A DNA stretch of 64,000 nucleotides from the IMG/VR virus record IMGVR_UViG_3300025853_000050; one strand, given 5' to 3'. This DNA is from a virus (lineage: Duplodnaviria; Heunggongvirae; Uroviricota; Caudoviricetes). Position 1 is the first letter of the stretch, and every line of letters begins with the position of its first letter. This document shows, piece by piece, positions 1-64,000 of the stretch. The notes under the pieces are model-generated. The model worked only from the letters and a program-made list of their open reading frames with translations. It did no database searches and was not told where the DNA came from. Made by a program: the position numbers and the translations under genes.

Positions 1-721
1 TTCCTATATTACTCTCATCAATAATTACTTCGGTATTTCCTATTTTTATTACAATTTGAGTATCGGATTCAATAGTTACATTTTGTTCGGAAAATATTCT
101 TAAGTTTCCTGAAACATCAACATCATAATTTCCATCCTGAACTTGTATTCCGTAATCTCCTACCACAAGTTTCAATTCGGTGCCAATTACGCTCTTTACA
201 AAGTTTCCTTCAAAACTCTGATATACATTACCAACATGGTCCGTTATTGATTCTCCGGAAGTAGTACCCATCCCAATTGAATTACTATCTCCGGCCGATG
301 CGATAAGAACGTTCTTACCCATATTTATTTGAGAACCGCCGGACACATTAATGGATTTTCCACCTGTTATTTTACCAGAATCTCCGGAAATATTTTCATG
401 TTTTGTGGAAGAAGTTGATTCAAATACATTACCGTCTACTTGTTTACTCGATCCACCGGCAGTATATTCAAAGCTTTGTCCAGCATTAAATTTAGTCCTA
501 ATTTCTTTTTTATCCGGATGGGAATGAATAGTTTCAAAACTTCCAGAAGCCTCATACCGTTCAACACTACTCTTATCAAGTTCCTTTGGGTTACTATATG
601 AAAATTCATATCTACCAGAAGGATCCCTTTTACCATAAAAATAAGGATACTTTGGAACTATACCACTATCCGGGTCCGCCCACATAGGTATAGGTAAAGT
701 TTTGTTATCATCGGTTGCCAT
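1..721 (-). CDS. virion structural protein, N-terminal part (G/S/N/V-rich beta-helix-like repeats; spike/fibre-like); C-terminus lies beyond window start
   Basis: Manual reverse-strand translation from ATG at 721 is open to position 1 (MATDDNKTLPIPMWADPDSG...VIKIGNTEVIIDESNIG). Absent from the ORF track because no stop occurs in the window. Lies 12 bp downstream of the gp5-like gene. Confidence 0.45.
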   Translation of the reverse strand, partial: MATDDNKTLPIPMWADPDSGIVPKYPYFYGKRDPSGRYEFSYSNPKELDKSSVERYEASGSFETIHSHPDKKEIRTKFNAGQSFEYTAGGSSKQVDGNVFESTSSTKHENISGDSGKITGGKSINVSGGSQINMGKNVLIASAGDSNSIGMGTTSGESITDHVGNVYQSFEGNFVKSVIGTELKLVVGDYGIQVQDGNYDVDVSGNLRIFSEQNVTIESDTQIVIKIGNTEVIIDESNIG

Positions 722-733
722 TTTGCTTCCTTA

Positions 734-2308
734 TCATTCAAATAAACGTATTCCCTCTGATGTCAAGGGGCTTGTATTGGACGAGTTATTTAATTTAGTA
801 GAATATTTATTAATTGCGTTTTTGGTAATTTTTCTCATGTTTTTGGCAATAGAAATCTTTTCTGAAAAATCCTTAATAATCGTTGTGGCTTTATCTGTAT
901 CTATTACCGATCTAGGTAAATGAGTTGATATTTGATTATTGATATTATCGGCCATTGATCCCAATAAGGTTTTTGGTGAACTAGAAGAATAATTCTTGAA
1001 GTTTTTTCCCAAAGATATTTCAATATAGTCAATCTTAATATTACTAATTTCAGCATCGAATATATCTATTAAGATATTCACCGCGAGAGTTTTATTTAAA
1101 AAGTATTCATTCAAGGCATTATATAATCTATCAATACTACGTTGTAATATTTCTTCTTCGGAAGTCTCATAATATGTTTCCCCAAGATTTCTTTTTGTGT
1201 AAAAAATCGTATTAGATTCTGGTTTAATCCATGTTTTATAACCTGGAAATTTTGATCTAGAATAATGATAATAATCTTGTATATACAAATCCGGAACTTT
1301 TGTGACTATATTCCTTTCCGGGATTGTATCGAAGTCAGAATTTACCACTACGTTATACGAAATAGTTTTTAGATTACCTCCGGTTTTTAAATATTCCTCC
1401 GAAAATTGTTCATGAGCATCATTTATTATTTTCTTATATTTCTCACTCAATAATTTTGATTTCGGTCCAGATAAAGCTTTTGTCAAAACATCAATAGTAT
1501 ATTGATACGAATATTGTATGGTGAATAATTTCAATACATTAAAATAAGATTCACTTAACATGTCTAGATGAGATTTTTCCGAATATGCCGCTAACATCAT
1601 ATCCGCCTTTTGTAAATCTTGATATACGTTAGGCAAAATTGGTACTAAACCAACTTCTTCCGAAACCTTCAATATATCCTTACCTGGTTTAGCTGCAGCT
1701 GTACTGGGCCCATCCGCATTTGGGGCATATTTTTCCCTCAAACCAGCAGTACCATTTTCTTCTCTTCCAATATCGCCAGCTGTCGGAGATGCACAATATG
1801 AATTATCAACAAAGGCTTTAATCAAATTATCCCTATTCATAATCAAATTTGCGGCCGGATTTTTGGAAATATTTGGCTTCGGCGAACCATCCGCAGGATC
1901 ATTATATTCAACTAAGGTTCCATCGGACTTAGGTAAAATACCACCAGGAAAATCTGGAGCGGGAGCGCCAATTTTACCGCCACTATTGGGGTCAGCTCCC
2001 ACTTGTGGCCCTTGGGATGAAGGGGTTTCTGCCCTACTAAACGATCCCATAATTATGGGAAATTGTTCGGCTTTATCTTCGGGCATATAACCTATCATTA
2101 CCCTTGAACCCACTGCTAATCCAGTTGGCGTTTCTCCCAATCCACTGGTTGCGGCAGAAGTACTGGATTGGAGTGGAATTGCCCAAGGTAAAGCACTGTC
2201 AGGTGTTAGTTTCTCGTTATCTTGATCGCCATAAGATCTAACCGAAACCCTTCCGGATTGAGAAGGATCATTTTCGATATTCCTTACTTCAGCAAATTTA
2301 AATCTCAT
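734..2308 (-). CDS. gp5-like baseplate central spike/hub protein (N-terminal OB-fold; no lysozyme domain recognised)
   Basis: N-terminus RFKFAEVRNIENDPSQSGRVSVRSYG resembles the gp5/VgrG OB-fold motif (GRVRVR). Sits between the gp27-like gene and the beta-helix-like ORF. Confidence 0.4.
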   Translation of the reverse strand: MRFKFAEVRNIENDPSQSGRVSVRSYGDQDNEKLTPDSALPWAIPLQSSTSAATSGLGETPTGLAVGSRVMIGYMPEDKAEQFPIIMGSFSRAETPSSQGPQVGADPNSGGKIGAPAPDFPGGILPKSDGTLVEYNDPADGSPKPNISKNPAANLIMNRDNLIKAFVDNSYCASPTAGDIGREENGTAGLREKYAPNADGPSTAAAKPGKDILKVSEEVGLVPILPNVYQDLQKADMMLAAYSEKSHLDMLSESYFNVLKLFTIQYSYQYTIDVLTKALSGPKSKLLSEKYKKIINDAHEQFSEEYLKTGGNLKTISYNVVVNSDFDTIPERNIVTKVPDLYIQDYYHYSRSKFPGYKTWIKPESNTIFYTKRNLGETYYETSEEEILQRSIDRLYNALNEYFLNKTLAVNILIDIFDAEISNIKIDYIEISLGKNFKNYSSSSPKTLLGSMADNINNQISTHLPRSVIDTDKATTIIKDFSEKISIAKNMRKITKNAINKYSTKLNNSSNTSPLTSEGIRLFE

Positions 2309-2317
2309 TATATCACC

Positions 2318-3502
2318 TTATGATTTAGGAATTGGGACAACAGCAACATTTTGCACATATCTAGGACTAATTCCTTCGTCTGCTATTTGGTGTTGAATGG
2401 CCGTAACCAAACCTTTCCCTTGAAGTCTATTTGGTGTATCTCCTGGGTCAATATCTATCAAACTCCCCAATTGTATTCCGCCATTACCATAAATTCTTAT
2501 CATACCGTTTACTTCTGAATACTTTGCTAATTCCCATGCTTTTTGTAATTGCGCTTTAACCACATTTGTCTTGTTTTTAGTATTAACCTTATCGTACAAA
2601 ATATTTATATAAACTGGGTTAGGCATTTCAACAGTTCTATCAATTACAGTTGGATCTTCGGGTTTAGTTGCCGGTGCAATTGGACCCATAGTATAAGTCT
2701 GACCAGTTGATAGATTAAATGACTTACCTGACAATTGCCCATCAATTCTTCTTTCCAGGTCAAAGGAAGAATCGACGTTTAAACCCATTATAGAATAAAT
2801 TAAATCTTGCTTAGAAATATTTCCCGTACCGGCATCTGATCTTTTAACGTATTCAAATTGAGGTTTTTGTTGCATCAATTTATTAAAGGTGGTAATTGTA
2901 TAAGAAGCAATCCCATTAACAACAGATTGAAAAAATACATAAAACGCAGAACCGCTAGAACTTGATGATCCAAGACCGTTCAATTTACTTCCAATTGCAT
3001 CTGAAGGTTTATCTAAAGTAAAATTTATTTGTTGAGGGGACGTGGACGAATCCCCAATTATCACATTTTTCGTAGTCCCCAGGTTTCCTTGTAATATACT
3101 TTTTGCAGTTGTGGTACTTGGACCTTCTTTCTTCCCCTGTACTGGATTTTTTAAATTTGCCAAATATTCCGGAGTAACTACTATCAATTCAGAAACTTGA
3201 TATTTTCCGCTACCTTTATTATTTTTGGTGGCGTCGTGCATATTAACATGTTTAAACGGCCTCATGTCAAATACAACTTTATTATTTAAATGATCCGTAA
3301 ATGTTATTATGATTTTATCTTTCTCGTTCCCAGGAAGAAACGCAAAGTTATTAAAAACATCTCTTAAATATATACTTGCCTTTGGGCCAAATGGATCCAA
3401 TATATTTTCTTTAATGTCTATAGACATTATTGGCAGATATTCTCCATTATAAGTAACATCAGCTATACAATCCCCTATACCAATTTCTTTTGTAAACGCC
3501 AT
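2318..3502 (-). CDS. baseplate hub subunit, gp27-like (tentative)
   Basis: 394 aa; size and position immediately upstream of the gp5-like gene, as in T4 27-5 pairing. No motif verified. Confidence 0.35.
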   Translation of the reverse strand: MAFTKEIGIGDCIADVTYNGEYLPIMSIDIKENILDPFGPKASIYLRDVFNNFAFLPGNEKDKIIITFTDHLNNKVVFDMRPFKHVNMHDATKNNKGSGKYQVSELIVVTPEYLANLKNPVQGKKEGPSTTTAKSILQGNLGTTKNVIIGDSSTSPQQINFTLDKPSDAIGSKLNGLGSSSSSGSAFYVFFQSVVNGIASYTITTFNKLMQQKPQFEYVKRSDAGTGNISKQDLIYSIMGLNVDSSFDLERRIDGQLSGKSFNLSTGQTYTMGPIAPATKPEDPTVIDRTVEMPNPVYINILYDKVNTKNKTNVVKAQLQKAWELAKYSEVNGMIRIYGNGGIQLGSLIDIDPGDTPNRLQGKGLVTAIQHQIADEGISPRYVQNVAVVPIPKS

Positions 3503-3505
3503 ATA

Positions 3506-4420
3506 TCAATTTCCCATTAATTCATTAAGTTCTTCTGCGGCTTGTCTGGAAAATTTAGAATCAATCAATCTTATAGTTGAGTTGAATTGATTCTTATTAT
3601 ATTCATATTCATAGTTAGTGACTTCTTTCCAATATACTAATTCTTCTTCCGAAATATTATTAGACACAGAAGATACATCAGTAAAAATTGTATTTGTTTG
3701 ACTTTCTATCCCGTAAATATAACTTGTTGGGAGAACTGAAACATCATCGTCTGTATAGAATGTACCCGATACGTTATTGATGTAAATCATATTATTAGAT
3801 ATAGTAGTTACTTCTCCTTTACCGAATTCTTCTACTTCTGGGTTAAATACAATTTTGCAAACTTCCCCTTCTATGAACGAATTAGAGGAAACTTCATAAG
3901 AAATAACTTTATTTGTATTAGACTTCCAGTCAATTTCCTTTCTTTTATATTGCTTTATATTGTTGAATGCATATTCTGGTTCCCAATACTTTTTCTGAGA
4001 ATCCACTAACGCTTCATAAGAACTTATAGATATCTTTTCCTTAAATTCCCAATCATTTTGATAATGGTGAACCTTTCTCAAAGATTCTTCAATGGAACCA
4101 TATTTTTTTATTAGAAAGTTCTCGAATTCTTCGCTATCCAAAAACCATTCATAATATGGATCAATGATATTATTCGAAAGGTATATTAACCAACTAAAAT
4201 ATGAATCTTTATAATATCTATAACTTAGATGATCCGCTCTTTCCGCATTTGATATATCGTAAGAATAAAAGTTATAAGGATTTTTAGAAATAGTATCAAG
4301 TAGGGTTGTCCTACGGGTTATATCCACAACTTCTGTATTAGAATATTGTATTATTGGAAATTTATCGAAATATTTTTCAGTAATTAATCTATTTGCCATT
4401 TTATTCTCCGAATCCGCCAT
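3506..4420 (-). CDS. baseplate/tail structural protein (unassigned)
   Basis: 304-aa ORF tightly packed in the late structural operon, 4 bp from the next gene. Confidence 0.35.
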   Translation of the reverse strand: MADSENKMANRLITEKYFDKFPIIQYSNTEVVDITRRTTLLDTISKNPYNFYSYDISNAERADHLSYRYYKDSYFSWLIYLSNNIIDPYYEWFLDSEEFENFLIKKYGSIEESLRKVHHYQNDWEFKEKISISSYEALVDSQKKYWEPEYAFNNIKQYKRKEIDWKSNTNKVISYEVSSNSFIEGEVCKIVFNPEVEEFGKGEVTTISNNMIYINNVSGTFYTDDDVSVLPTSYIYGIESQTNTIFTDVSSVSNNISEEELVYWKEVTNYEYEYNKNQFNSTIRLIDSKFSRQAAEELNELMGN

Positions 4421-5222
4421 CTTCTATTCCGACATCGTCAATTCCACCTTGTTGTTGACTTTCCGTAAATTCACCTTGGCTCCAAACGCCAACTTCTTTT
4501 AAATCTAGTCTAAGGGAAGCTAATACCGGAGAACCGTTTTCTACAAATGCCGGGCCAACTGGAGTATGATCAACTGTAACTCCCATAATTGCGCATGGTT
4601 TAAATCGTAACATATTAAACATGTCATTTGGAAATAGATTAATTAACGCCACGTTGGGATATCCCATAGTTGCCGCACCTATAACTGGAGAAGCATTATC
4701 TTTCAATGTATTTACCATATATCTCAAAGTTTTTGATTCTTGCTCTGTTCTCAGTGCAAATGTCCAACTAAATGAAAATTGTCTAAAAAACGGCCTTTGA
4801 AAGTACAAAATCAAATATGGATTTATTTGAAATCCAGTAATGTTTTGAACCGTTGGATTAGCAACAATAGCGGTTCCTGCATTTTTTACGGCATTTTTGA
4901 CCGGGGATTTACCAGCTCCCGTATTTGTATTAAAGCCATTAAAACTTACCGTACTATGTTCGGACCAACCAACAAGTAAACTATCATTGACTTTTTGAGG
5001 AATTGGTAGGTATAACAAATCGGACCCAGTCAATCCAATTTGATTACGCTCTCCGAAACTATATTCCTGAAATCCAATTTGCATATAAAAGTTATTACCC
5101 CCTTCTTCACCATTCAACAATAGATCATTGGGGAGAAATCTTTTCTTTATGATACGATCCGTGTCCAAAGGGGTTGGAAAATTCGTTACAAGAGGTTTGT
5201 TTAAAGTCGGCGCTAATGGCAT
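4401..5222 (-). CDS. baseplate/tail structural protein (unassigned); start taken at MPLAPTLNKP
   Basis: ORF track 4401..5297; internal Met at 5222 preferred because upstream residues overlap the AT-rich divergent promoter region. Confidence 0.35.
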   Translation of the reverse strand: MPLAPTLNKPLVTNFPTPLDTDRIIKKRFLPNDLLLNGEEGGNNFYMQIGFQEYSFGERNQIGLTGSDLLYLPIPQKVNDSLLVGWSEHSTVSFNGFNTNTGAGKSPVKNAVKNAGTAIVANPTVQNITGFQINPYLILYFQRPFFRQFSFSWTFALRTEQESKTLRYMVNTLKDNASPVIGAATMGYPNVALINLFPNDMFNMLRFKPCAIMGVTVDHTPVGPAFVENGSPVLASLRLDLKEVGVWSQGEFTESQQQGGIDDVGIEDGGFGE

Positions 5223-5235
5223 CTCTTTACCTTTA

Positions 5236-5243
5236 TATAAATA
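5236..5243 (+). promoter_or_regulatory. T4-type late promoter TATAAATA
   Basis: Exact TATAAATA about 38 nt upstream of ATG 5281, in the divergent region between the structural operons. Confidence 0.5.
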
Positions 5244-5280
5244 TATTAAATTATTATTTATTAAGTAATCTAGTAGAATT

Positions 5281-5727
5281 ATGTCGAAAAAATACACTCA
5301 AGGTTTTTTTAAACCGAAATATCCAGAAAAATACAAAGGAGATCCAACAAATATTGTTTATCGTTCTGGATATGAGCTTAAATTAATGTTGTATTTAGAC
5401 AATAGAAAGGAAATAATTACTTGGGCGTCGGAAGAACTATCTATTCCATATCGCTCTCCAATTGACAATAAAATACATCGTTATTTTCCAGACTTCATAG
5501 TATCTAAAATAAATAGTAAAGGAATGAAGGAAACCATATTGATTGAAGTGAAGCCATTAAAATTTACAACCGAGCCAAAAAAGAAAGCAAAAATAACAAA
5601 AAGTTATTTGACCGAAGTTAAAAATTGGGGAGTGAATCAAGCAAAATGGGAAGCCGCCGAACAGTATTGTAATGATCGTGGTTGGAGCTTTAAGATTTTC
5701 ACAGAAAAAGAATTAGGTATATTATAA
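5281..5727 (+). CDS. hypothetical virion/assembly protein with PD-(D/E)xK-like motif (RYFPDFIV...ILIEVKP)
   Basis: 148-aa ORF behind a late promoter. The motif is seen in the translation only. Confidence 0.4.
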   Translation: MSKKYTQGFFKPKYPEKYKGDPTNIVYRSGYELKLMLYLDNRKEIITWASEELSIPYRSPIDNKIHRYFPDFIVSKINSKGMKETILIEVKPLKFTTEPKKKAKITKSYLTEVKNWGVNQAKWEAAEQYCNDRGWSFKIFTEKELGIL

Positions 5728-6294
5728 ATGTCAAAGAATACGAATTTTCAAGATTTACTTAACAAATCGTCTTACGAACTACAAGAACAAAGAAAATCTG
5801 CAATCAATTGGATTCGAGACTTAATTTTAAAATTAAAAACCGCAACTACAAGAAACCCACAAGCCAAATCATTTCAAAAAGTAGGATTTCCGGAACTAGG
5901 TAGAATGTATTTATATTCATATGATCCAAAATATAAACATATATTGCCTTATTATGATGCATTTCCATTGGTTATTCCGATTGAATATTATGCCAATGGT
6001 TTCTTGGGTATAAATTTACACTACTTACCAGAAACAATGAGGATTGCACTTCTTCAAGAATTAAGTAAAATAACTAACAATAATAAATTTGACAAAACCA
6101 CTAAAATAAATGTAACTTATAGAATGCTTAAACAAATGTCAACTAGATTTGATGGAATTGACGGGTGTATAAAAAGATATTTATATAGTCATGTAAAAAG
6201 TAAATTTCAATTAGTAGCTCCTTCTGAATGGTCTAAAGTAGCAGTGTTACCATTACAACGTTGGATTTATAACAGTAGTAAAAGAAAAAGATAA
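5728..6294 (+). CDS. hypothetical structural/assembly protein
   Basis: 188-aa ORF translationally coupled (TAAATG) to the previous gene. Confidence 0.4.
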   Translation: MSKNTNFQDLLNKSSYELQEQRKSAINWIRDLILKLKTATTRNPQAKSFQKVGFPELGRMYLYSYDPKYKHILPYYDAFPLVIPIEYYANGFLGINLHYLPETMRIALLQELSKITNNNKFDKTTKINVTYRMLKQMSTRFDGIDGCIKRYLYSHVKSKFQLVAPSEWSKVAVLPLQRWIYNSSKRKR

Positions 6295-6923
6295 TGGGAT
6301 TTAACCTAAACAATTTTAAATCTAATATAAGCGGATATGGCTATTTAAAACCTCATGCATTTGAGGTTGCATTATCAATTCCGCCAATATTACAAAATAA
6401 AAAACTAGAAAGTTATGATGGAACTGAAAAGTCCCTCTTTAATGTAACCAATGACATATTACGATATAGAATTGATCAAGTAAAAATACCTGGGGTTTCT
6501 TTACTTTCCGCTGAAGTACAAAGATTCGGATTTGGTCCAACCCAAAAGATCCCATTCAATTCATATTATCACGATACAACTTTTTCTATCTTATTAGATA
6601 AAAAGGCCGATCTATTACATTTTTGGTATGATTGGATGAGAACTATATTTGAATTTAATGGTTCGGAATCCGGAATTAGAATACCAAAATATGTTTCAAA
6701 ATATAAAAGTGAATACACAAGTACCATGCAAATATTTTTATATGACCAGGTCGGAAATATTGTTAAAAAGATAAATCTATACGAAGCATTCCCTTCTTCT
6801 TTGTTGGAAATGCCATTAGCATGGAACGATAAAGGCGATTTAATACGCCTTGCAACCTCAATAACTTATTCTCAGTTTACCATAGAAGGCGGTGGATTGA
6901 AAGATCCTTTAGTGACTTATTAA
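6294..6923 (+). CDS. tail tube family protein (gp19/gp48/gp54-like)
   Basis: YLKPHAFEVALSIPP resembles the gp19-family N-terminal motif (PNLFQVEI). Start overlaps the previous stop (ATAATG). Confidence 0.4.
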   Translation: MGFNLNNFKSNISGYGYLKPHAFEVALSIPPILQNKKLESYDGTEKSLFNVTNDILRYRIDQVKIPGVSLLSAEVQRFGFGPTQKIPFNSYYHDTTFSILLDKKADLLHFWYDWMRTIFEFNGSESGIRIPKYVSKYKSEYTSTMQIFLYDQVGNIVKKINLYEAFPSSLLEMPLAWNDKGDLIRLATSITYSQFTIEGGGLKDPLVTY

Positions 6924-6965
6924 ATAAATTGATTTTGATTATACTAAACTTTTAATGGAGTAATT

Positions 6966-7670
6966 ATGTTACCAAAAATTGAACACCCTATTCATACTAT
7001 AAAAATTCCATCTATGGATAAAGAATTTAAATTTCGACCTTTCTTAGTTAAAGAAGAAAAACTTCTGTTAATTGCAAAAGAAAGTGAAGAGCCAACTGAT
7101 ATATTAGTTGCTATTAAACAAATTGTCACGAATTGCTGCCTTGATGAATTAGATACAGACGAATTGACTATCTTTGATTTGGAATATACATTTTTGAAAA
7201 TTAGATCGTTTTCGGTTGATAATATTGTTAATATTTCATTCCGAGATGTAGATGACGGGCAATTATATGATTTTGAAATAGATCTTGATACGATAAAAGT
7301 TGTTTTCCCGAAACAAAACGATCCAAATATTAAAATAGATGATAATTCCGGATTTATAATGAAATACCCATCAGCAGCCCTTTATAGTGATGATACATTT
7401 TTGGATATTGAAAAAGAACATATGTTTGAACTTATTATTCGTTGTGTAAAACAAATTTATAATGGAGATGAGGTCTATGATTCTGAAGATTTATCACCAG
7501 AAGAAATTGGAGATTTTCTCGAAGCATTGGATCTAAAAACTTTCTCAAAGGTTCAGGAATTTCTATCAAATTCGCCCACTATGAAGCACGAATTGTTTTA
7601 CACAGATTCATCTGGTATTGATAAGAAAATCGTACTTAGGTCACTAAACGATTTTTTCTCTTGGCGCTGA
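6966..7670 (+). CDS. acidic hypothetical baseplate-assembly protein
   Basis: 234-aa acidic ORF with an RBS (GGAGTAATTATG). Confidence 0.35.
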   Translation: MLPKIEHPIHTIKIPSMDKEFKFRPFLVKEEKLLLIAKESEEPTDILVAIKQIVTNCCLDELDTDELTIFDLEYTFLKIRSFSVDNIVNISFRDVDDGQLYDFEIDLDTIKVVFPKQNDPNIKIDDNSGFIMKYPSAALYSDDTFLDIEKEHMFELIIRCVKQIYNGDEVYDSEDLSPEEIGDFLEALDLKTFSKVQEFLSNSPTMKHELFYTDSSGIDKKIVLRSLNDFFSWR

Positions 7671-7840
7671 GTCATAATAACTTGGAAAATTACTTTAAAG
7701 TAAATTTTGCAATGGCTCAGCATCATAAATATTCAATAAGTGAATTAGAGAATATGGTCCCATTTGAACGGGATATTTATGTAGAATTGTTAAAATCATT
7801 TATTGAAAAGAAATCATCAAATTAACGGAAAGATATAGCA

Positions 7841-10800
7841 TTGAATTTCAGAGAAGCGGCTTCAGAAAAAGGTATTGGTGGAGATTTAGGTCAATTTATG
7901 CCTAATTCACAAAACGATGATCTTAATATTGATTCCCAAATCAATGCCATAGAACGTAACAATATACAAACCTTGGGTGGTATTAAAACCAATAATTCTT
8001 TAACTCAACAAAATATACGGTTACAAAAAGAAATATCTCAATCGTTAAAAACCCTAAATTCATTCCTCGAACAATCTAGATCATCGTTTAAATCCTATGG
8101 GAATATGTCTAGTTACGGAAGGCCGACACCACCAAAAGGACCAAGCGCCGGTGCCTCTCCAAACGTATCATCATCAACATTAGCATCGGATTCTGCTTCT
8201 TCATTAAATACCAGTCTGTCTGCTATCAATAAATATATGAAGTCGATGACTTCAGCTTCACCAACATATACCCAAACTTCTGGAATTGGGTATGGAGGAA
8301 GTCAACTTTTCCATCAACCTACTGCAACAGGGGGGGATATTGGTGGTATGTTTGGATCAATGTTAAAAAAGCCTATATTTGCAGGTTTAGCAGCCGCCGC
8401 TCTTGCTGCAAACGCTGCGGGGGCTAGTAGGGCCACTTTATCAAATACAAAAAACGCGCATACATCTACTAATGGTCTTATTCCAAAGGCTGGTCCAGCT
8501 GGACAAGCTTTAGACGCCGCTGTTAATGTTTTACAACAATTTTCACCCAGTAATGTTTCAGAAAATTCTGATTCTTCTGTATCTTCAGGGTCAGCTGATT
8601 TTACCAGTAATGTGTTAAAAGAAATACAAGAAAGATTTGGATCTAGCGGCGATATGCCTATAACGCAGACTCCTCAGTCTCCTTCTCAAACTTCTCTAAC
8701 AACACCAGCCGCACAAAATATCGAGCAACTTGCTAAGAATTTAGGTCTACCAACAGGTTATAACTGGCCCCCTGGTTTGTTAACTGAGGCATCATCCGAC
8801 CCTACGCTACAGTTCGTATTACAGAATAGTGGCGAAGCTGTTATAAAAAGTTTTATAAATAGATACAATACTGAACATCCGAATCAACCAACTTCTTCTC
8901 AAGCTCCCCCAACAACACCAGCCGCACAAACAACAAATACAATTCAACCAAATCAAATGCCGGCCGAGATTCGAGATCCATTCAAAAGAGATAGATTTAG
9001 AGAAGAACTTAAAGATCCCAAAGTTCTTAAAAGATTGCAGGCATTGACTTTATCAGAAGTGGGATATAAAGATAAAGAAACCCAAATGGGATTAATAGAA
9101 ACTTTAATGAATAGGGTTAATGCTCACCCTGGAACTTATAGTTCGTTAATGGATGCAATGGGAAGCGGAAATAGTAGCTATTACGCTCCATTTCACTCGG
9201 GTGGAAAGTTTAATCAAAATTATAATAAATTAATGGGCGATCCTGCGTTACAAGCCCAAATGGATAAAATTGTAGAACAAGTATTAGCTGGTTCAAATTA
9301 TAGTAATTTCGGAACTCAAAACTCTTCTGGATCTGTTGCAGCAAGTGCAGCAAGAAGCCAAACTATTACCGGAACTGGTAAAGTGTATAACTCGAAAGAA
9401 ACTTGGAGTAGAAAAGATAGATCAGAATATTCTAATATACATGGAGCTGGTATAGTTAGAGAAGAACAAGCTTGGCTCGAAAAAACCAAAAAAGCTTATG
9501 CTGCTTATCAAAAATGGATTGCGGAAAATGGTGAAGTTTCCTCTACAATCACATCGCCTACGCAACAAAGCCAACAAATACCTTCAACGAAAAAAACACA
9601 ACCGGTTTTATCATTATTTGAACAAACCAAAAAAACAGGAGTTACCGAAACCTCTCAAAAGGTTGTTGGTACAAAGTTTTATCCTTATGGAAAGCCCGGA
9701 GGGGCTCAACTTAATGTCGATAAATTTGGAAGAATTACGCCAATAACTGGAGCATTATCATATATAACACCAAAAGGAAATGTTCAAGGTATTACTTCCG
9801 GAGCTTTTGATATTAGGCGAACAGCGACCGGCGGAACCCGCAAACACTATGGAGTTGATATGTATGCAATTGACCCAGTAACTAATAGGTTACTTATTGG
9901 TCAAAATGCGCCTATTTTTGCACCAGTTAACGGAAAAATAATTCAAGCTTCAAGTAGTGTTTCCCCAAAGGCTGGAAAAGTTATTAAGATAAAAGGAAAG
10001 GATGGGATCGTATACCGTTTCCTACACACCGGTGGTCCGATAATAAACCCAAATACTGGTAAACCATATAAAGTAGGAGATGATGTAACTCAAGGAGATC
10101 AAATTTCTACTGTAACCGGAAGTGGAACTTATTTTGGAAGAGCAGCGCAAAAAAGGTATGGTGAATATTTAGATGCATTTGAAAGATCATTTGGAAAAGA
10201 AAAATTAACTACCGAAAAAAAACAAGAAATATATCAAAGGGCGCTAGATGACACTGTTAAATTTCTTGACGAAAATGGATGGGGAGAAATAACCGCTCCA
10301 CACTTACATTTTGAAACTAAAGAATACGGAGGAGGACTCTTAGATCCAGCTAGTGTATTTGATTTTATTAAAGATTTAGAAAGAGGATACACTAAAGCTA
10401 AATCTACACTCTTTTCGGCATTCCAAGCCGAAGATATGGTAGATATGAAACTACAAGAACCTGCTGTAGCAACTACAGGCAAAGGTTCTCCTAATTTTGC
10501 AATGGTGGTCCAAATCGCACCTGGTACTGGAAAAAGAGCTAAAACGCAAGAACAAATTGAAGAATTAATACAAACAAATATCAAAAAAAGTGGAAAAGAT
10601 TTCACAAAGGTATTTATACTCCCGCACTTCAGCGAAAAAGAAGCAAAAATGTATATTAATGCTGCCAAAGCAAAGGGAGTTGATTTTGTAGTATTGGGCC
10701 GTGAAGGTCACAAAATGTCAAAAGATTTTATGGAATTCCTAGAATCAAATGACGTAAAAAAAGAAAATATTGTCACATTTAAGGCCGAAGGCTTAAACAA

Positions 10801-11434
10801 TAAAGGACAAAGAGATACTACACATATGGGATTGCGCGGACAAGGCTATGCGCAAGGTAGTGTAGTAGAACCAAGTAGAGTATTTCAAGAATTAATAGAT
10901 AAAGGAATTATTCCAGAAGGAGCGAAAAAAATAATTGCTCAAGGGGCGAGTGTTGCTGGTCAACTTAGAGATGCAGCAAAAGCCCTTGGATTTGAAATTG
11001 TTGAAGGGAAAGGTTCCAAAGGATTAGTTGAAAATCCATCCGTTTCAGCTATTATTAAAATTTTGAATGAAAAATACGAAAATGGCGAAATTAGTGAAAA
11101 TACGCATAAAGAACTTGTTTCTGTAACCCTAGGAAAACCGCTTGAATTGCCTTCAAAGATCGAAGAAGAACCATTAGAACAAATCAATTATGAGTTGTTT
11201 AATCCACCAGATATATCTGGAACTGATGGGTTGGTTGAAGAACCTGAAAAACAACCTGAAGAACAACAATCAACTGACAACAGCGAACAGACACCTGGAG
11301 ATACTTCAGATGATAGAGATTGGCCAAATGCGCGCATTGATGCCGCCACATCAAGGAACGATCCCGATCCTGTCGACAAAGAAGAACCATATGATCCGGA
11401 TAAACACGATCCAAGAGGAAATGACTTTTGGTAA
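7841..11434 (+). CDS. large low-complexity structural protein with M23 (LytM) peptidase domain; tape-measure-like or virion lysin
   Basis: TTG start per the ORF track. HYGVDMYA (HxxxD) and APHLHFE (HxH) match the M23 zinc-site motifs. Long S/T/P/Q/A-rich regions and an acidic C-terminus. Confidence 0.55.
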   Translation: MNFREAASEKGIGGDLGQFMPNSQNDDLNIDSQINAIERNNIQTLGGIKTNNSLTQQNIRLQKEISQSLKTLNSFLEQSRSSFKSYGNMSSYGRPTPPKGPSAGASPNVSSSTLASDSASSLNTSLSAINKYMKSMTSASPTYTQTSGIGYGGSQLFHQPTATGGDIGGMFGSMLKKPIFAGLAAAALAANAAGASRATLSNTKNAHTSTNGLIPKAGPAGQALDAAVNVLQQFSPSNVSENSDSSVSSGSADFTSNVLKEIQERFGSSGDMPITQTPQSPSQTSLTTPAAQNIEQLAKNLGLPTGYNWPPGLLTEASSDPTLQFVLQNSGEAVIKSFINRYNTEHPNQPTSSQAPPTTPAAQTTNTIQPNQMPAEIRDPFKRDRFREELKDPKVLKRLQALTLSEVGYKDKETQMGLIETLMNRVNAHPGTYSSLMDAMGSGNSSYYAPFHSGGKFNQNYNKLMGDPALQAQMDKIVEQVLAGSNYSNFGTQNSSGSVAASAARSQTITGTGKVYNSKETWSRKDRSEYSNIHGAGIVREEQAWLEKTKKAYAAYQKWIAENGEVSSTITSPTQQSQQIPSTKKTQPVLSLFEQTKKTGVTETSQKVVGTKFYPYGKPGGAQLNVDKFGRITPITGALSYITPKGNVQGITSGAFDIRRTATGGTRKHYGVDMYAIDPVTNRLLIGQNAPIFAPVNGKIIQASSSVSPKAGKVIKIKGKDGIVYRFLHTGGPIINPNTGKPYKVGDDVTQGDQISTVTGSGTYFGRAAQKRYGEYLDAFERSFGKEKLTTEKKQEIYQRALDDTVKFLDENGWGEITAPHLHFETKEYGGGLLDPASVFDFIKDLERGYTKAKSTLFSAFQAEDMVDMKLQEPAVATTGKGSPNFAMVVQIAPGTGKRAKTQEQIEELIQTNIKKSGKDFTKVFILPHFSEKEAKMYINAAKAKGVDFVVLGREGHKMSKDFMEFLESNDVKKENIVTFKAEGLNNKGQRDTTHMGLRGQGYAQGSVVEPSRVFQELIDKGIIPEGAKKIIAQGASVAGQLRDAAKALGFEIVEGKGSKGLVENPSVSAIIKILNEKYENGEISENTHKELVSVTLGKPLELPSKIEEEPLEQINYELFNPPDISGTDGLVEEPEKQPEEQQSTDNSEQTPGDTSDDRDWPNARIDAATSRNDPDPVDKEEPYDPDKHDPRGNDFW

Positions 11435-11452
11435 ACCAAGGTAACTTCGTAT

Positions 11453-13561
11453 ATGCAAAATAACACATCACAAAACATAGAAATCTCGGAAAATATAAAT
11501 CCTTTCGAATTGGGGGTTGGAGATTTAATAGAAACTATTCGAGAATCCAACAGCTTAAAACTAAAACCTAGTTTAGAAAAAATAGCAAATAAAGGTTCTT
11601 CTATTTCAGAAGAAGTTAAAAATTTAAACAATTCTACTCAGCAATCTTTATTATCTCAAGGCCAAATTCTAAAAGAAATAGTTTCATTAACCAAAAATCT
11701 AAAAGAATTTGCGGAAGGAATAACTCGTTCAATTAGCAGTTTTGGTAATTTTTCTGCTGGAACACAATCACAATCGACGACCCCTTCACCAATTCAAAGC
11801 GGACTTGATAATATTTTATCATCATTTGGTATGGGCGGAGTGATTAGTGGATTATCGACAGGAACAGCTTTAATGGCTCCATTAGTTCCAAATTTAATTC
11901 AAAAGTCTTTTCCGGTAAATAGTTTTTTTGGAGGGAATTCTGGTGGAAATAGTAGAAGTAGTAATTTCAGAGGAAATTCCGGATTAGGATCTCTTGGTAA
12001 TTTTGTATCCGGAGTAAGATCATTAGGTTCTTCACTTCTTCCCAACCTCGGAGGAGGCGCTGCGACAGGATCTTCACTCTTTTCTAACCTCGGAAGAGGC
12101 GCTGCGACCGGATCTTCAACAGCACAAACATTATCTACACCAAGTACACCAAGTACAACAATATCCAATCCGCAAACAAGACCAGCAGTTGACCCGATTA
12201 AAGCCGCAATTAATCAACAAATAAAAGATGAAAATGATCCGATAAGTAATTTCAGTATGTCAAAACAACCTGATATTTTGGAAACTTTCAGTAATGATTA
12301 TACCTCACCGCTTCCTTTTGCGAAAAAAGATAATTTTTTATCTGAATATTTGGATACTAATCTTACTAATCAACGAGTAGATGCTGTTAAGAAATCTATT
12401 GAATCTTCGACTGGGATTGAAAATAGTACTCCTGCGGCACCAACTCAAGCTTCGTCAGCAACTCAAACTCAACAAGAGCAAGAACCCAGCACACCTGATA
12501 AATTAGCAAATTATTTCGAAGCCGCAGATCCGAAAAATATTTCTACCTTTGAATCTATAGTGAATAGATTTATAAAAGATGGAAAAGGCCCTTTTGTTGG
12601 AAACCTTTCAGAAGCAGAAATCAAAGCTCTAGAAGAAATGAAAAATGCTGGCTTATTTAGTTCAGATTTAGACCCACAAGAACGAGCTGAAAGATTAAGA
12701 TCTGTATTACAAGACCCATATATAAGAGAAGGGGCTCTTAGTATTAGTAAAGATTTAAGCGGAGCATGGATAAAGCCAGTTAAAGAGCTTGGAGAAACCA
12801 TCTTCGAAGAAATTAATGTTATGAATCAACCCCCGCAACCACAACAAACACCACAACAAACAAATACGCCGCAACGACAACAAACACCACAACAAACAAC
12901 CCCCGATAATGGAGGACCATTGGGGCCAGCTGTTTCTAATTTTTCAAAATTGTATCCAGCTCCGCCGGGAACTGAGTCTCCTGATATTCTTAATGATATA
13001 TTTGATAGAACTTTATATAGCGGGCCGCGAATTTCTAATACAACAAAATCCACAACCGGAGAAATTCCAATAACCCCATCAAGAGCCCAAGTTAATGGAG
13101 TCGGGTCGTCTGCTACGGAGAATTCTTCTAGTTCTCCATTATCGATACCAAAACTCCCTACATTATCAGAAACAACTTTACCTTTATCTTCCGAACAATT
13201 AAATACAATGCCAACTCCAGTACAGCCCGCTGGGGGTAGTGCTGAAGCCATTGAAGTTAATTCTCCAACTAAAGATACACCGTTATCATTGAATGCAGAA
13301 ATGGCTAATCAACCACCAGTTACAGATTCAAGTGAACTAGTAGATCCTACTGCTGGACAGAAGGTCGCCGCAAATGATGCAGCTAAAAACATGGAACTTA
13401 TAAGACAACAAAGTTCAGAAGATAGTCGTAATACTGGCCCTGATAACGGACCTTCGGATTCAATCTCTGGTAAAGGAAGACCGCCATCATTTACGCAGAC
13501 GGCCAGAAATATAGAACCATCGCCAACACATAGAGGTTCGGTAAGTACGAAAGTTGGGTAA
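11453..13561 (+). CDS. low-complexity S/T/P/Q-rich structural protein
   Basis: 702-aa ORF with PQQT repeats (QPPQPQQTPQQTNTPQRQQTPQQTTP) and GGNS repeats; follows the M23 protein. Confidence 0.4.
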   Translation: MQNNTSQNIEISENINPFELGVGDLIETIRESNSLKLKPSLEKIANKGSSISEEVKNLNNSTQQSLLSQGQILKEIVSLTKNLKEFAEGITRSISSFGNFSAGTQSQSTTPSPIQSGLDNILSSFGMGGVISGLSTGTALMAPLVPNLIQKSFPVNSFFGGNSGGNSRSSNFRGNSGLGSLGNFVSGVRSLGSSLLPNLGGGAATGSSLFSNLGRGAATGSSTAQTLSTPSTPSTTISNPQTRPAVDPIKAAINQQIKDENDPISNFSMSKQPDILETFSNDYTSPLPFAKKDNFLSEYLDTNLTNQRVDAVKKSIESSTGIENSTPAAPTQASSATQTQQEQEPSTPDKLANYFEAADPKNISTFESIVNRFIKDGKGPFVGNLSEAEIKALEEMKNAGLFSSDLDPQERAERLRSVLQDPYIREGALSISKDLSGAWIKPVKELGETIFEEINVMNQPPQPQQTPQQTNTPQRQQTPQQTTPDNGGPLGPAVSNFSKLYPAPPGTESPDILNDIFDRTLYSGPRISNTTKSTTGEIPITPSRAQVNGVGSSATENSSSSPLSIPKLPTLSETTLPLSSEQLNTMPTPVQPAGGSAEAIEVNSPTKDTPLSLNAEMANQPPVTDSSELVDPTAGQKVAANDAAKNMELIRQQSSEDSRNTGPDNGPSDSISGKGRPPSFTQTARNIEPSPTHRGSVSTKVG

Positions 13562-13579
13562 ATATTTAATAGAATTAAC

Positions 13580-13610
13580 AAAAAAGGGAGCGAAAGCTCC
13601 CTTTAGTTTT
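13580..13610. terminator. bidirectional rho-independent terminator between convergent genes
   Basis: gggagcgaaagctccc hairpin flanked by A-run and T-run. Confidence 0.6.
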
Positions 13611-14514
13611 ACTTATTTGCCAAGTTTTCAAAAAACTCTAACGAATCATCCTCATCATCATCGCCACTCATACTAAATGGCGGGGTTTCATCTTCTTCAA
13701 TAGAAGGGGCTGCCATTTCTCGTTGAGGTTTAGGTTGTAATTCCTCAATAGTTTCTGCTCGACTAGAACGATCCGTTTCCAAATCTTCGGCCAGAACTTT
13801 GGCCAATTTACGCTTCAATTCATCATAGCTTTTGAAGTTATCTGGTTTTAGGAAGTCAGCCAAACTAGCTTCTTGTTTCCAGATTGCTTCCAATTCAGAG
13901 TCATCATCCAAAAGAGCACCAGGAGAAGCAAACTCAGATTTATCATAGTTTCGGTATCCTTCTACATTACGAATTTTAAGTTTAAAGTTCGCGCCGTTCC
14001 AAAAATCAAACGGGTTAATTGGCGTTTCGTCTTGATATTGAGGATTCATTGCATCATTAAGCTTATCAAAAATCTTTTTACCGTACTTATAAAGAAATAC
14101 TTTACCTTCATTTGCAGGGTTAGCCGGGTCTTCAACTACGTAGATGTTAGAAATAAAATGAAGTCTACGTTTTTGCTTACGGGCGATTGCTTTATTGTCA
14201 TCAATACCACTGTTCCAAAGCTTTGAATTATATTCTGATACAGGATCATTTTGACCAATTGTGGTCAAAGAGTTTTCGATATACCAACCGCCTGGGCCTT
14301 GAAAGCCATGATCAAACAAACGTACAAATGGTACGTCTTCATCATTAGGTGCTGGGAGAAATCGGATAACTGCGTAACCGTTACCTGCTTTATCAACAGT
14401 TGGGGACCAAAAACGATCATCAGAAGAACGTTCGTTGCCAGATACAGCCGCTAGTTTTTTGGTCAAATCATCCATAGATTTAGATGACTGAGATTTAAGT
14501 TTTGAAAAATCCAT
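13609..14514 (-). CDS. 32: single-stranded DNA-binding protein gp32
   Basis: AGNGYAVIRFLP, NEGKVFLYKYGKKIFDKLN, GANFKLKIRNVEGYRNYDKSEF and an acidic C-terminal tail align closely with T4 gp32. Confidence 0.85.
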   Translation of the reverse strand: MDFSKLKSQSSKSMDDLTKKLAAVSGNERSSDDRFWSPTVDKAGNGYAVIRFLPAPNDEDVPFVRLFDHGFQGPGGWYIENSLTTIGQNDPVSEYNSKLWNSGIDDNKAIARKQKRRLHFISNIYVVEDPANPANEGKVFLYKYGKKIFDKLNDAMNPQYQDETPINPFDFWNGANFKLKIRNVEGYRNYDKSEFASPGALLDDDSELEAIWKQEASLADFLKPDNFKSYDELKRKLAKVLAEDLETDRSSRAETIEELQPKPQREMAAPSIEEDETPPFSMSGDDDEDDSLEFFENLANK

Positions 14515-14588
14515 ATTAGTATATTCCTTATATAATGTATATTTTATATTGTTGTATATGTATTGGATACTTCCGTATCCGCAAGTGT

Positions 14589-14596
14589 ATTTATAT
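14589..14596 (-). promoter_or_regulatory. late promoter TATAAATA upstream of gene 32
   Basis: Plus strand reads TATTTATA in the AT-rich 59-32 intergenic leader. T4 gene 32 is also served by a late promoter. Confidence 0.4.
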
Positions 14597-14598
14597 TA

Positions 14599-15183
14599 CT
14601 ATAAATTTGTGAAGAATTCAAGGACTATCTTTTTATATTTATCTTCGTCAAACTTAATTAATGGCGTATATTTTTCGATAGTCAATTTTATAGTTTCGTA
14701 AATAGGATCATATTCCATAATATCATCCCAGTATTTTTTCGATTTGGTTACTTTCAATAAAATACATAATGTTTCAAGGCTAATAACTTCAGCCAAATAT
14801 AACCTAAAAAGAAATGGATGAGATTCGTTTTTAGTGGGTTTAAAATTAGAATTAAATTCTTCATCTAATTTACCCAACTCCGTCTTAAAATGATAAGATA
14901 AAGATTGTTGCCTTTTTTTCCATTCCAAATAAATCTGTTCTGCATTTTCACTATACGCCAATTCTTTGACCCATACTTTAGGATCTTTAACTAGATTTGC
15001 GATTAAGAAATTGTGAACATTTTCATGTTTGGCTAGTTTATCAAAAAAGACTTTATCTTTTCTTTTATTAAACGAATCTTGATTAGATCTTACTTTGCCG
15101 TTATACTTAATATAATCGTATGTAGGTTTAGTAAAATGTTGCTTTAAAGCAAGATATTCTTTATAAGCTTCATAACCATTCAT
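14599..15183 (-). CDS. 59: helicase loader gp59
   Basis: NGKVRSNQDSFNKRKDKVFFDKLAKH matches the T4 gp59 region (YQKRRDKYFFQKLS). Position between 33-like and 32 as in T4. Confidence 0.7.
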   Translation of the reverse strand: MNGYEAYKEYLALKQHFTKPTYDYIKYNGKVRSNQDSFNKRKDKVFFDKLAKHENVHNFLIANLVKDPKVWVKELAYSENAEQIYLEWKKRQQSLSYHFKTELGKLDEEFNSNFKPTKNESHPFLFRLYLAEVISLETLCILLKVTKSKKYWDDIMEYDPIYETIKLTIEKYTPLIKFDEDKYKKIVLEFFTNL

Positions 15184-15186
15184 AAT

Positions 15187-15411
15187 TTAAATTGGCAATT
15201 GCGCCCCACGTTTCAAGATATTAAGATTTTCTGCTTCAGTTTGAATTTTAGATTTCATTGTTCGATCTCGTTTAATCCAATAAGCAGCAGTTTCAACTTC
15301 TAAATTATTTTTATCACACCATTCAATGACAGCATCAATATATTCCATTTTCTTTTCTTTACATAGAAGTTCTATTTCATCAACGAATTTATTTTTGTCA
15401 GTTGGTACCAT
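15187..15411 (-). CDS. gp33-like late transcription accessory protein (by synteny)
   Basis: 74-aa ORF immediately upstream of 59 in the T4 33-59-32 arrangement. Confidence 0.35.
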   Translation of the reverse strand: MVPTDKNKFVDEIELLCKEKKMEYIDAVIEWCDKNNLEVETAAYWIKRDRTMKSKIQTEAENLNILKRGAQLPI

Positions 15412-15437
15412 AATATTATTAACAATCTTTAGGTGAA

Positions 15438-15455
15438 AGGGGAGCCGAAGCTCCC
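15438..15455 (-). terminator. rho-independent terminator
   Basis: ggggagccgaagctcccc hairpin downstream of the 15466 gene. Confidence 0.55.
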
Positions 15456-15465
15456 CTGTGATAAT

Positions 15466-15834
15466 TTACCACTCGTAGCGAAGGCCAATTGAAGTTTCAT
15501 TATATTCAACCCCAAGACCATTAGCTGCATCTGGATTACCAGCAAACTCAAATGCCATATACGCATCTACTTGAGGTAGAATTGCATAATCTGCACCAAA
15601 GGTAACATCACTCAAAGTCAAATCAACTTCTTGAGCTACTTGAAGTTCAGTTTCAGTCCACAAGCTAACTGAGTTGATATCATAAGCAACACCGCCTCCA
15701 AGTGTTACATCTTGGGCATTTACCCCATATTCTGCAAAAGCCTCACCAGACCAAACGCCTGGTTGCATTCCACCAGCCAAGGCTGCTGTTGTTGAAACTA
15801 CCAATGCAGTAGTTGCAATCAAAAATGTTTTCAT
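15466..15834 (-). CDS. small secreted outer-membrane-protein-like protein (signal peptide, acidic beta-rich, C-terminal aromatic)
   Basis: MKTFLIATTALVVSTTAALAGG signal peptide; alternating beta-strand-like pattern; ends LRYEW. Start taken at the internal Met of ORF 15466..15900. Confidence 0.4.
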   Translation of the reverse strand: MKTFLIATTALVVSTTAALAGGMQPGVWSGEAFAEYGVNAQDVTLGGGVAYDINSVSLWTETELQVAQEVDLTLSDVTFGADYAILPQVDAYMAFEFAGNPDAANGLGVEYNETSIGLRYEW

Positions 15835-16154
15835 GTTAAACCTTTCATAAAATTTTAGGAAATAATGCCACACTTCTGTTTCGAGGCAGTGGCCGCCCAA
15901 TGATTACGCAGCTAAGGCGTAATCAAATGCTTTGAAGTTATCGTTAGCATTTATTTTTAAATAGCGTATTCTACAGAGAACTTACTTATTACCAGTCGAA
16001 CCTGAATCGTCCCCATCAAAAGAGTACTGGACGTTTGGAAAATCTATTACACCAGGTTTATTCCAACCCTGATAACCAATACTCTTCTGGTGGAGACGAC
16101 GGGAACTGCCCCCGTGTCCTGAATAACTTTTAGAATCTGATAATCAAATCCGCT

Positions 16155-16200
16155 TATTATTTATATAGTATATTTAATTTTAGTTTAGAAGTAAAGGAAT
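16155..16200 (-). promoter_or_regulatory. T4-type early promoter (minus strand)
   Basis: Reverse complement reads CCTTTACTTCT..(17)..TATACT/TATAAATAAT upstream of the 15834 gene region. Confidence 0.35.
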
Positions 16201-16225
16201 TTTTATAAGTTATCAACTGTTTTTT

Positions 16226-16582
16226 TTACCAAGTTATTATGTACTGACAATTTTGTTCAGATTTAATACTAAAGCCATCTTTACGTAATAAATCCATAAC
16301 TTCTTTTATCGTCTTTCCGGTTACAATATGATTTGAAATTGTCCATCTATTATTAACTTTATCATAACAAGAACTGCTGGTATAAGTATAATATTTTTCT
16401 TTACCTAATTCTTTTGAATGCTCTTTATCAAGTTCCGTGAAAAAATGCGTTAATCCAAAACTGCCTTTTTCGGCTTCATTTTCTATGCGTTTAGTTAACA
16501 TATTATAAACATCATTCACAGAACTTAATTTATATTGTTCAAATGTAATTTTACGTATTTCTTGCGCTTTATTCATCTTCAT
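16226..16582 (-). CDS. hypothetical protein
   Basis: 118-aa ORF. Confidence 0.3.
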   Translation of the reverse strand: MKMNKAQEIRKITFEQYKLSSVNDVYNMLTKRIENEAEKGSFGLTHFFTELDKEHSKELGKEKYYTYTSSSCYDKVNNRWTISNHIVTGKTIKEVMDLLRKDGFSIKSEQNCQYIITW

Positions 16583-16796
16583 CGTCTATATTCTCTTCGT
16601 CTTGATATTTTTCTGATTGAACTGTTTCTTTCGTAATTTCAACCCAATCCCACCGTTTACGAAAACCATATTCATATTCTTCATTAAGTTTATTTATCAA
16701 TTGTTGAGCTTCTTCCCTAGTTTCAAAAATACCTTTAAGATCTCCGGGCCCAGTTGGGTAATATTGATCCCCAGCCCATACACAATATACAATCAT
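16569..16796 (-). CDS. hypothetical acidic protein
   Basis: 75-aa ORF overlapping its neighbours by a few nt. Confidence 0.3.
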   Translation of the reverse strand: MIVYCVWAGDQYYPTGPGDLKGIFETREEAQQLINKLNEEYEYGFRKRWDWVEITKETVQSEKYQDEENIDDEDE

Positions 16797-17929
16797 TACG
16801 TCACCCTCAATAAAATTGTGTTATCATTAATACGATGAGCCAAGGTTGTTTCTTTGTCCATCTCGTCCATCAGCTTACGGAGGACGATTTTACCACCTTT
16901 AAGTACTCGTTCAACAAAATAATCCGGTTTGCGACCAGTTCGTTTAGTATGAGAATTTTGTTCATCATAATTAATGATGCTAGTACCTTTAACTTGCAAA
17001 CCTTCTCGATTCAAAGCCCTGAATACCGTCATGACTTTGTACTTAGTGTTAAAAGTCCATAACTCGGTGGCTCCAATAATCTTTTCCGGGTCAACAGAAG
17101 CAATTTTGTAATTCGTATCTTCTTTTTGATATTTCAGAGATTTAATCTTTTTGGCCGCCGGAATAGATTTTGGTTTACGGGGCTTACGAACTTTTTTGGT
17201 TACTTCCCCATAACGAGTAGCATCATCAACCAACATCATAAAGAACTTAATTTCTTTGGCTAGCTGACGTTTTTTCAAATATGCATAAGCTTCGTTAAGA
17301 TCTTTGTCTTTGCCTTCCTCTACTTCCAAATATTCAATCATAACAGGCGTATAAAAGTCAACAATATGTTTGGCGTAAGCCGCAGGAATATCCTGCTCTT
17401 TTAACCAATTATACAAAGAGAATTCCGGTTGATTTTCACGATCATCAACAATAGACTCAATCTCTCCGATAATATCGTTGGCTTTTTCTCTCATTCGATC
17501 TTGAATCGAAATTACCGGAGCTACTGGTTTCTTTTCTTTTTTAGTATTTTCATTGGAAGGAATTTTATTAAAAGATTTATTAATCTCTTCCATCATATAT
17601 TCAAAAGAGGATTCCGCAAGGGGCATACCACGAGATAGCATGCGAGCTACCCATGCTGCAGTATTTGGAACCCATACATCAGGAACTTTTCTGAATTTAC
17701 GCAATTCAGTATTGAGATCAGTTTCTTTCAAAAACTCCTCAATAAATTTACGAGCTTCTGCGGCCGAACACATATACGTATACCAGTTAAGCGCGCCGAT
17801 ATAATCAGATTGCGAATAACCTTCTTTCAAGACTGGTTCTTCACCGAAGTATTTTGCGTTAATCAGACTTGCTTGAGTCTTAGTCAACGATACTTTCTTT
17901 TTCTTTCGAACAGTAAGACCTCTGGCCAT
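16796..17929 (-). CDS. hypothetical protein (basic N-terminus)
   Basis: 377-aa ORF; no motif recognised. Confidence 0.35.
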   Translation of the reverse strand: MARGLTVRKKKKVSLTKTQASLINAKYFGEEPVLKEGYSQSDYIGALNWYTYMCSAAEARKFIEEFLKETDLNTELRKFRKVPDVWVPNTAAWVARMLSRGMPLAESSFEYMMEEINKSFNKIPSNENTKKEKKPVAPVISIQDRMREKANDIIGEIESIVDDRENQPEFSLYNWLKEQDIPAAYAKHIVDFYTPVMIEYLEVEEGKDKDLNEAYAYLKKRQLAKEIKFFMMLVDDATRYGEVTKKVRKPRKPKSIPAAKKIKSLKYQKEDTNYKIASVDPEKIIGATELWTFNTKYKVMTVFRALNREGLQVKGTSIINYDEQNSHTKRTGRKPDYFVERVLKGGKIVLRKLMDEMDKETTLAHRINDNTILLRVT

Positions 17930-17995
17930 GTTTAATTCCTTTATTCGTTACAGGTGTAATTATACTAGGTTTTAGGCCAGAGGTCAAGCCTTTTT

Positions 17996-18922
17996 TTATG
18001 ACGCCTCTGCCATTTCAACTGCTAGCTCCAGGGCTTTGGTCTTCAACTTCTTGTTTGGACCATACCAAGAAGAAGTAATTCGACCTTCCTGAGTTCGACC
18101 CATAAGGTGATCTGTGGTATAGGTAACAGCATTAAATACTGGCCACCAAGTACCTTGAGCATATTCCGCACCTGGTTGACTATCAACTACCGACAAAGCA
18201 GTAGAAGCATTTTTGGACATATCTTTAGCGCCATTTGTAGGAAATAGGCGCTTGAAGTAATCAACAACATGTTCGCCCTTGGCCCGTTTACTTCCCAAAA
18301 ATTCAGCCATCTCTTTATACTTCTGTAACTTATCAGTGGCAATACCCAGTACTTCCTTGGCCTGTTCAGGATCAAACTCTCGACGGTGAGAGAACTTTGC
18401 CATCCGATCAACCTTACCATTCAACGAAAGGGTTAGGGTATTGTTACAAACCACTCGAATCGGAGTGAATCGAATATCGGTAGAAAAACCATACTTGTGG
18501 AAGTTAGTGAACAAGAGATAAGAATCAATACGGTCGCTTTTAAACAACTCAAAAGACTCCTTTACTTTAGCCAAGCCCCAAACGATCCGACCTTCCTGAA
18601 GAGAACCAGCAGTATGCATTTCCATGTCACCGGCATTTACATACTCATTAAAAAACTCAAAGGCTTCTTGATTCTGCACCGGATTCCAATCATCAGTAAC
18701 AACATCAAGGATGCTATTATCCGAACTACGAACCAGTGCATTACGACCAATTTCTTTCACATCATCATTAAGAACGATCATTGCAGGATATTTTTTAACT
18801 GTCCAATCAATCCCCGCTTCGCGGAGCATTTGCTCGGGAGATAAATCAGCAATTACTTCTTTACCCAGACCATGCCATGGAACTTCTCCAGCATATGCCA
18901 TAGTTTCAACATTATGAGCCAT
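17996..18922 (-). CDS. phage/plasmid-like conserved protein (DUF932-like, tentative)
   Basis: 308-aa ORF; resemblance by memory only. Confidence 0.3.
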   Translation of the reverse strand: MAHNVETMAYAGEVPWHGLGKEVIADLSPEQMLREAGIDWTVKKYPAMIVLNDDVKEIGRNALVRSSDNSILDVVTDDWNPVQNQEAFEFFNEYVNAGDMEMHTAGSLQEGRIVWGLAKVKESFELFKSDRIDSYLLFTNFHKYGFSTDIRFTPIRVVCNNTLTLSLNGKVDRMAKFSHRREFDPEQAKEVLGIATDKLQKYKEMAEFLGSKRAKGEHVVDYFKRLFPTNGAKDMSKNASTALSVVDSQPGAEYAQGTWWPVFNAVTYTTDHLMGRTQEGRITSSWYGPNKKLKTKALELAVEMAEAS

Positions 18923-18995
18923 AATATAATTCCTTTCGTTAACTCAACCATAATCATATTATAATAAAACTTTTTAAAAAAGTAAAGATTTAATT

Positions 18996-19229
18996 TTAAT
19001 ATCTTTTGACTCGATACATTTCTTGCAATGCGTCATAAATTCGAGTCTTATCATTGCTCCGTAATTCGATGGTGGCATCAACCAAATCCATCAAGAAACG
19101 TATATCATCTTTGTTTAGACGGTTAAACCCTTCTCTCAAGATTACGTATCCGTTACACTGAAGATACTCAATCATTTCCTCGTCATCAATCTCAACTTCA
19201 ACATCAGTCTCATATATCATTATCAGCAA
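18996..19229 (-). CDS. hypothetical acidic protein
   Basis: 77-aa ORF. Confidence 0.3.
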   Translation of the reverse strand: MLIMIYETDVEVEIDDEEMIEYLQCNGYVILREGFNRLNKDDIRFLMDLVDATIELRSNDKTRIYDALQEMYRVKRY

Positions 19230-19394
19230 CTCCTAATCTATTATTTCATTTACCACAAAGTGATTATACTAAAGCTTTGGAGAAAAGTAAAGAAAAAAAT
19301 AGATATAATCAGAAAAAAATTAAAATAAATTTTAAGGAGAACTCAAAAAGCATCAGAACCCAAAAAAACAATCAAGAGTACATAAAAATATCTT

Positions 19395-19430
19395 TACATT
19401 TCACTTTATATAAATTATAATATACTTAAT
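19395..19430 (+). promoter_or_regulatory. early promoter TTTACA-17-TATAAT
   Basis: ctttacatttcactttatataaattataat upstream of ATG 19452. Confidence 0.4.
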
Positions 19431-19451
19431 TTTCAAATAAGGAAAAAGAAA

Positions 19452-19865
19452 ATGCTTTTACTCTTAAAGCAAGTTTTCAGTGGAGTCTTCACAAAAGTAT
19501 TAATAACACTGTTAATTGGAATGACAGGCTGGAATGTTTATAATCAGGTCACAACCAAAAACTTAAAGTCGCAATATCTTCAACTCTTAAGTGACAATGG
19601 AGTTTTGGTCAGAAATGTTGAGAGTAGTGTAGAGACTATCAACAGCCTCAAAGACTCAATTGAAAAATATGAAGAGCTAAACAATAAATTGCAACAAAAT
19701 TTGACGGCTTCCAATGGAAGGGTTAGAGTTTTACAAGAAAAATTAAATAAACACGATTTGACTGATTTATCCATTAAGAAACCAACACTAATCGAAAAGA
19801 GAATGCAAAATGCAACGAATGAAACTTTTAATAATTTCTTTGATTTCACTGGCCCTTCTAACTAG
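19452..19865 (+). CDS. i-spanin (inner-membrane spanin, Rz/PseT.3-like)
   Basis: N-terminal TM segment then a coiled-coil-rich periplasmic domain; overlaps the downstream lipoprotein gene. Confidence 0.5.
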   Translation: MLLLLKQVFSGVFTKVLITLLIGMTGWNVYNQVTTKNLKSQYLQLLSDNGVLVRNVESSVETINSLKDSIEKYEELNNKLQQNLTASNGRVRVLQEKLNKHDLTDLSIKKPTLIEKRMQNATNETFNNFFDFTGPSN

Positions 19866-20184
19866 CTGTGGAGTGGCTACCAACAAACCCCAAGGGACGG
19901 CATTAGCAAGCCCTCCAGTAGTTATTGAGAAGGCCGTACCAATTCAAGTACCATTGGCGGTTAGGCCAGAGATTCCAAATTTAACCCCACCAAGAATCAA
20001 AGTTATTAACGGTGGTAACTATAAAGAGTTTTTTGAAACCTATTTGGTTAAGGATCCAAAGGCTTCATATGTTGCTATCACGGTCAAGGACTATGAAAGG
20101 CTTTCGGTGAATTTGGCCAAATTAAAGGCTTATGTATCACAACAAAATGATGTTATTCGATATTATGAAGAAGCCCTGAGATAA
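19810..20184 (+). CDS. o-spanin (outer-membrane lipoprotein spanin, Rz1/PseT.2-like)
   Basis: Lipobox LLTSCG followed by a proline-rich region; start embedded in the 3' end of the i-spanin gene. Confidence 0.5.
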   Translation: MQRMKLLIISLISLALLTSCGVATNKPQGTALASPPVVIEKAVPIQVPLAVRPEIPNLTPPRIKVINGGNYKEFFETYLVKDPKASYVAITVKDYERLSVNLAKLKAYVSQQNDVIRYYEEALR

Positions 20185-20185
20185 T

Positions 20186-20275
20186 ATGGGTATTATTTTC
20201 CTTATTATATACTATACAATATTATTTGGCGCGGCATTTACGTTAATTTACCTGGATTTTTTTAAGGACGATTGA
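20186..20275 (+). CDS. small hydrophobic peptide (29 aa)
   Basis: MGIIFLIIYYTILFGAAFTLIYLDFFKDD; below the ORF-track size cutoff. Confidence 0.2.
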   Translation: MGIIFLIIYYTILFGAAFTLIYLDFFKDD

Positions 20276-20385
20276 TGGTATTTTTTATTGGATTATTTTT
20301 AGGCCTAGTCACGGGATTCATATTGGGAATGATTTTCAGTTACATCATACTTAATATGGTATCAAGAAATATGATTGATTTATGA
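20275..20385 (+). CDS. small hydrophobic peptide (36 aa)
   Basis: MVFFIGLFLGLVTGFILGMIFSYIILNMVSRNMIDL; start overlaps the previous stop. Confidence 0.2.
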   Translation: MVFFIGLFLGLVTGFILGMIFSYIILNMVSRNMIDL

Positions 20386-20495
20386 TTGAAATAAAGAAAC
20401 TAAAAATTTTGGGTAAGGTAACTAACGAACCAAGAAAGTATTCGGCGTAGGTAAGAACCTACGGAACGAACTATGACGACGGATTATCACCTTCG

Positions 20496-20768
20496 GTGAT
20501 TTATCCATATATAGATGATTTAACATATTTTCCGGGAAAGATATGCGGAGAGATTACTGAACCTGAAATTGGAGAAGAATATATCATACTTACAGTTTCC
20601 GATACTCTGATCCTGGTGACCAATCCCAAGTTAGTTGAAGATATTCATTATATGATGATGGATTATTATAAAAACTTTAAATATAAAATGAGAAATTTGG
20701 CGGTGGAGCTGGAAAATAAAATTGATAAAGAGGAAAATCAGTTTGACCAAATAAACTGGTGGTGTTAA
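20496..20768 (+). CDS. hypothetical protein (GTG start)
   Basis: 90-aa ORF. Confidence 0.25.
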   Translation: MIYPYIDDLTYFPGKICGEITEPEIGEEYIILTVSDTLILVTNPKLVEDIHYMMMDYYKNFKYKMRNLAVELENKIDKEENQFDQINWWC

Positions 20769-21385
20769 GGGATATGAAATTTGATCTTCCAGAACCTTGT
20801 CCAGAAGAATACTACTGGATGAATGCCGATCCAGATGAAATGTGGGTTATGGATAAACTTATTCTATCCAGAAAACTAAATTACATCTGCGGTCCTGTGG
20901 GACAAAGGGTGCCGAAACCAGATTGGTATATCGTCAGACCTTGTGTTAATGCACTCGGCCTTGGTATGGGGGCCAAAAAGGTTTGGATAGAAAACACAAC
21001 GGATAACATGCCTGTGGGACATTTTTGGTCAGAGTTCTTCGAAGGTGATCATCTAAGTGTAGATTATGTTTATGGAAAGCAGACGTTGTGTGTCAAAGGT
21101 ATCAAAAAAGAAAATACAATGACCCGTTGGGATCGTTGGATTAAAACAGACAAAACCATACCGTTCCCGTCTATTCTAAATCAGTTTTCTAATAAAGAAA
21201 TTATTAACTGTGAATTTATTGGTGGCAAACTAATTGAAGTGCATTTCAGAAGAAATGTTGACTTTGATAATGGAATAAAGGAGTTTATACCTGTATGGGA
21301 AGGTCAAAATAAAGTTCCACCGATGGGGTATAAGTTTATTGATTCAAAAGAGTTAAATGGGAGAATAGGAGCTTTTGTTAGATGA
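20759..21385 (+). CDS. hypothetical protein
   Basis: 208-aa ORF; no motif recognised. Confidence 0.35.
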   Translation: MVLRDMKFDLPEPCPEEYYWMNADPDEMWVMDKLILSRKLNYICGPVGQRVPKPDWYIVRPCVNALGLGMGAKKVWIENTTDNMPVGHFWSEFFEGDHLSVDYVYGKQTLCVKGIKKENTMTRWDRWIKTDKTIPFPSILNQFSNKEIINCEFIGGKLIEVHFRRNVDFDNGIKEFIPVWEGQNKVPPMGYKFIDSKELNGRIGAFVR

Positions 21386-21693
21386 CTAATGATAAAGAAA
21401 ATATTATGCAAAAATTGTCTGATCAAACTCAAGAATTTCAAGCATTAATCGAACAAGAAAAACAAGAAATGGACGCCTGGTGGGAAAGTCTTTCGAAGGA
21501 AGACCAAATGAAGGCATTCTACTCGGTAGTTAGCCGTATTGTAAAAGGTGAACTAGAAGACCAGGGATCATATCGTTACGTTTTATATAACGTATTTGGC
21601 TTTGATGCAGATGCATATATAATGGGAATGAATTGTGGATTTATGGCTTTACATAACGCAATCCCACTTGATGTGAAAAAGATGAGTGAATAA
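21382..21693 (+). CDS. hypothetical protein
   Basis: 103-aa ORF; stop/start overlap with its neighbours. Confidence 0.35.
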   Translation: MTNDKENIMQKLSDQTQEFQALIEQEKQEMDAWWESLSKEDQMKAFYSVVSRIVKGELEDQGSYRYVLYNVFGFDADAYIMGMNCGFMALHNAIPLDVKKMSE

Positions 21694-22076
21694 TGACTAA
21701 TAAAATTCCAGATAAGTCTTGGACCAAAAAGGATTTTAAGCTAGACTGGTTTTCAGGAACTGGTGCTGGTGGTCAACATCGAAATAAGCACCAAAACTGC
21801 GTTCGTATCACTCATATTGAGTCAGGTATTACTGTAATCGGACAGAACCATAGAGAAAGATCACGAAATCTAAAGGAAGCGTTTAATATACTTGCCAAGA
21901 AGGTTGTTCAGTGGTATTATGGAGAGGATCAAAAAAATCGGTTCAATGCCACGGATATTGTTAGGACTTACAATGAACCTGATAATCGTGTTGTTGATCA
22001 TAGAACTGGCAAGAAGGTTGCTTACAAGAACTTTGACCTAGAAGATATTATTGGAGAAATTTTAGCAGATGAATGA
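21693..22076 (+). CDS. class-I release-factor GGQ-domain protein (ArfB/YaeJ-like peptidyl-tRNA hydrolase)
   Basis: SGTGAGGQHRNKHQNCVRITHIESGITV matches the RF-1/ArfB GGQ catalytic motif (GGQHVN..VR..H). Size of about 127 aa is typical of ArfB. Confidence 0.6.
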   Translation: MTNKIPDKSWTKKDFKLDWFSGTGAGGQHRNKHQNCVRITHIESGITVIGQNHRERSRNLKEAFNILAKKVVQWYYGEDQKNRFNATDIVRTYNEPDNRVVDHRTGKKVAYKNFDLEDIIGEILADE

Positions 22077-22303
22077 AAAGGGTACGGTAATCTTGTCTTA
22101 GGTAATAATTCAACAAATAGCTAAAGCTTGATACAAAACTTTTAGTATAGTATAGACCCTTGGTTTTTATAATAAACTATTATTAATCGACCTTTTGATA
22201 CCAAAAAATTTCCCGGCGGTTTTTTTATATATAAGGCAAAGCGAAATCCCTTAAAGATGAGGTAAGGCTTTAGTTAAAAGAAAATCGTTTATCGCCTTGC
22301 TTT

Positions 22304-22412
22304 TCGTTTACTCTCGTTGGCGACCCTTCCTTCCCGTTGACTCTCGTTGAAGACTCTTCCTTCTCGTTGACTCTCGTTGAAGACTCTTCCTTCTCGTTGA
22401 CTCTCGTTGGCG
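22304..22412. repeat. tandem direct repeats, about 30-bp unit x3.5 (core CTCGTTGA)
   Basis: ctctcgttgaagactcttccttctcgttga repeated. Confidence 0.8.
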
Positions 22413-22460
22413 ATGCTTATACTCAAAAACTCCTAAACCCCCGAACCATATGTATTAATG

Positions 22461-22471
22461 GTGGGGGGGGG
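22461..22471. repeat. poly-G homopolymer tract (about 10 G)
   Basis: gtgggggggggtt. Confidence 0.8.
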
Positions 22472-22787
22472 TTAGAATAAAAATGACCCTAGCGCATGAT
22501 TCGTTCGTAAGCTTTAAGTATAGCGCTAGCGCAGCGCTACCGCTCAAGCGTTACTCGTGTATACTAATATATAATAAAAGTATCAGCTATATGGGCGAGA
22601 ATAAGAATACTACCCAAAATACAGCCCATCATAATAAAGAAACGAACCACGAAGAAATGGGATTCCATAACGTATCTCCTAAGAAACTTTTATATTATTT
22701 ACATTATACCGTATTTTACGGGGAACCGAAAGAACTTTTCTACGAAATTCAAATTATTATACGGGCACCGCGCTCGCATACAATTTG

Positions 22788-22918
22788 AGTATTTTATCGT
22801 TAGTTGGTTGGTTAGTTGTTGGTTGGTTAGTATATAGTTGGTTGGCAGTTGGTTGGTTAGTATATAGTTGGTTGGCAGTTGGTTGGTTAGTATATAGTTG
22901 GTTGGCAGTTGGTTGGTC
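22788..22918. repeat. tandem direct repeats, about 30-bp unit x3.5 (core GTTGGTTGG)
   Basis: agttggttggttagtatatagttggttggc repeated. Confidence 0.8.
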
Positions 22919-23004
22919 CAGCGCGCGAAGATTCTTAAGAAAACCTCTTTACTTCCAGGGCATCTTAGGGTACAATGGGGTATAGTTAATAAGGAGTTAA
23001 AGCT

Positions 23005-23253
23005 ATGTGGAATAAACCAACCCGTCGCTCTGTCGTCGCCTCTGTTATGTCTGCTAACGAAGGTCAGCCTATGGAAGCTGTCCTTCCCCTGATCGTTGAA
23101 GCTATTTATTCTAACGATCTCCAGAAAGACGGTTTTGGTATGAAGGAAGCTACCCGTGCATACCGTTCTGCCGTTCGTAATGGACGTGCTCCTGGTGAAA
23201 GCTATGCTGATACCAAGGCTAAGGTTACCGAACCCGAAATTGAGGTAGCCTGA
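23005..23253 (+). CDS. small early protein, paralog family A (MWNKPTRRSVVA...)
   Basis: 82 aa; one of four near-identical paralogs; PeSL cassette 1. Confidence 0.55.
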   Translation: MWNKPTRRSVVASVMSANEGQPMEAVLPLIVEAIYSNDLQKDGFGMKEATRAYRSAVRNGRAPGESYADTKAKVTEPEIEVA

Positions 23254-23369
23254 TTTAAGGGGGCTTCGGCCCCCTTTTTTTCGCTTCGCGCGCCGAAGAA
23301 TTCTAAGAAAACCTCTTTACTATCATGATCTTATAGGCTATACTTTAAAAATATATTAAAGGAGAGAAT

Positions 23370-23552
23370 ATGGAATATCCTAAAATTTGCTCAATGCATT
23401 CTGATCTAGAAGCTATGGTTGAGGCTGACGTTAGAGTATGGTGTGCGGAAAATAATCTATCGTTCAATAGTCCTTTTGCGGCATATCGTGCTTATTGGAA
23501 AGCTCAACTTGAAGAGTTTTACGACGATATCAAACACGCCTGGAAACAATAG
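23370..23552 (+). CDS. small early protein (unique)
   Basis: 60 aa; own cassette promoter and RBS GGAGAGAAT. Confidence 0.45.
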   Translation: MEYPKICSMHSDLEAMVEADVRVWCAENNLSFNSPFAAYRAYWKAQLEEFYDDIKHAWKQ

Positions 23553-23656
23553 GAAGGATCTTTTTGCCAGCGCGCCAGAAGAATTCTAAGAAAACCTCTT
23601 TACTTTCATGCCCGTTTAAGGTATAACATACCTATAGTTACTAAGGAGTTAAAGCT

Positions 23657-24166
23657 ATGTGGAACAAACCAACCCGTCGCTCGGTTGTTGCCGAAGTAAT
23701 GAACGCTAACACCGATAAGGCTATGGAAGACGTCCTTCCCCTGATCGTAGAAGCTGAATTGGAAGCCGGTTTTGAATGTGACCTTAAAGTCGCTCGTCGT
23801 CATTATGCTTCGGCTGTCCGTAACGGTCGAGCAACCGGAGTAATGCCGGAACGTAAAGTAGCTAGCCCAAAACCCCGTAAAAAGAAAACTAAAATTGAGG
23901 TAGCTACTACAGCAAGCCCAAAACAGAAAAAGTCTGAGACAAAAGAAACTATTACCGATCAGGAAAAGGATGCTGTTGTCCAGGCTAATATGAAGCGTCT
24001 AATGGATTACCGAGCAAAGCTAAAAGCTAAGGAACAAGACGAAGAAATCAAAAAAGAAGCCCAAGAACAAAAACGTTCGGACGATTACGATACTTCGTTT
24101 GACGATCCTTATGCTTCCCCTAGTTCGCTTTCTGTAGAACAAGTTTCTAACCTTACTGGATACTGA
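23657..24166 (+). CDS. family A paralog with Lys/Glu-rich C-terminal extension
   Basis: 169 aa; N-terminus MWNKPTRRSVVAEVMNANTDKAMEDVLPLIVEA shared with family A. Confidence 0.55.
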   Translation: MWNKPTRRSVVAEVMNANTDKAMEDVLPLIVEAELEAGFECDLKVARRHYASAVRNGRATGVMPERKVASPKPRKKKTKIEVATTASPKQKKSETKETITDQEKDAVVQANMKRLMDYRAKLKAKEQDEEIKKEAQEQKRSDDYDTSFDDPYASPSSLSVEQVSNLTGY

Positions 24167-24282
24167 TTAAAGGGGCTTCGGCCCCTTTTCTTTTGCCAGC
24201 GCGCTGAAGAATTCTAAGAAAACCTCTTTACTTCCATGGCGTCTTAGGGTACAATGACCTATAGTTAATAAGGAGTTCTGCT

Positions 24283-24429
24283 ATGATTAAGACCCGTGTT
24301 GCCTACGAAGCTGCTCTAGCCGTTTATCAGTCCTATCAGGATTTGGGCCGGACGTCTGGTAACGATTTCAAGTTTTTGTTTGAGCTTGCTTATCAAATCG
24401 GTGAATACGAACGTACCTATCTGAAATGA
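24283..24429 (+). CDS. small early protein, paralog family B (MIKTRVAYEAA...)
   Basis: 48 aa; below ORF-track cutoff; cassette promoter and RBS AAGGAG. Confidence 0.45.
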   Translation: MIKTRVAYEAALAVYQSYQDLGRTSGNDFKFLFELAYQIGEYERTYLK

Positions 24430-24538
24430 TCAACGGGGAGCTTCGGCTCCCCAGCGCGCTGAAGAATTCTAAGAAAACCTCTTTACTTCTATGCCCGTTT
24501 AGGGTATAACATACCTATAGTTACTAAGGAGTTCTACT

Positions 24539-24718
24539 ATGATTAAGACCCGTCTTGCCTACGAGGCCGCTTGTGCCGTTTATGACAAATATATTGCTGA
24601 GGGCCGGACGTCCGGTGACGACTCGAAGTTTTTGTCTGAGATATCCCGTCAACTCGCCGATTATGACCGTAGATGCGCCGAGGCTTTATTAAAAGCACTA
24701 GGATACGACTTTACATAA
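24539..24718 (+). CDS. family B paralog
   Basis: 59 aa: MIKTRLAYEAACAVYDKYIAEGRTSGDD... Confidence 0.45.
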   Translation: MIKTRLAYEAACAVYDKYIAEGRTSGDDSKFLSEISRQLADYDRRCAEALLKALGYDFT

Positions 24719-24832
24719 GGAAAGGGGCTTCGGCCCCTTTTTCGCGATGGCGCGCTCACGGATTCTAAGAAAACCTCTTTACTTCCACGGTAGCTTAGGG
24801 TAATATACTCTTATAACTTAAAGGAGCAAATT

Positions 24833-25063
24833 ATGTCTATCAAAAATTCTTATATTTCTGAAGGCTTCGACCTTAGCCACGAAAAAATGGGAATATATAT
24901 TGAGGAATTTGCTGATAATTCTACCCAGCTAACTATTGAGTTAGAAGTTATCCCTGGAGATTCTTATAATTCCCCAACTTTTACTTTCGCCGATCTTTAT
25001 GATGTAAAAAATGTTCGTGATATTCTGAACGAATATATTGAAATAGTTGAAAAAGAACTTTGA
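24833..25063 (+). CDS. small acidic early protein (unique)
   Basis: 76 aa; cassette 6. Confidence 0.45.
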   Translation: MSIKNSYISEGFDLSHEKMGIYIEEFADNSTQLTIELEVIPGDSYNSPTFTFADLYDVKNVRDILNEYIEIVEKEL

Positions 25064-25181
25064 GGAAAGGGGCTTCGGCCCCTTTTTTCTTACCCGAAGC
25101 GCGCCGAAGAATTCTAAGAAAACCTCTTTACTTCCACGGCAGCTTAGGGTATAATGACCTATAGTTAATAAGGAGCCTTAA

Positions 25182-25355
25182 ATGATGATTACCACTCGTG
25201 TTGCCTTTGAAGCCGCTTCTGCCGTTTATGACCGTTATATTAAAGAGTGCCGGGTCTACGGTGACGACTGGACGTTTTTGTGTGAGCTTGCCCGTCAACT
25301 CGCTGCGTTTGATTATGATTGGCGCCCAGCTGCTCTAGCTAATATTGATGAGTAA
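25182..25355 (+). CDS. family B paralog
   Basis: 57 aa: MMITTRVAFEAASAVYDRYIKECRVYGDD... Confidence 0.45.
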   Translation: MMITTRVAFEAASAVYDRYIKECRVYGDDWTFLCELARQLAAFDYDWRPAALANIDE

Positions 25356-25472
25356 GGAAAGGGGAGCTTCGGCTCCCTTTTTTCGCGATCGCGCGCTTGG
25401 CCATAAAAAACCTCTTTACTTCCATGCCCGTTTAAGGTATAATGTACCTATAGCTTTTAAGGAGACCTGCTG

Positions 25473-25670
25473 ATGAATAAAAATAATTACGGCAATCTAG
25501 TGTTAGGTGATATCGACCGTCCAGCCGGGGAGTGCCTTCGCTTTCGCCGGGATGAGAGCGGTGCGTGGTTTGAATATGTGCCACCACAGAATACAGGCCA
25601 AAATACCAAAATCTTTAAAATGGATAATCCAGCCGTAGTAAAAATGCTAATACGTATGTTGAAAGAATAA
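25473..25670 (+). CDS. small early protein (unique)
   Basis: 65 aa; cassette 8. Confidence 0.45.
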   Translation: MNKNNYGNLVLGDIDRPAGECLRFRRDESGAWFEYVPPQNTGQNTKIFKMDNPAVVKMLIRMLKE

Positions 25671-25773
25671 GGAAAGGGGAGCTTCGGCTCCCAGCGCGCT
25701 GGCCATAGAAAACCTCTTTACTTCCATAGCAGCATAGGGTATAATGTACCTATAGCTTTTAAGGAGTTCTGCT

Positions 25774-25947
25774 ATGAAAACCATTGCCGCCATCCGCCGT
25801 GAGATTACAAATCACATCACTGACAAAATTATGAGCAATCCGATGCACAAGGATTCGGACCGGATGACTATCCGTAAACGTACACTACAAGAATTGAAAG
25901 GTATCGACGAAGAATCCCTTCGTAGAATCCATACTAGCATAGCATGA
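25774..25947 (+). CDS. small basic early protein (unique)
   Basis: 57 aa: MKTIAAIRREITNHITDKIMSNPMHKD... Confidence 0.4.
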   Translation: MKTIAAIRREITNHITDKIMSNPMHKDSDRMTIRKRTLQELKGIDEESLRRIHTSIA

Positions 25948-26070
25948 TCCAACGGGGAGCTTCGGCTCCCCAGCGCGCTCGCGGATTTTTTAAGAAAACT
26001 TAAGAAAACCTCTTTACTTCCATGGCAGCTTAGGGTATAACATACCTATAGTTAATAAGGAGTTAAAGCT

Positions 26071-26319
26071 ATGTGGAATCGTCCTACTCGCCGTTCGGTT
26101 GTTGCCTCTGTTATGTCTGCTAACGAAGGCCAGCCTATGGAAGCCGTTTTGCCTTTGATCGTGGAAGCTATCCATTCCGAAAACTTAGAGAAAGATGGCT
26201 TTGGCATTAAGGAAGCTACCCGTGCCTATCGTTCGGCTGTTCGCAACGGTCGTGCTCCTGGTGAAAGCTATGCTGATTCTAAAGCTAAGGCTGCCGAACC
26301 CGAAATTGAGGTAGCCTGA
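26071..26319 (+). CDS. family A paralog
   Basis: 82 aa, near identical to 23005..23253. Confidence 0.55.
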   Translation: MWNRPTRRSVVASVMSANEGQPMEAVLPLIVEAIHSENLEKDGFGIKEATRAYRSAVRNGRAPGESYADSKAKAAEPEIEVA

Positions 26320-26450
26320 TTTAAGGGGGCTTCGGCCCCCTTTTCTTTTGCCAGAGCGCGCCGGAGGATTCTTAAAAAACCTAAGAAAACCTCTTTACTT
26401 CCATGGCAGCTTAGGGTACAATGGGGTATAGTTAATAAGGAGTTAAAGCT

Positions 26451-26699
26451 ATGTGGAATCGCCCTACTCGCCGTTCGGTTGTCGCTGGAGTAATGAACGC
26501 TAACACCGACAAGGCTATGGAAGATGTCCTTCCCCTGATCGTGGAAGCTATCCATTCCGAAAACTTGGAAAAGGATGGATTCGGTATTAAGGAAGCTACC
26601 CGTGCTTATCGTTCGGCTGTCCGTAATGGCCGGGCAACCGGTGAAAGCTTTGCCGATACTAAGGCCAAAGCCTCCGAACCCGAAATTGAGGTAGCCTGA
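26451..26699 (+). CDS. family A paralog
   Basis: 82 aa. Confidence 0.55.
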   Translation: MWNRPTRRSVVAGVMNANTDKAMEDVLPLIVEAIHSENLEKDGFGIKEATRAYRSAVRNGRATGESFADTKAKASEPEIEVA

Positions 26700-26810
26700 T
26701 TTAAGGGGGCTTCGGCCCCCTTTTCTCCATCGCGCGCTGGGCCATAGAAAACCTCTTTACTTCCATGGCAGCTTAGGGTATAATGTACCTATAGCTTTTA
26801 GGGGTTCGCT

Positions 26811-26882
26811 ATGACTACTTTTTTCGTGTTCGTTATCATTGGCCTTGTAGCTTATGATCTGTTTGTACTGGAGAACTATTAA
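26811..26882 (+). CDS. small hydrophobic peptide (23 aa)
   Basis: MTTFFVFVIIGLVAYDLFVLENY; cassette 12. Confidence 0.3.
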   Translation: MTTFFVFVIIGLVAYDLFVLENY

Positions 26883-26971
26883 TGACTTATGCTGGAGTGT
26901 TTGTCTATTTCACCGTTTTGTTTATCGGGATCGCCGTAATGCTATTGATTGATATCAATTACCGAGAAAAA
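26882..26971 (+). CDS. small hydrophobic peptide (29 aa)
   Basis: MTYAGVFVYFTVLFIGIAVMLLIDINYREK; start overlaps the previous stop (TAATGA). Confidence 0.3.
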
Positions 26972-27082
26972 TAAACGTAAAGCTGGAGGGATTTCCTCCA
27001 GCGCGCCAGGCCATATAAAACCTCTTTACTTCCATGGCAGCTTAGGGTATAACATACCTATAGGTAATAAGGAGTTAAATCT

Positions 27083-27304
27083 ATGGGTTTGCTGATGTGT
27101 TTGAATGATATTAATATACGTCGTGCCTATGAGAATGGTACGTTGGTTTGTGAACGATTGGTTGGTCGTCTCGGGCCGTTTATCGCCATTGGTGATGGTT
27201 ATGGCATTTTATGCGTAGCTGATAATGAGTATGATGCAATTGATCGTATTGAGCAGGCGATTGGAAAAGATTTGGAGAAAATTCCATGGGTTAAAAATAA
27301 ATGA
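27083..27304 (+). CDS. small early protein (unique)
   Basis: 73 aa; cassette 13. Confidence 0.45.
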   Translation: MGLLMCLNDINIRRAYENGTLVCERLVGRLGPFIAIGDGYGILCVADNEYDAIDRIEQAIGKDLEKIPWVKNK

Positions 27305-27405
27305 GAAATGGGAGCTTCGGCTCCCAGCGCGCCAGGCCATAAAAAACCTCTTTACTTCCATGGCAGCTTAGGGTATAATGGGGTTTAATCTTATGGAGAA
27401 GTTTT

Positions 27406-27654
27406 ATGAAACTCGGCGATGTAATGGAAACTTTTTCTTGGCAGCCTGAAATTGAACCTTCATTAAAAACTTTGGAAACCAGTTCAGATTTATTTGAACG
27501 GATTAATGCCAACAGCACTTTAATGTCTGTGGCCTTAAAAGTTTCAAACGGAGACGCTTTGCTAGCTGCGGATATCATGGGTCAAGTTCATAAGGTGCTT
27601 GGGCGCGCCGTCGGCATATTCATATTTTATGACCGAAGCGCGCGATCGCCATAA
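27406..27654 (+). CDS. small early protein (unique)
   Basis: 82 aa; cassette 14. Confidence 0.4.
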   Translation: MKLGDVMETFSWQPEIEPSLKTLETSSDLFERINANSTLMSVALKVSNGDALLAADIMGQVHKVLGRAVGIFIFYDRSARSP

Positions 27655-27842
27655 AAAAATTAATGAATTCAACGGATTACCCCTTTACTTTCAGCCCCTA
27701 AACGGTTAAGATATAAAACTAAGTTAAACGCCACGAGTTTCGAAATGAACTAATCGGTTCCATCGTGTTCGAAGAAAGAAAACAACTCATTTCCGAAATA
27801 TCCTTTCGATGTAACGGATCCTTCCTAACCCAGCGTTTAACG

Positions 27843-27965
27843 ATCGAGAACCAAGAATCCGGAACCAGGATTCGCGAACCAAGAATGCGCAACCAAGAAT
27901 CTACAACCAGGAATCTAACAGGAATGCGCAACCAAGATTCTAGAACCAAGAATGCGCAACCAAGA
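27843..27965. repeat. tandem repeats, about 14-15-bp unit x8 (AACCAAGAATGCGC)
   Basis: gaaccaagaatgcgcaaccaagaatctacaaccagg... Confidence 0.8.
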
Positions 27966-28207
27966 ATCCAACATATTATACAATACAACACACTATATTA
28001 CAATGTATAATAAGGTCTAGCTGTTAGGCAATTATCATTAGACCTTATTATACCCATTATGCATTAAACATACATTACTATTGAATTGAATTATGAAAAC
28101 TTAATTTTAGAAATTATTAAAAACGTATAGTGGATTGTATATTACACTTCCGGAATCATTGTTATAATAGAAAAGTATGGGCGGCTTTTGACCGCCTTTT
28201 TTTACAC

Positions 28208-28330
28208 CATGTTGTCAGGGAAGTTGGTCAAGGAAGTTGGTCAAGGAAGTTGGTCACGAGAGTTGGTCAGCCATGTTGGTCACGAGAGTTGGTCAGCCAT
28301 GTTGGTCACGAGAGTTGGTCAGCCATGTTG
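28208..28330. repeat. tandem repeats, about 13-bp unit x9 (core GTTGGTCA)
   Basis: gaagttggtcaaggaagttggtcacgagagttggtcagccatgttggtcac... Confidence 0.8.
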
Positions 28331-28344
28331 GTACGTTACACATA

Positions 28345-28812
28345 TCAATCTCCCAGAGACTTTAGAATATTCATTTTTAACAATCTACCGTTTTTCTGAT
28401 GTTCCTCAGCTTCTTTCAATGTTGAGAAATTTCGATCATGCATTCGATTAATCTTTGATACTTTTTCCTCAGCTTCTTTTCTATCAGTGAAATACTCAAC
28501 AGTTCCATGTTCGTTAATATCTTCAATTGTGATATACTGATAATCACATTTATCGTCAACTAGATAAACCCGATCAAGAAGTTCATATTTATCCCCAGAA
28601 TTACCAATATCACCTTCAATGTTTGTTGCGGTTTTGCCAGTCACTGTTAGTTCTTTTATCTTTCCAACCCACGTTTTGGCTGTATACCGAAACCACACCT
28701 TACCATCAAACTCAGCGAATTCTTTGTCAGGGGTATCATCAAACATCCGGCACTCTTCGATAACCCGATAAACAGTATCACCAATTTTCAAATTATTAAA
28801 ATCAAACATCAT
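28345..28812 (-). CDS. hypothetical protein
   Basis: 155-aa ORF. Confidence 0.35.
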   Translation of the reverse strand: MMFDFNNLKIGDTVYRVIEECRMFDDTPDKEFAEFDGKVWFRYTAKTWVGKIKELTVTGKTATNIEGDIGNSGDKYELLDRVYLVDDKCDYQYITIEDINEHGTVEYFTDRKEAEEKVSKINRMHDRNFSTLKEAEEHQKNGRLLKMNILKSLGD

Positions 28813-29215
28813 TTGGTCGCTTTGTTAGTGTGAACTTCCAATCGCTATGGTCTGGTAGATTATCGAACAATACGATATGATCAATCCGCCGATAATCTTC
28901 CCCACCAGAAACCCACATGTCGTCGTAGTTTTCACTAATTTTTGGTTTTTCCGGGTACATAAACACTTCTAGATTCCGATCCATAGCTGCCCATTGCCAT
29001 CTCCGGTCGATCACTTCCCATGGAATACGCAATTCAATATTTGGCTTGACACGATAAACATTATCTAGATACCAATTGCATTTTTCGCGAACATCATGCC
29101 AACCATTAGTATAACGTTGAATTGTCTTACCATCCCGTTCAGCCATCATAAGATGACGAACATGAGCTGCATGCATATCACCTAGTGCTAGCTTGCTTTC
29201 ATTACGTACAGTCAT
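28802..29215 (-). CDS. hypothetical protein (Trp-rich)
   Basis: 137-aa ORF. Confidence 0.35.
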   Translation of the reverse strand: MTVRNESKLALGDMHAAHVRHLMMAERDGKTIQRYTNGWHDVREKCNWYLDNVYRVKPNIELRIPWEVIDRRWQWAAMDRNLEVFMYPEKPKISENYDDMWVSGGEDYRRIDHIVLFDNLPDHSDWKFTLTKRPNDV

Positions 29216-29667
29216 TACTTTTCTCCTTTATAATAAACAACATGCCATTTGTCAAAAACACATTCATCTGTAAAAATAACATATACTGAATGTTGCATTC
29301 TCAGTGCACCATCATCCCATTCATAATTAGAACGGCTGCCCGTGCTAACAACAGCACCATCTTCTTTTGCCATACGACATGCCTCAATAAAGCTTAGATT
29401 TTTGGGATATTCTTTGTATTCTTCCCATTCATCATAACCGCTAGTAAGCCAGTTACCAATTGATGAGTCAACAACAAAAGAATCGTTATCGCATATGTCA
29501 TAGCTACCATCAGTATATACATCAGCATAGATATATCTGGTGGCGTCTTTCCAATTCCGGCGACGATACCTTTTACCATCAATCAATCCAGGGATAATTT
29601 CGTGGAATTTCATTGTTTTTCTAGTCTCCATTTCAAGGCCATACATCGCCGTACACGACTGATACAA
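29215..29667 (-). CDS. hypothetical protein (start possibly internal at MKFHEII)
   Basis: 150-aa ORF. Confidence 0.35.
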   Translation of the reverse strand: MYQSCTAMYGLEMETRKTMKFHEIIPGLIDGKRYRRRNWKDATRYIYADVYTDGSYDICDNDSFVVDSSIGNWLTSGYDEWEEYKEYPKNLSFIEACRMAKEDGAVVSTGSRSNYEWDDGALRMQHSVYVIFTDECVFDKWHVVYYKGEK

Positions 29668-29983
29668 TCGTTGATTCGCTGAGGTTTATTTTTGGGGATT
29701 TTTAATCATTCGTTTTTTTAACACTTATTATATAACATATGTTATTGTTTAGGGTTAGACCGTACAGTTTAAACTACATAAAAAACTATACGATCTTTTC
29801 ACTATCACTTAGTCTTACGGTATATTAGACTATCATCAAATTTTGTTATATTATTCAACGGAAACCATTGTTGGAAGTTTAATTCAAACATTTCAAAGGT
29901 CTGGCCTTTTTCCAGTTCTTTTTGCATGGTACGTTGTACGTCTTTGGGGAGTTTTCCGAAGGGAGTCATTAGTCTATATTCCT

Positions 29984-30802
29984 TTACTTACAACAAGTTA
30001 CACGGGCGATGCGTTGCCAGTTCTGAGGATTGCCGGCTCTTAGGTTGGCTACTTTGATTGCCATACGAAGTGAAAGCTCTCGGAGGCTGTTTTGGTTTTC
30101 TTCAATGAAGTCCATTACCTCTTTTTCTTTATTAGTGTCCGAGAGAAAGTTGTTTAGCATACCCTGGCTTACCACTTGTTTGATACGAATCAAGTAGTCA
30201 CGGCGTGTTTTAAGTGACAAGTCAATATAGTGACTACGTGATACAAGTGCTTCCAGGTGTGGAGTGAGTTTATGACGCTTATTAATCATGGCGTCGAAGT
30301 CAAGGTTTGTGATAAAGATAATTGTGCCGTTGAAGTCGAAGCTCTTGGGAACTTCCTCGCCGGTTTCATCATCAATTAAAGTGCCTTCGGAGAGCCAGGA
30401 TACTCGGCGTTGCTCGGTTGTATCACAAACGGCCTTCAGAATATTGAGTGAGGTATCGTCATGAAAGATAGTATCGGCGTCGTCGAATACAAGAACCTGC
30501 CCCTCATTACGATAGTTGTATAGAAGTTTAATCAGACCGGTTGCTCGAACGTAACCCTTCACAATCAAACTACTATTGGTATGCCCGGCTAGCTTTTCCT
30601 CAACCGTATATGACTTACCCAGGCCAGCCGGACCAGAAACGATTAGTGAGCGAGCCGTACCTAGAATACAGGCCTCGGCCAGAAGTCCAAGGACGTCGAA
30701 ACGGTCGTAAATACGCTGACTTACTTGCTCGTCAGTTTCTTCATGAACAACGGGCTTGGAGGAAACGGTCATCACCGGCAAACGGGTTTTATTTCTTGAC
30801 AT
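29984..30802 (-). CDS. AAA+ ATPase (Walker A GPAGLGKS, Walker B VLVFDDAD), function unknown
   Basis: Motifs seen in the translation; early promoter immediately upstream. Confidence 0.5.
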   Translation of the reverse strand: MSRNKTRLPVMTVSSKPVVHEETDEQVSQRIYDRFDVLGLLAEACILGTARSLIVSGPAGLGKSYTVEEKLAGHTNSSLIVKGYVRATGLIKLLYNYRNEGQVLVFDDADTIFHDDTSLNILKAVCDTTEQRRVSWLSEGTLIDDETGEEVPKSFDFNGTIIFITNLDFDAMINKRHKLTPHLEALVSRSHYIDLSLKTRRDYLIRIKQVVSQGMLNNFLSDTNKEKEVMDFIEENQNSLRELSLRMAIKVANLRAGNPQNWQRIARVTCCK

Positions 30803-30832
30803 AGTATATTCCCTTTATCAATTTATACACGT

Positions 30833-30862
30833 ATTATAGCCTAGGCCTTTATGAAAGTAAAG
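30833..30862 (-). promoter_or_regulatory. T4-type early promoter with conserved leader
   Basis: Reverse complement reads CTCTTTACTTT..TATAAT ACGTGTATAAATTGATAAAGG. Confidence 0.5.
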
Positions 30863-31396
30863 AGCTTTTTATTGGCTTGGGGCCGTTTCATTTTAGTTCA
30901 ATATTATATACTATTCTATAGTGGTCAAGCTTTATAATACACCTCAACCATTTTTAAGATAACATTTTTTCTGGGGTTTCCATAAATTTTGATTTGTTTA
31001 TCGAAGAAACCAGTAATGTCTTTTATGATAGTGTACTGCCATGTTTTACCCTTTCGTTCTTTCTCAGGACAAATACGGAGTAAAGAGTCAAAGAAAAGCC
31101 AGAATAATTTTGTGTGGTCATGGCCATGGCGTCTCTGAAGTTTTTTTCATTTTCAAACACATATACATAATCTCCTGTTTTCCATTATATACATAATAAA
31201 TTTATTCTCCTCTAATCAAGAATACTTATGAGTCAACTATCGGTTTTAATGTTTGACTCTATAGGTACAATTCGGCCACCAAAGAGGCATAACTGCTGTT
31301 TGCCATTTGCCGTTCACCAGCATCTCAATGGTCTTGCCGTTTTTATGGGAGGCCATCATAGCGTAGATTTCCTCCATGCTATGATCTTTCAGAAGC

Positions 31397-31711
31397 TTAT
31401 ACATTATCGGATTCTTTATTCTCATGATAAAATTTAATCATTCTGGCGATCCGCCCGTGATCTGCCATATACAAAACGTATTCGTTCAGGGTTAAGATGT
31501 TTTCTTCATCGACATATTCCAGGCCACCGTAGTAGTCCACTCTACGACGATCATGTTTATCCACCATCACGAACTCGCCATCTTTATCCACATGAAAAAT
31601 TCCACAACGAGGATCAAGGCCCAGGTCTCTGCCGAAAACTTTTTCAGTTTGCTCCAGAATACTATATTCTAGATCTTGTAGGGATTCAAAAATTTCATTC
31701 ACATTCATCAT
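31397..31711 (-). CDS. hypothetical protein
   Basis: Start taken at MMNVNEIF. Confidence 0.3.
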   Translation of the reverse strand: MMNVNEIFESLQDLEYSILEQTEKVFGRDLGLDPRCGIFHVDKDGEFVMVDKHDRRRVDYYGGLEYVDEENILTLNEYVLYMADHGRIARMIKFYHENKESDNV

Positions 31712-31946
31712 TTTCTTCCTTAAACCATTCCATACATTTACGAATACGTAGCTCAATTGATAGGAGTAAATCCTCGATTTCATCCTCGCATTCTTCGATA
31801 CGGTACTTGTTCATTACCGCCGAAGGATCACGGTTTGTTTTTATCCATTCCTTATAATCCATATTTCCGTCAATATCTATGCGATATTCGTTTAACATAT
31901 AGATATGATTAAGAAGGCGGGAAATAGCTTTATCTCGTTCAGTCAT
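31695..31946 (-). CDS. hypothetical acidic protein
   Basis: Start at MTERDK preceded by GGAGGATTCTCTGT. Confidence 0.35.
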   Translation of the reverse strand: MTERDKAISRLLNHIYMLNEYRIDIDGNMDYKEWIKTNRDPSAVMNKYRIEECEDEIEDLLLSIELRIRKCMEWFKEENDECE

Positions 31947-32154
31947 ACAGAGAATCCTCCAGGGCCAAAACTTCGTCAGAAACATTTTGATTCTCGAACC
32001 AACCCATAAACTGGAAAGGCTCGTCTTCTTCGTTTTCGTATTCGTCTTCATACTCGGGTTTCAGAAAACCGTTTTCGTCGTAACGCTCTTCTTGGCCGTC
32101 ATTGACCCAAGCGTGAAAGGAGGCCAAAACTTCAGGATCGATTTTTTTAGACAT
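31939..32154 (-). CDS. hypothetical highly acidic protein
   Basis: 71 aa; stop overlaps the next start (ATGACTGA). Confidence 0.35.
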   Translation of the reverse strand: MSKKIDPEVLASFHAWVNDGQEERYDENGFLKPEYEDEYENEEDEPFQFMGWFENQNVSDEVLALEDSLYD

Positions 32155-32184
32155 GATATAAAACCTTTATCAATTTATACACGT

Positions 32185-32226
32185 ATTATAGGCTAAGATC
32201 GTATGATAGTAAAGAGGTTTTTTATG
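32185..32226 (-). promoter_or_regulatory. T4-type early promoter with conserved leader
   Basis: AAAACCTCTTTACTATCAT..TATAAT..GTGTATAAATTGATAAAGG on the minus strand. Confidence 0.5.
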
Positions 32227-32231
32227 GTTTT

Positions 32232-32387
32232 TTATAAATTATTTTTCCTGACTCGCAGGTCTTCGATGGCGGCTTTTTTTGACCGAAACGGTCCGCCCAC
32301 AAACCGACCGTTTTGTCTCACATAGTAAAGGTATTTCCCACGGCCAGGAAGGAACCAGACTCGTTCCTTAAACAACGTATAATCCAT
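32232..32387 (-). CDS. small basic protein
   Basis: Start at MDYTLFKE; 51 aa. Confidence 0.25.
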   Translation of the reverse strand: MDYTLFKERVWFLPGRGKYLYYVRQNGRFVGGPFRSKKAAIEDLRVRKNNL

Positions 32388-32388
32388 A

Positions 32389-33174
32389 TCAATCAACCAC
32401 AAAACCAGAAGTGTCTTTACGAGCTTTACCCTTGGCGTACAAAGCCACGATAGAGCCATGAGGATCAAGGTGACGGATATCCGTATCATCACCGTCCACC
32501 ACAGGAAGTCCCATGAAAGTTTCCCCGTTCTCTAACAAACGCTGCACAATAGCACGCTCACGAAACACGACAGCAATACGATAGCCAGCGCTGACAGCTT
32601 GCTCGTTCACGTGTTGATAAAGGGGAACACCGGAATAGGAAAAAGTCAAATCGTAGTTTGATGGGATATTCTTACGATTAGTGAGTTTGGTATAATCGTA
32701 GAACTGAACTTCAGGAAACTCCTGAGGAATACCAAAATTCTCCCAACGAATATCGCTCGTGCCGTTCAAGCGGATCAAAGGAACATATCCGCTCTTCGTG
32801 ATAGACTTGACACAACGACGAATTTCCTTGCGAAGGAGTACCAGAAATTCGTCACGATATTGTTGGAAGAATAGGGTTTTACGGAGGCGACCAATTTGAA
32901 CGTTGGACATGGCGCCCATGCCAGCGGTGTTCAAACACGGAGCCTCACACTGAGCCAAAGCTGCTGTCGGGCACATATTCTCACCGGAACCACGCCCGGG
33001 AGTCAGATACATGATAGCAGTCTTGAAACCTTTTTTCTGACCTTTGATGGTTTTCGCATTACCATCAATCGCCAAAAGTTGTTCAGGTTTCTTGGAGAAC
33101 AACTCTCGGTATTTCGGAGTTGTTTCAATTTGCTCCCGGATTTTAGAGGGAACTTTGGTCAGATCATAAATCAT
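32389..33174 (-). CDS. conserved phage protein with Cys cluster (CPTAALAQCEAPC)
   Basis: 261-aa ORF. Confidence 0.35.
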   Translation of the reverse strand: MIYDLTKVPSKIREQIETTPKYRELFSKKPEQLLAIDGNAKTIKGQKKGFKTAIMYLTPGRGSGENMCPTAALAQCEAPCLNTAGMGAMSNVQIGRLRKTLFFQQYRDEFLVLLRKEIRRCVKSITKSGYVPLIRLNGTSDIRWENFGIPQEFPEVQFYDYTKLTNRKNIPSNYDLTFSYSGVPLYQHVNEQAVSAGYRIAVVFRERAIVQRLLENGETFMGLPVVDGDDTDIRHLDPHGSIVALYAKGKARKDTSGFVVD

Positions 33175-33204
33175 CTTATAAACCTTTAATCAATTTATAC
33201 ACGT

Positions 33205-33246
33205 ATTATAAGCTAAGCTGGCATGATAGTAAAGAGGTTTTTTATG
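33205..33246 (-). promoter_or_regulatory. T4-type early promoter with conserved leader
   Basis: Same consensus as at 32185. Confidence 0.5.
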
Positions 33247-33454
33247 TTTTTTTATAAACTGATGTGAACCCAACTCCCATGGCAGGGCATACAGTTATTT
33301 TCTCTGGGAGGCCATTCACATCTTTTTCGCCGCTTTCTCCGCAAATAAAATATGTTCCCGATACTTCTGGCCTTAAATGTTTAAATATTTTACGATAAAG
33401 ATTAAATAATTTATATTCTTCTTCTGTTATTTCAACCATCACCAGCTCGCCCAA
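33242..33454 (-). CDS. hypothetical protein
   Basis: 70-aa ORF. Confidence 0.25.
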   Translation of the reverse strand: MGELVMVEITEEEYKLFNLYRKIFKHLRPEVSGTYFICGESGEKDVNGLPEKITVCPAMGVGFTSVYKKT

Positions 33455-33855
33455 TAGTAAACATCATTGCCCTCAAAAACTTTGTTCCCAAAAAGGTTTT
33501 CAATTCGTTCAACAGTATATTCCAATTGGTCGTAGTAGTAATCGTCGTATGACGTATTACCAAAAAAGAAACCACTTTGTGAGGGAAGAAGATCTTCTGC
33601 TAGCTGTCGGTCGGCCAAAATTTTCTGACAAATATCTTGTAGATTTTCCAGAATCTCTTTGGTGACCAAGAATGGTTCACAATTATCGACTCCTGCCAGG
33701 TCCACAAAATATTTATGGATAGCATTGGCCTTACGCCAATACGCTTCTTCAATATAGTTACAACCAGAATTCTCGTAGCGAGGAAACTCCCCTTCACTAA
33801 CAGTAACCAAATGCATATCTAAACCCATGATATAACTCCTTATCAATTTATACAC
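33439..33855 (-). CDS. hypothetical protein
   Basis: 138-aa ORF directly behind an early promoter. Confidence 0.35.
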   Translation of the reverse strand: MYKLIRSYIMGLDMHLVTVSEGEFPRYENSGCNYIEEAYWRKANAIHKYFVDLAGVDNCEPFLVTKEILENLQDICQKILADRQLAEDLLPSQSGFFFGNTSYDDYYYDQLEYTVERIENLFGNKVFEGNDVYYWASW

Positions 33856-33857
33856 GT

Positions 33858-33890
33858 ATTATAAGCTAAGCCGGTATGATAGTAAAGAGG
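33858..33890 (-). promoter_or_regulatory. T4-type early promoter with conserved leader
   Basis: AAAAACCTCTTTACTATCATACCGGCTTAGCTTATAAT ACGTGTATAAATTGATAAGGAG. Confidence 0.5.
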
Positions 33891-33952
33891 TTTTTTTATG
33901 TTTTTTTATAAACTGATGTGAACTCAACGCTCATGACCGGAGAATATAAAGA

Positions 33953-33970
33953 TGGGAGCCGAAGCTCCCA
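33953..33970 (-). terminator. rho-independent terminator
   Basis: tgggagccgaagctccca hairpin downstream of pstS. Confidence 0.5.
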
Positions 33971-33976
33971 TCATAG

Positions 33977-34939
33977 TTATTGGAATTTACCGTTAGTGAC
34001 ACCAAATTCAGGAGCAACACGTTCTGCATCTGGAAGACTAATCAATCCAAGGTCAGCGAGATATCCATCAGGCCCCCACGTAGATTCATCAGTAAATTCA
34101 TTTACGTAATCTTCAACACCATCTATAACGGTATTATGATCATTTTTTACATAAAACCACAACGAACGAGAAACAGGATAAATGCCGTCGGCAATATTAT
34201 CGTAGGTTGGTTCAACACCATTGATAACCGCACCTTTAATTTTCTCATAATTTTGATCTAAGAATGAAAATCCAGCAATACCAAAAAGATTGTCATCTTT
34301 TGAGATTTTCTCGACAATAAGATTATCGTTTTCTCCGGCTTCAATATAGGCACCATCTTCTCGAAGTTCAACATGTAGGTCAAAAGCCTTGGCAATTGGT
34401 TCCATCACCAATTCTTCAAAGGCATCTCGTGTACCAGACGAAGGTGGTGGGCCCATAACAGCAATTGGAATATCGGGCAGGCCTGGTCGAACATCACTCC
34501 AATTGGTATAGGGATTTGGTACGGTTTCTCCGGCATATTTGATCGTTGAGTTCAGGGCAAAGAACAAATCTTCGTTGGTAATCTCCATATCATAACCGCC
34601 GATATTTCCGATCAAAACAATACCGTCATAACCAATTTTATATTCAGTTACTTCGGTCACGCCATTATCCCGACAAAGTGCTACCTCTTTATCTTTGATA
34701 CGTCGAGAAGCATTGGTAATGGTAGGAGTATCTTCATCAACACCGGAACAAAATAGTTTGAATCCTCCTCCGGAACCAGTAGATTCAATTGTTGCTTTCA
34801 TTCCAGTTTTGTTAGAAAACTGTTCGACCACGGCCGAAGCAAAGGGGAATACTGTAGATGATCCAACAATACGAATATCATTCGCACTTGCGGTCAATGC
34901 AGTAGTTGTTAGTAGGATTGTTGCTAGGATTGTTTTCAT
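33977..34939 (-). CDS. pstS: phosphate ABC transporter substrate-binding protein PstS (auxiliary metabolic gene)
   Basis: Signal peptide MKTILATILLTTTALTASA; IRIVGSSTVFPFASAVVEQF...STGSGGGFKLFCSG matches PstS family motifs. Confidence 0.7.
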   Translation of the reverse strand: MKTILATILLTTTALTASANDIRIVGSSTVFPFASAVVEQFSNKTGMKATIESTGSGGGFKLFCSGVDEDTPTITNASRRIKDKEVALCRDNGVTEVTEYKIGYDGIVLIGNIGGYDMEITNEDLFFALNSTIKYAGETVPNPYTNWSDVRPGLPDIPIAVMGPPPSSGTRDAFEELVMEPIAKAFDLHVELREDGAYIEAGENDNLIVEKISKDDNLFGIAGFSFLDQNYEKIKGAVINGVEPTYDNIADGIYPVSRSLWFYVKNDHNTVIDGVEDYVNEFTDESTWGPDGYLADLGLISLPDAERVAPEFGVTNGKFQ

Positions 34940-34940
34940 T

Positions 34941-35315
34941 TTAATTTCCTTCTTTTAGTGGAGAGAATCCGTTAAGGTTTTGTGTTCGTGGTTTGGGGGT
35001 AACAATAACAACTGGTTCGTTCTTTTCTTGGTATTCCATCAGTTCGCGATTAACTGGTGTTTTAATAGCTACTTTTGGTTGAACGTTCGAACCGAAGAAA
35101 AGTAAGGAACCCGCAAACAAGATAAGAAAAATGATATATCGTTTTCCAATAATTTTAAACTTTCCAGTTTTTTCGTAATGATTTATGGTGCTAACCCAAG
35201 TAACTGTTAAAAATTGATATACGATAAATAAACCAACCACCAGCACCAATAAAAACATCAAAAAGTTAAGTGCGGCAAAGGATGCCGCTCCCGTCATAAA
35301 TTCAAGATTAAACAT
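34941..35315 (-). CDS. small integral membrane protein (2-3 TM)
   Basis: Hydrophobic segments; overlaps the SPFH gene stop. Confidence 0.4.
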   Translation of the reverse strand: MFNLEFMTGAASFAALNFLMFLLVLVVGLFIVYQFLTVTWVSTINHYEKTGKFKIIGKRYIIFLILFAGSLLFFGSNVQPKVAIKTPVNRELMEYQEKNEPVVIVTPKPRTQNLNGFSPLKEGN

Positions 35316-36220
35316 TACTGTTTAGCTCCATTAAAGATTTTATTTTGAAGACCAATCGATCCCATCATATCAACAGGGAAGAATACCGCATTCTTATTTT
35401 TGGCCATTTCTTTCAAAACTTCTAACTCCATATAGCGAAGAACTTCTGGTGTCACACCTTCGGCCAAAATTTGATTTTGTTCGGCAATTGTTTGTGCTGC
35501 CAATAGGTCAGCTTCCCGTTCCGCTCGTGTTACTTCAAGACGAGCCTGGGCCTCACGAATTTTAACCTGAGCGTCAGCTTCAGCACGTTCTACGTCAATC
35601 TTACGGGATTGAGCGGCTTCACGAGCCTGGGTAATTACTGATGGAAATTTGATATTTGCCAGCCCGAATTGTTTAACTTCCAGGGGAGTTTTCTTCAGGG
35701 CACCTGATACTTCTTGTCGAAGTCGTTCAGATACTGCTGATTGGTTAGCAGCGATTTCAGCGATTGAATATTCCGAAAGAGTTGAACGAACAACATTACG
35801 AACCACTGATTGGCCGTATACTGTATAGATATTGGCCAGGGTTGTGCCGTAATTTCCACTGTCCAAACGGACAGGTACAACTCGATCAAACACCGAGATA
35901 ATCTGTGTTTTATCTTCAGTCAAGGCAAGAGTGAAACGAACATCAATTCCCAAGTCCAAGTTATCTTGCGGCATAAGCACAGTCATTTCTTCTTTCATAC
36001 CAACGTCAGAAGCTTCAACCACAACAAGTTTATCACAATTTACCCAACAGAAAGGTAGACGAAACCGACTCGGTGGAATTAAATCTCCTTGATATCCATT
36101 TTTACCAAGAATCATACCTACCGATGCAGGCGGCACTTCCACTCGTTCTCCCACACAGCCTGATAGGCTAAGAATCATTCCCACGGGAATTAGAGGTAGC
36201 AGGATCTTTTTCATTATCAA
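35315..36220 (-). CDS. SPFH/band-7 domain lipoprotein (HflC/QmcA-like)
   Basis: Lipobox LSLSGC; band-7 core; C-terminal Ala/Glu/Arg-rich coiled coil (AQVKIREAQARLEVTRAEREADLLAAQ). Confidence 0.55.
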   Translation of the reverse strand: MIMKKILLPLIPVGMILSLSGCVGERVEVPPASVGMILGKNGYQGDLIPPSRFRLPFCWVNCDKLVVVEASDVGMKEEMTVLMPQDNLDLGIDVRFTLALTEDKTQIISVFDRVVPVRLDSGNYGTTLANIYTVYGQSVVRNVVRSTLSEYSIAEIAANQSAVSERLRQEVSGALKKTPLEVKQFGLANIKFPSVITQAREAAQSRKIDVERAEADAQVKIREAQARLEVTRAEREADLLAAQTIAEQNQILAEGVTPEVLRYMELEVLKEMAKNKNAVFFPVDMMGSIGLQNKIFNGAKQ

Positions 36221-36383
36221 TTTCCTTTTTCAGTTTTGAACGTAGTTCTTCTAACCAATACATAGATTGGTTAAGATATTTTCTGGTGTCGTCTTTTAAT
36301 TTTGCATTATCAGACCGACCATAATCTAAATCATAATATGCCTCGTTGACATATCGTAGTATTTCTTTGTAAGTCATCACCAC
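36168..36383 (-). CDS. hypothetical protein
   Basis: 71-aa ORF. Confidence 0.25.
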   Translation of the reverse strand: MVMTYKEILRYVNEAYYDLDYGRSDNAKLKDDTRKYLNQSMYWLEELRSKLKKEIDNEKDPATSNSRGNDS

Positions 36384-36697
36384 ATCACAATCATCGCCGT
36401 TAGGATTAAAGCATAGATTAGATTGGTATTAATCTTTTTATTGATATCAATCAGGTATAAAGATTTAATCAACCCAGCATGTTTTTCATTTATTTTGGTA
36501 TTTTTTAGTTTTTTTGAACCGAGTAACTCGGACCACTGGCGGTAACACTCGGCTTCTGTCAAGGAATTAATTCCGATATAAAACTTCATAAAAACAAAAG
36601 CCCTACGCATTGCTACCCATAGTAAGCCCAATTGACAGGCCAATAAGGTATATCTTAAGATTTCAATCATGATAATTTTGACAATGATTCTACCCAA
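36377..36697 (-). CDS. small membrane protein
   Basis: 106 aa, hydrophobic. Confidence 0.3.
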   Translation of the reverse strand: MGRIIVKIIMIEILRYTLLACQLGLLWVAMRRAFVFMKFYIGINSLTEAECYRQWSELLGSKKLKNTKINEKHAGLIKSLYLIDINKKINTNLIYALILTAMIVMW

Positions 36698-36747
36698 GTA
36701 ACATCAATTATAATCGTACCCAACATTAATAACCACAATTATCAACT

Positions 36748-37023
36748 TTAATTTGATTTGCGGAAACAATTTAGGCCCATATACGGGGCATGTTTAACGT
36801 TGCCAATAGCAACAGTACAAATAGTATCAGGATCAGTTTTAGATTTCCATTCATAAACTCGAAAATCAAAACCAAATGCTTCTACTTTAAAAGCTTCGCT
36901 CTTTTGCGTGGGCCATCCGGAAGTAGCGATTGCACCCCAAACACCAGCCTGACTAGCAGTTGCAGCGCCGATCAACGCACCAGCAACAATACCACCAACG
37001 ACACCAAAAACAATCTTATACAT
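36748..37023 (-). CDS. small membrane protein with glycine-zipper segment
   Basis: FGVVGGIVAGALIGAATASQAGVWGAIA. Confidence 0.3.
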   Translation of the reverse strand: MYKIVFGVVGGIVAGALIGAATASQAGVWGAIATSGWPTQKSEAFKVEAFGFDFRVYEWKSKTDPDTICTVAIGNVKHAPYMGLNCFRKSN

Positions 37024-37040
37024 TTTTAAACCCTTTCAGT

Positions 37041-37313
37041 TTATGCGATTACCAGTACCTGTTGCACATTAAAACCAAAAGCTTTAAATTGCTCTTTTTC
37101 TGTCAGACCAAACGAACCAATATTTGATTTGTTTCCGTCTCCGGCGCATTCCATAAATTTCTTCCAGGCTTCCTTTTTGGTATCGCCAGCATTTTCCATG
37201 TTCATTTCAACCCACAACTCTTCGTTGGTTTTACCTTTACGGATTGATTGTGGAACGATAGCTATCATCATATGGTAAGGAGGCATCACCATCCATTTTT
37301 CAATTTTAGTCAT
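37041..37313 (-). CDS. hypothetical protein
   Basis: 90-aa ORF. Confidence 0.3.
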   Translation of the reverse strand: MTKIEKWMVMPPYHMMIAIVPQSIRKGKTNEELWVEMNMENAGDTKKEAWKKFMECAGDGNKSNIGSFGLTEKEQFKAFGFNVQQVLVIA

Positions 37314-37324
37314 TTATATTTTCC

Positions 37325-37585
37325 TTATTCAGTAATTTCACCAACAGCCAAAATCTGAATAGATTTTACTCCATTAGTATCGATTTCTACCTTTCCACCA
37401 GGAAAGGTAATCCTTTGTGCTCTGTCGTATGGATAATCGCCATGGTTAATAGAACCGGTAACGACCAAATTCATAGACTCGTATTGTCCCATTACATCTA
37501 TTGTGTAAAATGTAATTTTGGCTCGAATTAAGCCAGTGGTTGGCATCTTATTACCAAATTTCCAAACAACGTGTTCAACTTTCAT
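37325..37585 (-). CDS. hypothetical protein
   Basis: 86-aa ORF. Confidence 0.3.
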   Translation of the reverse strand: MKVEHVVWKFGNKMPTTGLIRAKITFYTIDVMGQYESMNLVVTGSINHGDYPYDRAQRITFPGGKVEIDTNGVKSIQILAVGEITE

Positions 37586-37623
37586 AACAAACCTTATTTC
37601 AATTTATAAGTTGATTATATATG

Positions 37624-37650
37624 AAAAGGGGCTGAAAGTAAACCCCTTTT
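37624..37650. terminator. stem-loop that also carries a minus-strand early promoter -35 box (PeSL-type)
   Basis: aaaaggggctgaaagtaaacccctttt; reverse complement reads GGGGTTTACTTTCAGCCCC followed by TATATAAT and the ATAAATTGAAATAAGG leader. Confidence 0.5.
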
Positions 37651-37665
37651 TATCGTTTTATTTTT

Positions 37666-37739
37666 TGGATGCGGAAGTAGGATTTGCACCTACGATCTTC
37701 TGCTTATGAGACAGAAATGTTACTACTACACCATTCCGC
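37666..37739 (-). tRNA. tRNA-Met/fMet/Ile2 (anticodon CAT)
   Basis: Cloverleaf drawn by hand; anticodon loop CTCATAA; CCA encoded. Confidence 0.6.
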
Positions 37740-37748
37740 TTTAAAACT

Positions 37749-37852
37749 ATCTTAAGAGATACACTGGTAAGATTTGCACTTACAATCGTTATCGTCTCGC
37801 ATTTTACTGCAACGGCGTTACTAGTTAGCCCACAGTGTATCTTTTAAGATAG
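37749..37852 (-). other. tRNA-like element enclosed by a 20-bp inverted repeat (possible pseudo-tRNA)
   Basis: ctatcttaagagatacactg at 37749 pairs with cagtgtatcttttaagatag at 37833; the interior has a T-arm-like GTAAGTGCAAATCTTAC. Confidence 0.25.
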
Positions 37853-37865
37853 TTTTGCCTAGCCT

Positions 37866-38175
37866 GAGATTATAGCATAAGATGGAAGTCTTTTGTAGCA
37901 TTATCGTAAGCCTTGCGAGCCACGTTCTCTACGTATCCACTGCATTGTGTGGAACACTAATACAGTATCTTCCAACGCTGCCTTTTTATACAGGTGGCAT
38001 TTCCTGTGTCATACGTCACTACTCGTCTTTCAATCTTCCGCCTGCCTTGCGAGCAGTTCAACTCCGCTAAGAGTTTACGTTTTCTTTCCAAACAAACACA
38101 TCCGCCTTGCGAGCTTCAATGCACCATATTCCCTTACGAGTATGGTATTAAGCGTCTTTAATGACGTACCGGAGT
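37866..38175 (-). ncRNA. structured non-coding stretch inside the tRNA operon (candidate stable RNA, cf. T4 RNA C/D)
   Basis: No ORF; three copies of GCCTTGCGAGC; lies between tRNA genes. Confidence 0.25.
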
Positions 38176-38189
38176 AGACTTTGCTTTTT

Positions 38190-38262
38190 AAACAAATGCA
38201 GGATTTGAACCCACTACCTAAAGATTATGCGTCTTTTGCTCTACCAAATGAGCTAATTTGCG
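38190..38262 (-). tRNA. tRNA-like, anticodon CAT with atypical G33 (possible pseudogene)
   Basis: Good D-arm GCTC-ATTTGGTA-GAGC; T-loop TTCAAAT; anticodon loop CGCATAA. Confidence 0.35.
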
Positions 38263-38289
38263 AACCTACTGTGATGTGCCACTCCAGTT

Positions 38290-38745
38290 GCTTCATATCC
38301 TTTTGGGATACAAAATACAACACATCACCTGTCTTTCTCCTTGCGGGATACTAAACGATACTTCAAGTTTCCAGGTCCTACCCTTTCAACTCTTGTAATG
38401 CTACTTTGCCTTTCCACGCTAATGGTCAAACTCAGTAACTACTCATTGAGTGTAAGATTCGGTAGTTTGGTTAATCGTAGCTTCACCACCACAGTCAATT
38501 AGACCTCACCGATTGGCTCCGGTCACATCCTTTCGGACTACAATTCTACCTTGCTCCACTATTGCCATTCTACTGACAACGAGTTGCTTTCGGCTATCAA
38601 CCGAGTCAACTCCACTCTGAGCTTGTATAGAAGGACCATTGCTGGCGGCAGTTTATAGGAAACCTGCCTTTGGGACTGTTACCAGTCTTACCCTATTCCC
38701 ATGACCCGAAGATCATGGGACAAGCGAGCTATACCTCGCAATTTA
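38290..38745 (-). ncRNA. structured non-coding stretch (several hairpins, UUCG-type loops) inside the tRNA operon
   Basis: Hairpins cccatgacccgaagatcatggg, ggcagtttataggaaacctgcc and gtcacatcctttcggac; no plausible ORF. Confidence 0.25.
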
Positions 38746-38749
38746 TTTA

Positions 38750-38825
38750 TGGTGCTGTTAGTAGGAATCGAACCCACAACCTGCTGATTACAAAACAGCT
38801 GCTCTTCCAATTGAGCTATAACAGC
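38750..38825 (-). tRNA. tRNA-Thr (TGT)
   Basis: GCTGTTA acceptor, D GCTC-AATTGGAA-GAGC, anticodon loop TTTGTAA, T-arm GTGGG-TTCGATT-CCTAC, CCA encoded. Confidence 0.7.
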
Positions 38826-38839
38826 GAATTATTCGTTTT

Positions 38840-38914
38840 GCTGGATAGGTTGGACTCGAACCAACAACCTGCTGATTAACAGTCAGCTGCACTGCCATTG
38901 TGCTACTATCCAGC
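38840..38914 (-). tRNA. tRNA-Asn (GTT)
   Basis: Anticodon arm GCTGA-CTGTTAA-TCAGC; T-arm GTTGG-TTCGAGT-CCAAC; embedded in a 16-bp inverted repeat. Confidence 0.55.
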
Positions 38915-38942
38915 AAAACGAACAAAATTCTTATTAAAAAAA

Positions 38943-39018
38943 TGGCGAAGGTGCCAGGACTCGAACCCGAACTTTCAGTTTTGGAGACTGACGTGCTAGC
39001 CATTAACACTACACCAAC
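38943..39018 (-). tRNA. tRNA-Trp (CCA), imperfect acceptor stem
   Basis: Anticodon arm TCAGT-CTCCAAA-ACTGA; two T-T mismatches in the acceptor stem. Confidence 0.45.
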
Positions 39019-39026
39019 ATATTTTT

Positions 39027-39101
39027 TGGGGGCAGCGGTAGGATTTGAACCTACGATCTCCAACTTATGAGGATGGCGAGATAACCACTTCTCCACGCTG
39101 C
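39027..39101 (-). tRNA. tRNA-Met/fMet/Ile2 (CAT)
   Basis: Anticodon loop CTCATAA; T-arm GTAGG-TTCAAAT-CCTAC; CCA encoded. Confidence 0.55.
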
Positions 39102-39206
39102 GTCAACTTTATTTATATTGACAAATCATTTCAAGTTATATGCATTTTTCTCTTTCGTATTTTGGTAGGCGACCTGGGTTACGATCTGTCGCTTTTAATT
39201 GTTTTG

Positions 39207-39297
39207 TAGTCCCTATGGGATTCGAACCCATATCGCTCTCTAATCTGGAGACGGTGCCGCTTATAAGACGGGTGTTTTACCATTAAACTAAGGGACT
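39207..39297 (-). tRNA. type-II-like tRNA (long variable arm), anticodon unresolved (loop CTTATAA)
   Basis: Acceptor AGTCCCT/AGGGACT; D GTTT-AATGGTA-AAAC; T-arm ATGGG-TTCGAAT-CCCAT; flanked by a 17-bp inverted repeat. Confidence 0.35.
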
Positions 39298-39435
39298 ACA
39301 AAACAATCAAATTAACTTCTTTATATTTTCCCAATCTAAATTATGTTTATCCAAAACAACTTTTTTACCACACAATTCACATACGCAATGTTTATACGTA
39401 GCCTTTCCCATCTCAATCCTTCCGCCCATTATTTT

Positions 39436-39508
39436 TGGATGATTCGGGAGGATTCGAACCTCCGACAACTGAGTCAAAGTCAGCTATGATACCACTTCAC
39501 CACGAATC
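39436..39508 (-). tRNA. tRNA-Gln (TTG)
   Basis: Anticodon arm GCTGA-CTTTGAC-TCAGT; T-arm GGAGG-TTCGAAT-CCTCC. Confidence 0.55.
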
Positions 39509-39514
39509 AAAAAT

Positions 39515-39590
39515 TGGTAGACCCTGTGAGATTCGAACTCACGGCCTTCCGATTAAAAGTCAGATGCTCTTCCAACTGAGCTAAGGGTCC
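39515..39590 (-). tRNA. tRNA-Lys (TTT)
   Basis: D GCTC-AGTTGGAA-GAGC; anticodon loop CTTTTAA; T-arm GTGAG-TTCGAAT-CTCAC; CCA encoded. Confidence 0.65.
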
Positions 39591-39595
39591 ATACT

Positions 39596-39669
39596 TGGTT
39601 GCCCTACGAGGTAACGATCCTCGGTCTTTCGATTATCAGTCGAATGCTTTCCCATTAAGCTATAGGGCA
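39596..39669 (-). tRNA. tRNA-Ile (GAT), unusual T-loop ATCGTTA
   Basis: Anticodon arm TTCGA-CTGATAA-TCGAA; D GCTT-AATGGGAA-AAGC; CCA encoded. Confidence 0.55.
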
Positions 39670-39794
39670 ATAATAATTTGCTAGGCGATCCCGTCCACTC
39701 ATCCCTAACAATCTCCCGCATCCTTCACTCTAACCGAGTATCTAACTTGCGAGCTTACCTTGCTAATTTCCTTTTTTATCAACTTATAGATATA

Positions 39795-39832
39795 TTATAG
39801 TATATCTAGCATAAAAAGTAAAGAAGTTTTTA
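39795..39832 (-). promoter_or_regulatory. early promoter driving the first tRNA block
   Basis: Reverse complement reads CTTCTTTACTTTTTATGCTAGATATACTATAATAT. Confidence 0.45.
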
Positions 39833-40066
39833 TTGGCTAACACCAATAAAATTTGCTTTAATTAAATTTGACGAAATACTGTTAAGTTGGTTAACAACTG
39901 AAATCAAACGATCATAACTTTCTTTAGAAATTTCCTCATCATTTTCAATTTCTCCAAAGGCCATAATTGAAGTTTTTTTAATATCCGATGCTAAATTATC
40001 AATCATTTCCCAATAAATTAATTCCTTATCACTAGGCTCTGCAATTTTATTCCAATTAATTTCCAT
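39830..40066 (-). CDS. hypothetical acidic protein
   Basis: 78-aa ORF. Confidence 0.3.
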   Translation of the reverse strand: MEINWNKIAEPSDKELIYWEMIDNLASDIKKTSIMAFGEIENDEEISKESYDRLISVVNQLNSISSNLIKANFIGVSQ

Positions 40067-40093
40067 TTAAACTTCCTATTCAATTTATACATA

Positions 40094-40126
40094 TATTATA
40101 GTTTATTTCAAACTGAAAGTAAAGAG
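40094..40126 (-). promoter_or_regulatory. T4-type early promoter with conserved leader
   Basis: AAAAAACTCTTTACTTTCAGTTTGAAATAAACTATAATATATGTATAAATTGAATAGGAAG. Confidence 0.45.
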
Positions 40127-40137
40127 TTTTTTATGAT

Positions 40138-40353
40138 TTAGACAAATTTAATATGCTTTCGACCTTTATCATCAATATACACTGATGCAAAATAATCACT
40201 ATCGTTTTGATCCTTTTTCTCCAATTTCTCAATCAAAGATTTCTTTTTAATTCTGGCAGTGACCGTTTCTGCCGCATTCAGGTGAACTTCTCCTCGTACA
40301 AAATCCGCTGTCTTAATTTCTTCAATCAGTTCCTTTGCTGTATATCTTTTCAT
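40138..40353 (-). CDS. hypothetical protein
   Basis: 71-aa ORF. Confidence 0.3.
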   Translation of the reverse strand: MKRYTAKELIEEIKTADFVRGEVHLNAAETVTARIKKKSLIEKLEKKDQNDSDYFASVYIDDKGRKHIKFV

Positions 40354-40657
40354 TTGTCTTTCCTACTACTAATTCCGTATTGGAATAAAACCAGCATTCA
40401 TGTTTCTCAATGCTACTTAGTTCTTGAAATGTTCGGTAATTCATACCAGTTTCTGAATTCCATTCAAAACAAGATATCCAATCTCCCCAATACTCTTCTT
40501 TGTCAGTAATATACTTATCTATAACAAAATGGCATTGCACATAACCAGGAGCTGTTGTTTGTGAACCAACCCCTTTAATAAAGTCGTCTTGTCCGCCTTT
40601 ATACAGAGCCTCAAATATTTCTTCGTTTTCAAACTTATGTATAATCATTAGTACCAC
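40322..40657 (-). CDS. hypothetical protein
   Basis: 111-aa ORF. Confidence 0.3.
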   Translation of the reverse strand: MVLMIIHKFENEEIFEALYKGGQDDFIKGVGSQTTAPGYVQCHFVIDKYITDKEEYWGDWISCFEWNSETGMNYRTFQELSSIEKHECWFYSNTELVVGKTNEKIYSKGTD

Positions 40658-40986
40658 AAACTCGTATAATATTTACCAAACAATTCCAATCCTTCAAAGA
40701 ATTTATCGGCCTTTTCGCTTTTTTCCCAATACATACCACAATTCTCATGCTTGGCATAAATTTCAAAGGAATAAATCATCTTGTCCAGAATATCTGTCAT
40801 CATACCATCCTCGGTTTCTTTATCTAGGACATATTTATATTTGATATCTTTGAATTGTTTCAAAGCAGGAAGAATGATAATGGCCAAAGTTGAATCCAAA
40901 GAATAGAAATCTTCTCCATCAAATTCTACCTTAACTTTTTTACGGGAATTGTTATCTTTTTTATATTTACCAATATTTACTTTCAT
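40648..40986 (-). CDS. hypothetical protein
   Basis: 112-aa ORF. Confidence 0.3.
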   Translation of the reverse strand: MKVNIGKYKKDNNSRKKVKVEFDGEDFYSLDSTLAIIILPALKQFKDIKYKYVLDKETEDGMMTDILDKMIYSFEIYAKHENCGMYWEKSEKADKFFEGLELFGKYYTSLWY

Positions 40987-41004
40987 TGTATCATCCTATA
41001 AAAT

Positions 41005-41081
41005 TGGTGGCCCCTGTAGGATTCGAACCCACGACCCTGGAGGTAGAAACTCCATGCTCTAATCCGCTGAGCTAAGGGGCC
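41005..41081 (-). tRNA. tRNA-Arg (TCT)
   Basis: D GCTC-AGCGGATTA-GAGC; anticodon arm TGGAG-TTTCTAC-CTCCA; CCA encoded. Confidence 0.65.
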
Positions 41082-41091
41082 ATTAAACTTT

Positions 41092-41418
41092 TTACACAGA
41101 AATATTTTTTAGATTTTGCACGACTTCGCCCACAGTAAGGTCTTCGCGATCTTCTACAAGGGCATAGTACGTCTTATCAAAAATATCGGGTTTACAAGGA
41201 TAAAATTCGCCTTGTACCCCGCAAATAATATAATCCCCAAGACTAGCATTCATCGTCCCTTCAAGGGTCTGAATACTCAAACTTTTTGGGGAGTAATTTT
41301 TAGATACACGCCAAGAATTACTGGACCCAAAGAAATCAATAATTTCTTGATAGTTGTCACCATTCCACTGAACCGCAGTTACTTCAACTGGTTTTTTACG
41401 ATATCGTTTTACGCTCAT
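41092..41418 (-). CDS. conserved hypothetical phage protein
   Basis: 108-aa ORF. Confidence 0.35.
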   Translation of the reverse strand: MSVKRYRKKPVEVTAVQWNGDNYQEIIDFFGSSNSWRVSKNYSPKSLSIQTLEGTMNASLGDYIICGVQGEFYPCKPDIFDKTYYALVEDREDLTVGEVVQNLKNISV

Positions 41419-41933
41419 GGATACACCCTTTTTAATTCACCATTAATATTGTATACCGAAATTTTATCAAATCCTTCGTTTATTGTTGGCATCTGAAAAC
41501 TACGTTCCATCTTAAACAAGACTTCTTGGGGAATTTTCTTATACACCCGTTTTGTAATTCGACGGTTCCAAACATCTAAATCATCAATGGTGATAAAACA
41601 TGCGTTAAACGTCCATTCATCATCACTAGATGATAAAATCTTTGAAGTAATTTTCCCACGCTTTTTGCGCGAAAGATTGGTTTGATCCCAAATAATGTTG
41701 TTTGACGTATAATTAAATGCATCATCCAAACGGTCATCACAAAAATTCGTGGCTTCTTTAATCGTATCGGCAAAGATATCGTTATACGTTGAACCCAGTT
41801 TTTGCACTTTATCTTCAATATACCGGTCCGTGCTGTACACAAATGCATTCGGATCCATAAGTCGAAATTTCTCAACCAAAGTAGACTTACCTGAATAAGG
41901 CATCCCAACCATAATAGTACAAACACGCTTCAT
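41415..41933 (-). CDS. P-loop polynucleotide-kinase-like protein (T4 Pnk kinase-domain-like, GMPYSGKST)
   Basis: Start taken at MKRVCTIMVGMPYSGKSTLVEKF; the ORF-track N-terminal extension runs through the upstream tRNA and is rejected. Confidence 0.5.
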   Translation of the reverse strand: MKRVCTIMVGMPYSGKSTLVEKFRLMDPNAFVYSTDRYIEDKVQKLGSTYNDIFADTIKEATNFCDDRLDDAFNYTSNNIIWDQTNLSRKKRGKITSKILSSSDDEWTFNACFITIDDLDVWNRRITKRVYKKIPQEVLFKMERSFQMPTINEGFDKISVYNINGELKRVYP

Positions 41934-41951
41934 AATATATCTCCAAAGAAT

Positions 41952-42029
41952 TGGTGCGAATAGTGGGATTCGAACCCACACTGTACGAATTTTAAGTTCG
42001 TTGTCTCCTACCGGTTGGACTATATTCGC
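41952..42029 (-). tRNA. tRNA with Leu-type anticodon TAA on a short-variable-arm (class I) scaffold
   Basis: Acceptor GCGAATA/TATTCGC; anticodon arm ACGAA-CTTAAAA-TTCGT; T-arm GTGGG-TTCGAAT-CCCAC; CCA encoded. Confidence 0.5.
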
Positions 42030-42042
42030 TTTATTATTTACA

Positions 42043-42078
42043 TAGTATAGCTTATTTAAGCTTAGAAGTAAAGACTTT
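42043..42078 (-). promoter_or_regulatory. early promoter for the second tRNA/kinase block
   Basis: Reverse complement reads GTCTTTACTTCTAAGCTTAAATAAGCTATACT. Confidence 0.4.
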
Positions 42079-42257
42079 TTCCGTCTCAATACAAACAATT
42101 ATTATATCATATTCCGGAAGAAATTTTCTTCTTTCTTTTAATTTAGATTCTTCTTCCATGCATTCTTCCATAGAAGGCATTTCAAAAGACATAAATGTAA
42201 TATCCATTGGATCAGGATTAGATTTTAATGCAAAAGATAATACTAATTCTATTAACA

Positions 42258-42503
42258 TCAAAAACTTTCTTTATCCAATATATCAGATAAATCGACACAA
42301 TTGGTTGCATAAAAGAATTTATCGTCAGGTTCTGTTATAAAAGTCTCTGACTGTAATGCTTTACAAAGTGCCATATTCGGAACTGGTATCGTCAGAATAT
42401 TTTGCTCCAAAGGTTTAGTTTCTCCGGGCAACACAATAGCGACTAAAAGATAAATTAATTTCATTATAGAACTCCTTGAATTGTGGGCTAACCATTGACC
42501 CAC
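42258..42503 (-). CDS. small secreted protein (signal peptide at internal Met MKLIYLLVAIVLPG)
   Basis: 81-aa ORF. Confidence 0.3.
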   Translation of the reverse strand: MGQWLAHNSRSSIMKLIYLLVAIVLPGETKPLEQNILTIPVPNMALCKALQSETFITEPDDKFFYATNCVDLSDILDKESF

Positions 42504-42512
42504 GCGGACGTA

Positions 42513-42764
42513 TTAAGTCGTCACACTGATAAAATCTGATCTTTCAGGAGTTTTATTAAGATCTTCCCATTCTTGACGGGTTGTTCCGTAAAGAATAAAT
42601 TCTTGAGCTTCGACAGAAATATCAGGAAATGCATCCTCCAGTGTAATTTCCCCATTTTCAAAAGCATGATATTTTATATCAAAATCTAACTGAGAATAGT
42701 TCTTAAACTCCAGAGTTCTTACTCTTTCGGTCAACATCGATTTATTTCTGAATCTGGCTGACAT
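42513..42764 (-). CDS. hypothetical protein
   Basis: 83-aa ORF. Confidence 0.3.
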   Translation of the reverse strand: MSARFRNKSMLTERVRTLEFKNYSQLDFDIKYHAFENGEITLEDAFPDISVEAQEFILYGTTRQEWEDLNKTPERSDFISVTT

Positions 42765-42973
42765 TATTCTTCATCATCTCCATGACCAGGATTGATTACG
42801 AATAACATAAACAACTCAATCGTCAAAACCAAAGGCCAAAATACGAAATACAAACCATTTGGCCTTTCCCCTTCATAATCAGGTGGAAATTGCAACAAAT
42901 TAGATATTGCAACCCCACCTATGTAATAAACCCAAAGTAGAGTACAAGCAAGTATAGTCTCTAGAAGAGTCAT
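42764..42973 (-). CDS. small membrane protein
   Basis: 69 aa, two hydrophobic segments. Confidence 0.3.
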   Translation of the reverse strand: MTLLETILACTLLWVYYIGGVAISNLLQFPPDYEGERPNGLYFVFWPLVLTIELFMLFVINPGHGDDEE

Positions 42974-43092
42974 ACGTTTCCTTCCTAGATGTTTATGTCA
43001 TACTTCTATTTATACTTTTGGTTTACTTTGATTTTCCAATTTAATTTCCAAACTTTGACCATCCAAACAACATATTTTTTGATTTTGTGTTT

Positions 43093-44409
43093 TTATAGCA
43101 TGGCATTTTGTCGAACCTCATCAAAAGTGGTTTCACGAACAAGTTTTCCATTATAGAATACACGCTTAAGTCTTGGATCATCAAATCGACCTTTTTTAGA
43201 CTTCTTACCAGGATCGGTAATAGGGTCTTTGAATACGTCTCGCCATACGCCATCAACCTTTGCAGCAGAACACTTCATGGCAAACTTCTGATCATCTCTT
43301 TGAGATGTACTTAAAAGGTTTGCACCCATACCAAATGCCACATTATCGGCAGAATACCTATTGACGAATAGTGTCTGTAGAATTTTATCAATAGCCTCAT
43401 AATCAACACCATCACCCTGAATTACACGGACGTTATTTAACACACGATATCCCTTTGAGTTTTTTGTACTCCCATATTTCTTATCTAAAAGTTTAACGGT
43501 ATCACGGACAACTTTCCAAGGAATACCAGAGTCGGGGCGAACAACAACTGTCGCACCTGAATCAATAACTTCTTGCCTTAGTTTTTCGCCCCAGAGATTT
43601 TCCACGGCATTATAGATATCATAGCTATCCGATACCACTGCCACTAACGCTCCAGGTTTACCAAACTGTTTTACCATATTGCGATATGCTTCGACTTCAT
43701 TCTCTTTACCCCACGAAGTGATAGTAGAGTGTTCAGCCGCCGGAATAGAAAATCCAGCCATATCTGCGCCATAGTATTTTCTGGCACCAAGAGTGGCAAC
43801 AATGGTATCTGTACCCATGAAGTTAATCAAGTGTGACATACCACCAAGCATTGCGCTTTCATTTGACGACACTCCTCTTGCACCAAAGTCATGGAGTTTA
43901 AACACCAATCCTTCACGGCTATCAGAAGTCTTATCCATATAACTTGCGATCAGCTTCTTAATTTCTCGCGAGTTGGTAGCAACTGTAGTTGGATACCAGA
44001 TAGCACGAAGAAGTGCGGTCTCAAGATAAGTAGTCAACCAAAAGCAATTTGGGTCTGTGTTTTCAATAGTGAGCATCACATCATGAATAGCGACTGGCAT
44101 TCCTTCGGGAACAGCCTTGATTTCCACTGGCAAATATCCATCATGTTCATTTAGGATATACTCCCAACCAGAACGGTTGAAAGGTTCTCCATGTGCAGTC
44201 CAAATTGCTTCTGCTTCGTCAATATCTTCTTGTGTAATTGGATCTGACAAGTATTCTTTAATAAAAGCCTGTAGGCCAAAGAATACTAGCTCATTATATT
44301 TTCCATCACGAGATTCAATATAAGAATATACCGCCTCGGTTTTTGGTGGATATTGTACAAACATTGATGCTTTATAGCTATCAGTATTCAATAAAATTGA
44401 TTGTTTCAT
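43093..44409 (-). CDS. nadV: nicotinamide phosphoribosyltransferase (NAMPT) NadV
   Basis: N-terminus MKQSILLNTDSYKASMFVQYPP is the characteristic NAMPT opening; 438 aa. Confidence 0.8.
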   Translation of the reverse strand: MKQSILLNTDSYKASMFVQYPPKTEAVYSYIESRDGKYNELVFFGLQAFIKEYLSDPITQEDIDEAEAIWTAHGEPFNRSGWEYILNEHDGYLPVEIKAVPEGMPVAIHDVMLTIENTDPNCFWLTTYLETALLRAIWYPTTVATNSREIKKLIASYMDKTSDSREGLVFKLHDFGARGVSSNESAMLGGMSHLINFMGTDTIVATLGARKYYGADMAGFSIPAAEHSTITSWGKENEVEAYRNMVKQFGKPGALVAVVSDSYDIYNAVENLWGEKLRQEVIDSGATVVVRPDSGIPWKVVRDTVKLLDKKYGSTKNSKGYRVLNNVRVIQGDGVDYEAIDKILQTLFVNRYSADNVAFGMGANLLSTSQRDDQKFAMKCSAAKVDGVWRDVFKDPITDPGKKSKKGRFDDPRLKRVFYNGKLVRETTFDEVRQNAML

Positions 44410-44459
44410 TTAGAACTCCTCTAAAGTTTATGTTACCTAACTCTTTGTTAGGATTTTTA

Positions 44460-45527
44460 TTAAAGACCAACAAAGTAGTCAATAATTCCGTAGTGATCCT
44501 CAAACATCACCTTACTATCCAGTTCACTCAATTTAAACCATTTGGCTTCAATTGCATCATCTGAACCCTTGACCTTTGGTAATTCTTCCATAGGTGTTAA
44601 TTCAAAGTAAAAAGCATTAGTGATAGTGCGTCCACGTGATGAACGATTTGGGTCATCAAACGTATGTTGTCCCTTGATAGAACCTTTCAATACTGGTGCA
44701 GGAACTTTCAAACGAGTTTCTTCTCGCAGTTCTCGAATACATCCGTCAAGTAGAGTTTCTGTTTGATTTAAAAATCCGCCAGGCAAAGCCCATTGACCAA
44801 TTCCTGGTGCATGACCTCGGCGTACAAGTAGAATGTGTCCAGATTGAATTACTACCGCATCAGTGGTAACGAATGTAGGAGGATAAGGTGCATATTTCCA
44901 TGAATCCTTATACTCTTGGATCATTTCATATTCTTGCTTTAAAAGTGCCCAATAGTCTTTATTGATAATATTCTCAATCACTTTTTGTGCAGGATTTGGC
45001 ATATCACGTTTGTAATATTTTTCATTGGGGAAGGATAGCAAGTCTTCACGAATGTTAGTTGCATTGATGCCTTTGTAATCAGAAACTGCAACCGAATCCA
45101 TTCCTGGGAACATTTTCAAATAGTATGAAGTATTATCTTTTGAATGACCGATCAACCCGACCTTCTTAATCCATTTAGGATTGTCAAGGTTATTTAGATT
45201 ACGATTACAATTAGAAAGGTTAGTATCATCATCAATAATCAATTGAATTTCTGATAGCCATTTACTGTCATTATATGGATAATCATCCACACCATCAATA
45301 CATAAACGACCATCTTCGTAAGCATCATCATTGGATGCACGAATCATCGCATGTCGTTCTCCGTATGTAAATGGATTTCGTATTGTTCTTGGTCCACCAC
45401 ATGAACCAATGATAACTAATACTTCGTCCGCTCTCTTTAGAGCTTCATCAATAACGGCCTGATGTCCATTATGAAATGGTTGAAAACGACCGATAAAGAC
45501 CAACAGGTCAAATTCTTTTTTACTCAT
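44460..45527 (-). CDS. natV: bifunctional NMN adenylyltransferase / Nudix hydrolase NatV
   Basis: FIGRFQPFHNGH (HxGH nucleotidyltransferase motif) plus a C-terminal Nudix box GGFLNQTETLLDGCIRELREETRL. Confidence 0.75.
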   Translation of the reverse strand: MSKKEFDLLVFIGRFQPFHNGHQAVIDEALKRADEVLVIIGSCGGPRTIRNPFTYGERHAMIRASNDDAYEDGRLCIDGVDDYPYNDSKWLSEIQLIIDDDTNLSNCNRNLNNLDNPKWIKKVGLIGHSKDNTSYYLKMFPGMDSVAVSDYKGINATNIREDLLSFPNEKYYKRDMPNPAQKVIENIINKDYWALLKQEYEMIQEYKDSWKYAPYPPTFVTTDAVVIQSGHILLVRRGHAPGIGQWALPGGFLNQTETLLDGCIRELREETRLKVPAPVLKGSIKGQHTFDDPNRSSRGRTITNAFYFELTPMEELPKVKGSDDAIEAKWFKLSELDSKVMFEDHYGIIDYFVGL

Positions 45528-45586
45528 CTTACTAAAACTCCTTTAGTATTTTACTTATACAGACACTCTATGTATCTGATTTTATT

Positions 45587-45663
45587 TGGTGAACCTGGAA
45601 GGATTCGAACCCTCGACCTTGTGGTTCGTAGCCACACGCTCTGTCCAACTGAGCTACAGGTCC
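45587..45663 (-). tRNA. tRNA-Arg (ACG)
   Basis: D GCTC-AGTTGGACA-GAGC; anticodon arm TGTGG-CTACGAA-CCACA; CCA encoded. Confidence 0.65.
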
Positions 45664-45669
45664 ATAATT

Positions 45670-45740
45670 TGGTGACTGTAGATAGAATCGAACTATCCCT
45701 GGTGGCTTATGAAACCACTGTCAAGACCACTTGTACAGTC
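45670..45740 (-). tRNA. tRNA, anticodon CAT (loop TTCATAA)
   Basis: T-arm GATAG-TTCGATT-CTATC; acceptor GACTGTA/TACAGTC; CCA encoded. Confidence 0.45.
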
Positions 45741-45741
45741 A

Positions 45742-45818
45742 TGGTGCCCATGGTGGGATTCGAACCCACAACCTCTTGAATCTAAATCAAGCATCTCTTC
45801 CAATTGGACTACACAGGC
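45742..45818 (-). tRNA. tRNA with Leu-type anticodon TAG on a class I scaffold
   Basis: Anticodon arm CTTGA-TTTAGAT-TCAAG; T-arm GTGGG-TTCGAAT-CCCAC; CCA encoded. Confidence 0.45.
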
Positions 45819-45823
45819 AATTA

Positions 45824-46018
45824 TTAATTCTCCAATGCCTTTAGAGCTTGAGCCGCTTTTAATGCATCATCAAACGTATCAAACGATGGAGCGTTTTGAA
45901 TTTGGTCTTCGTCAAATGATCCATCTTCGTAACACATAACAACGTAATAAAGTTCCCCAACTCGTCTTACAGAATAAGACGTTTCGATACTGGTTCCTTT
46001 ATACGAACCGAAAAACAT
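45824..46018 (-). CDS. hypothetical protein
   Basis: 64-aa ORF behind an early promoter. Confidence 0.3.
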   Translation of the reverse strand: MFFGSYKGTSIETSYSVRRVGELYYVVMCYEDGSFDEDQIQNAPSFDTFDDALKAAQALKALEN

Positions 46019-46044
46019 TTATCACTCCTTATCAATTTATACTC

Positions 46045-46078
46045 ATATTATAGTTTATATCAAAAGCGAAGTCAAGCG
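46045..46078 (-). promoter_or_regulatory. early promoter with conserved leader
   Basis: AAAACGCTTGACTTCGCTTTTGATATAAACTATAATATGAGTATAAATTGATAAGGAG. Confidence 0.45.
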
Positions 46079-46088
46079 TTTTTTATGT

Positions 46089-46163
46089 TGGAGGAACACG
46101 TAGGAATCAAACCTACCTAATGTGGATTTGCAATCCACCGCCTACTCAGTCAGCCTGTGCTCC
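46089..46163 (-). tRNA. tRNA-Cys (GCA)
   Basis: Anticodon arm GTGGA-TTGCAAA-TCCAC; T-arm GTAGG-TTTGATT-CCTAC; CCA encoded. Confidence 0.55.
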
Positions 46164-46251
46164 AAAACATAATATAGAAAATAGCCGATGTTAAAATTAA
46201 AACAAGAATTATATCTCCAGTTTCCATTATCTATTTTCCTATTTTAGAAGT

Positions 46252-46345
46252 TGGCGGATGATTGAGGTGTCGATCCCCAATCGGGCTTCTAACCCGACCA
46301 CACTGTTTTCAAGACAGGTCCAGAGGCCGCTCTGGTTAATCATCC
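46252..46345 (-). tRNA. tRNA-Ser (TGA), type II
   Basis: Anticodon loop CTTGAAA; long variable arm hairpin GTCGGGTTAGAAGCCCGAT; 3' end AATCATCCGCCA. Confidence 0.5.
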
Positions 46346-46350
46346 AATTT

Positions 46351-46385
46351 TGGCGGAGCCGCTGGGAGTCGAACCCAGTGAACCT
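46351..46385 (-). other. tRNA 3'-half fragment (T-arm + acceptor 3' strand + CCA, no 5' half)
   Basis: AGGTTCA-CTGGG-TTCGACT-CCCAG-CGGCTCC-G-CCA; no complementary 5' strand nearby. Confidence 0.35.
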
Positions 46386-46465
46386 TGGCGGTGAGTGAGG
46401 GATTCGAACCCTCGATAGAACTTTTAATCCTATGACGGTTTAGCAAACCACTCATCCAACCCACC
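46386..46465 (-). tRNA. tRNA-Ser(GCT)-like with variable-arm hairpin but no recognisable D-arm (likely degenerate)
   Basis: Anticodon loop TTGCTAA; variable arm CATAGGATTAAAAGTTCTATCG; 3' end CTCACCGCCA as in bacterial tRNA-Ser(GCU); only 7 nt between acceptor and anticodon stem. Confidence 0.3.
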
Positions 46466-47038
46466 GATTTCTTTCTTTCGAAGCACTATCAGATTTTCGG
46501 GAAAATGTTCCCATTTAGCCTTATCTAAATCTGTTTCATATCCTTTGACTTCAATATAAGACTTTAATTCTTTTACATAGAAATCTGGTTGATACGTAGA
46601 TTTAGTTCCATCTGGTTTAGTGTACGGAAAACGTTTTTTATTTCTTTCCCAGTTTAATTGCATTTTATCAGCAAATTCACAAAATGCCAATTCCCAACTA
46701 CCATCTACCTTTATCTTTCCGGCAATAGGGGACTCATAATCATATTTTGGACATCTTCCAGCGATACACTCCCATCCAGTAGCGTATAATGCTTTTTTGC
46801 TCTCAGACATCTTTCTTTTGGTTTCTGCTGTGTGTTTCTTACCTCTAAATGTTCCAGGTTTACCCTTATTCCAAGCAGTTTGTACACCCACTTTTCCAGT
46901 ATTCCAAGGAACATACCCTTTTTTATTACCGCCACAAATTTTTGAATTTGGGTTATTCCTACAACCAATCTCATGTTTTTTATTGGCACCAGGATTAGTT
47001 GTTTCCCTGCCGCAGAATTGACAAATAAATAGTTTCAT
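46430..47038 (-). CDS. homing-endonuclease-like protein (Zn-ribbon CQFCGRE..HEIGCR, NUMOD3-like GKKHTAETKRKMS, C-terminal PD-(D/E)xK-like core QPDFYV..IEVKG)
   Basis: Start at MKLFICQF. Embedded in the tRNA cluster, the same setting as T4 segB. Confidence 0.4.
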   Translation of the reverse strand: MKLFICQFCGRETTNPGANKKHEIGCRNNPNSKICGGNKKGYVPWNTGKVGVQTAWNKGKPGTFRGKKHTAETKRKMSESKKALYATGWECIAGRCPKYDYESPIAGKIKVDGSWELAFCEFADKMQLNWERNKKRFPYTKPDGTKSTYQPDFYVKELKSYIEVKGYETDLDKAKWEHFPENLIVLRKKEIGGLDEWFAKPS

Positions 47039-47161
47039 GCTGGAAATCTCCCTTTGTATTTCTAGAGTAGGTAGATGCGCCAACATCGTGACCTACATTA
47101 CTATTTATACAAATGAAATTTCAATCCGCTGCATTACCATCCTGCCCCGACTCCTTTAATA

Positions 47162-47237
47162 TGGTGCTAAAAGGAGGAATCGAACCTCCGACACCCTGAT
47201 CTTTAATCAGGTGCTCTACCAACTGAGCTATCTTAGC
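47162..47237 (-). tRNA. tRNA, anticodon unresolved (loop TTAAAGA reads as AAA)
   Basis: Canonical D-arm GCTC-AGTTGGTA-GAGC and T-arm GGAGG-TTCGATT-CCTCC; anticodon stem CCTGA/TCAGG. Confidence 0.45.
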
Positions 47238-47241
47238 AATT

Positions 47242-47316
47242 TGGTACAGGATAGTGGAATCGAACCACTGACATTCTGCGTGTAAAACAGACGCTCTACC
47301 CCTGAGCTAATCCTGC
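47242..47316 (-). tRNA. tRNA-Val (TAC)
   Basis: D GCTC-AGGGGTA-GAGC; anticodon arm TCTGT-TTTACAC-GCAGA; T-arm AGTGG-TTCGATT-CCACT; CCA encoded. Confidence 0.6.
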
Positions 47317-47675
47317 ATTAAATCTTTCATTCTATTCGCTTCATTTTCAAGAGTATTCAAAACAAAATGCTTCAAATATTCTTCCACAATAGGTCCAGTA
47401 TCTATACCAGGATATGGGTTATGAGGAATGATTGTATCATACTCAAAAGTTACCATATCATCGGCCTGACCTTCGACCTCAATAACTTCTAGGTTTTTAA
47501 CGCCAAAAATAAGACCGGCATATTCACCGGTATGAATCTCGAACAATTGATAACCATCGGTTTCCAATAGACTATCTGGATGATGTTCAGATAAAAAATC
47601 GTTAAATTCTACTTTGTAGATACTTTCTTTGTAGAAGTCATAATCAATTCCAATTTTATATTTACCACTGTTCAT
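47307..47675 (-). CDS. hypothetical acidic protein (start at MNSGKYK)
   Basis: The ORF-track N-terminus overlaps tRNA-His and is rejected. Confidence 0.3.
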   Translation of the reverse strand: MNSGKYKIGIDYDFYKESIYKVEFNDFLSEHHPDSLLETDGYQLFEIHTGEYAGLIFGVKNLEVIEVEGQADDMVTFEYDTIIPHNPYPGIDTGPIVEEYLKHFVLNTLENEANRMKDLMQD

Positions 47676-47690
47676 ATCATAACTTTCATT

Positions 47691-47767
47691 TGGGGTGACC
47701 GACGGGGCTCGAACCCGCGACGTCCAGTACCACAAACTGGCGCTCTACCAACTGAGCTACGGCCAAC
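47691..47767 (-). tRNA. tRNA-His (GTG) with G-1:C73
   Basis: Anticodon arm CCAGT-TTGTGGT-ACTGG; D GCTC-AGTTGGTA-GAGC; extra 5' G pairs with discriminator C. Confidence 0.6.
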
Positions 47768-47773
47768 ATAAAA

Positions 47774-47849
47774 TGGCGCTCGTGATGGGTTTCGATCCCA
47801 CTGCCTTCGGTTCGACAGACCGACGCTCTCCCGATTGAGCTACACGAGC
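47774..47849 (-). tRNA. tRNA-Asp (GTC), T-loop ATCGAAA
   Basis: Acceptor GCTCGTG/CACGAGC; anticodon arm TCGGT-CTGTCGA-ACCGA; CCA encoded. Confidence 0.6.
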
Positions 47850-47943
47850 ATTTATTTAGGGTTAGCCCTTTCCACCTTGATTGAACTTATCTAGAAAGAA
47901 CAATCTTCCTCGATTAAGAGGCTAAGTGTGCTAACCCGTGCCT

Positions 47944-48018
47944 TGGAGCAGCTGGAGGGAATCGAACCCTCATCCTCTGGTTGGAAGCCAGACATAATAG
48001 CCATTATACTACAACTGC
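47944..48018 (-). tRNA. tRNA-Gly (TCC)
   Basis: Anticodon arm TCTGG-CTTCCAA-CCAGA; T-arm GAGGG-TTCGATT-CCCTC; CCA encoded. Confidence 0.6.
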
Positions 48019-48031
48019 AATTTATTATACT

Positions 48032-48109
48032 TGGTCTGGGCGGGAGGATTCGAACCTCCGACCACTCGCTTCCAAGGCGAGCATTCTGACCAGACTGAAC
48101 TACGCCCAG
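48032..48109 (-). tRNA. tRNA-Pro (TGG)
   Basis: Acceptor CTGGGCG/CGCCCAG; anticodon loop CTTGGAA; T-arm GGAGG-TTCGAAT-CCTCC; CCA encoded. Confidence 0.6.
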
Positions 48110-48309
48110 ACCAAGTATAATTTGATTAGACCCCGTTACATTCACCCGATGGCGATAACACCTCACGAGACCATAAGGCCCCGTCTAACCATGCCCTAAT
48201 ATTACCCTCTCATTAGAGGACCGAACTATAACATGGTGACTAGACCATGCCAGGGAGTTCGGTCGTTAGATACCAGCAACCGGTTGCCATATTATGGTAT
48301 CCCTTTGTT

Positions 48310-48383
48310 TGGTGGAGCTGGAGGGAATCGAACCCTCTGACGTCGATCTTGCAAGGATCAACCGCTACCCATAGACCAGCCCC
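48310..48383 (-). tRNA. tRNA-Ala (TGC)
   Basis: Anticodon arm TGATC-CTTGCAA-GATCG; T-arm GAGGG-TTCGATT-CCCTC; CCA encoded. Confidence 0.55.
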
Positions 48384-48412
48384 AAATTCCGACTAACGAC
48401 GTTACTGGCGCA

Positions 48413-48595
48413 TTATACTTCCGGTCTTTTATTCAAGACCTTTTTATCGATATAACAATAGTCATACCCATAACATTCTTCTTGCTTATTGGCAACTTCT
48501 AATTCTTTATATGCCAAATCTTTATCATCAAATACTGCAATTACATGAGTGCTTTCGTATTCATGACCACCTAATAGGATATAGATAGTATGCAT
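48413..48595 (-). CDS. hypothetical protein
   Basis: 60-aa ORF. Confidence 0.25.
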   Translation of the reverse strand: MHTIYILLGGHEYESTHVIAVFDDKDLAYKELEVANKQEECYGYDYCYIDKKVLNKRPEV

Positions 48596-48613
48596 ATTAG
48601 CCTCCTAGAATTA

Positions 48614-48699
48614 TGGTGGGTGTGGAAGGATTCGAACCTACTCACCATAAAGGGGTGGGTTTACAGCCCACCGCGACTCTCCAACTTCACCGCACACCC
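48614..48699 (-). tRNA. tRNA-Tyr (GTA), type II
   Basis: Anticodon arm GTGGG-CTGTAAA-CCCAC; long variable arm; acceptor GGGTGTG/CACACCC; CCA encoded. Confidence 0.6.
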
Positions 48700-48717
48700 T
48701 TATTTAATTTTCATTAT

Positions 48718-48752
48718 TGTAGTTTATTTAGGTTAAAAAGTAAAGAAGTTTT
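48718..48752 (-). promoter_or_regulatory. early promoter for the third tRNA block
   Basis: Reverse complement reads AACTTCTTTACTTTTTAACCTAAATAAACTACAATAATG. Confidence 0.4.
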
Positions 48753-49099
48753 TATGAATTTCATTAATTTTTCGGGGTAACATCAACTTCGCATGTACAT
48801 CCTACCATATCAAAGGTTAGAAAAAAGACCTGTCCAATATGACTTTGAGTTTCAACTAATTTGTAATTAGTGGCCTTCTCAGAAGTAATACTCATTACAT
48901 TAAAAATGTTTTGAATTAATTCTTGATTTACACACATCATCCGTATTTCTTCAGTTCTTTTTGTAGAGTTTCAATTTCAGTTTGAGTTTTCAGAATATTT
49001 GATTCGTCATGAAAAGCAGTATATTCTTTTAGTTGTTTGTTTGCTTCTTTGAGCATCTGCTTTAACATTAGTACATTGCTTTTGTTCATGTTTATTCCT

Positions 49100-49354
49100 T
49101 TAGTTATTAGGATAGAGTATCAATGCCAATGGATTGCTGCGAATTTCATCAGCATAATCGTCATATTCTTCCTGAAGATTATACTCATAATAAACATCTC
49201 CAGAACATGACGAATATGGCACATAATATGCGTCATCTACTTGACAAAGCGGTGAATATTTATTTCCTTCGGCGTCACAACTAATAATGATTTCCATATC
49301 AGGACTAATATCATTATAATGATTTAGTTGTTCTAGTAAATCTTTAACTTTCAT
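49100..49354 (-). CDS. small acidic protein, paralog of 58551..58817
   Basis: Shared pattern ...SSDSEGN.YSP..D.D..YY.PYS..SG..Y....L.EE.D.Y..DEIR... Confidence 0.4.
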   Translation of the reverse strand: MKVKDLLEQLNHYNDISPDMEIIISCDAEGNKYSPLCQVDDAYYVPYSSCSGDVYYEYNLQEEYDDYADEIRSNPLALILYPNN

Positions 49355-49357
49355 AAA

Positions 49358-49864
49358 TCAAGCAGCCTTTCTATAAACTGTATGACCCTTGTTGGCAACA
49401 CGGTCAGCGCCGAATGAACTTGCCCAAGAATGCGGCTTGAACTTAATCTTATCTTCGGTTAAGCCAGTGACTCCAAGAACATATCCTGCCGCTTCTTTTA
49501 TTGCGCAGGAAGATCCATGTTTTTCATCCTCATTAATATCCAAGTGAATAGAAATATCATACTCATCCACCAAAGGTGCCAATTGATTATACAATTCGCA
49601 AACTTTCATAACTTCGTTCATCATACGCATTTTTGGACGATTCTTTTTAAGGTCATAATCAGGCTCATACGAAATGCTTGAGAAGATTTTACAACCATTT
49701 TTACCATTTAGATGAATAATAGCGACAGTTGCGTATTTTCCCATTTTCTTTTTATCTTCAGTATTGTTTACCACAGAATCGCAACCTAGATAAATTTTTG
49801 TATTATTATCATACTCAGTTAAAAGTTCGATTATTTCGTTTAGTTGTTTTTCGGTAAATACCAT
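49358..49864 (-). CDS. hypothetical protein
   Basis: 168-aa ORF. Confidence 0.3.
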   Translation of the reverse strand: MVFTEKQLNEIIELLTEYDNNTKIYLGCDSVVNNTEDKKKMGKYATVAIIHLNGKNGCKIFSSISYEPDYDLKKNRPKMRMMNEVMKVCELYNQLAPLVDEYDISIHLDINEDEKHGSSCAIKEAAGYVLGVTGLTEDKIKFKPHSWASSFGADRVANKGHTVYRKAA

Positions 49865-50372
49865 AATTAATCTCTTTTTCTAAAGAAAGCATAAACATTA
49901 AATTATATACATTAACTTGTAATTCTTCTAGGGTTCCGTTATTATTAATACAATAATCGGCCATATCTTTAGTTATTGTCATACTTTTATTTGATTCAAG
50001 CGGTTCTCGTTTTGAGCGGTCAACCCAAATTACTGCATCAATAATTCCTGTTCTTTTTAAAGAACCTAACTCATGTTTGTTCCTTAACCCACAATATACA
50101 TCATATTGTTCGTATAAAGCCTTACCCAAACGGGCCAGATCATTTTTATTATAATCGCAAATCAAATCAAACCATTCAGATCTATGATTGTGGCGGTCGT
50201 CATAACATTCTTTCGAAGTTTTGTATCCATACTTATCTTTCAGTTCGTCAAAAATAAATAAATCACAACAAAACTGAGAACTACTTTGAAATGTTAATCC
50301 AAAGTGATCTCGAAGAATTTCGGATACTGTATCTTTGCCATGACGACCATGACCCACAACCATTAGTTTCAC
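49815..50372 (-). CDS. P-loop protein, deoxynucleoside-monophosphate-kinase-like (VGHGRHGKDT cf. T4 gp1 GVKRSGKDT)
   Basis: N-terminal P-loop; the 3' end overlaps the next ORF, so the true end is uncertain. Confidence 0.4.
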   Translation of the reverse strand: MKLMVVGHGRHGKDTVSEILRDHFGLTFQSSSQFCCDLFIFDELKDKYGYKTSKECYDDRHNHRSEWFDLICDYNKNDLARLGKALYEQYDVYCGLRNKHELGSLKRTGIIDAVIWVDRSKREPLESNKSMTITKDMADYCINNNGTLEELQVNVYNLMFMLSLEKEINYGIYRKTTKRNNRTFN

Positions 50373-50375
50373 TAT

Positions 50376-51146
50376 CTAAACTCCGGTATTAATAGCAGAT
50401 TTGTAACTATCACTTAAAGGCGGAATATTACTCTTTACCGACGGAGATCCTACGTGTCCATGTTTGGCAAGATTTTGTCTTTGTTCATTGGCATATTTTT
50501 CAATTACTGGAAATAAATGACTGTGCGGTCGTAAATTAGCCTTTTCCAAAGCGTCTTCACTATTCAACCATTCTTCATACAATTCCTTTTTAAGCTTAAA
50601 TCGACAGAAATATTTCTCATATCCACCTTCAAATGGATTGACATTATATCCCGTTTTGTCATTTGCTAGAATAGGAGAATCCATAATAGTATTTCCTGCA
50701 TAGAAAATGACCATTTCTTCATCTTCTTCATTATAAAAGTAGTAATTGCCCATTTTTCTTCTGCAAGCTTTTACAATATTGTTTTTGCATCTAAGAATAC
50801 TCATATAAACATCATTGATAGATTTAATTTCACCCACATCATCAATATACGGGATTTTTTCTTTCAAATACGAAGTAATTGTTTCCCTATCAACCGCATC
50901 ATCTGTTGATACTTTATCGATCTGAAAGCCTCCACCTAAAATCGATTCTTCGTCATCACCCTCACGAACCAAATGTCTCATAAAGAAATTTAATTTTGAA
51001 GTAGAATCCTCCATTTTCATAACAGGGAATGCATCCAAAATATTGTCCATCCCGGCAATCGGGGTTGATGCCACCACAGGTCTAACAAAGGTGGCCGTGG
51101 CTCCTCCAAATAATCCTGCAATAAACGTTCGCCTACTCAATTCCAT
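50376..51146 (-). CDS. Tat-signal (twin-arginine) exported protein, function unknown
   Basis: MELSRRTFIAGLFGGATATFVRPVVAS has the SRRxFIxG twin-arginine motif. Confidence 0.45.
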   Translation of the reverse strand: MELSRRTFIAGLFGGATATFVRPVVASTPIAGMDNILDAFPVMKMEDSTSKLNFFMRHLVREGDDEESILGGGFQIDKVSTDDAVDRETITSYLKEKIPYIDDVGEIKSINDVYMSILRCKNNIVKACRRKMGNYYFYNEEDEEMVIFYAGNTIMDSPILANDKTGYNVNPFEGGYEKYFCRFKLKKELYEEWLNSEDALEKANLRPHSHLFPVIEKYANEQRQNLAKHGHVGSPSVKSNIPPLSDSYKSAINTGV

Positions 51147-51165
51147 ATTCTATCTCCTAATTTTT

Positions 51166-51462
51166 CTATGGACCAACCGTAACTGTTGTTACACCTGTTG
51201 CTCTGGGATGACCACAAGTATCTGGATCACCCTTTCTATTTACGGGAACTCCAACACAAAATACTGTTGAGCTTCCATTATCGGTTTCGGGGTCAGCATG
51301 CTCACCAACCCCATGAGGCTCTACCGGATCGCCATCGGTGGCCACTAATTGCCCACCTGCAAATACAGTAGATTGTTTGGTAGATATTACCACGGCATCA
51401 GCAGTATTTGGTTTGCCGATTGTATGAATATCTTTACCAGAATTTACACCTATTCCTACCAT
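51166..51462 (-). CDS. PAAR-repeat-like spike-tip protein (gp5.4-like, 98 aa)
   Basis: Gly/Val-rich; GDPVEPHGVGEH and KGDPDTCGHPRATG motifs resemble PAAR-domain metal-site repeats. Confidence 0.4.
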   Translation of the reverse strand: MVGIGVNSGKDIHTIGKPNTADAVVISTKQSTVFAGGQLVATDGDPVEPHGVGEHADPETDNGSSTVFCVGVPVNRKGDPDTCGHPRATGVTTVTVGP

Positions 51463-51482
51463 AAAATTACTCTCATAAGTAG

Positions 51483-52184
51483 TTAATTACGATACGCCGC
51501 CTGCCAATGCATTGCATCATAGTTTCTATTTTTACCTAAAGAATACCATCCTTCTTTCTCGAAGGCTTCCACAAATTTAGCACATTCAGGTCTGCTAAAA
51601 TAAGCATCTTTCCATTTTGTCCTTAGCCCATTCCTGGCCGGATCAAGGTCAATGGCACATCCCCAAGAATGCGTAGACCAACGGCTCCCGCCACGGATCT
51701 TTCGGACAACATAACAACCACCATACAGATCAAAACCATGTTTTCTGATCTCGTCCATACTATAGTTTTTCTTGATATCATTGAAGATTCTTTTCAAAGA
51801 TGGGGCTACTTTTTCGTGACATGACATTGAATTAATTATGACACCCTTATCCCAAGATAATCTCATCTGATAAGGCAGTTTTAATTTAACTCTACTGGAT
51901 CCAGGTTGTCCATAAAATTCAATCAAAGATGCAGTAGATTCTTTCGGCCAGTGGTTTTTACTGGCAGGTTTTTCTATTTTATCCCGCCATTCATTGTCTA
52001 AATGTTCAGACATAGCACGACGAGTATTTGGTCCGATAATACCGTCAGCAGTTAAACCATTCATTTCCTGAAAGGCCATTACCGCTGTTTCTGATAATCT
52101 TCCCCAAAGTCCATCAATGGAACCGTGATATAGTCCTAGGTCTTTTAAATATTGCTGTTGTTCCCTTGTAATACTTCTGCGCAT
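51483..52184 (-). CDS. endolysin: N-terminal peptidoglycan-binding domain + C-terminal M15-type zinc peptidase
   Basis: LKDLGLYHGSIDGLWGRLSETAVMAFQEMNGLTADGIIGPNT (PG_binding_1-like); HSWGCAIDLD (M15/VanY H..G.A.D motif). Confidence 0.65.
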   Translation of the reverse strand: MRRSITREQQQYLKDLGLYHGSIDGLWGRLSETAVMAFQEMNGLTADGIIGPNTRRAMSEHLDNEWRDKIEKPASKNHWPKESTASLIEFYGQPGSSRVKLKLPYQMRLSWDKGVIINSMSCHEKVAPSLKRIFNDIKKNYSMDEIRKHGFDLYGGCYVVRKIRGGSRWSTHSWGCAIDLDPARNGLRTKWKDAYFSRPECAKFVEAFEKEGWYSLGKNRNYDAMHWQAAYRN

Positions 52185-52228
52185 GTGTTTCTCCTATGGC
52201 TATGATACACCATAGGAGAATTGTTTGC

Positions 52229-52504
52229 CTACAGCATATCTACAATTCGGCCATTGGCATCAATGGCCCTTACCCTATAATTAGGGTGCATGCGAGATAC
52301 ACTTTGCATGGAAAAATTCACAACAGAAGCATTACCATCCATAATTGTTTGAACAGTTCGCCAATTAAATCCATCTTGAATCTGAATCTGAACAGTCATA
52401 TCACGGATGACATTTGCCGGAACGTCTGTATTTTGATTCTGTGATGGATTAGTGCCCGAACCAATTGCCATCAAAACATCACCAAGTGTGCTCCAAAAAC
52501 CCAT
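52229..52504 (-). CDS. hypothetical protein
   Basis: 91-aa ORF. Confidence 0.3.
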   Translation of the reverse strand: MGFWSTLGDVLMAIGSGTNPSQNQNTDVPANVIRDMTVQIQIQDGFNWRTVQTIMDGNASVVNFSMQSVSRMHPNYRVRAIDANGRIVDML

Positions 52505-52559
52505 ATTCTTTTCCTTTATTCAATTTTCATTTTTATTATATACTAAATTTTATTAGAAG

Positions 52560-53234
52560 TCAAGCTAATAATCTAAGTATTTCATTAATATAATTTCCCC
52601 TATCTTTCACAAATACTAATGGCTCATCTTCAAAATCAACGGTCATAATAATTACAATTTGAGGAACCGGTATTTTATACATTACCTCGAACATCATAGA
52701 ATAGATTGTGGATTGTAGAAAATAACTTTTAATATCATCATCAGTTTTAATTTTCTTTGACGTTTTATAGTCAATTACTGAAGTCACTCCATCATACTCA
52801 GCAATCAAATCGGACCTTCCAGCGCATTTTAAAGCTTTTGAATATAGAGCAATTTCCACTCCACGAATATTATCTACGTGTTTATTTAATATCTTTTTGA
52901 TAGGCTTAAATTGATAAACATTAAATGGCATTTGGCCATCTAAGAAGTTTTCGTCATTTTTTACATACTTCTCCGCTATGTCATGAATAGAACTACCCCT
53001 GTTAGTGGATTGGGTAGATATTTTTTTTGCCTCTTCTTCCCCAACCCTCGACTTCCATTCTTCAACCCAAGAGTTATCTAAAACTTCAGAAAGAATGGAA
53101 GTAACTGATTTGAGTTTAGTTTTTCCATCAGGCAAAACATAATGTCGTTTTCCGTTAATGGTTTCAGTTTTTAGGTCTAAGTGTTCAACTAGCTGATGGT
53201 TGAACTTTTTCTTTTTCATTATAGTCAATTCCAT
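52560..53234 (-). CDS. PD-(D/E)xK family nuclease (RecB/YqaJ-like)
   Basis: GRSDLIAEYDG....VIDYKTSKK matches the D..(D/E)xK core arrangement. Confidence 0.4.
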   Translation of the reverse strand: MELTIMKKKKFNHQLVEHLDLKTETINGKRHYVLPDGKTKLKSVTSILSEVLDNSWVEEWKSRVGEEEAKKISTQSTNRGSSIHDIAEKYVKNDENFLDGQMPFNVYQFKPIKKILNKHVDNIRGVEIALYSKALKCAGRSDLIAEYDGVTSVIDYKTSKKIKTDDDIKSYFLQSTIYSMMFEVMYKIPVPQIVIIMTVDFEDEPLVFVKDRGNYINEILRLLA

Positions 53235-53400
53235 TCACAACCGAAATAGTTCGATAATAGAAATGTTGTCCGTAAGATTCTATCTCTTCCTTTGGATATC
53301 CTTCTTCTACAAGCCATTCATTTACATTCCCTAAACGATCATCGGGACATACCTTTGGAAACCCATACAACCATCCAAATGGGGGATCAATCATTATCAT
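53185..53400 (-). CDS. hypothetical protein
   Basis: 71-aa ORF. Confidence 0.25.
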   Translation of the reverse strand: MIMIDPPFGWLYGFPKVCPDDRLGNVNEWLVEEGYPKEEIESYGQHFYYRTISVVNGIDYNEKEKVQPSAS

Positions 53401-53630
53401 TACATTACAACCGTATTGTATTTCAATTTTGGAGTTTGGACAAATCCCTTAATTGAACCTTCATCAGAAGAAAGTTTTAAATTTGATCTTATTTTTCTAG
53501 ACACTTTGTTAAATTCTGTTAAAGATAAACTAGTCTTAAATGAATTTTCAGACGAATTTAGTTCGTATTGAGGATCTTTAGTCAATTCAAAATATTCGGA
53601 AGAATAGTCGTTAAAATAAGTTTGTTTCAT
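53400..53630 (-). CDS. hypothetical protein
   Basis: 76-aa ORF. Confidence 0.25.
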   Translation of the reverse strand: MKQTYFNDYSSEYFELTKDPQYELNSSENSFKTSLSLTEFNKVSRKIRSNLKLSSDEGSIKGFVQTPKLKYNTVVM

Positions 53631-53932
53631 TAATTTCTCCGCATTTGAGCTGCATCAACAGCTTGTTTATTAGAAGTGATTGGAATAAGGTTTGATTTAT
53701 GAGATGTAACAACACCTTTAATGTAAGTTCCCGTATATTTTGGTTTGGTTTTTAACTCACAAGAACCAACACTATTACTCATACTCACATTATTGGGTAA
53801 TGGATCGCAAGAATAATCGGGAATTTTGGTAACTCCACGTTTCTTCAAGCGACCCTTATATGGTTGTAGACCCATACTACGGAGCCACTTATCGTGTTCC
53901 ATTTTGGATTTGATCAAGCTTTTCTTAGTCAT
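53630..53932 (-). CDS. hypothetical basic protein
   Basis: 100-aa ORF. Confidence 0.3.
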   Translation of the reverse strand: MTKKSLIKSKMEHDKWLRSMGLQPYKGRLKKRGVTKIPDYSCDPLPNNVSMSNSVGSCELKTKPKYTGTYIKGVVTSHKSNLIPITSNKQAVDAAQMRRN

Positions 53933-54151
53933 TTAATCTCCAAGATCTACGATAGGTAAAGTCTTAAGTTTGATGGTTTTATCATTCTTAAGTTTGTTCA
54001 TAAAGTCATAAGCAGTTTCAAAGTTTTTAAAACTCTTGTTTTTATCGACAACAAAGTTATCTTTATTAACAATCATGTAATTAACTTTATACATAGTATC
54101 AATCCTTATATTTGTAGAAAGTATGAACTCCGATAGTTTGTACCTTTTCAA
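53933..54151 (-). CDS. hypothetical protein
   Basis: 72-aa ORF. Confidence 0.25.
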   Translation of the reverse strand: MKRYKLSEFILSTNIRIDTMYKVNYMIVNKDNFVVDKNKSFKNFETAYDFMNKLKNDKTIKLKTLPIVDLGD

Positions 54152-54485
54152 GTTTTGGGGAGTGAGCCCAACGGGGATTTACCCAATAAGCATGAAAGAA
54201 CATAGCACCTGTTTTGGGTACTAGTCCATCCAAAGCAAGGTTAGCGATTTCCATGGCTTGTTCCCATGCTTTTTCATCTTTGATATTATATTCATTTTTA
54301 CCAGGTTTATACCAAGAAAACTGCTTACGTTGTTTGACAACCGAGCATACATCATTTGGATATTTTGAACTTGTCACTCGATTCATCGTGACTTCGGCAA
54401 CGGCCATCTGACCATCGTACGATTCTCCACGAGATTCAAAATACACATTCATAGCCAAGCAAATTGCTGCGGTTGTCATTAACAT
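54099..54485 (-). CDS. cell-wall hydrolase, SleB/CwlJ-like (Hydrolase_2 family)
   Basis: YFESRGESYDGQMAVAEVTMNRV matches the SleB-family motif EARGE...AVA.V..NR. Confidence 0.5.
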   Translation of the reverse strand: MLMTTAAICLAMNVYFESRGESYDGQMAVAEVTMNRVTSSKYPNDVCSVVKQRKQFSWYKPGKNEYNIKDEKAWEQAMEIANLALDGLVPKTGAMFFHAYWVNPRWAHSPKLEKVQTIGVHTFYKYKD

Positions 54486-54511
54486 AATTTTATCCTTTTA
54501 TCAATTTAGAA

Positions 54512-54546
54512 GCTTATTATATATTAATTTATACGGAAAGTAAAGA
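54512..54546 (-). promoter_or_regulatory. T4-type early promoter
   Basis: Reverse complement reads AACCTCTTTACTTTCCGTATAAATTAATATATAATAAG. Confidence 0.45.
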
Positions 54547-54550
54547 GGTT

Positions 54551-55648
54551 TTAATCTTCCCTCTTACCCCATCCGTAATCCGTAACAACAGGGAACCTTG
54601 GAATGCCATCAGGTGTTGGTGTGAAGTAACGAACAGTTGCCCAGTCAGGCTTTTTACCAGATTCAAGCAAACCGCTAAGTTTTTCATAAGTCCCACGGAC
54701 ACCAGCCGAAAAATCTTGACCGTCTTCAGTTTTGAAATGAAACCGTTTAATGGCCCCTGACCAGTTACCCAAACCTTCTTCAACATCCAAAACAGTATAT
54801 TCGTCAGACAAAAACTCCTTGCGCTTCAACAAATACTTCGAACGTTTGTTCTCATATTTCTCGTTAAGTCTAACCATTTGACCTTCATACTCATCATTCA
54901 AATAACGTCCGTAAAGTTCGTTCAATTCTTCATCGGAAGATACATATTGAGTATCAACAGGTTTGATATAATTCCGATCAATATCGTTATCTTTTAATCG
55001 TGCAAACAATTTCTGTAGTCGTGTCCAGAAAGGTTCAGCGCTGTATTGATCATAAACATGGAATTGAATTAATTCTTCGGATTTAAGATAATCTTCAGTT
55101 TTTGGTTTTGTTTTACGAACAATGGAAGTGATCTCGTTAAAGTCATCCCGAAGTTCGTGATTATACAATTCTCCATCCAGAATAATGTCCTTATCCAACC
55201 CCATCAAAGCCTGAACGATATGTGGACAAGATACAATTTCTTTACCTGCTCTTGTCCACAATTTACCATTCATATAAATGCATCTGATGCCATCCAGCTT
55301 AGGCTGAGACCATACTGGATACACTAAAGGAGCCTTTAGTTTGGTATAATCGTTTGCTAGCATCGGTTTGAATTTATCGAACTTACCGACATCATCAATA
55401 TTCAAAAAATATCCACGAGTCAGTTTCTTTTCCATATCAGCTGTGGCTTCAAAAATTGCTTGCTCTTCTTCATTACGTTCGTTGGATCGACCAACATTTG
55501 TGGCTTCCACAATCTTAGGCTCGCTGGTAACTTTTTTACCATCAATTAAACCAGCAACGGTGTACCAAGAATTACCATCCGCAAACGCTTGCCATGTTCT
55601 GATTTTACCCTTTGTATCCAATTTATAGATTACGTTCGTACTAAACAT
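54551..55648 (-). CDS. ATP-dependent DNA ligase (T7-type, about 365 aa)
   Basis: Motif I PKLDGIRC (KxDG); EGQMVRLNE (motif IV-like); LLKRK (motif V-like). Confidence 0.65.
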   Translation of the reverse strand: MFSTNVIYKLDTKGKIRTWQAFADGNSWYTVAGLIDGKKVTSEPKIVEATNVGRSNERNEEEQAIFEATADMEKKLTRGYFLNIDDVGKFDKFKPMLANDYTKLKAPLVYPVWSQPKLDGIRCIYMNGKLWTRAGKEIVSCPHIVQALMGLDKDIILDGELYNHELRDDFNEITSIVRKTKPKTEDYLKSEELIQFHVYDQYSAEPFWTRLQKLFARLKDNDIDRNYIKPVDTQYVSSDEELNELYGRYLNDEYEGQMVRLNEKYENKRSKYLLKRKEFLSDEYTVLDVEEGLGNWSGAIKRFHFKTEDGQDFSAGVRGTYEKLSGLLESGKKPDWATVRYFTPTPDGIPRFPVVTDYGWGKRED

Positions 55649-56073
55649 TATTCATTCCTATCCAAGTAAACAGACATTTTTCCAATTGTATATTCAGATA
55701 CTTCTAAGGTGTTTTTATCAACCGCACCGCAACCGATAAGATTGTATATCAATGGCACGTCAGATTCTAATAGCTGTTTATACGCTTCAGACAGAGGCGT
55801 TTGGAATGTTGTAAATTCCACAAATACGTCTTCGCCATCGATCACGATTGAATTAATCTTACCAATTACTTTGTCAAGCACAACTTCCGATAAAAACGTT
55901 GTCTCGGAAATATTTTCTGGGCCATCTAATTCAACAAACAATTCATTGGTAAGCGCTTCATCAATAGCATTTTGAAGCACATCCGTATTATAGATTCTAC
56001 CAGATACACACGGTACTCCAGCTTTCATCATCACTTTTACTGTTTTAGTAATACTCATTCCACAACAACCCAT
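55648..56073 (-). CDS. hypothetical protein
   Basis: 141-aa ORF. Confidence 0.3.
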   Translation of the reverse strand: MGCCGMSITKTVKVMMKAGVPCVSGRIYNTDVLQNAIDEALTNELFVELDGPENISETTFLSEVVLDKVIGKINSIVIDGEDVFVEFTTFQTPLSEAYKQLLESDVPLIYNLIGCGAVDKNTLEVSEYTIGKMSVYLDRNE

Positions 56074-56366
56074 TCAATTTTGGTTACTTCTTTTTGTTCA
56101 ACACGCCAAAGTTCTTGCGGATAATCTTCGGGCTCTGATCCATATGCGTAGCTATTATCATACCAACCAACCCAACTACCCCATAGGGATTCGTCTTTGG
56201 TTACATTTTCATCAATAACCATTCGAATTTGGTAACTGGTGATGTCATGCTTAACATGTACTTCATCAAGCTGTTCGTCCCAGTCCCAATCATCATTATC
56301 AAAGTATTCAAAAATCTCTGGGTGCGTATCGCGTGTGATTTTGTTGATTTTTCTATAGTGTGCCAT
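56055..56366 (-). CDS. hypothetical Trp/acidic-rich protein
   Basis: 103-aa ORF. Confidence 0.3.
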   Translation of the reverse strand: MAHYRKINKITRDTHPEIFEYFDNDDWDWDEQLDEVHVKHDITSYQIRMVIDENVTKDESLWGSWVGWYDNSYAYGSEPEDYPQELWRVEQKEVTKIEWVVVE

Positions 56367-56894
56367 TTATTTCAGTTCCTCAATGTTTACTGGTGTGTAA
56401 TTAGTCTGCTCGACGCAAACACATTTGTACGGTCCTTCAGGACTTTTATTTTGGTGGATATGACCATGTACATTAATGGGTGTTAAATCACCAAATCGTC
56501 CTTCTTTAAGAGTAGAAGGATGTACTGGGACATGCGTCAGCAAAAGACCTAAATCTTTAAACTGACGCCACATCATGACCTTTTGAAAGTGACCACTCAA
56601 AGTCAATTCCTTGACATTATCATGATTACCAACAATCAGCCGTTTTGATCCCATTAGTCTAGGGAAATTCTTAGCCATCCAATCTCTCTTGTTAGTGCCA
56701 AAGAGAACATCACCAAGATGATAAACTTCGTCACCAGGTCTTACAACCTGATTCCAGTTTCTAATCATGATTTCATTCATCTCTTGAACACTATCAAAAG
56801 ATCGAACTGGGTTACCAATACTATCATTAAAGTTGAGAATATTGGCATGGTTAAAGTGGGTATCAGAGATTACCCAAATATCACGAGCCATCAC
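56367..56894 (-). CDS. calcineurin-like metallophosphoesterase
   Basis: ISDTHFNH, HLGDVLFG, GNHD and GHIH metal-ligand motifs in canonical order. Confidence 0.6.
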   Translation of the reverse strand: MMARDIWVISDTHFNHANILNFNDSIGNPVRSFDSVQEMNEIMIRNWNQVVRPGDEVYHLGDVLFGTNKRDWMAKNFPRLMGSKRLIVGNHDNVKELTLSGHFQKVMMWRQFKDLGLLLTHVPVHPSTLKEGRFGDLTPINVHGHIHQNKSPEGPYKCVCVEQTNYTPVNIEELK

Positions 56895-57150
56895 GAGCCT
56901 TCATAAAGTTGTAGTAAGCTTCTTTCATTGCATCTGCAAAGACTTCGGCTTCCAATTCATAATCAAAACAATCCTCGGCATCAAGATCATCTTCTTCATC
57001 CTCAAGAATCATTTCATTCTTTTCCAACATATCCAGGACTTCATCCTGAGACATATATTTCAAGCATGCAGTCAACATAGTTTCTTCAGATACCAAATTG
57101 TTATCTACTAGATCATATGCATAACCACGTGCGTCTTTAATCTGTTTCAT
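56881..57150 (-). CDS. hypothetical highly acidic protein
   Basis: 89-aa ORF. Confidence 0.3.
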   Translation of the reverse strand: MKQIKDARGYAYDLVDNNLVSEETMLTACLKYMSQDEVLDMLEKNEMILEDEEDDLDAEDCFDYELEAEVFADAMKEAYYNFMKARDGS

Positions 57151-57220
57151 TTTGATTTCCTTTTCTCAATTTATGAATTGAATATATCCGATATCGAACT
57201 TTTTGTCAATCGGAAAATAC

Positions 57221-57484
57221 TTATTCTTGGATAGTAACTTCAAGAACATCAATTGTATCTTTCAAAGACTCAGGATATTCTTCGTCTTTTAGAAAGGACA
57301 CTAATTGATGCTCATGCTCTGCAATGAGAGTGAAGTAATACAATGATGGGTCTGTAGGATCACGATCAAAGTCACCAACATACATACCACCCTCTGTTAC
57401 CAGAGTCATTAGTACATTACGAAAATCCTTATGGTCGTCAAGATCAATAAGGATTTTCTTCAGTGTAATTGTATAATACTTCAT
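57221..57484 (-). CDS. hypothetical protein
   Basis: 87-aa ORF. Confidence 0.3.
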   Translation of the reverse strand: MKYYTITLKKILIDLDDHKDFRNVLMTLVTEGGMYVGDFDRDPTDPSLYYFTLIAEHEHQLVSFLKDEEYPESLKDTIDVLEVTIQE

Positions 57485-57784
57485 TACTCTACATTCTCCA
57501 ATTCATAGATATCAGCTAGTTCGTCATAATACTGATCTTCAGACATTAGATAACCTCTACTACTTTGTCGTCCATCATATAGTGGACAGATGCCTCAAAA
57601 CCCAATTTCTTTGAGAATTGAATTGCATCAATGATATTATCAAAGATTTTCCAGTGATAATAATTGAAGTTGTTTAGATAAACCTGATACATAACATCAC
57701 CTCTTTGTTCTCATTATGATTATAATATCAAATCATATCTTAGATGTCAACAAAAAAATAGGGAAACTTTCGCTCCCCCTATTT

Positions 57785-58540
57785 TCACTCCAAATCAAAA
57801 TAAGCCAACTCAAAATTATTATGGCCAAACTCATGAGGATAACCACGACAGTTCATGTGAACCTGAGTATTACCCAAATGATAGCCTATACTATAGTGTG
57901 TATGGCCACAAATCCAATGTTTGATATCTGAGTCAGCAACAAAGTTTTCAAGATTTGAATGGAAAGCATAGTTCAACTTACTATTCGCATGTTGTGGTGC
58001 CATCGACAATTGCGACGGACAATGATGTGTAACAACCACATCCGCACTTCTATCAAAGTTTCTGATACTTAATTCATGATAAGACACCATATCATCCACA
58101 GTGAATTTTTCGCCTTTATCGGAGCCCCTAATCCAATTATAATCATTCATACCATGATGAATAGAGTACATATCAATAGGGTTTCGATTGTTGGCATTAG
58201 TCCACAATGTAGAACACCAGAAAGTTTTACCATCAAAAATCATGCCCTCATTTTCAAGGACAAAAAGATTACTGATGTAACCAAGACGTTCTTGAATTTG
58301 ATAGAACGCATCAGGAAAGCGTGAGTCATAATATTCATGGTTTCCCATGATATAGATCACGCTCCCAAAGTTGGCACAAGTATCCTTGAACCATTGGTGC
58401 ATTGCACCTGTACCACGATTATTCAATGTACTTGCCATTGTGATATCACCAGCAAGGATTAACAAATCCGCACCATCGTTTTCCAATGGCTTCATTAGCC
58501 GATGTTCTAGATGTAGATCACTTGCATAAGCGATTTTCAT
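57785..58540 (-). CDS. calcineurin-like metallophosphoesterase, paralog 1
   Basis: SDLHLEH, AGDIT, GNHEYY, VTHHCP and GHTHY motifs; paralogous to 59194..59937. Confidence 0.6.
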   Translation of the reverse strand: MKIAYASDLHLEHRLMKPLENDGADLLILAGDITMASTLNNRGTGAMHQWFKDTCANFGSVIYIMGNHEYYDSRFPDAFYQIQERLGYISNLFVLENEGMIFDGKTFWCSTLWTNANNRNPIDMYSIHHGMNDYNWIRGSDKGEKFTVDDMVSYHELSIRNFDRSADVVVTHHCPSQLSMAPQHANSKLNYAFHSNLENFVADSDIKHWICGHTHYSIGYHLGNTQVHMNCRGYPHEFGHNNFELAYFDLE

Positions 58541-58550
58541 TGTTTTTCTC

Positions 58551-58817
58551 CTAATTAATAGGGAATAATACTAATGCCCTTTGTTCTTGACGAATTTCAT
58601 CAACATCATATTCATCAGGCTCTTCTTCTAAATTCTGGTCAAAATACATCTCACCAGAATAGGTGCTATATGGTATATAATAACCTTCATCAAAATCAGA
58701 AAATGGTGAATAATTATTACCCTCGCTGTCTGAACTCATAACAACTAACATTTCTGGATCATATGTTTCCAAAATTTGGATAAAGTCTTTTACATTCATT
58801 TCATTTACTCCAATCAT
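58551..58817 (-). CDS. small acidic protein, paralog of 49100..49354
   Basis: Alignable by eye with the 49100 protein; immediately downstream of metallophosphoesterase paralog 1. Confidence 0.4.
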   Translation of the reverse strand: MIGVNEMNVKDFIQILETYDPEMLVVMSSDSEGNNYSPFSDFDEGYYIPYSTYSGEMYFDQNLEEEPDEYDVDEIRQEQRALVLFPIN

Positions 58818-59154
58818 AATTTAACCAGTCAGTATCTTCATCAAGCATAACAGTTCCTGGATATTTGTCAAGTAGTTTTTGGTAGATTCCAACAGACGCC
58901 ATTTTTAAACCATACCGTTCTTTATTACAGACATATCGACTACCAGAAGAACCCCAGATGTTATAGCAATCACCAGCATCTTCCACTGAAACAATTCCTG
59001 AATTAAGACGCCAGGAATCGCCGTATAGATAACTACCGCCCCAGGCACCTAGTACACGATAGTCAACATCATGATATGGGTTAGCAATTTTAAGTACTAC
59101 CCAAAAGTCAGGGTTATATGTGTTCATCAAAGTCATCCTATTCAAATTATACAC
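58801..59154 (-). CDS. hypothetical protein
   Basis: 117-aa ORF. Confidence 0.3.
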   Translation of the reverse strand: MYNLNRMTLMNTYNPDFWVVLKIANPYHDVDYRVLGAWGGSYLYGDSWRLNSGIVSVEDAGDCYNIWGSSGSRYVCNKERYGLKMASVGIYQKLLDKYPGTVMLDEDTDWLNYDWSK

Positions 59155-59157
59155 ATA

Positions 59158-59192
59158 TTATAAAATAATTTTATTAAGAAGTAAAGCGTTTT
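59158..59192 (-). promoter_or_regulatory. T4-type early promoter
   Basis: Reverse complement reads AAAAAACGCTTTACTTCTTAATAAAATTATTTTATAATATGTGTATAATTTGAATAGG. Confidence 0.45.
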
Positions 59193-59193
59193 T

Positions 59194-59937
59194 TTAAATC
59201 TCAAAATATTTCATTTTGAATTCAGGTCGCATATCATCCAAATAACAATTTGACATAACTTTTGTGCCACCAATTTCAAATTCAGTGTTGTAATGAACAT
59301 GCCCGTAAATCCAATATTTGATATTTGAATCATGAATCTTTTCGTCTAAATTACTATAAAAAGCACCAGAAGTAGTACTATATCTAAAACGAGGATGCGT
59401 CGCTTTATAACTAGGAGCATGATGCGTTACCACAATATCTGCATTATAATTAATTGAATTGACCGTTTCTTCAAACAATTTAACTGTATCGCTTGGTGAT
59501 AGATTTCTTGTATATCCATCCCCACAAGAAATACGATTGTAATCATTAATCGTCATCCTACATTGTTCCATGATTAAAGGGTCATTACGGTTCATATCTG
59601 ACCACAATGTTCCCATCCAAATTTTGATACCATAATAATCGTATTCATGGTTGTTGGCAATACACAAATTACCAATGTGACCTAACTTCTCCCGAAGAAT
59701 TCTAACTGTATCATCAATATGACCCATATAGTGTTCATGATTACCAGGAATATACAAAACCTGATGAAAATTACTACAAGTTTCCTCAAAGAACTTTAGA
59801 TACTTTTCTGCCTCGAATGCGACACAAATATCACCGGCCAGGATTAATAGGTCCGCCCCCTCTTCATTCTGAAGTCCTTCGGACAGCTTTGTCCATTCTA
59901 AATGAATATCAGAACAATAAGCAATTTTCTTAGTCAT
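59194..59937 (-). CDS. calcineurin-like metallophosphoesterase, paralog 2
   Basis: SDIHLEW, AGDIC, GNHEHY, VTHHAP and GHVHY motifs. Confidence 0.6.
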   Translation of the reverse strand: MTKKIAYCSDIHLEWTKLSEGLQNEEGADLLILAGDICVAFEAEKYLKFFEETCSNFHQVLYIPGNHEHYMGHIDDTVRILREKLGHIGNLCIANNHEYDYYGIKIWMGTLWSDMNRNDPLIMEQCRMTINDYNRISCGDGYTRNLSPSDTVKLFEETVNSINYNADIVVTHHAPSYKATHPRFRYSTTSGAFYSNLDEKIHDSNIKYWIYGHVHYNTEFEIGGTKVMSNCYLDDMRPEFKMKYFEI

Positions 59938-60208
59938 GTCAACCCCTTTTTATGTTTTACTTTTCTGGTGTACTTAGTTTTGTTACGAACTATTTTATGC
60001 TTAAACTGACCCTTACAAAGAGCAGCAGCAATAGGGTTTCTTTTGATACTCATGATATTAACCTTTCAAATCACATGATTATTATACTAAGGTTATGTCT
60101 GATAGTAAAGATAAAAATAAGGGTAATTCATAAATTTCTTTCTTTACTTTCACATAGGGTTAGGGTATAATATGCGTATAAATTGAAAACGGCGATTAGG
60201 AGTAAAAA

Positions 60209-60496
60209 ATGTCCCGTGTTCCAATAACAATAAAAATTGATGAGTTTATTTGTACAGATCTAGGGTATATTCGTAAAATGCATAAAACCCGAGATTATTC
60301 GCAGTTGATGGCGGTTGTCGAACGCATGCAAATGCACGCAAATGCAATGGAGTCTGCAATTCATAACTATAGCGATATTAAATACAAATTGGCCTTAAAG
60401 GTAAATGACCCAGAAGTTTCAGATGAAGATTTTCGCAAACTTTCCAAAAAAGCTTTGAATCATATTTCTGAAAAATATGACGTGGAAGGGGATTAA
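60209..60496 (+). CDS. hypothetical protein
   Basis: 95-aa ORF with RBS AGGAG. Confidence 0.35.
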   Translation: MSRVPITIKIDEFICTDLGYIRKMHKTRDYSQLMAVVERMQMHANAMESAIHNYSDIKYKLALKVNDPEVSDEDFRKLSKKALNHISEKYDVEGD

Positions 60497-60499
60497 TCC

Positions 60500-60682
60500 A
60501 TGACTGAAGATCGCGACATTTTTGAAGAGTTTCATAAAGCCGTGAAGAATAAGCGAGCAGAGCGTATTAAACGGGACAGTGCTGCTCGACATCGACGAAA
60601 AGCCGCTAAACAAGCAAAATACGAACATCAACGCAAAGTTGACGAAGAATACGAAGATATGTATTATAAGGATTATAATTAA
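60500..60682 (+). CDS. small basic protein
   Basis: 60 aa, Arg/Lys-rich. Confidence 0.3.
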   Translation: MTEDRDIFEEFHKAVKNKRAERIKRDSAARHRRKAAKQAKYEHQRKVDEEYEDMYYKDYN

Positions 60683-61272
60683 TGTTATATCCAGATCCCA
60701 CAAAAGTTATTCTGACTGACTGTGATGGAGTATTGGTGAATTGGGATTATGCTTTCAAGGGATATATGATGTCTCATGGTTATAAAGTAGAAACAGAGAC
60801 CGAATATTGCATGGGTCAAACTTTCGGTATTGATCCTGATCATGCATTTGAAATGATCCAGCGATTCAACGAAAGTGCGGCAATTGCCAATCTTCCCCCA
60901 ATGCGAGATGCTATCAAGTACGTTCGCAAATTGCACGAAGAACATGGTTATATCTTTCACGTGATTACCACAGTTGGTAATTCAGAGGATACTATCCGTG
61001 CCCGTAAAACTAATCTGGAAAATCTATTTGGTAAAACCGCAATCGCCAAAATTGATTGTTTGGATCACGAAGAAAGTAAAACCACTTGCCTCGAACATTA
61101 TAAAGACAGTGGATGTTTTTGGCTTGAAGATAAACCAAGCAATGCAGTTTTAGGTGCAGAATTGGGGCTAAATTCTATACTGCTCCATCATACATATAAT
61201 TCAAATTTTAGCCACCCATTGATCAACCGAATCGTTACTTGGAAAAACCTTTATAACGATTATTTTGTTTAA
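60682..61272 (+). CDS. HAD-superfamily phosphatase (motif I ILTDCDGVL; cf. phosphatase domain of T4 Pnk, DVDGTL)
   Basis: DxDG(V/T) motif at the N-terminus; 196 aa. Confidence 0.5.
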   Translation: MLYPDPTKVILTDCDGVLVNWDYAFKGYMMSHGYKVETETEYCMGQTFGIDPDHAFEMIQRFNESAAIANLPPMRDAIKYVRKLHEEHGYIFHVITTVGNSEDTIRARKTNLENLFGKTAIAKIDCLDHEESKTTCLEHYKDSGCFWLEDKPSNAVLGAELGLNSILLHHTYNSNFSHPLINRIVTWKNLYNDYFV

Positions 61273-61280
61273 ATAGTAAT

Positions 61281-61356
61281 GGTCCTGTGGTGTAATGGTC
61301 AACACCCACTGCTCATAACAGTCGAGATATCGGTTCGAATCCGGTCGGGACTACCA
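61281..61356 (+). tRNA. tRNA-Met/fMet/Ile2 (CAT), plus strand
   Basis: D GTGT-AATGGTCA-ACAC; anticodon loop CTCATAA; T-arm ATCGG-TTCGAAT-CCGGT; CCA encoded. Confidence 0.5.
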
Positions 61357-61375
61357 CTTTTCTTGGAGATGTAAT

Positions 61376-61642
61376 ATGGACGATTATACAGTGCATGAAG
61401 TTTTAATTGACAGTCATCATGGAATTTATGTTCCTCAGATTTTTGCTGAACGCTATGATGCCAACGAATATCATTTATATGGTATTGATCCAGAAGATAT
61501 TGATATTCTGATTGAAGGCCCGGATCACGAAGATTATTGGGAAGCCTGGAATAATGTTTTGAATGATGCCTTTAGTGAAGATGGAAGAAAATACCTCCAT
61601 CAAGATGGCGATTTGTTTTTAATTGAATGGAATGATGAATGA
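61376..61642 (+). CDS. hypothetical acidic protein
   Basis: 88-aa ORF. Confidence 0.35.
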   Translation: MDDYTVHEVLIDSHHGIYVPQIFAERYDANEYHLYGIDPEDIDILIEGPDHEDYWEAWNNVLNDAFSEDGRKYLHQDGDLFLIEWNDE

Positions 61643-62001
61643 AACCCTTTGTACATGCCAAAAACTCCGTGAAACGATACGGAGGTCAAATCGAAGATTA
61701 TATGCCAATTCATAATTGGTTTGATCAAACAAAATCGGCTTATGCTAATTTCGGCCACCGGGCCATTCTCCATAATACATTCGGAATTTACCTATGCGAG
61801 CAAGTGTTTGGAGATACAATGGTAAACTCGGATGGTAAGACTTTGTCTGTTCGAGATATTGGCGAGGATCATGTGAAAGAAGATTGTGGTGGTAAAATCC
61901 CAACAATCAAGGATTGGTTGAAAAGTATTGAACCGGAAGCCTGGATGTTAGGTAAGGGTCAGAAAGCCTTTGCCAAAATGAATAATTTAGATGCTGAGTG
62001 A
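61639..62001 (+). CDS. hypothetical protein
   Basis: 120-aa ORF. Confidence 0.35.
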   Translation: MKPFVHAKNSVKRYGGQIEDYMPIHNWFDQTKSAYANFGHRAILHNTFGIYLCEQVFGDTMVNSDGKTLSVRDIGEDHVKEDCGGKIPTIKDWLKSIEPEAWMLGKGQKAFAKMNNLDAE

Positions 62002-62552
62002 GGAGTTACAAAATGAGCACAGCAATGAATGAAATTGCTTCTTGGAACGACAGAGTGCAAGATCTGGAAGATAAACTCAATAAAATGAAACGTGAGATGG
62101 TTGAACCATTCACCGAACTATTGGTTAAACTTATTAAGGAAGAACTTTTTGATAAGTATCAAGTAGAAAAGGTATTTTGGACTCAATATACTCCATATTT
62201 CAATGATGGCGAAGCTTGTGAATTTAGTGTTCAGGAAAAGGCTTGTGTTGTCATCGGCGATGAAGATGCTTGTGATTATGAAGGTAGCATTTTGTACTAC
62301 ACAAGTATGGAAGATTTACAAAAAGATCTAAATCATCCAACATATGGTTGGTATAGATCAAACGCCAAAGATGCTCTTGAAGTTTCTAAACTTGAGCCTA
62401 ATTATTTTGAATTAGTCAAAACTTGGCGGAAAATTGCCCGTGTTATGGATAATATCAGTACTGATATTTATCTATTCGCTTTTGGTGATCATGTTAAAGT
62501 AACCATCGTCCGAGATGGGGAAATTGAAATTGATGAGTATGATCACGACTAA
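61998..62552 (+). CDS. hypothetical acidic protein
   Basis: 184-aa ORF. Confidence 0.35.
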   Translation: MRSYKMSTAMNEIASWNDRVQDLEDKLNKMKREMVEPFTELLVKLIKEELFDKYQVEKVFWTQYTPYFNDGEACEFSVQEKACVVIGDEDACDYEGSILYYTSMEDLQKDLNHPTYGWYRSNAKDALEVSKLEPNYFELVKTWRKIARVMDNISTDIYLFAFGDHVKVTIVRDGEIEIDEYDHD

Positions 62553-62596
62553 ATAAAAATGTCTCTATATTATAATATAATGAAATTGGAACTATA

Positions 62597-62860
62597 ATGG
62601 GTCAACTTGAGCAACATCTACGAGAAACAAGGCAAGAAGCAAATATCCTATACGTAATAGCGATCATATCGTGCATCGTGTCAAACGCTGCCTTTCTTCC
62701 TATTACGTATTTTCCTAATTTGTCTACTAATATGTCTATTGGAACTCAGGCAAATATAGGCGCGGTCGCGTGTACATTTGCGCTAATTGGGTTCGTAACT
62801 ATAACCAGGGCAAGTGCGCTTTACACATATTTAAAACGTAATTCGGCCTCTATAGTATAA
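62597..62860 (+). CDS. small membrane protein (uncertain; 3' end overlaps tRNA-like gene)
   Basis: 87 aa, hydrophobic. Confidence 0.25.
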   Translation: MGQLEQHLRETRQEANILYVIAIISCIVSNAAFLPITYFPNLSTNMSIGTQANIGAVACTFALIGFVTITRASALYTYLKRNSASIV

Positions 62861-62921
62861 TGGTTAGTGCGCCTGCCTCTAAATCAGTGAAGTGTTGGTT
62901 CGAATCCGACTAGAGACACCA
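62846..62921 (+). tRNA. tRNA-like gene with anticodon CTA (amber-suppressor-type), weak anticodon stem
   Basis: Standard 76-nt geometry: acceptor GCCTCTA/TAGAGAC, TA, D GTAT-AATGGTTA-GTGC, anticodon loop CTCTAAA, T-arm GTTGG-TTCGAAT-CCGAC, ACCA. Confidence 0.4.
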
Positions 62922-63017
62922 AAAAACTTATAAGGAATTAAATATGTACTAGATTAGACCACCTCCTAGCAACTTGCTATGAACATAAATGAAAAATTAT
63001 ATATTAGGAGAATTAAA

Positions 63018-63506
63018 ATGAGTATTGAACTAAAAGTTAAAACAAAACACCTGGCCGAAGAAGCCAGAATTATTCGCTTTGAAGAAAAGAAATTTACGAA
63101 ACGTTTACGTGCAGATATTGCATATAACTACGATTCGAGTGATAGTTTTGTAAGTCGTAATAAAAATTATAAAACATTCTATGATCTTTATACCCATAGG
63201 GTTAATGTTGTTCGTAATGAACAACGTGCTTCATATTTGGCACGGGCCTTCATTGAAGGTAAAGAATATAACAGAGTTGAACATACACGAAATCCTGATA
63301 AGTATGAAGAATTCTTTCATATTATTACCAAGCGGGTTGCTATCATGGTGGCAAAATACGACGCGAAATATTCTTATTATCGTTATAAATATGAAAAAGA
63401 ACCTAATTACGCCGATGCTTTACTAAAGGCTATTCGCGAATGGTGTGATGCCAGACCCCATTACGATTCTGAAATGAAGCGCAACAAAGCTTTGCATAAT
63501 CAATAA
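63018..63506 (+). CDS. hypothetical protein (start at MSIELKV after RBS TTAGGAGAAT)
   Basis: ORF track 62979..63506; the internal start with a good RBS is preferred. Confidence 0.35.
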   Translation: MSIELKVKTKHLAEEARIIRFEEKKFTKRLRADIAYNYDSSDSFVSRNKNYKTFYDLYTHRVNVVRNEQRASYLARAFIEGKEYNRVEHTRNPDKYEEFFHIITKRVAIMVAKYDAKYSYYRYKYEKEPNYADALLKAIREWCDARPHYDSEMKRNKALHNQ

Positions 63507-63516
63507 ATTATTGAAT

Positions 63517-63551
63517 CCCCTAAATATCTAAAACATTTAGGGGATTTTTTT
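63517..63551 (+). terminator. rho-independent terminator
   Basis: cccctaaatatctaaaacatttagggg followed by a T-run. Confidence 0.55.
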
Positions 63552-64000
63552 ATGCTAAATTTCAAACAATTTGTGAACCAACAACTCAAAGAACAATCCG
63601 AGTTAGAAGATGGTTTATCTGAAAATATTTTATCTGGATTATTCAAATTAGGAACCAAGTTGGCCACAAAAAAGGCCACCAAAGAAGCTTCGAAAGTGGC
63701 TAAAGAAGTTGCTCCTTCGGCCCGAGATCGCGCCATCGAAGCACTTCAACGATCAAATTTCGGTAAAGATACAAAAACTTCTAGTGGTTATGATGTTTTG
63801 GCTGCTGGAGCCAAGCTTAAACAAAAATTACGCGACCCCTCGACCAGTGGAGCTGCTGAACCAAAATCTATTGCTGGTGATATGTTAAACAAATATAAAT
63901 CAAAAGGCACTCCGAAAGCAGCAACGACGCTCAAGGCAAGCACACAAAATGTATCACCGGGCCAGGCACTCAAACCAGGTAAAAGAATGTCATCAACACC
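63552..64000 (+). CDS. hypothetical Lys/Ala-rich protein, 5' part (continues beyond window)
   Basis: ATG at 63552 (MLNFKQFVNQQLKEQ...) stays open to the window end. Confidence 0.35.
   Translation, partial: MLNFKQFVNQQLKEQSELEDGLSENILSGLFKLGTKLATKKATKEASKVAKEVAPSARDRAIEALQRSNFGKDTKTSSGYDVLAAGAKLKQKLRDPSTSGAAEPKSIAGDMLNKYKSKGTPKAATTLKASTQNVSPGQALKPGKRMSST

Follow-up and report, generated by a model that had tools for sequence, protein, structure and literature searches.

The mRNA of T4 gene 32 carries a translational operator that is unstructured, consists of reiterated A/U-rich UUAAA motifs, is nucleated by a pseudoknot and is bound by gp32. On double-stranded DNA, small dimeric proteins such as omega of pSM19035, or ParR at parC, occupy operators or centromeres built of contiguous short repeats; the spacing is fixed and promoters are overlapped. 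Direct repeats of unproven function, which close relatives conserve, are also found at T4 oriE (PMC3016281). Rho has a footprint of ~57 nt, with a span of 12–13 nt between subunits (PMC6144790). Finally, hyperplastic regions of the PeSL type, with promoter-early stem-loop cassettes, have been described for T4-type genomes (PMC4122927). The DNA analysed here is a stretch of 64 kb from an uncultured T4-like phage, hereafter the window, and its segment from 22919 to 27712 matches that last description. This segment holds ~15 cassettes on the + strand, the content of which differs among strains. Each cassette is ordered as terminator hairpin, GCGCGC box, early promoter (AAACCTCTTTACTTCC-N-TATAAT), AAGGAG and small ORF. 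The last cassette promoter (27679–27712) has no ORF behind it and reads into one of the repeat arrays described below.

The initial annotation placed four iteron-like tandem repeat arrays around the cassettes. Tandem Repeats Finder, used as array caller on the whole window, recovers all four with coordinates within ~10 bp of those given. Array A1 (22296–22415, + strand) was called at 22296–22409 with a period of 30, 3.8 copies and 90% match. In each of its four 30-mers, two TCTCGTTGA cores occur at a spacing of 10 and 20 bp, and the + strand of the array is pyrimidine-rich. A2 (22796–22918, − strand; called at 22807–22917) has a period of 30 with a 15-nt sub-period, 3.7 copies and 96% match. 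Its units read AACCAACTATATACT and AACCAACCAACTGCC on the − strand, and AGTTGGTTGG on the + strand, spaced by 11 and 19 bp; the first cassette promoter box, CAGCGCGC, directly adjoins the array. A3 (27849–27969, + strand; period 14, 8.9 copies) is a run of nine units of ~14 nt, made of AACCARGAWT and a free spacer of 2–4 nt. Its C/A-rich strand is the + strand, which is the sense strand of the + block. A4 (28202–28335, − strand; called at 28214–28332) has a period of 26 built from 13-mers, 4.6 copies and 91% match. Here, nine 13-mers consisting of KACCAAC and a 6-nt spacer (CATGGC, TCTCGT or TTCCTT) are followed by a last degenerate core, and the array starts ~12 nt past the stop codon of a 155-aa gene. 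No further non-coding array of comparable score was called in the window. The unit motifs occur far more often than expected by chance and are confined to the arrays. Thus, AGTTGGTYR has 16 matches in the window against 1.85 expected (13 of them inside A2 and A4), CTCGTTGR has nine against 2.3 (six inside A1) and AACCARGAWT has eight against 1.3, all inside A3.

The arrays are non-coding, as had been proposed. They have periods of 13, 14 and 26, contain stop codons and lack protein relatives, and a 26-bp copy-number difference separates strains. In related phages the arrays do not lie within a conserved repeat-protein gene; they are intercistronic and adjoin a small gene at its start codon. 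The genome has few large non-coding gaps, and all of the arrays are located in such gaps. In the gap to the left of the cassettes (22077–22918), no gene is supported. A search of 1.84 billion representative proteins with the one sizeable ORF there (65–101 aa) gave no credible relative, and the single weak match looks like a translated DNA repeat. The 65-aa orphan ORF between A1 and A2 (22591–22788, + strand), on which gene callers disagree across contigs, has no Shine–Dalgarno sequence seen upstream and no Pfam or PHROG match; it is probably not a gene. A1 and A2 are also separated by a hairpin (22433–22475, + strand; DNA fold −10.8 kcal/mol, z = −2.9), in which CCCCC pairs with a run of G. 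This run had been described as G10 and is a G9 at 22463–22471. Between A3 and A4 there is an AT-rich stretch of 240 bp (GC 0.31) containing a perfect 15-nt inverted repeat with a 19-nt loop (28005–28053; z = −3.7). A bidirectional intrinsic terminator, called on both strands, marks the point at which + and − transcription converge (28179–28203), and GC skew changes sign at ~28300. Both non-coding regions have a layout of array, hairpin and inverted array, which a pure relic model does not predict.

Sequence comparison indicates that the arrays are related to one another beyond chance. A2, A3 and A4 have the core KACCAAS in common, the other strand of which reads GTTGGT (in full, GTTGGTM). The initial annotation had noted a shared TTGGTT, direct in A2 and A4 and inverted in A3. 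The sharing and the orientations hold; the common word is TTGGT, since A4 reads TTGGTC. Words of at least 7 nt are common to three array pairs, an outcome seen in 0.3% of shuffles (P = 0.003). A1(+) and A4(−) share the spacer words ACTCTCGT and CTTCCTT, in inverted orientation. The tie of A1 to the family is made solely by such spacer words and a CCAAC/TCAAC core; in this comparison, at least three arrays share the core. Changes fall mainly outside it. All seven substitutions inferred for A4 are in the spacer (P = 0.013), as are seven of the nine changes in A3, within four spacer columns (P = 0.03).

Counterparts were sought in other T4-type genomes. Arrays with a KACCAAS core, free spacers and a period of 12–14 are present in uncultured T4-like phages that show synteny to the window. 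These relatives were first found by searching with the A4 core and so form a biased sample; a later gene-anchored survey was independent of the core. Three of them (L446, L443 and L512) encode gp32, gp59, gp33, DUF932 and phrog_1250 homologues on one strand, with 48–71% identity, and have their array between phrog_1250 and DUF932, with core and strand as in A4. A2 and the L446 array have ACCAACTATAT and CGCTGGACCAA in common. In array-bearing relatives, 4–9 units occupy the entire gap from the upstream gene to the ATG of a conserved small gene, phrog_20898, and the C/A-rich strand is the mRNA sense strand. The array ends 0–22 nt 5′ of this ATG in eight sequence-distinct loci (L446, L512, L484, L495, L443, L489, L491 and L496), four of which have a GACCAAC(T)ATG junction. 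The phrog_20898 start site in these relatives lacks a Shine–Dalgarno sequence. Across 12 related loci (66 units), position 1 of the unit is G or T in 66/66 and position 7 is C in 47/66, both positions being outside the search anchor. Unit spacing in these loci is 12 (32 times), 13 (13 times) or 14 (11 times), and the spacers are free. Conserved cores with free spacers, within the arrays and over the 12 loci, fit a recognition motif, in line with the protein-binding character first suggested. Cultured-phage homologues of phrog_20898 have no array upstream; hence, the link between gene and array is specific to this clade. The homologue in the window (83 aa; 42513–42764, − strand) lies within an operon and likewise has no array upstream.

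The arrays are at the boundaries of the cassette region, as first described, and comparison with related phages identifies these boundaries as real breakpoints. On the left, a 5′ gene remnant of ~35 nt with a 1-nt deletion (22077–22112, + strand) derives from the gene directly 3′ of the RF-1-domain gene in the closest relative. There, ATGAAAAAGGGTACGGCAATCTTGTCTTAGGTAATA opens a 120-aa gene (L193/L194; RF-1 protein 91% identical), and homology to the window ends at ~22112. The remainder of this 120-aa gene has its homologue in a cassette ORF (25473–25670). On the right, homology to L044–L046 ends at the stop codon of the 155-aa gene. The closer relatives, with flanking proteins 78–91% identical, have ordinary genes at these spots, and A1 and A4 are absent. 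L045 has homologues of the genes at 21382 and 28345 on the same strand, and L446 lacks the + block. A4 matches the L446, L512 and L443 arrays in core, strand and synteny. It contains ACCAACATGGCT three times, three units read ACCAAC ATG GCT, and it ends with GACAAC ATG GTG TAA (28210–28202) followed by the terminator.

Copy number varies among near-identical contigs. A1 has one 30-bp unit fewer in three contigs (L034, L035 and L043), A2 is shorter by two units (60 bp) in L034 and differs by one SNP in L039, and A4 has one 26-bp unit fewer in L034, L035 and L038; these are metagenomic contigs from short-read assemblies, so assembly artefacts may account for some of the differences. The four contigs that span A3 share one sequence for it, and three assemblies are interrupted in or close to A1. 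Expansion and contraction would occur by replication slippage. Such variation, the near-perfect higher-order units indicative of recent expansion, the lack of arrays at these spots in closer relatives, and the confinement of all arrays to large gaps of a kind rare in the genome would suit neutral minisatellites, arising by independent slippage in rearrangement junk DNA and never functional. However, the shared cores are not accounted for if the arrays arose independently. Moreover, core, strand and synteny are kept in phages with only 48–71% protein identity, and substitutions are confined to spacers. The conserved arrays of the relatives have already weakened this explanation, which we regard as very unlikely.

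The arrays are real, mutually related, variable in copy number between contigs and situated at breakpoints, with conserved counterparts in relatives. We give a probability of about one half to the reading that the four arrays derive from one clade-specific KACCAAS cis-element, as non-coding copies prone to slippage that are now detached at rearrangement junctions. Because the core is kept while spacers drift, and the phrog_20898 start has no Shine–Dalgarno sequence, the ancestral array would have been a selected recognition element. Reading would most likely have taken place on the transcript, where the array would be an unstructured leader recruiting a ribosome or repressor, or else by means of a sequence-specific factor. 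In the lineage of the window, the + strand early-gene block including the cassettes would have cut the ancestral locus between the DUF932 gene and the phrog_1250 cluster. A4 would be the orthologous array without its gene, with duplicated relics of the start site and a two-codon stub run into the terminator, and A1, A2 and A3 would be paralogous or diverged copies left at other junctions. The repeated microhomology of the arrays may have helped these rearrangements. Any present role in the window would be limited to unstructured C>G stretches that aid the end of transcription at two unit ends. Since the relatives' arrays are intercistronic and adjoin a start codon, the comparison points to a transcript-level or leader role at least as much as to iterons of the classical double-stranded DNA kind. 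Such a role cannot extend to all four arrays, since A2 runs antisense to the + genes around it. A3, identical in 4/4 contigs and located behind an ORF-less early promoter, may act as a functional RNA instead of being a relic.

The conserved 7-nt core with free spacers, and the close association of array and small gene in eight sequence-distinct loci, could be expected of operators, or of insulator- or centromere-like arrays, at which KACCAAC cores in double-stranded DNA are bound by a phage protein, for which the phrog_20898 product is a candidate. Such binding would bring about autoregulation of the gene that follows the array in relatives; its targets in the window would be the first cassette promoter, the region of which starts where A2 ends, and the unit ends. 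The cores of A1 (10/20 bp) and A2 (11/19 bp) are near helical phase, and some units contain TTGACC, which resembles a −35 box. Conversely, spacings of 12, 13 and 14 bp are mixed in single arrays, off helical phase and unusual for cooperative binding to double-stranded DNA, and the arrays lie between cistrons, in register with the ATG. The phrog_20898 protein has no DNA-binding family match, a fold search with its model (pLDDT 68.6) gave no significant match, and the homologous genes of cultured phages lack arrays. We consider binding of this kind unlikely.

Fold computation indicates that all four arrays are unstructured as single strands, with essentially no structure in A2. C minus G is +0.12 for A1(+), +0.08 for A3(+), +0.20 for A4(−) and +0.31 for A2(−), and YC dimers form chains of 5–9 at steps of 11–15 nt. 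Hence, the arrays might be rut-like modules for Rho loading, with YC dimers every 12–14 nt fitting the primary sites of the hexamer. They would stop read-through after the RF-1 gene (A1) and before the shared terminator (A3 and A4), and in relatives impose polarity ahead of a gene without a Shine–Dalgarno sequence. Array lengths of 60–125 nt compare with the ~57-nt footprint and 12–13 nt between subunits (PMC6144790). A4, and an array of the same type in L505, are directly 5′ of intrinsic terminators. However, YC dimers suffice for Rho, which leaves the conserved core unexplained, and the YC-chain measure does not discriminate: in A3 and A4 the opposite strands score just as high. Such motifs are also frequent by chance, at ~3.5 per kb in E. 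coli (PMC6144790). With A2 antisense to local transcription as well, Rho loading seems distinctly unlikely.

The elements between A3 and A4 bear on the proposal of a replication origin, modelled on T4 oriE, oriF and oriG. In such an iteron-type origin, inverted A3 and A4 would flank an AT-rich unwinding region, the ORF-less promoter would supply primer RNA, and A1 and A2 would be a second module. The AT-rich element is indeed present, at 240 bp and 31% GC, with its perfect inverted repeat and arrays on both sides; the early-type promoter has no ORF behind it, transcription switches strand here as at three T4 origins, and direct repeats exist at oriE (PMC3016281). Overall, an origin is not supported. 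No initiator or Rep-like gene was found nearby, GC skew merely mirrors gene orientation, and the 12–14 bp spacing varies within arrays. In relatives the core occupies a gene leader of 60–120 bp that does not adjoin AT-rich DNA, and closer relatives have no arrays at these spots. The oriE repeats themselves are a coding repeat of unproven replication role. An origin is thus highly improbable.

Read as detached copies of a leader element, the arrays resemble several known systems in part. Like the T4 gene 32 operator, which precedes a T4-type early gene, the KACCAAC arrays of relatives would form a structure-free leader with a short motif repeated up to a start codon. The operator differs in its A/U-rich motif, its pseudoknot and its binding of gp32, and the copies in the window have no gene. 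Omega and ParR–parC also place 5–10 short direct or inverted repeats beside the gene for a small protein, but with fixed spacing and overlapped promoters, whereas the arrays here are intercistronic with a variable spacing of 12–14; family and fold searches found no ribbon-helix-helix or helix-turn-helix signature. Rut sites share the C>G skew, the paucity of structure and YC dimers 11–15 nt apart over at least 60 nt (PMC6144790), but they have no conserved sequence core, and the rut measure is not specific here. T4 oriE likewise combines a T4-type genome, short direct repeats and a nearby change of transcription strand (PMC3016281). We rejected these 'iterons' as a precedent, as they fall on a 24-nt coding repeat within gene 5 (L319, 5427–5558); they are neither syntenic with nor similar in sequence to the window arrays, which are non-coding with periods of 13–15 or 30. 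Unlike PeSLs, the arrays lack both a stem-loop and an early promoter consensus, are tandem and occur at the outer junctions only. PeSL-type cassettes nevertheless fill the segment between them, and PeSLs and arrays alike stand where genes are gained, lost and shuffled (PMC4122927).

Tandem Repeats Finder located four arrays where the initial annotation had placed them. These are A1 at 22296-22409 (30-mers, 3.8 copies), A2 at 22807-22917 (30-mers, each made of two 15-mers, 3.7 copies), A3 at 27849-27969 (14-mers, 8.9 copies) and A4 at 28214-28332 (26-mers that resolve into 13-mers, 4.6 copies). All four consist of direct repeats of one unit, with 4-9 units apiece, and the same program found no similar-scoring non-coding array elsewhere in the 64 kb. 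The core words of the arrays occur at 4-9 times the shuffle expectation and nearly all copies are inside the arrays. The claimed common core was recovered from A2, A3 (inverted) and A4, but as TTGGT rather than TTGGTT, because A4 reads TTGGTC. Likewise, the reported G10 tract is present as G9, and closes a hairpin.

The arrays occupy two gaps in the coding sequence (22077-22918 and 27655-28344), one on either side of the cassette region, and are non-coding. The periods of A3 and A4 (14, 13 and 26) are not divisible by 3, and half of the frames across A1 and A2 hold stop codons. Between A1 and A2 there is just one ORF of any size, and a search of 1.84 billion representative proteins gave it no credible relative; its single weak match looks like translated DNA repeat. 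A 26-bp length step in A4 would put any frame out of register. The opposing possibility, that the arrays are part of a conserved gene for a repeat-containing protein, is contradicted by their intergenic position in related phages. No Rfam family was found in the non-coding regions at gathering or permissive thresholds. Compared with shuffles, the single strands of A1, A2 and A4 show no better folding (z from -1.0 to +1.8), and A3 forms modest hairpins. When the arrays and the ORF-less transcript (27713-27850) were folded, only the known hairpins appeared. A check of A2, A4 and the G-run by ViennaRNA with RNA parameters predicted no G-quadruplex in the arrays, so that the resemblance of GGTTGG-N5-GGTTGG in A2 to the thrombin aptamer is at most a lead. 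A CRISPR array was rejected; the 'spacers' are just 5-7 nt and no cas gene was found among the ORFs checked beside the arrays. Transposon ends, suggested by inverted arrays at both ends, were also rejected. A search of cassette and flanking ORFs found no transposase, and as termini the outer arrays do not match each other. A literature search on the core words found nothing relevant.

Comparison of the arrays with one another points to a common source. Words of at least 7 nt are shared by three pairs: A2 and A4 (AGTTGGT, direct), A2 and A3 (TTGGTTG, inverted) and A1 and A4 (ACTCTCGT, inverted). As many pairs arose in 0.3% of shuffles, and we regard the arrays as mutually related. The word CTTCCTT is also common to A1 (+) and A4 (-). 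Read on the C/A-rich strand, the A4 unit is GACCAAC plus 6 nt and the A3 unit is AACCAAG plus 7 nt, with a period of 14. The A2 unit is AACCAAC with alternating spacers, giving a spacing of 11/15. Change has fallen mainly between the cores. Thus, all 7 inferred substitutions in A4 are in 5 spacer columns (P = 0.013), as are 7 of 9 changes in 4 spacer columns of A3 (P = 0.03). Only A4 fully matches the pattern of a K-A-C-C-W-A-C/S core, free spacers, 4-9 units and a period of 12-14. A2 and A3 fit this core, and A2 has ACCAACTATAT and CGCTGGACCAA in common with the array of contig L446, one of the relatives described below. A1 fits only by way of its end units (GCCAAC) and the spacers that it shares with A4; it resembles a copy of A4-type units that has diverged further. 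Both non-coding regions have the same layout of array, hairpin and inverted array, and A2 is antisense to the local genes.

Six near-identical metagenomic contigs span some or all of the arrays. Among them A1 measures 120 or 90 bp, A2 either 118 or 58 bp and A4 either 121 or 95 bp, and these lengths combine in at least four ways. A3 is 120 bp in all four contigs that cover it. These are short-read assemblies, in which some collapse of repeats is possible; two of the contigs break off within A1, and another just upstream.

We surveyed other phages for the same element in two ways. The first survey, an IMG/VR pattern search for three GTTGGTCA cores, returned unrelated repeats and contigs syntenic with the window. 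L446 encodes homologues of gp32, gp59, gp33, the 377-aa protein, DUF932 and phrog_1250 on one strand, at 48-71% identity. Contigs L443 and L512 have the same order for the genes within reach. In all three, the interval between phrog_1250 and DUF932 holds an array whose strand, relative to these genes, is that of A4, and the + strand block is absent from the site. A4 is also positioned between the phrog_1250 cluster and DUF932, and its C/A-rich strand is the sense strand for them. Because A1-A3 are in the lineage-specific block, this shared site bears on A4 only. The second survey was anchored on the gene downstream of the array and is independent of the core. It identified eight sequence-distinct loci (L446, L512, L484, L495, L443, L489, L491 and L496) in which a run of 4-9 units stops 0-22 nt short of the ATG that starts a phrog_20898 gene. 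These genes are conserved, encode 71-73 aa and have no Shine-Dalgarno sequence; at four of the eight loci the junction reads GACCAAC(T)ATG. Two other contigs (L459 and L505) carry an array of the same type after the gene region, that of L505 just before an intrinsic terminator. Among 66 units from 12 loci, the search anchor is always preceded by G or T (66/66) and is followed by C in 47. The spacers are free and the spacing is 12, 13 or 14 nt, mixed within one array. Since the core was kept while the proteins diverged to 40-70% identity, the ancestral array is under selection.

Further searches widened the comparison. Cultured-phage homologues of phrog_20898 have no arrays upstream, and the A3-type pattern retrieved only period-15 repeats from IMG/VR. 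Among the matches listed for three copies of GTTGGT (IMG/VR) or AGTTGGT (metagenomes), most were coding repeats unrelated to the window. Among the matches listed for three copies of GTTGGTCA in bacterial genomes (L320-L439) there are many arrays that repeat this core every 13-14 nt, for instance in Streptomyces (L331, L334, L343 and L392) and cyanobacteria (L348, L354 and L387), which may reflect ascertainment only. Several IMG/VR contigs (L453 at 4519-4724, L462 at 1-218, L447 and L456) contain a perfect 12-mer array, CCTATTGACCAA, in 4-9 copies. This is ~45 bp from an 18-mer array, ATAGTTGTTGTTACTTAA, a further instance of paired arrays with a TGACCAA core. L453 and L462 also carry a distant homologue of the window ORF 32389-33174.

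On its - strand, A4 contains ACCAAC ATG GCT three times, which is the core followed by the Met-Ala start seen in several relatives. The array ends in GACAAC ATG GTG TAA and runs into a bidirectional terminator (28179-28203); the ATG of a phrog_20898 gene is absent. As it lacks this ATG, we class A4 as a decayed member of the KACCAAC leader arrays and a probable orthologue of those in the relatives. The window does encode a phrog_20898 homologue, 14 kb away at 42513-42764, inside an operon and with no array upstream. In the closest relatives the homologue is likewise in an operon without an upstream array.

The window is from an uncultured T4-like phage that is divergent. It encodes homologues of gp32, gp59 and the late-transcription co-activator (T4 gp33 family) at 13.6-15.7 kb, and its matches to numerous T4-family proteins are at ~39% identity. 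No close DNA match was found among GenBank phages. Genes are on the - strand at 13.6-18.9 kb and from 28.3 to ~60 kb, and a + strand block occupies 19.45-27.65 kb. Some 15 cassettes run from 22919 to 27712 (+), each with a GC-rich hairpin, a GCGCGC box, the early promoter word of the phage, AAGGAG and a small ORF. This is the make-up of the published PeSL type of hyperplastic region (PMC4122927). Among the cassette ORFs are paralogues of two families, one of 82 aa (four copies, with a 169-aa variant) and one of 48-59 aa (three copies). Pfam gave no match for the 82-aa family or for the single 48-59-aa member that was searched, the 82-aa family has no IMG/VR relative, and the promoter word gave only chance matches or nothing in IMG/VR. 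Cassette content varies among the near-identical contigs. Downstream of an early-type promoter (27679-27712) come 136 nt without an ORF (27713-27848, +) and then A3. A long-range stem is possible in this interval, between GTTAAACGC and GCGTTTAAC, and is no better than in shuffles (z = -1.2).

Several other features of the genome were noted. A permuted tmRNA of alphaproteobacterial type, with the tag ANDNFKAFDYALAA, is encoded at 15813-16194 (-) between the gp33-like gene and a 118-aa ORF. A small RF-1-domain protein (ArfB or peptidyl-tRNA-hydrolase-like) is encoded beside A1 (21693-22076, +) and has thousands of metagenome relatives. Together, these genes suggest that the phage carries its own ribosome-rescue functions. 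A full-length GOLLD RNA (37861-38328, -; 224 bits against a gathering score of 150) contains tRNA-Met (38190-38262) and stands at the start of a cluster of ~25 tRNA genes (37.6-48.7 kb). ARAGORN also called a tRNA with the amber-reading anticodon CTA, labelled Pyl, at 62846-62921 (+), which may be a suppressor. A 150-aa ORF at 29215-29667 (-) scores 24.2 bits for the Tad2-like (Thoeris anti-defence 2) domain, slightly under the Pfam cut-off of 25.

The initial annotation had offered recombination boundaries as one explanation for the arrays, and this is borne out at both outer edges. Relatives 91% and 81% identical to the RF-1-domain protein beside A1 have genes directly after it and not an array. 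In the 91% relative, the next gene begins with sequence left in the window as a 35-nt stub (22077-22112), and the remainder of its homologue is the cassette ORF 25473-25670. On the other side, relatives 78-85% identical to the 155-aa protein beside A4 have further genes after it and no array. Homology with the window ends at the stop codon of the 155-aa gene, and A4 starts ~12 nt on. The truncated stub and the end of homology at this stop codon mark both outer edges as rearrangement breakpoints. In contig L045, homologues of 21382-21693 and 28345-29215, which are on the + and - strands of the window, respectively, are on the same strand. Relatives of the phrog_3577 gene in IMG/VR have neither synteny nor comparable arrays.

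Protein-binding iterons and an origin had also been proposed. The origin reading is unsupported. No Rep-, DnaA-, O- or primase-like family, nor any other DNA-binding or replication family, was found in the cassette and flanking ORFs with Pfam and PHROG. GC skew tracks gene strand, changing sign at ~19.4 and ~28.3 kb, and so only mirrors transcription. AT-rich DNA occurs between A3 and A4, as 240 bp with a GC content of 0.31; the stretch between A1 and A2 (37-42% GC) is at the genome average. Fixed helical-phase spacing (~11 or 22 bp) is absent, with 14 bp in A3, 13 bp in A4 and a mixture of 12-14 in relatives. Only the cores of A1 (10/20 bp) and A2 (11/19 bp) come near to helical phase. Furthermore, in relatives the element is a gene leader and is not beside AT-rich DNA. 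The arrays probably do derive from a recognition motif, as proposed, since cores are kept and spacers are free; it is the origin that finds no support.

What might recognise such a motif? A double-stranded DNA operator, bound by the small phrog_20898 protein, is a possible but unsupported reading. This protein matches no DNA-binding family, and the model of a homologue has moderate confidence (mean pLDDT 68.6) and matches nothing in the PDB at E < 5; in addition, the cultured-phage homologues are without arrays. The intercistronic site, register with the ATG, lack of a Shine-Dalgarno sequence, tolerance of 12-14 nt spacing and absence of structure all fit an array that would be read at the transcript level. 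Loading of Rho at rut-like sites is a candidate role of this kind and is compatible with the C>G skew, YC spacing and lengths of the arrays. The strands A1 (+), A2 (-), A3 (+) and A4 (-) are C>G and unstructured, with YC dimers at 9-13 nt linkers. However, the opposite strands of A3 and A4 are equally high in YC, so the measure is unspecific, and Rho would leave the conserved 7-nt core unexplained. Rut-like motifs are common by chance (PMC6144790).

Taken together, the arrays are most likely detached, slippage-prone copies of a conserved, clade-specific cis-element, situated at rearrangement junctions. A broader proposal, to which we assign some three chances in ten, is that the KACCAAC array is an undescribed, orientation-locked cis-regulatory module, reiterated and structure-free, of an environmental T4-like clade. 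It would replace the Shine-Dalgarno sequence and be read in the transcript by the ribosome, a phage repressor or Rho. Its dispersed copies would be preferred breakpoints for inserting or inverting hyperplastic early-gene blocks.

In the densely packed T4-type genomes, shuffling of the variable regions is attributed to PeSL promoter-terminator cassettes. To these, the arrays add another kind of short repeat, located where such a region borders on its surroundings and tied to a conserved element of relatives that occupies the place of a ribosome-binding site before a widespread small gene. Should the core prove a genuine recognition site, it would offer a direct handle on control of the phrog_20898 gene, and it could also help to mark where uncultured T4-like phages have rearranged. 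If the window copies are mere relics, they still show an array once selected as a leader becoming a set of polymorphic minisatellites after gene loss.

The arrays differ from two known elements of T4-type phages. PeSL elements combine a terminator stem-loop with an early promoter and the arrays have neither; the early promoter word is found only in cassettes and other intergenic sites, never within an array. At T4 oriE, the direct repeats, often cited as iterons, coincide with a repeat of 24 nt (8 codons) in the coding sequence near the 3' end of gene 5 (L319, the T4 genome, 5427-5558; NC_000866 79426-79557), ~70-200 bp from the annotated oriE point. Their role is undefined according to a review (PMC3016281). 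That the oriE 'iterons' coincide with a coding repeat cautions against calling an origin from repeats alone. The defining arrangement of oriE, a 12-nt conserved word every 24 nt in a gene 5/repEA-repEB region, is absent from the window. The oriE repeats are within gene 5, and the window region with the arrays lies between homologues of DUF932 and phrog_1250.

Follow-up and report, generated by a model that had tools for sequence, protein, structure and literature searches.

Introduction

PeSL (promoter-early stem-loop) cassettes are known in the T4-like phages RB49/phi1, T4/PST and KVP40/nt-1 (Arbiol et al. 2010, PMC2839356; Comeau et al. 2014, PMC4122927). Reporter assays have shown activity of the PeSL promoters and terminators, recombination between one PeSL and another yields deletions and mini-circles, and the published consensus of the T4/PST promoters is TTTACW-N17-TAYWAT (PMC2839356, PMC4122927).

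The locus analyzed here lies in a window of 64,000 nucleotides (the whole stretch of DNA that was analyzed; virus record IMGVR_UViG_3300025853_000050). Like a PeSL, its repeated element is a composite intergenic sequence of ~100 nt, in which a stem-loop with a GGGG...CCCC stem and an A/T-rich region are combined with a sigma70-like -35/N17/-10 promoter, an SD sequence and a start codon, and these elements flank small ORFans of a T4-type genome. The first-pass annotation had called the units PeSL-like, and the unit order, the T4/PST hexamer consensus and the T4-type genome all fit this identity. Judged from the letters of the DNA, every PeSL criterion, including the T4/PST promoter consensus, is represented in the array. 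We consider it probable that 14 PeSL-type cassettes follow one another here without a break, in a T4-type phage that is uncultured and akin to cyanomyoviruses, with the function and evolution proposed below.

Results

Structure of the array

The array extends from 22919 to 27720 on the + strand; 14 of its units are complete and a further one is decayed. The order within a unit is a GC hairpin with a CUUCGG loop, a GCGCGC box, an A-rich upstream (UP) region, TTTACT-N17-TATAAT, a short SD leader and a small ORF. The repetition reported by the first-pass annotation was borne out: the core motif AACCTCTTTACTTCC, allowing up to three mismatches, gave 25 matches in the window versus 2.39 +/- 1.61 in shuffles. 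With up to two mismatches, 14 matches were found on the + strand from 22942 to 27359, and a decayed 15th copy of the core lies at 27678. AGCGCGC gave 19 matches versus 1.22 expected. Assembly error does not account for the array; JGI and ENA assemblies, which are mutually independent, carry it at no less than 98.3% identity. The complete cassettes and their cargo ORFs are as follows, with promoters and terminators as predicted.

22919..23253, + strand: cassette 1; regulatory part 22919-23004 with GCGCGC, UP type 1, TTTACT-N17-TACAAT and leader; cargo o01 (23005-23253, +), 82 aa, family A
23254..23552, + strand: cassette 2; predicted terminator hairpin GGGGGCTTCGGCCCCC with T-run, GCGCGC, TTTACT-N17-TATACT; cargo o02 (23370-23552, +), 60 aa, singleton, TAG stop
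23553..24166, + strand: cassette 3; no hairpin; GCGCGC, UP type 1, spacer type CATGCCCGTTTA; cargo o03 (23657-24166, +), 169 aa, family A in full-length form
24167..24429, + strand: cassette 4; predicted terminator hairpin with T-run, GCGCGC, promoter; cargo o04 (24283-24429, +), 48 aa, family B
24430..24718, + strand: cassette 5; hairpin GGGGAGCTTCGGCTCCCC without U-tract, GCGCGC, promoter; cargo o05 (24539-24718, +), 59 aa, family B
24719..25063, + strand: cassette 6; predicted terminator hairpin with T-run, GCGCGC, promoter with -10 TAATAT; cargo o06 (24833-25063, +), 76 aa, singleton
25064..25355, + strand: cassette 7; predicted terminator hairpin with T-run, GCGCGC, TTTACT-N17-TATAAT; cargo o07 (25182-25355, +), 57 aa, family B
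25356..25670, + strand: cassette 8; predicted terminator hairpin with T-run, GCGCGC, UP type 2 (GGCCATAAAAAACC), TATAAT; cargo o08 (25473-25670, +), 65 aa, singleton
25671..25947, + strand: cassette 9; hairpin without U-tract, GCGCGC, UP type 2; cargo o09 (25774-25947, +), 57 aa, singleton
25948..26319, + strand: cassette 10; hairpin without U-tract, GCGCGC, UP with 10-nt duplication; cargo o10 (26071-26319, +), 82 aa, family A
26320..26699, + strand: cassette 11; predicted terminator hairpin with T-run, GCGCGC, duplicated UP; cargo o11 (26451-26699, +), 82 aa, family A, mosaic of o10-like and o03-like sequence
26700..26974, + strand: cassette 12; predicted terminator hairpin with T-run, GCGCGC, UP type 2, weak SD (AGGGG); cargos o12a (26811-26882, +), 23 aa, and o12b (26882-26974, +), 30 aa, tiny hydrophobic ORFs
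26975..27304, + strand: cassette 13; different hairpin (CTGGAGGGATTTCCTCCAG), GCGCGC, UP type 2; cargo o13 (27083-27304, +), 73 aa, singleton
27305..27654, + strand: cassette 14; hairpin without U-tract, GCGCGC, UP type 2, TATAAT; cargo o14 (27406-27654, +), 82 aa, singleton

Alignment of the 14 intergenic units revealed three invariant elements, the GCGCGC box, CC-CTTTACT and part of the -10. Over the 42-nt promoter core, pairs of units are on average 83% identical; the promoter of cassette 2 is the most divergent. The finer description in the first-pass annotation needs some correction. The GCGCGC part of its AGCGCGC box is invariant, but the leading A is present in only 10 of the 14 units. 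Its UP-like sequence GAAGAATTCTAAGAAAACC is found in units 1-7, while units 8, 9, 12, 13 and 14 carry GGCCATAnAAAACC and units 10 and 11 duplicated variants. The leader ending in TATAGTTAATAAGGAGTTAAAGCT is exact in three units (u01, u10 and u11) and varied in all others. A single ORF per unit is the rule except in unit 12, where the two tiny ORFs overlap; the ORF sizes (23-169 aa) agree with those proposed. A hairpin, claimed for every unit, was found at 12 of the 13 inter-ORF junctions and is missing before o03; cassette 1 has none since it is the first unit of the array.

Eleven of these 12 hairpins have a C(UUCG)G loop on a G+C stem. The stems alone are at ~ -12 to -16 kcal/mol, with MFEs of the folding windows up to -22, and covariation was seen in three of seven hairpin stem pairs. 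A U-tract is present in seven hairpins only. Since it is missing in the other five and one junction is bare, insulation between the units may be partial.

Cargo ORFs and exchange between cassettes

The cargo is made up of two families of paralogues, A and B, and seven unrelated ORFans. No cargo matched a Pfam or PHROG family. Family A has no close homologue beyond this population among 5.8 billion proteins, while outside homologues of ~160 aa exist in other phages. The family A paralogues are old (dS about 1; 0.9-1.3) and under purifying selection (omega about 0.1; dN/dS 0.08-0.11); dN/dS of the family B paralogues is 0.43-0.77.

Could the array be the product of plain tandem gene amplification, in which one unit was copied repeatedly, the cargos diverged beyond recognition and the promoters stayed similar by constraint only, with no special role in recombination or gene acquisition? 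Families A and B make up 7 of the 15 cargo ORFs, in 7 of the 14 cassettes; the UP subtypes cluster by position, which is compatible with local tandem duplication; o13 is faintly similar to o05/o07 (E = 0.04-2.4); and the array is invariant in nearly every assembly. We nevertheless regard this explanation as unlikely. The seven singleton cargos resemble neither one another nor families A and B to any detectable degree, and they are of diverse kinds (Lys-rich and helical, hydrophobic mini-peptides, acidic). The existence of family A homologues in other phages indicates that at least this cargo has an independent history. Synonymous sites of the paralogues are near saturation, whereas the flanking 42-100 nt, including the promoter cores of the A and B paralogue pairs, are 71-95% identical. 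An identical 30-nt terminator block, moreover, is found in units 5 and 10, after the unrelated cargos o04 and o09.

The flanking regions also show mosaicism incompatible with one tree. In the PHI test of the regulatory segments, the observed value was 0.313 versus 0.523 +/- 0.032 in permutations, none of 5000 being as low, and 323 of 666 site pairs fit no single tree. The regulatory segments are thus mosaics, and terminator, UP and spacer types reassort among units. Within the cargo, o11 is 92% identical to o10 over nt 1-36, 94% identical to o03 over nt 37-99 and 84% identical to o10 beyond nt 99; it carries a conversion tract of ~60 nt from an o03-like donor.

The most direct observation concerns the metagenome contig L240 (ENA ERZ27275062), a single MEGAHIT contig ending 360 nt past the junction, in which 1,012 bp are deleted. 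Exactly three cassettes, those of o10, o11 and o12a/b, are lost. The hairpin, GCGCGC and UP of unit 10, the left crossover partner, are fused to the leader and o13 of unit 13, the right partner, and the join lies within a stretch of ~47 nt identical between the two units, inside the promoter core. This contig also has two private SNPs, both in unit 1. These patterns show that the cassettes recombine with each other. The paralogue families, the recombination signal, the conversion tract in o11 and the three-cassette deletion support the duplication and gene shuffling suggested in the first-pass annotation.

Promoter type

A sigma70 scan picked up ten units as TTTACT-17-TA(T/C)AAT. The core is also located upstream of tRNA clusters, tmRNA and many minus-strand genes of the phage, which suggests that it is the general host-RNAP promoter type of this phage. 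There is another interpretation, that the element is read by a phage-modified or phage-encoded transcription apparatus (a middle or late class, or a phage sigma factor or activator), in which case it would be no early promoter of the host-sigma70 type and the array would fall outside the immediate-early class. Conservation indeed exceeds the hexamers, taking in AAAACCTC ahead of the -35, a GGG that precedes the -10, and the leader, and an activator or a repressor could bind at the GCGCGC box. T4-like cyanophages are not known to have the classical MotA/AsiA middle-mode system, and promoter classes in this group are therefore less well defined, which also counts for this interpretation. It seems quite improbable to us, however. 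The hexamers and the 17-nt spacing are those of canonical sigma70 and of the T4/PST early consensus, and tRNA and tmRNA genes appear to be driven by the same core. T4-type late promoters (TATAAATA) have no -35, and TATAAAT boxes are found in leaders of the dispersed promoters but in none of the array leaders.

Array end, border repeats and the GCGCGC box

The end of the array and four tandem repeats (TRF) around it are as follows.

27600..27720, + strand: array end; long hairpin from two GCGCGC boxes (27603 and 27638), then the decayed 15th cassette
22296..22409, unstranded: left outer repeat; 30-nt unit x3.8, CTTCCTTCTCGTTGACTCTCGTTGAAGACT
22801..22917, unstranded: left inner repeat; 30-nt unit x3.7, GTTGGTTGGCAGTTGGTTGGTTAGTATATA
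27849..27969, unstranded: right inner repeat; 14-nt unit x8.9, AACCAAGAATCCGC
28214..28332, unstranded: right outer repeat; 13/26-nt unit, GTTGGTCAnnnnn

The decayed cassette reads GCCATAAAAAAA..CCCCTTTACTTTC..TAAGAT and has neither SD nor ORF. The 133 nt downstream showed no significant structure (z = -0.95) and no Rfam match. The left inner repeat adjoins the first GCGCGC box and shows a 60-nt copy-number polymorphism in two contigs (L092 and L096). The left outer repeat, which is one 30-nt unit shorter in four metagenome variants, may or may not belong to the array. The right inner repeat has an AACCAA core, oriented opposite to the GTTGGTT repeat on the left, and the right outer repeat has a copy-number polymorphism of 26 nt. 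A distant phage (L112) carries a TGACCAAC core with a 13-nt period beside its promoter array, as in the right outer repeat.

GCGCGC occurs 18 times in the 64 kb. Sixteen of these occurrences lie within 22921-27643, one per unit and two in the closing hairpin, and none was found beside the dispersed promoters of the window. The distance from the box to the -35 varies from 17 to 34 nt, so that the box seems tied to the module junction, not to promoter geometry, and terminator and UP types reassort across it. An integron-like platform delimited by the border repeats, in which the palindrome serves a dedicated recombinase or nuclease as its crossover or cleavage site, is nevertheless highly improbable: the L240 crossover occurred ~30-80 nt downstream of the box in a long identical stretch, as expected from homologous recombination, Pfam revealed no integrase, recombinase or homing-endonuclease domain in neighbouring genes, every cassette brings a promoter of its own, which integron cassettes do not, and a 6-bp site alone is too short to specify a recombinase. 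The PeSL model itself accounts for neither the invariant GCGCGC box nor the border tandem repeats.

Phage identity and natural variation

The phage is of T4 type, with a gp5 OB domain, gp53 and gp32. Its gp32 shares about 60% identity with its counterparts in P-SSM2, S-SRM01 and S-CREM1, and the closest group is the cyanomyoviruses; it is not a relative of KVP40, nt-1 or phi-pp2. The same array was present in more than 10 independent metagenome assemblies. Except for L240, no cassette was gained or lost in ~20 contigs from many samples, and only five SNPs were found in the array, which is therefore stable on the sampled time-scale. No phages of intermediate divergence were found, and the test of the observation that defines PeSLs, indels between close relatives, is thus limited to one population.

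Discussion

In the PeSL-type reading, each cassette is probably a self-contained transcription unit, for which we infer promoter and terminator activity, start sites, early timing and a cargo function. A host sigma70-type promoter (A-rich UP, TTTACT, 17-nt spacer, TATAAT) would initiate a leader of ~25 nt with a strong SD, one small orphan protein would be made per cassette, and the CUUCGG-loop GC hairpin would terminate or stabilise the transcript ahead of the next promoter. Such self-contained early-type units would thus probably yield a burst of ~15 small proteins right after infection; if so, these might have functions in host takeover, anti-defence or exclusion. The regulatory modules of ~100 nt are probably held similar by functional selection and gene conversion and, being alike, would serve as portable homology for the phage recombination machinery. 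Recombination at the modules would then duplicate, delete, convert and reassort cassettes, with homologous recombination presumably the sole mechanism.

The array shares with PeSLs the degraded 'half' copies at its edge and a deletion with endpoints in two tandem cassettes. It differs in having 14 consecutive units, whereas the longest described PeSL run has six ORFs (nt-1), in accordance with the unusually dense tandem use noted at first pass. It is also far more uniform (83% mean identity of the core, identical stretches up to ~47 nt), and it adds between hairpin and UP an invariant GCGCGC palindrome not described for PeSLs. Only in this array does the promoter come with hairpin and GCGCGC, the bare version being genome-wide; the array is flanked by copy-number-variable tandem repeats; and the lineage is cyanomyovirus-like and uncultured.

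Hairpins with CUUCGG tetraloops were reportedly described by Tuerk et al. in 1988 in T4 intercistronic regions. Those of the array, candidate terminators and/or 3' exonuclease barriers, likewise have C(UUCG)G loops, G+C stems and intercistronic sites in a T4-type genome, but belong to a repeated composite cassette. Lambdoid morons (Hendrix and colleagues; PMC2839356) are also single accessory genes with their own promoter and terminator. Morons, however, have no conserved flanking sequences, and their insertion is thought to be by illegitimate recombination (PMC2839356), whereas in the array it is the flanks that are conserved and recombine, and the units stand in tandem with a common orientation. 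The analogy with integrons was already made by the PeSL authors (PMC2839356, PMC4122927). Small single-gene cassettes, tandem and co-oriented, and repeated palindrome-containing junctions are common to both, but here no integrase was found in neighbouring genes, a promoter is present in each cassette instead of a single Pc promoter, and the observed crossover lies in extended homology, not at the palindrome. The 'ORFanage' of the T4-like cyanophage S-PM2 resembles the array in being an unbroken stretch of small ORFans, and it can be spontaneously lost (PMC4503421). Its authors found promoter and stem-loop motifs sparse there and judged PeSL involvement unlikely (PMC4503421); in the present array, a cassette flanks every ORF.

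Architecture of the repeated units

Direct reading of 22500-28200, together with mechanical repeat finding, showed repeated, co-oriented intergenic units on the plus strand. The motif AACCTCTTTACTTCC, with up to three mismatches, was matched 25 times in the window against 2.39 ± 1.61 times in shuffled sequences; the 14 good copies span 22942-27359, and a decayed one follows at 27678. AGCGCGC was found 19 times for 1.22 expected, and 16 of the 18 GCGCGC sites in the 64 kb are inside the array. The 14 stop-to-start intervals were extracted as units and then aligned. These counts and the alignment bear out the array of about 14 cassettes proposed in the first-pass annotation.

From a stop codon, each unit runs through a G+C-rich hairpin looped by CTTCGG, in some units with a T-run, to the GCGCGC box and an A-rich upstream (UP) region, followed by the -35 element CTCTTTACT, a 17-nt spacer, TATAAT and a leader of about 25 nt with AAGGAG before the ATG. 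The promoter TTTACT-N17-TA(T/C)AAT, or a close variant, is present in 14/14 units, and in all of them AATTCTAAGAAAACC or CCATAnAAAACC directly adjoins the -35 element on its 5' side. By sequence, the hexamers and their spacing are those of a canonical sigma70 promoter; a non-sigma70 promoter class was considered as an alternative. Thirteen units carry the Shine-Dalgarno sequence GGAG at a distance of 6-11 nt from the ATG; that of unit 12 is AGGGG.

The units are less uniform than had been claimed. Instead of one UP sequence there are two subtypes: units 1-7 have GAAGAATTCTAAGAAAACC, of which units 10 and 11 show duplicated variants, and units 8, 9 and 12-14 have GGCCATAnAAAACC; the leader, too, has several variants. 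The hairpin ascribed to every unit is present at 12 of the 13 inter-ORF junctions, being missing before o03 (the ORF of unit 3), and only seven hairpins carry a U-tract. Compensatory changes at 3/7 pairs of the stem have kept up the hairpin. The single tiny ORF per unit gives way in unit 12 to two overlapping mini-ORFs (23 and 30 aa).

No long inverted repeats joining both array borders were found. A search of 21.5-29 kb against Rfam (E <= 1) gave only partial hairpin matches to terminator ends of unrelated sRNAs. The ORF-less stretch 3' of the decayed fifteenth promoter was considered as a non-coding RNA and set aside, its structure not being significant (z = -0.95). The array was present in more than 10 assemblies of independent origin, and we therefore rejected the idea of an assembly artefact.

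Promoters outside the array

The core CTTTACT-N17-TATAAT, after ATAAAAA(A/C)CT, recurs at about 17 further places, mostly on the minus strand, where it precedes tRNA clusters, the tmRNA gene and protein genes. Neither the hairpin nor the GCGCGC box was found at these dispersed copies in the 64-kb window. The promoter is thus genome-wide, and the full cassette is confined to the array. The dispersed copies at 30862, 32214, 33234, 33887, 40124, 54545 and others (minus strand) have the leader GTGTATAAATTGATAAGGAG, which contains a T4-late-like TATAAAT, whereas the array leaders (CCTATAGTTAATAAGGAG) do not. Expression may thus be both early and late for the dispersed genes, and early only for those of the array. 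In addition, an extended upstream stretch of about 100 nt (GAGTTCACATCAGTTTATAAAAAAACATAAAAAAACCT...) is homologous among the promoters at 32214, 33234 and 33887 (32214-33950, minus strand), which would make them another, smaller family of cassettes, lacking both hairpin and GCGCGC.

Cargo proteins

BLASTP among the 15 ORFs placed o01, o03, o10 and o11 in one paralogue family (family A) and o04, o05 and o07 in another (family B); the eight ORFs of the other seven cassettes (o02, o06, o08, o09, o12a/b, o13 and o14) are singletons. Pairs within family A have dS of 0.9-1.3, dN of 0.08-0.14 and omega of about 0.1, and omega in family B is 0.43-0.77. From these values we conclude that both families consist of translated genes and that the duplications are old.

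A Pfam and PHROGs scan of 10 cargo ORFs (9/15 array ORFs), in which o10, o11 and o04 were represented through paralogues only and o12a/b were left out, gave nothing significant. A word-indexed search of 5.8 billion proteins found no close homologue of family A beyond this phage population. A profile search of 1.84 billion representatives gave about 36 distant relatives, mostly of 150-180 aa; these outside homologues, too, had no significant match in Pfam or PHROGs, and tblastn with one of them against cultured phages gave no match. Since the relatives align with o03 across both its N-terminal domain and its C-terminal helix motif, o03 is taken as the full-length form, and o01, o10 and o11 as forms with the N-domain only. 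The AlphaFold model of o03 (mean pLDDT 84) predicts a confident N-terminal three-helix bundle (about 97), then a linker that is Lys-rich and disordered, and finally a long helix. Foldseek with this model found nothing at E <= 0.001 in PDB or BFVD; a winged-helix DNA-binding likeness was a weak Foldseek resemblance only and was not used.

One ORF, o02, is the sole array ORF ending in TAG and also the sole one with no hairpin after it. Elsewhere, at 62846-62921 (plus strand), ARAGORN called an amber-suppressor tRNA (anticodon CTA), which it labels 'Pyl'. This tRNA suggests that the phage reads through or recodes TAG.

Exchange between cassettes

The 42-nt promoter core has a mean identity of 83% over all 91 unit pairs. 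The first-pass annotation had proposed that the regulatory flank is better conserved than the ORFs; the core is 71-95% identical where the cargos of the units differ at 42-65% of synonymous sites. The regulatory parts are conserved above neutral sites, and they are mosaic. Among informative-site pairs in the aligned units, 323/666 are incompatible with one tree, and the pairwise homoplasy index is 0.313 against 0.523 ± 0.032 in permuted data, none of 5000 permutations being so low. Segment typing showed terminator, UP, spacer and leader types in differing combinations, the UP types being grouped by position rather than by cargo. An identical 30-nt block of stop codon, hairpin and GCGCGC (repeat family D13) stands 3' of the unrelated o04 and o09. 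Within the cargo, o11 matches o10 at 92% identity over nt 1-36 and at 84% beyond nt 99, and o03 at 94% over nt 37-99; this middle stretch of o11 is a conversion tract. Plain tandem amplification was considered as an alternative origin of the array.

The array was found by exact-protein look-ups on many JGI and ENA metagenome contigs. Ten of them, aligned over 22000-29000, are at least 98.3% identical, with five SNPs and no indels inside the array; length variation is confined to the flanking tandem repeats (30, 60 and 26 nt). An apparent cassette replacement in two contigs, L098 and L099 (a 68-aa ORF for the 82-aa o11), proved to be merely a different start-codon call.

The sole array indel among about 20 contigs was found in a 4,592-bp contig of ERZ27275062 (L240). 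L240 follows the array from the left flank through the hairpin, GCGCGC box and duplicated UP of unit 10, and crosses within AAAACCTCTTTACTTCCATGGCAGCTTAGGGTATAACATACCTATAG to the leader of unit 13 and o13, so that 1,012 bp, or three cassettes (o10, o11 and o12a/b), are missing. Both endpoints are in cassettes, and the crossover lies within their common promoter core. L240 also has two private substitutions in unit 1, G>T at 22958 and C>T at 22973, which change CAGGG to CATGG and TACAAT to TATAAT, the array consensus; it is therefore regarded as a distinct haplotype. The first promoter may thus be a weakened one in the common haplotype, or conversion may have acted on L240. A chimera is disfavoured, since the repeat of about 47 nt is far below the assembler's final k of 141. 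The deletion is supported by a single contig, which ends 360 nt past the junction, and an assembly error is possible.

The paralogue families, the homoplasy index, the segment mosaics, the o11 tract and the L240 deletion together support the cassette-mediated duplication and shuffling that had been proposed. The conserved regulatory modules would then double as substrates for homologous recombination, for which less than 50 bp of homology suffices in the T4 system, as cited in the PeSL (promoter-early stem-loop) literature.

The phage and its genome

No near-identical phage record was found. The window codes for gp5 (OB domain), gp53, gp32 and T4 Y07C-like and spanin-like proteins. The gp32 is about 60% identical to that of T4-like cyanomyoviruses (P-SSM2, S-SRM01 and S-CREM1; Kyanoviridae), and the gp32/baseplate neighbourhood resembles that of S-SRM01, where no comparable cassette array was found. 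On the basis of these genes, the gp32 identity and the neighbourhood, we regard the phage as an uncultured T4-type phage related to Kyanoviridae; it is no relative of KVP40/nt-1. Estuarine Synechococcus would be the likeliest host.

About 25 tRNA genes lie at 37666-48699 (minus strand) and 61281-61356 (plus strand), several clusters being behind the same CTTTACT-N17-TATAAT promoter type. Two tRNA calls are unusually long, tRNA-Lys at 6588-6682 (95 nt, within an ORF) and tRNA-Ile-TAT at 39206-39297 (92 nt); possible explanations are a false positive or an intron. ARAGORN also called a permuted two-piece tmRNA at 15813-16182 (minus strand; tag peptide ANDNFKAFDYALAA), preceded by an array-type promoter (CTTTACT at 16196). 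About 0.8 kb 5' of the array, at 21693-22076 (plus strand), is the gene for a 127-aa RF-1-domain protein with a GGQ motif, ArfB/peptidyl-tRNA-hydrolase-like, whose homologues are common in IMG/VR (252 confirmed loci). The phage would thus code for two predicted ribosome-rescue components. The following genes fit a cyanophage-like lifestyle:

43093-45527 (-), 33977-34939 (-): NAMPT and bifunctional NMNAT/Nudix (NAD salvage), a PstS-like phosphate-binding protein, and Band-7 next to the PstS-like gene

Search for related arrays

Neither megablast nor sensitive blastn found a homologous array in 50,697 phage records; all matches were of 30-40 nt and due to chance. When IMG/VR was scanned for an exact 17-mer, 11 contigs matched once each, with no more motif copies; we estimate this to be about chance level for a collection of that size. 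A search of IMG/VR for loci with family A gave no match. The motif is absent from all 80 loci screened near homologues of the RF-1-domain gene that flanks the array; the best of these loci (L012, 65% identity) is without repeats and not syntenic. When metagenome DNA was scanned for GCGCGC-N(10-40)-AACCTCTTTACT, there were, among the matches listed, chance single matches unrelated to the window.

The distant family A homologues that could be placed, in the loci L112-L115, sit in small-ORF arrays. Their ORFs have a repeated promoter and leader of their own, TTGAyTTTAATTCGGG..GTAnnAT..ATATTGATAAGGAG; hairpins are mostly absent and GCGCGC is absent. Two runs with a promoter per ORF in these uncultured phages are:

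L112, 4100-7700: promoter-per-ORF run
L115, 1-1600: promoter-per-ORF run

Such arrays may be widespread in this phage group. In L112 (IMG/VR 3300037517_001803), a 13-nt tandem repeat, GTGACCAACAnnC, lies at 3505-3610, directly 5' of the promoter-cassette array; its core TGACCAAC and period are those of the right border repeat of our array at 28214-28332, when the latter is read on the minus strand.

The G+C content of 22800-27400 is 41-47%, against a window average of 37%, and L112 reads noticeably G+C-richer, as an impression and not a calculated value. This hints that the array was acquired from a G+C-richer phage.

The GCGCGC box and the border repeats

The GCGCGC palindrome is invariant in the array units, at a variable distance of 17-34 nt from the -35 element, and accompanies the promoter in the array only. 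Four tandem repeats stand at the borders of the array:

22296-22409: left border, tandem repeat
22801-22917: left border, tandem repeat
27849-27969: right border, tandem repeat
28214-28332: right border, tandem repeat

They are the strongest non-coding tandem repeats of the whole 64-kb window, exactly at both borders, and the only length-polymorphic sites among metagenome variants (copy-number changes of 30, 60 and 26 nt). With GTTGGTT in the left repeat and AACCAAG in the right, the AACCAA core is inverted between the two borders. The repeats could serve as iterons, as an origin or as an insulator. The convergent gap that separates the array from a minus-strand gene block contains two further elements, at 28005-28053 and 28179-28197: an inverted repeat of 15 nt, perfect and with a loop of 19 nt (GTATAATAAGGTCTA / TAGACCTTATTATAC), and a hairpin resembling a bidirectional terminator.

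These features raise the idea that the array is a delimited 'cassette platform' beyond a PeSL run, which we consider quite unlikely. The palindrome could then be the target of a candidate nuclease, methyltransferase or regulator, and such a protein could stimulate or gate cassette exchange or coordinate array shut-off, the family A proteins with their three-helix N-domain being candidate binders of the box; the border repeats could be iteron-like binding arrays that delimit or insulate the platform, or a replication origin. The extra box and the polymorphic repeats stand outside the PeSL reading as concrete oddities.

Comparison with known systems

For an integron-like, site-specific system with GCGCGC at its centre, the evidence is unfavourable: the L240 crossover falls within the promoter core, and there is no recombinase nearby. 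In contrast to integrons, where a tyrosine-recombinase integrase and attI adjoin promoterless cassettes under one common promoter, the flanking genes here have no recombinase domain (Pfam), and every cassette has its own promoter.

The resemblance to PeSLs noted in the first-pass annotation is supported feature by feature. At the sequence level, the units have everything that defines a PeSL (PMC2839356, PMC4122927). The genome is that of a T4-type myovirus, with Gp5_OB, Phage_gp53 and gp32 Pfam domains and T4 Y07C and T4 spanin domains nearby. The predicted sigma70-like early promoter, with its spacer of about 17 nt, fits the published T4/PST PeSL consensus TTTACW-N17-TAYWAT, and the sequence 5' of -35 is present in all units. 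PeSLs contain a stable stem-loop, typically GGGG...CCCC, and the array hairpin, with its covarying pairs, occupies the same place within the element. On its 3' side each element ends, as in PeSLs, with the Shine-Dalgarno sequence and the start codon of the next gene. The cargo consists of small orphan ORFs, in what may be a variable (hyperplastic) region of the kind where PeSLs occur. Cassettes stand at the endpoints of the one array indel, that of the single contig L240.

Since all these features are present and the sole natural indel has the predicted structure, we read the region as a PeSL-type array. Each cassette would be an insulated transcription unit driven by host RNA polymerase and probably immediate-early, its promoter and terminator activity and timing being inferred. 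About 15 predicted early proteins of the array would be candidates in screens for host takeover or anti-defence, and the cassette would be a compact promoter-terminator module, predicted to be strong and insulated. The mosaic pattern, the conversion tract and the three-cassette deletion are natural evidence of recombination between cassettes, which supports the view that conserved regulatory cassettes give T4-type phages a general means of testing, duplicating and losing small accessory genes.

Until now, PeSLs were documented only for T4-like phages of enterobacteria and Vibrio, three pairs in all, and the authors of the cyanophage 'ORFanage' study thought a PeSL role unlikely there (PMC4503421). 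The present array places the device in an uncultured cyanomyovirus-related phage, a lineage where PeSLs had not been shown. The tandem use is as unusually dense as had been remarked: with 14 cassettes in a row, the array is the densest and most uniform PeSL example yet described.
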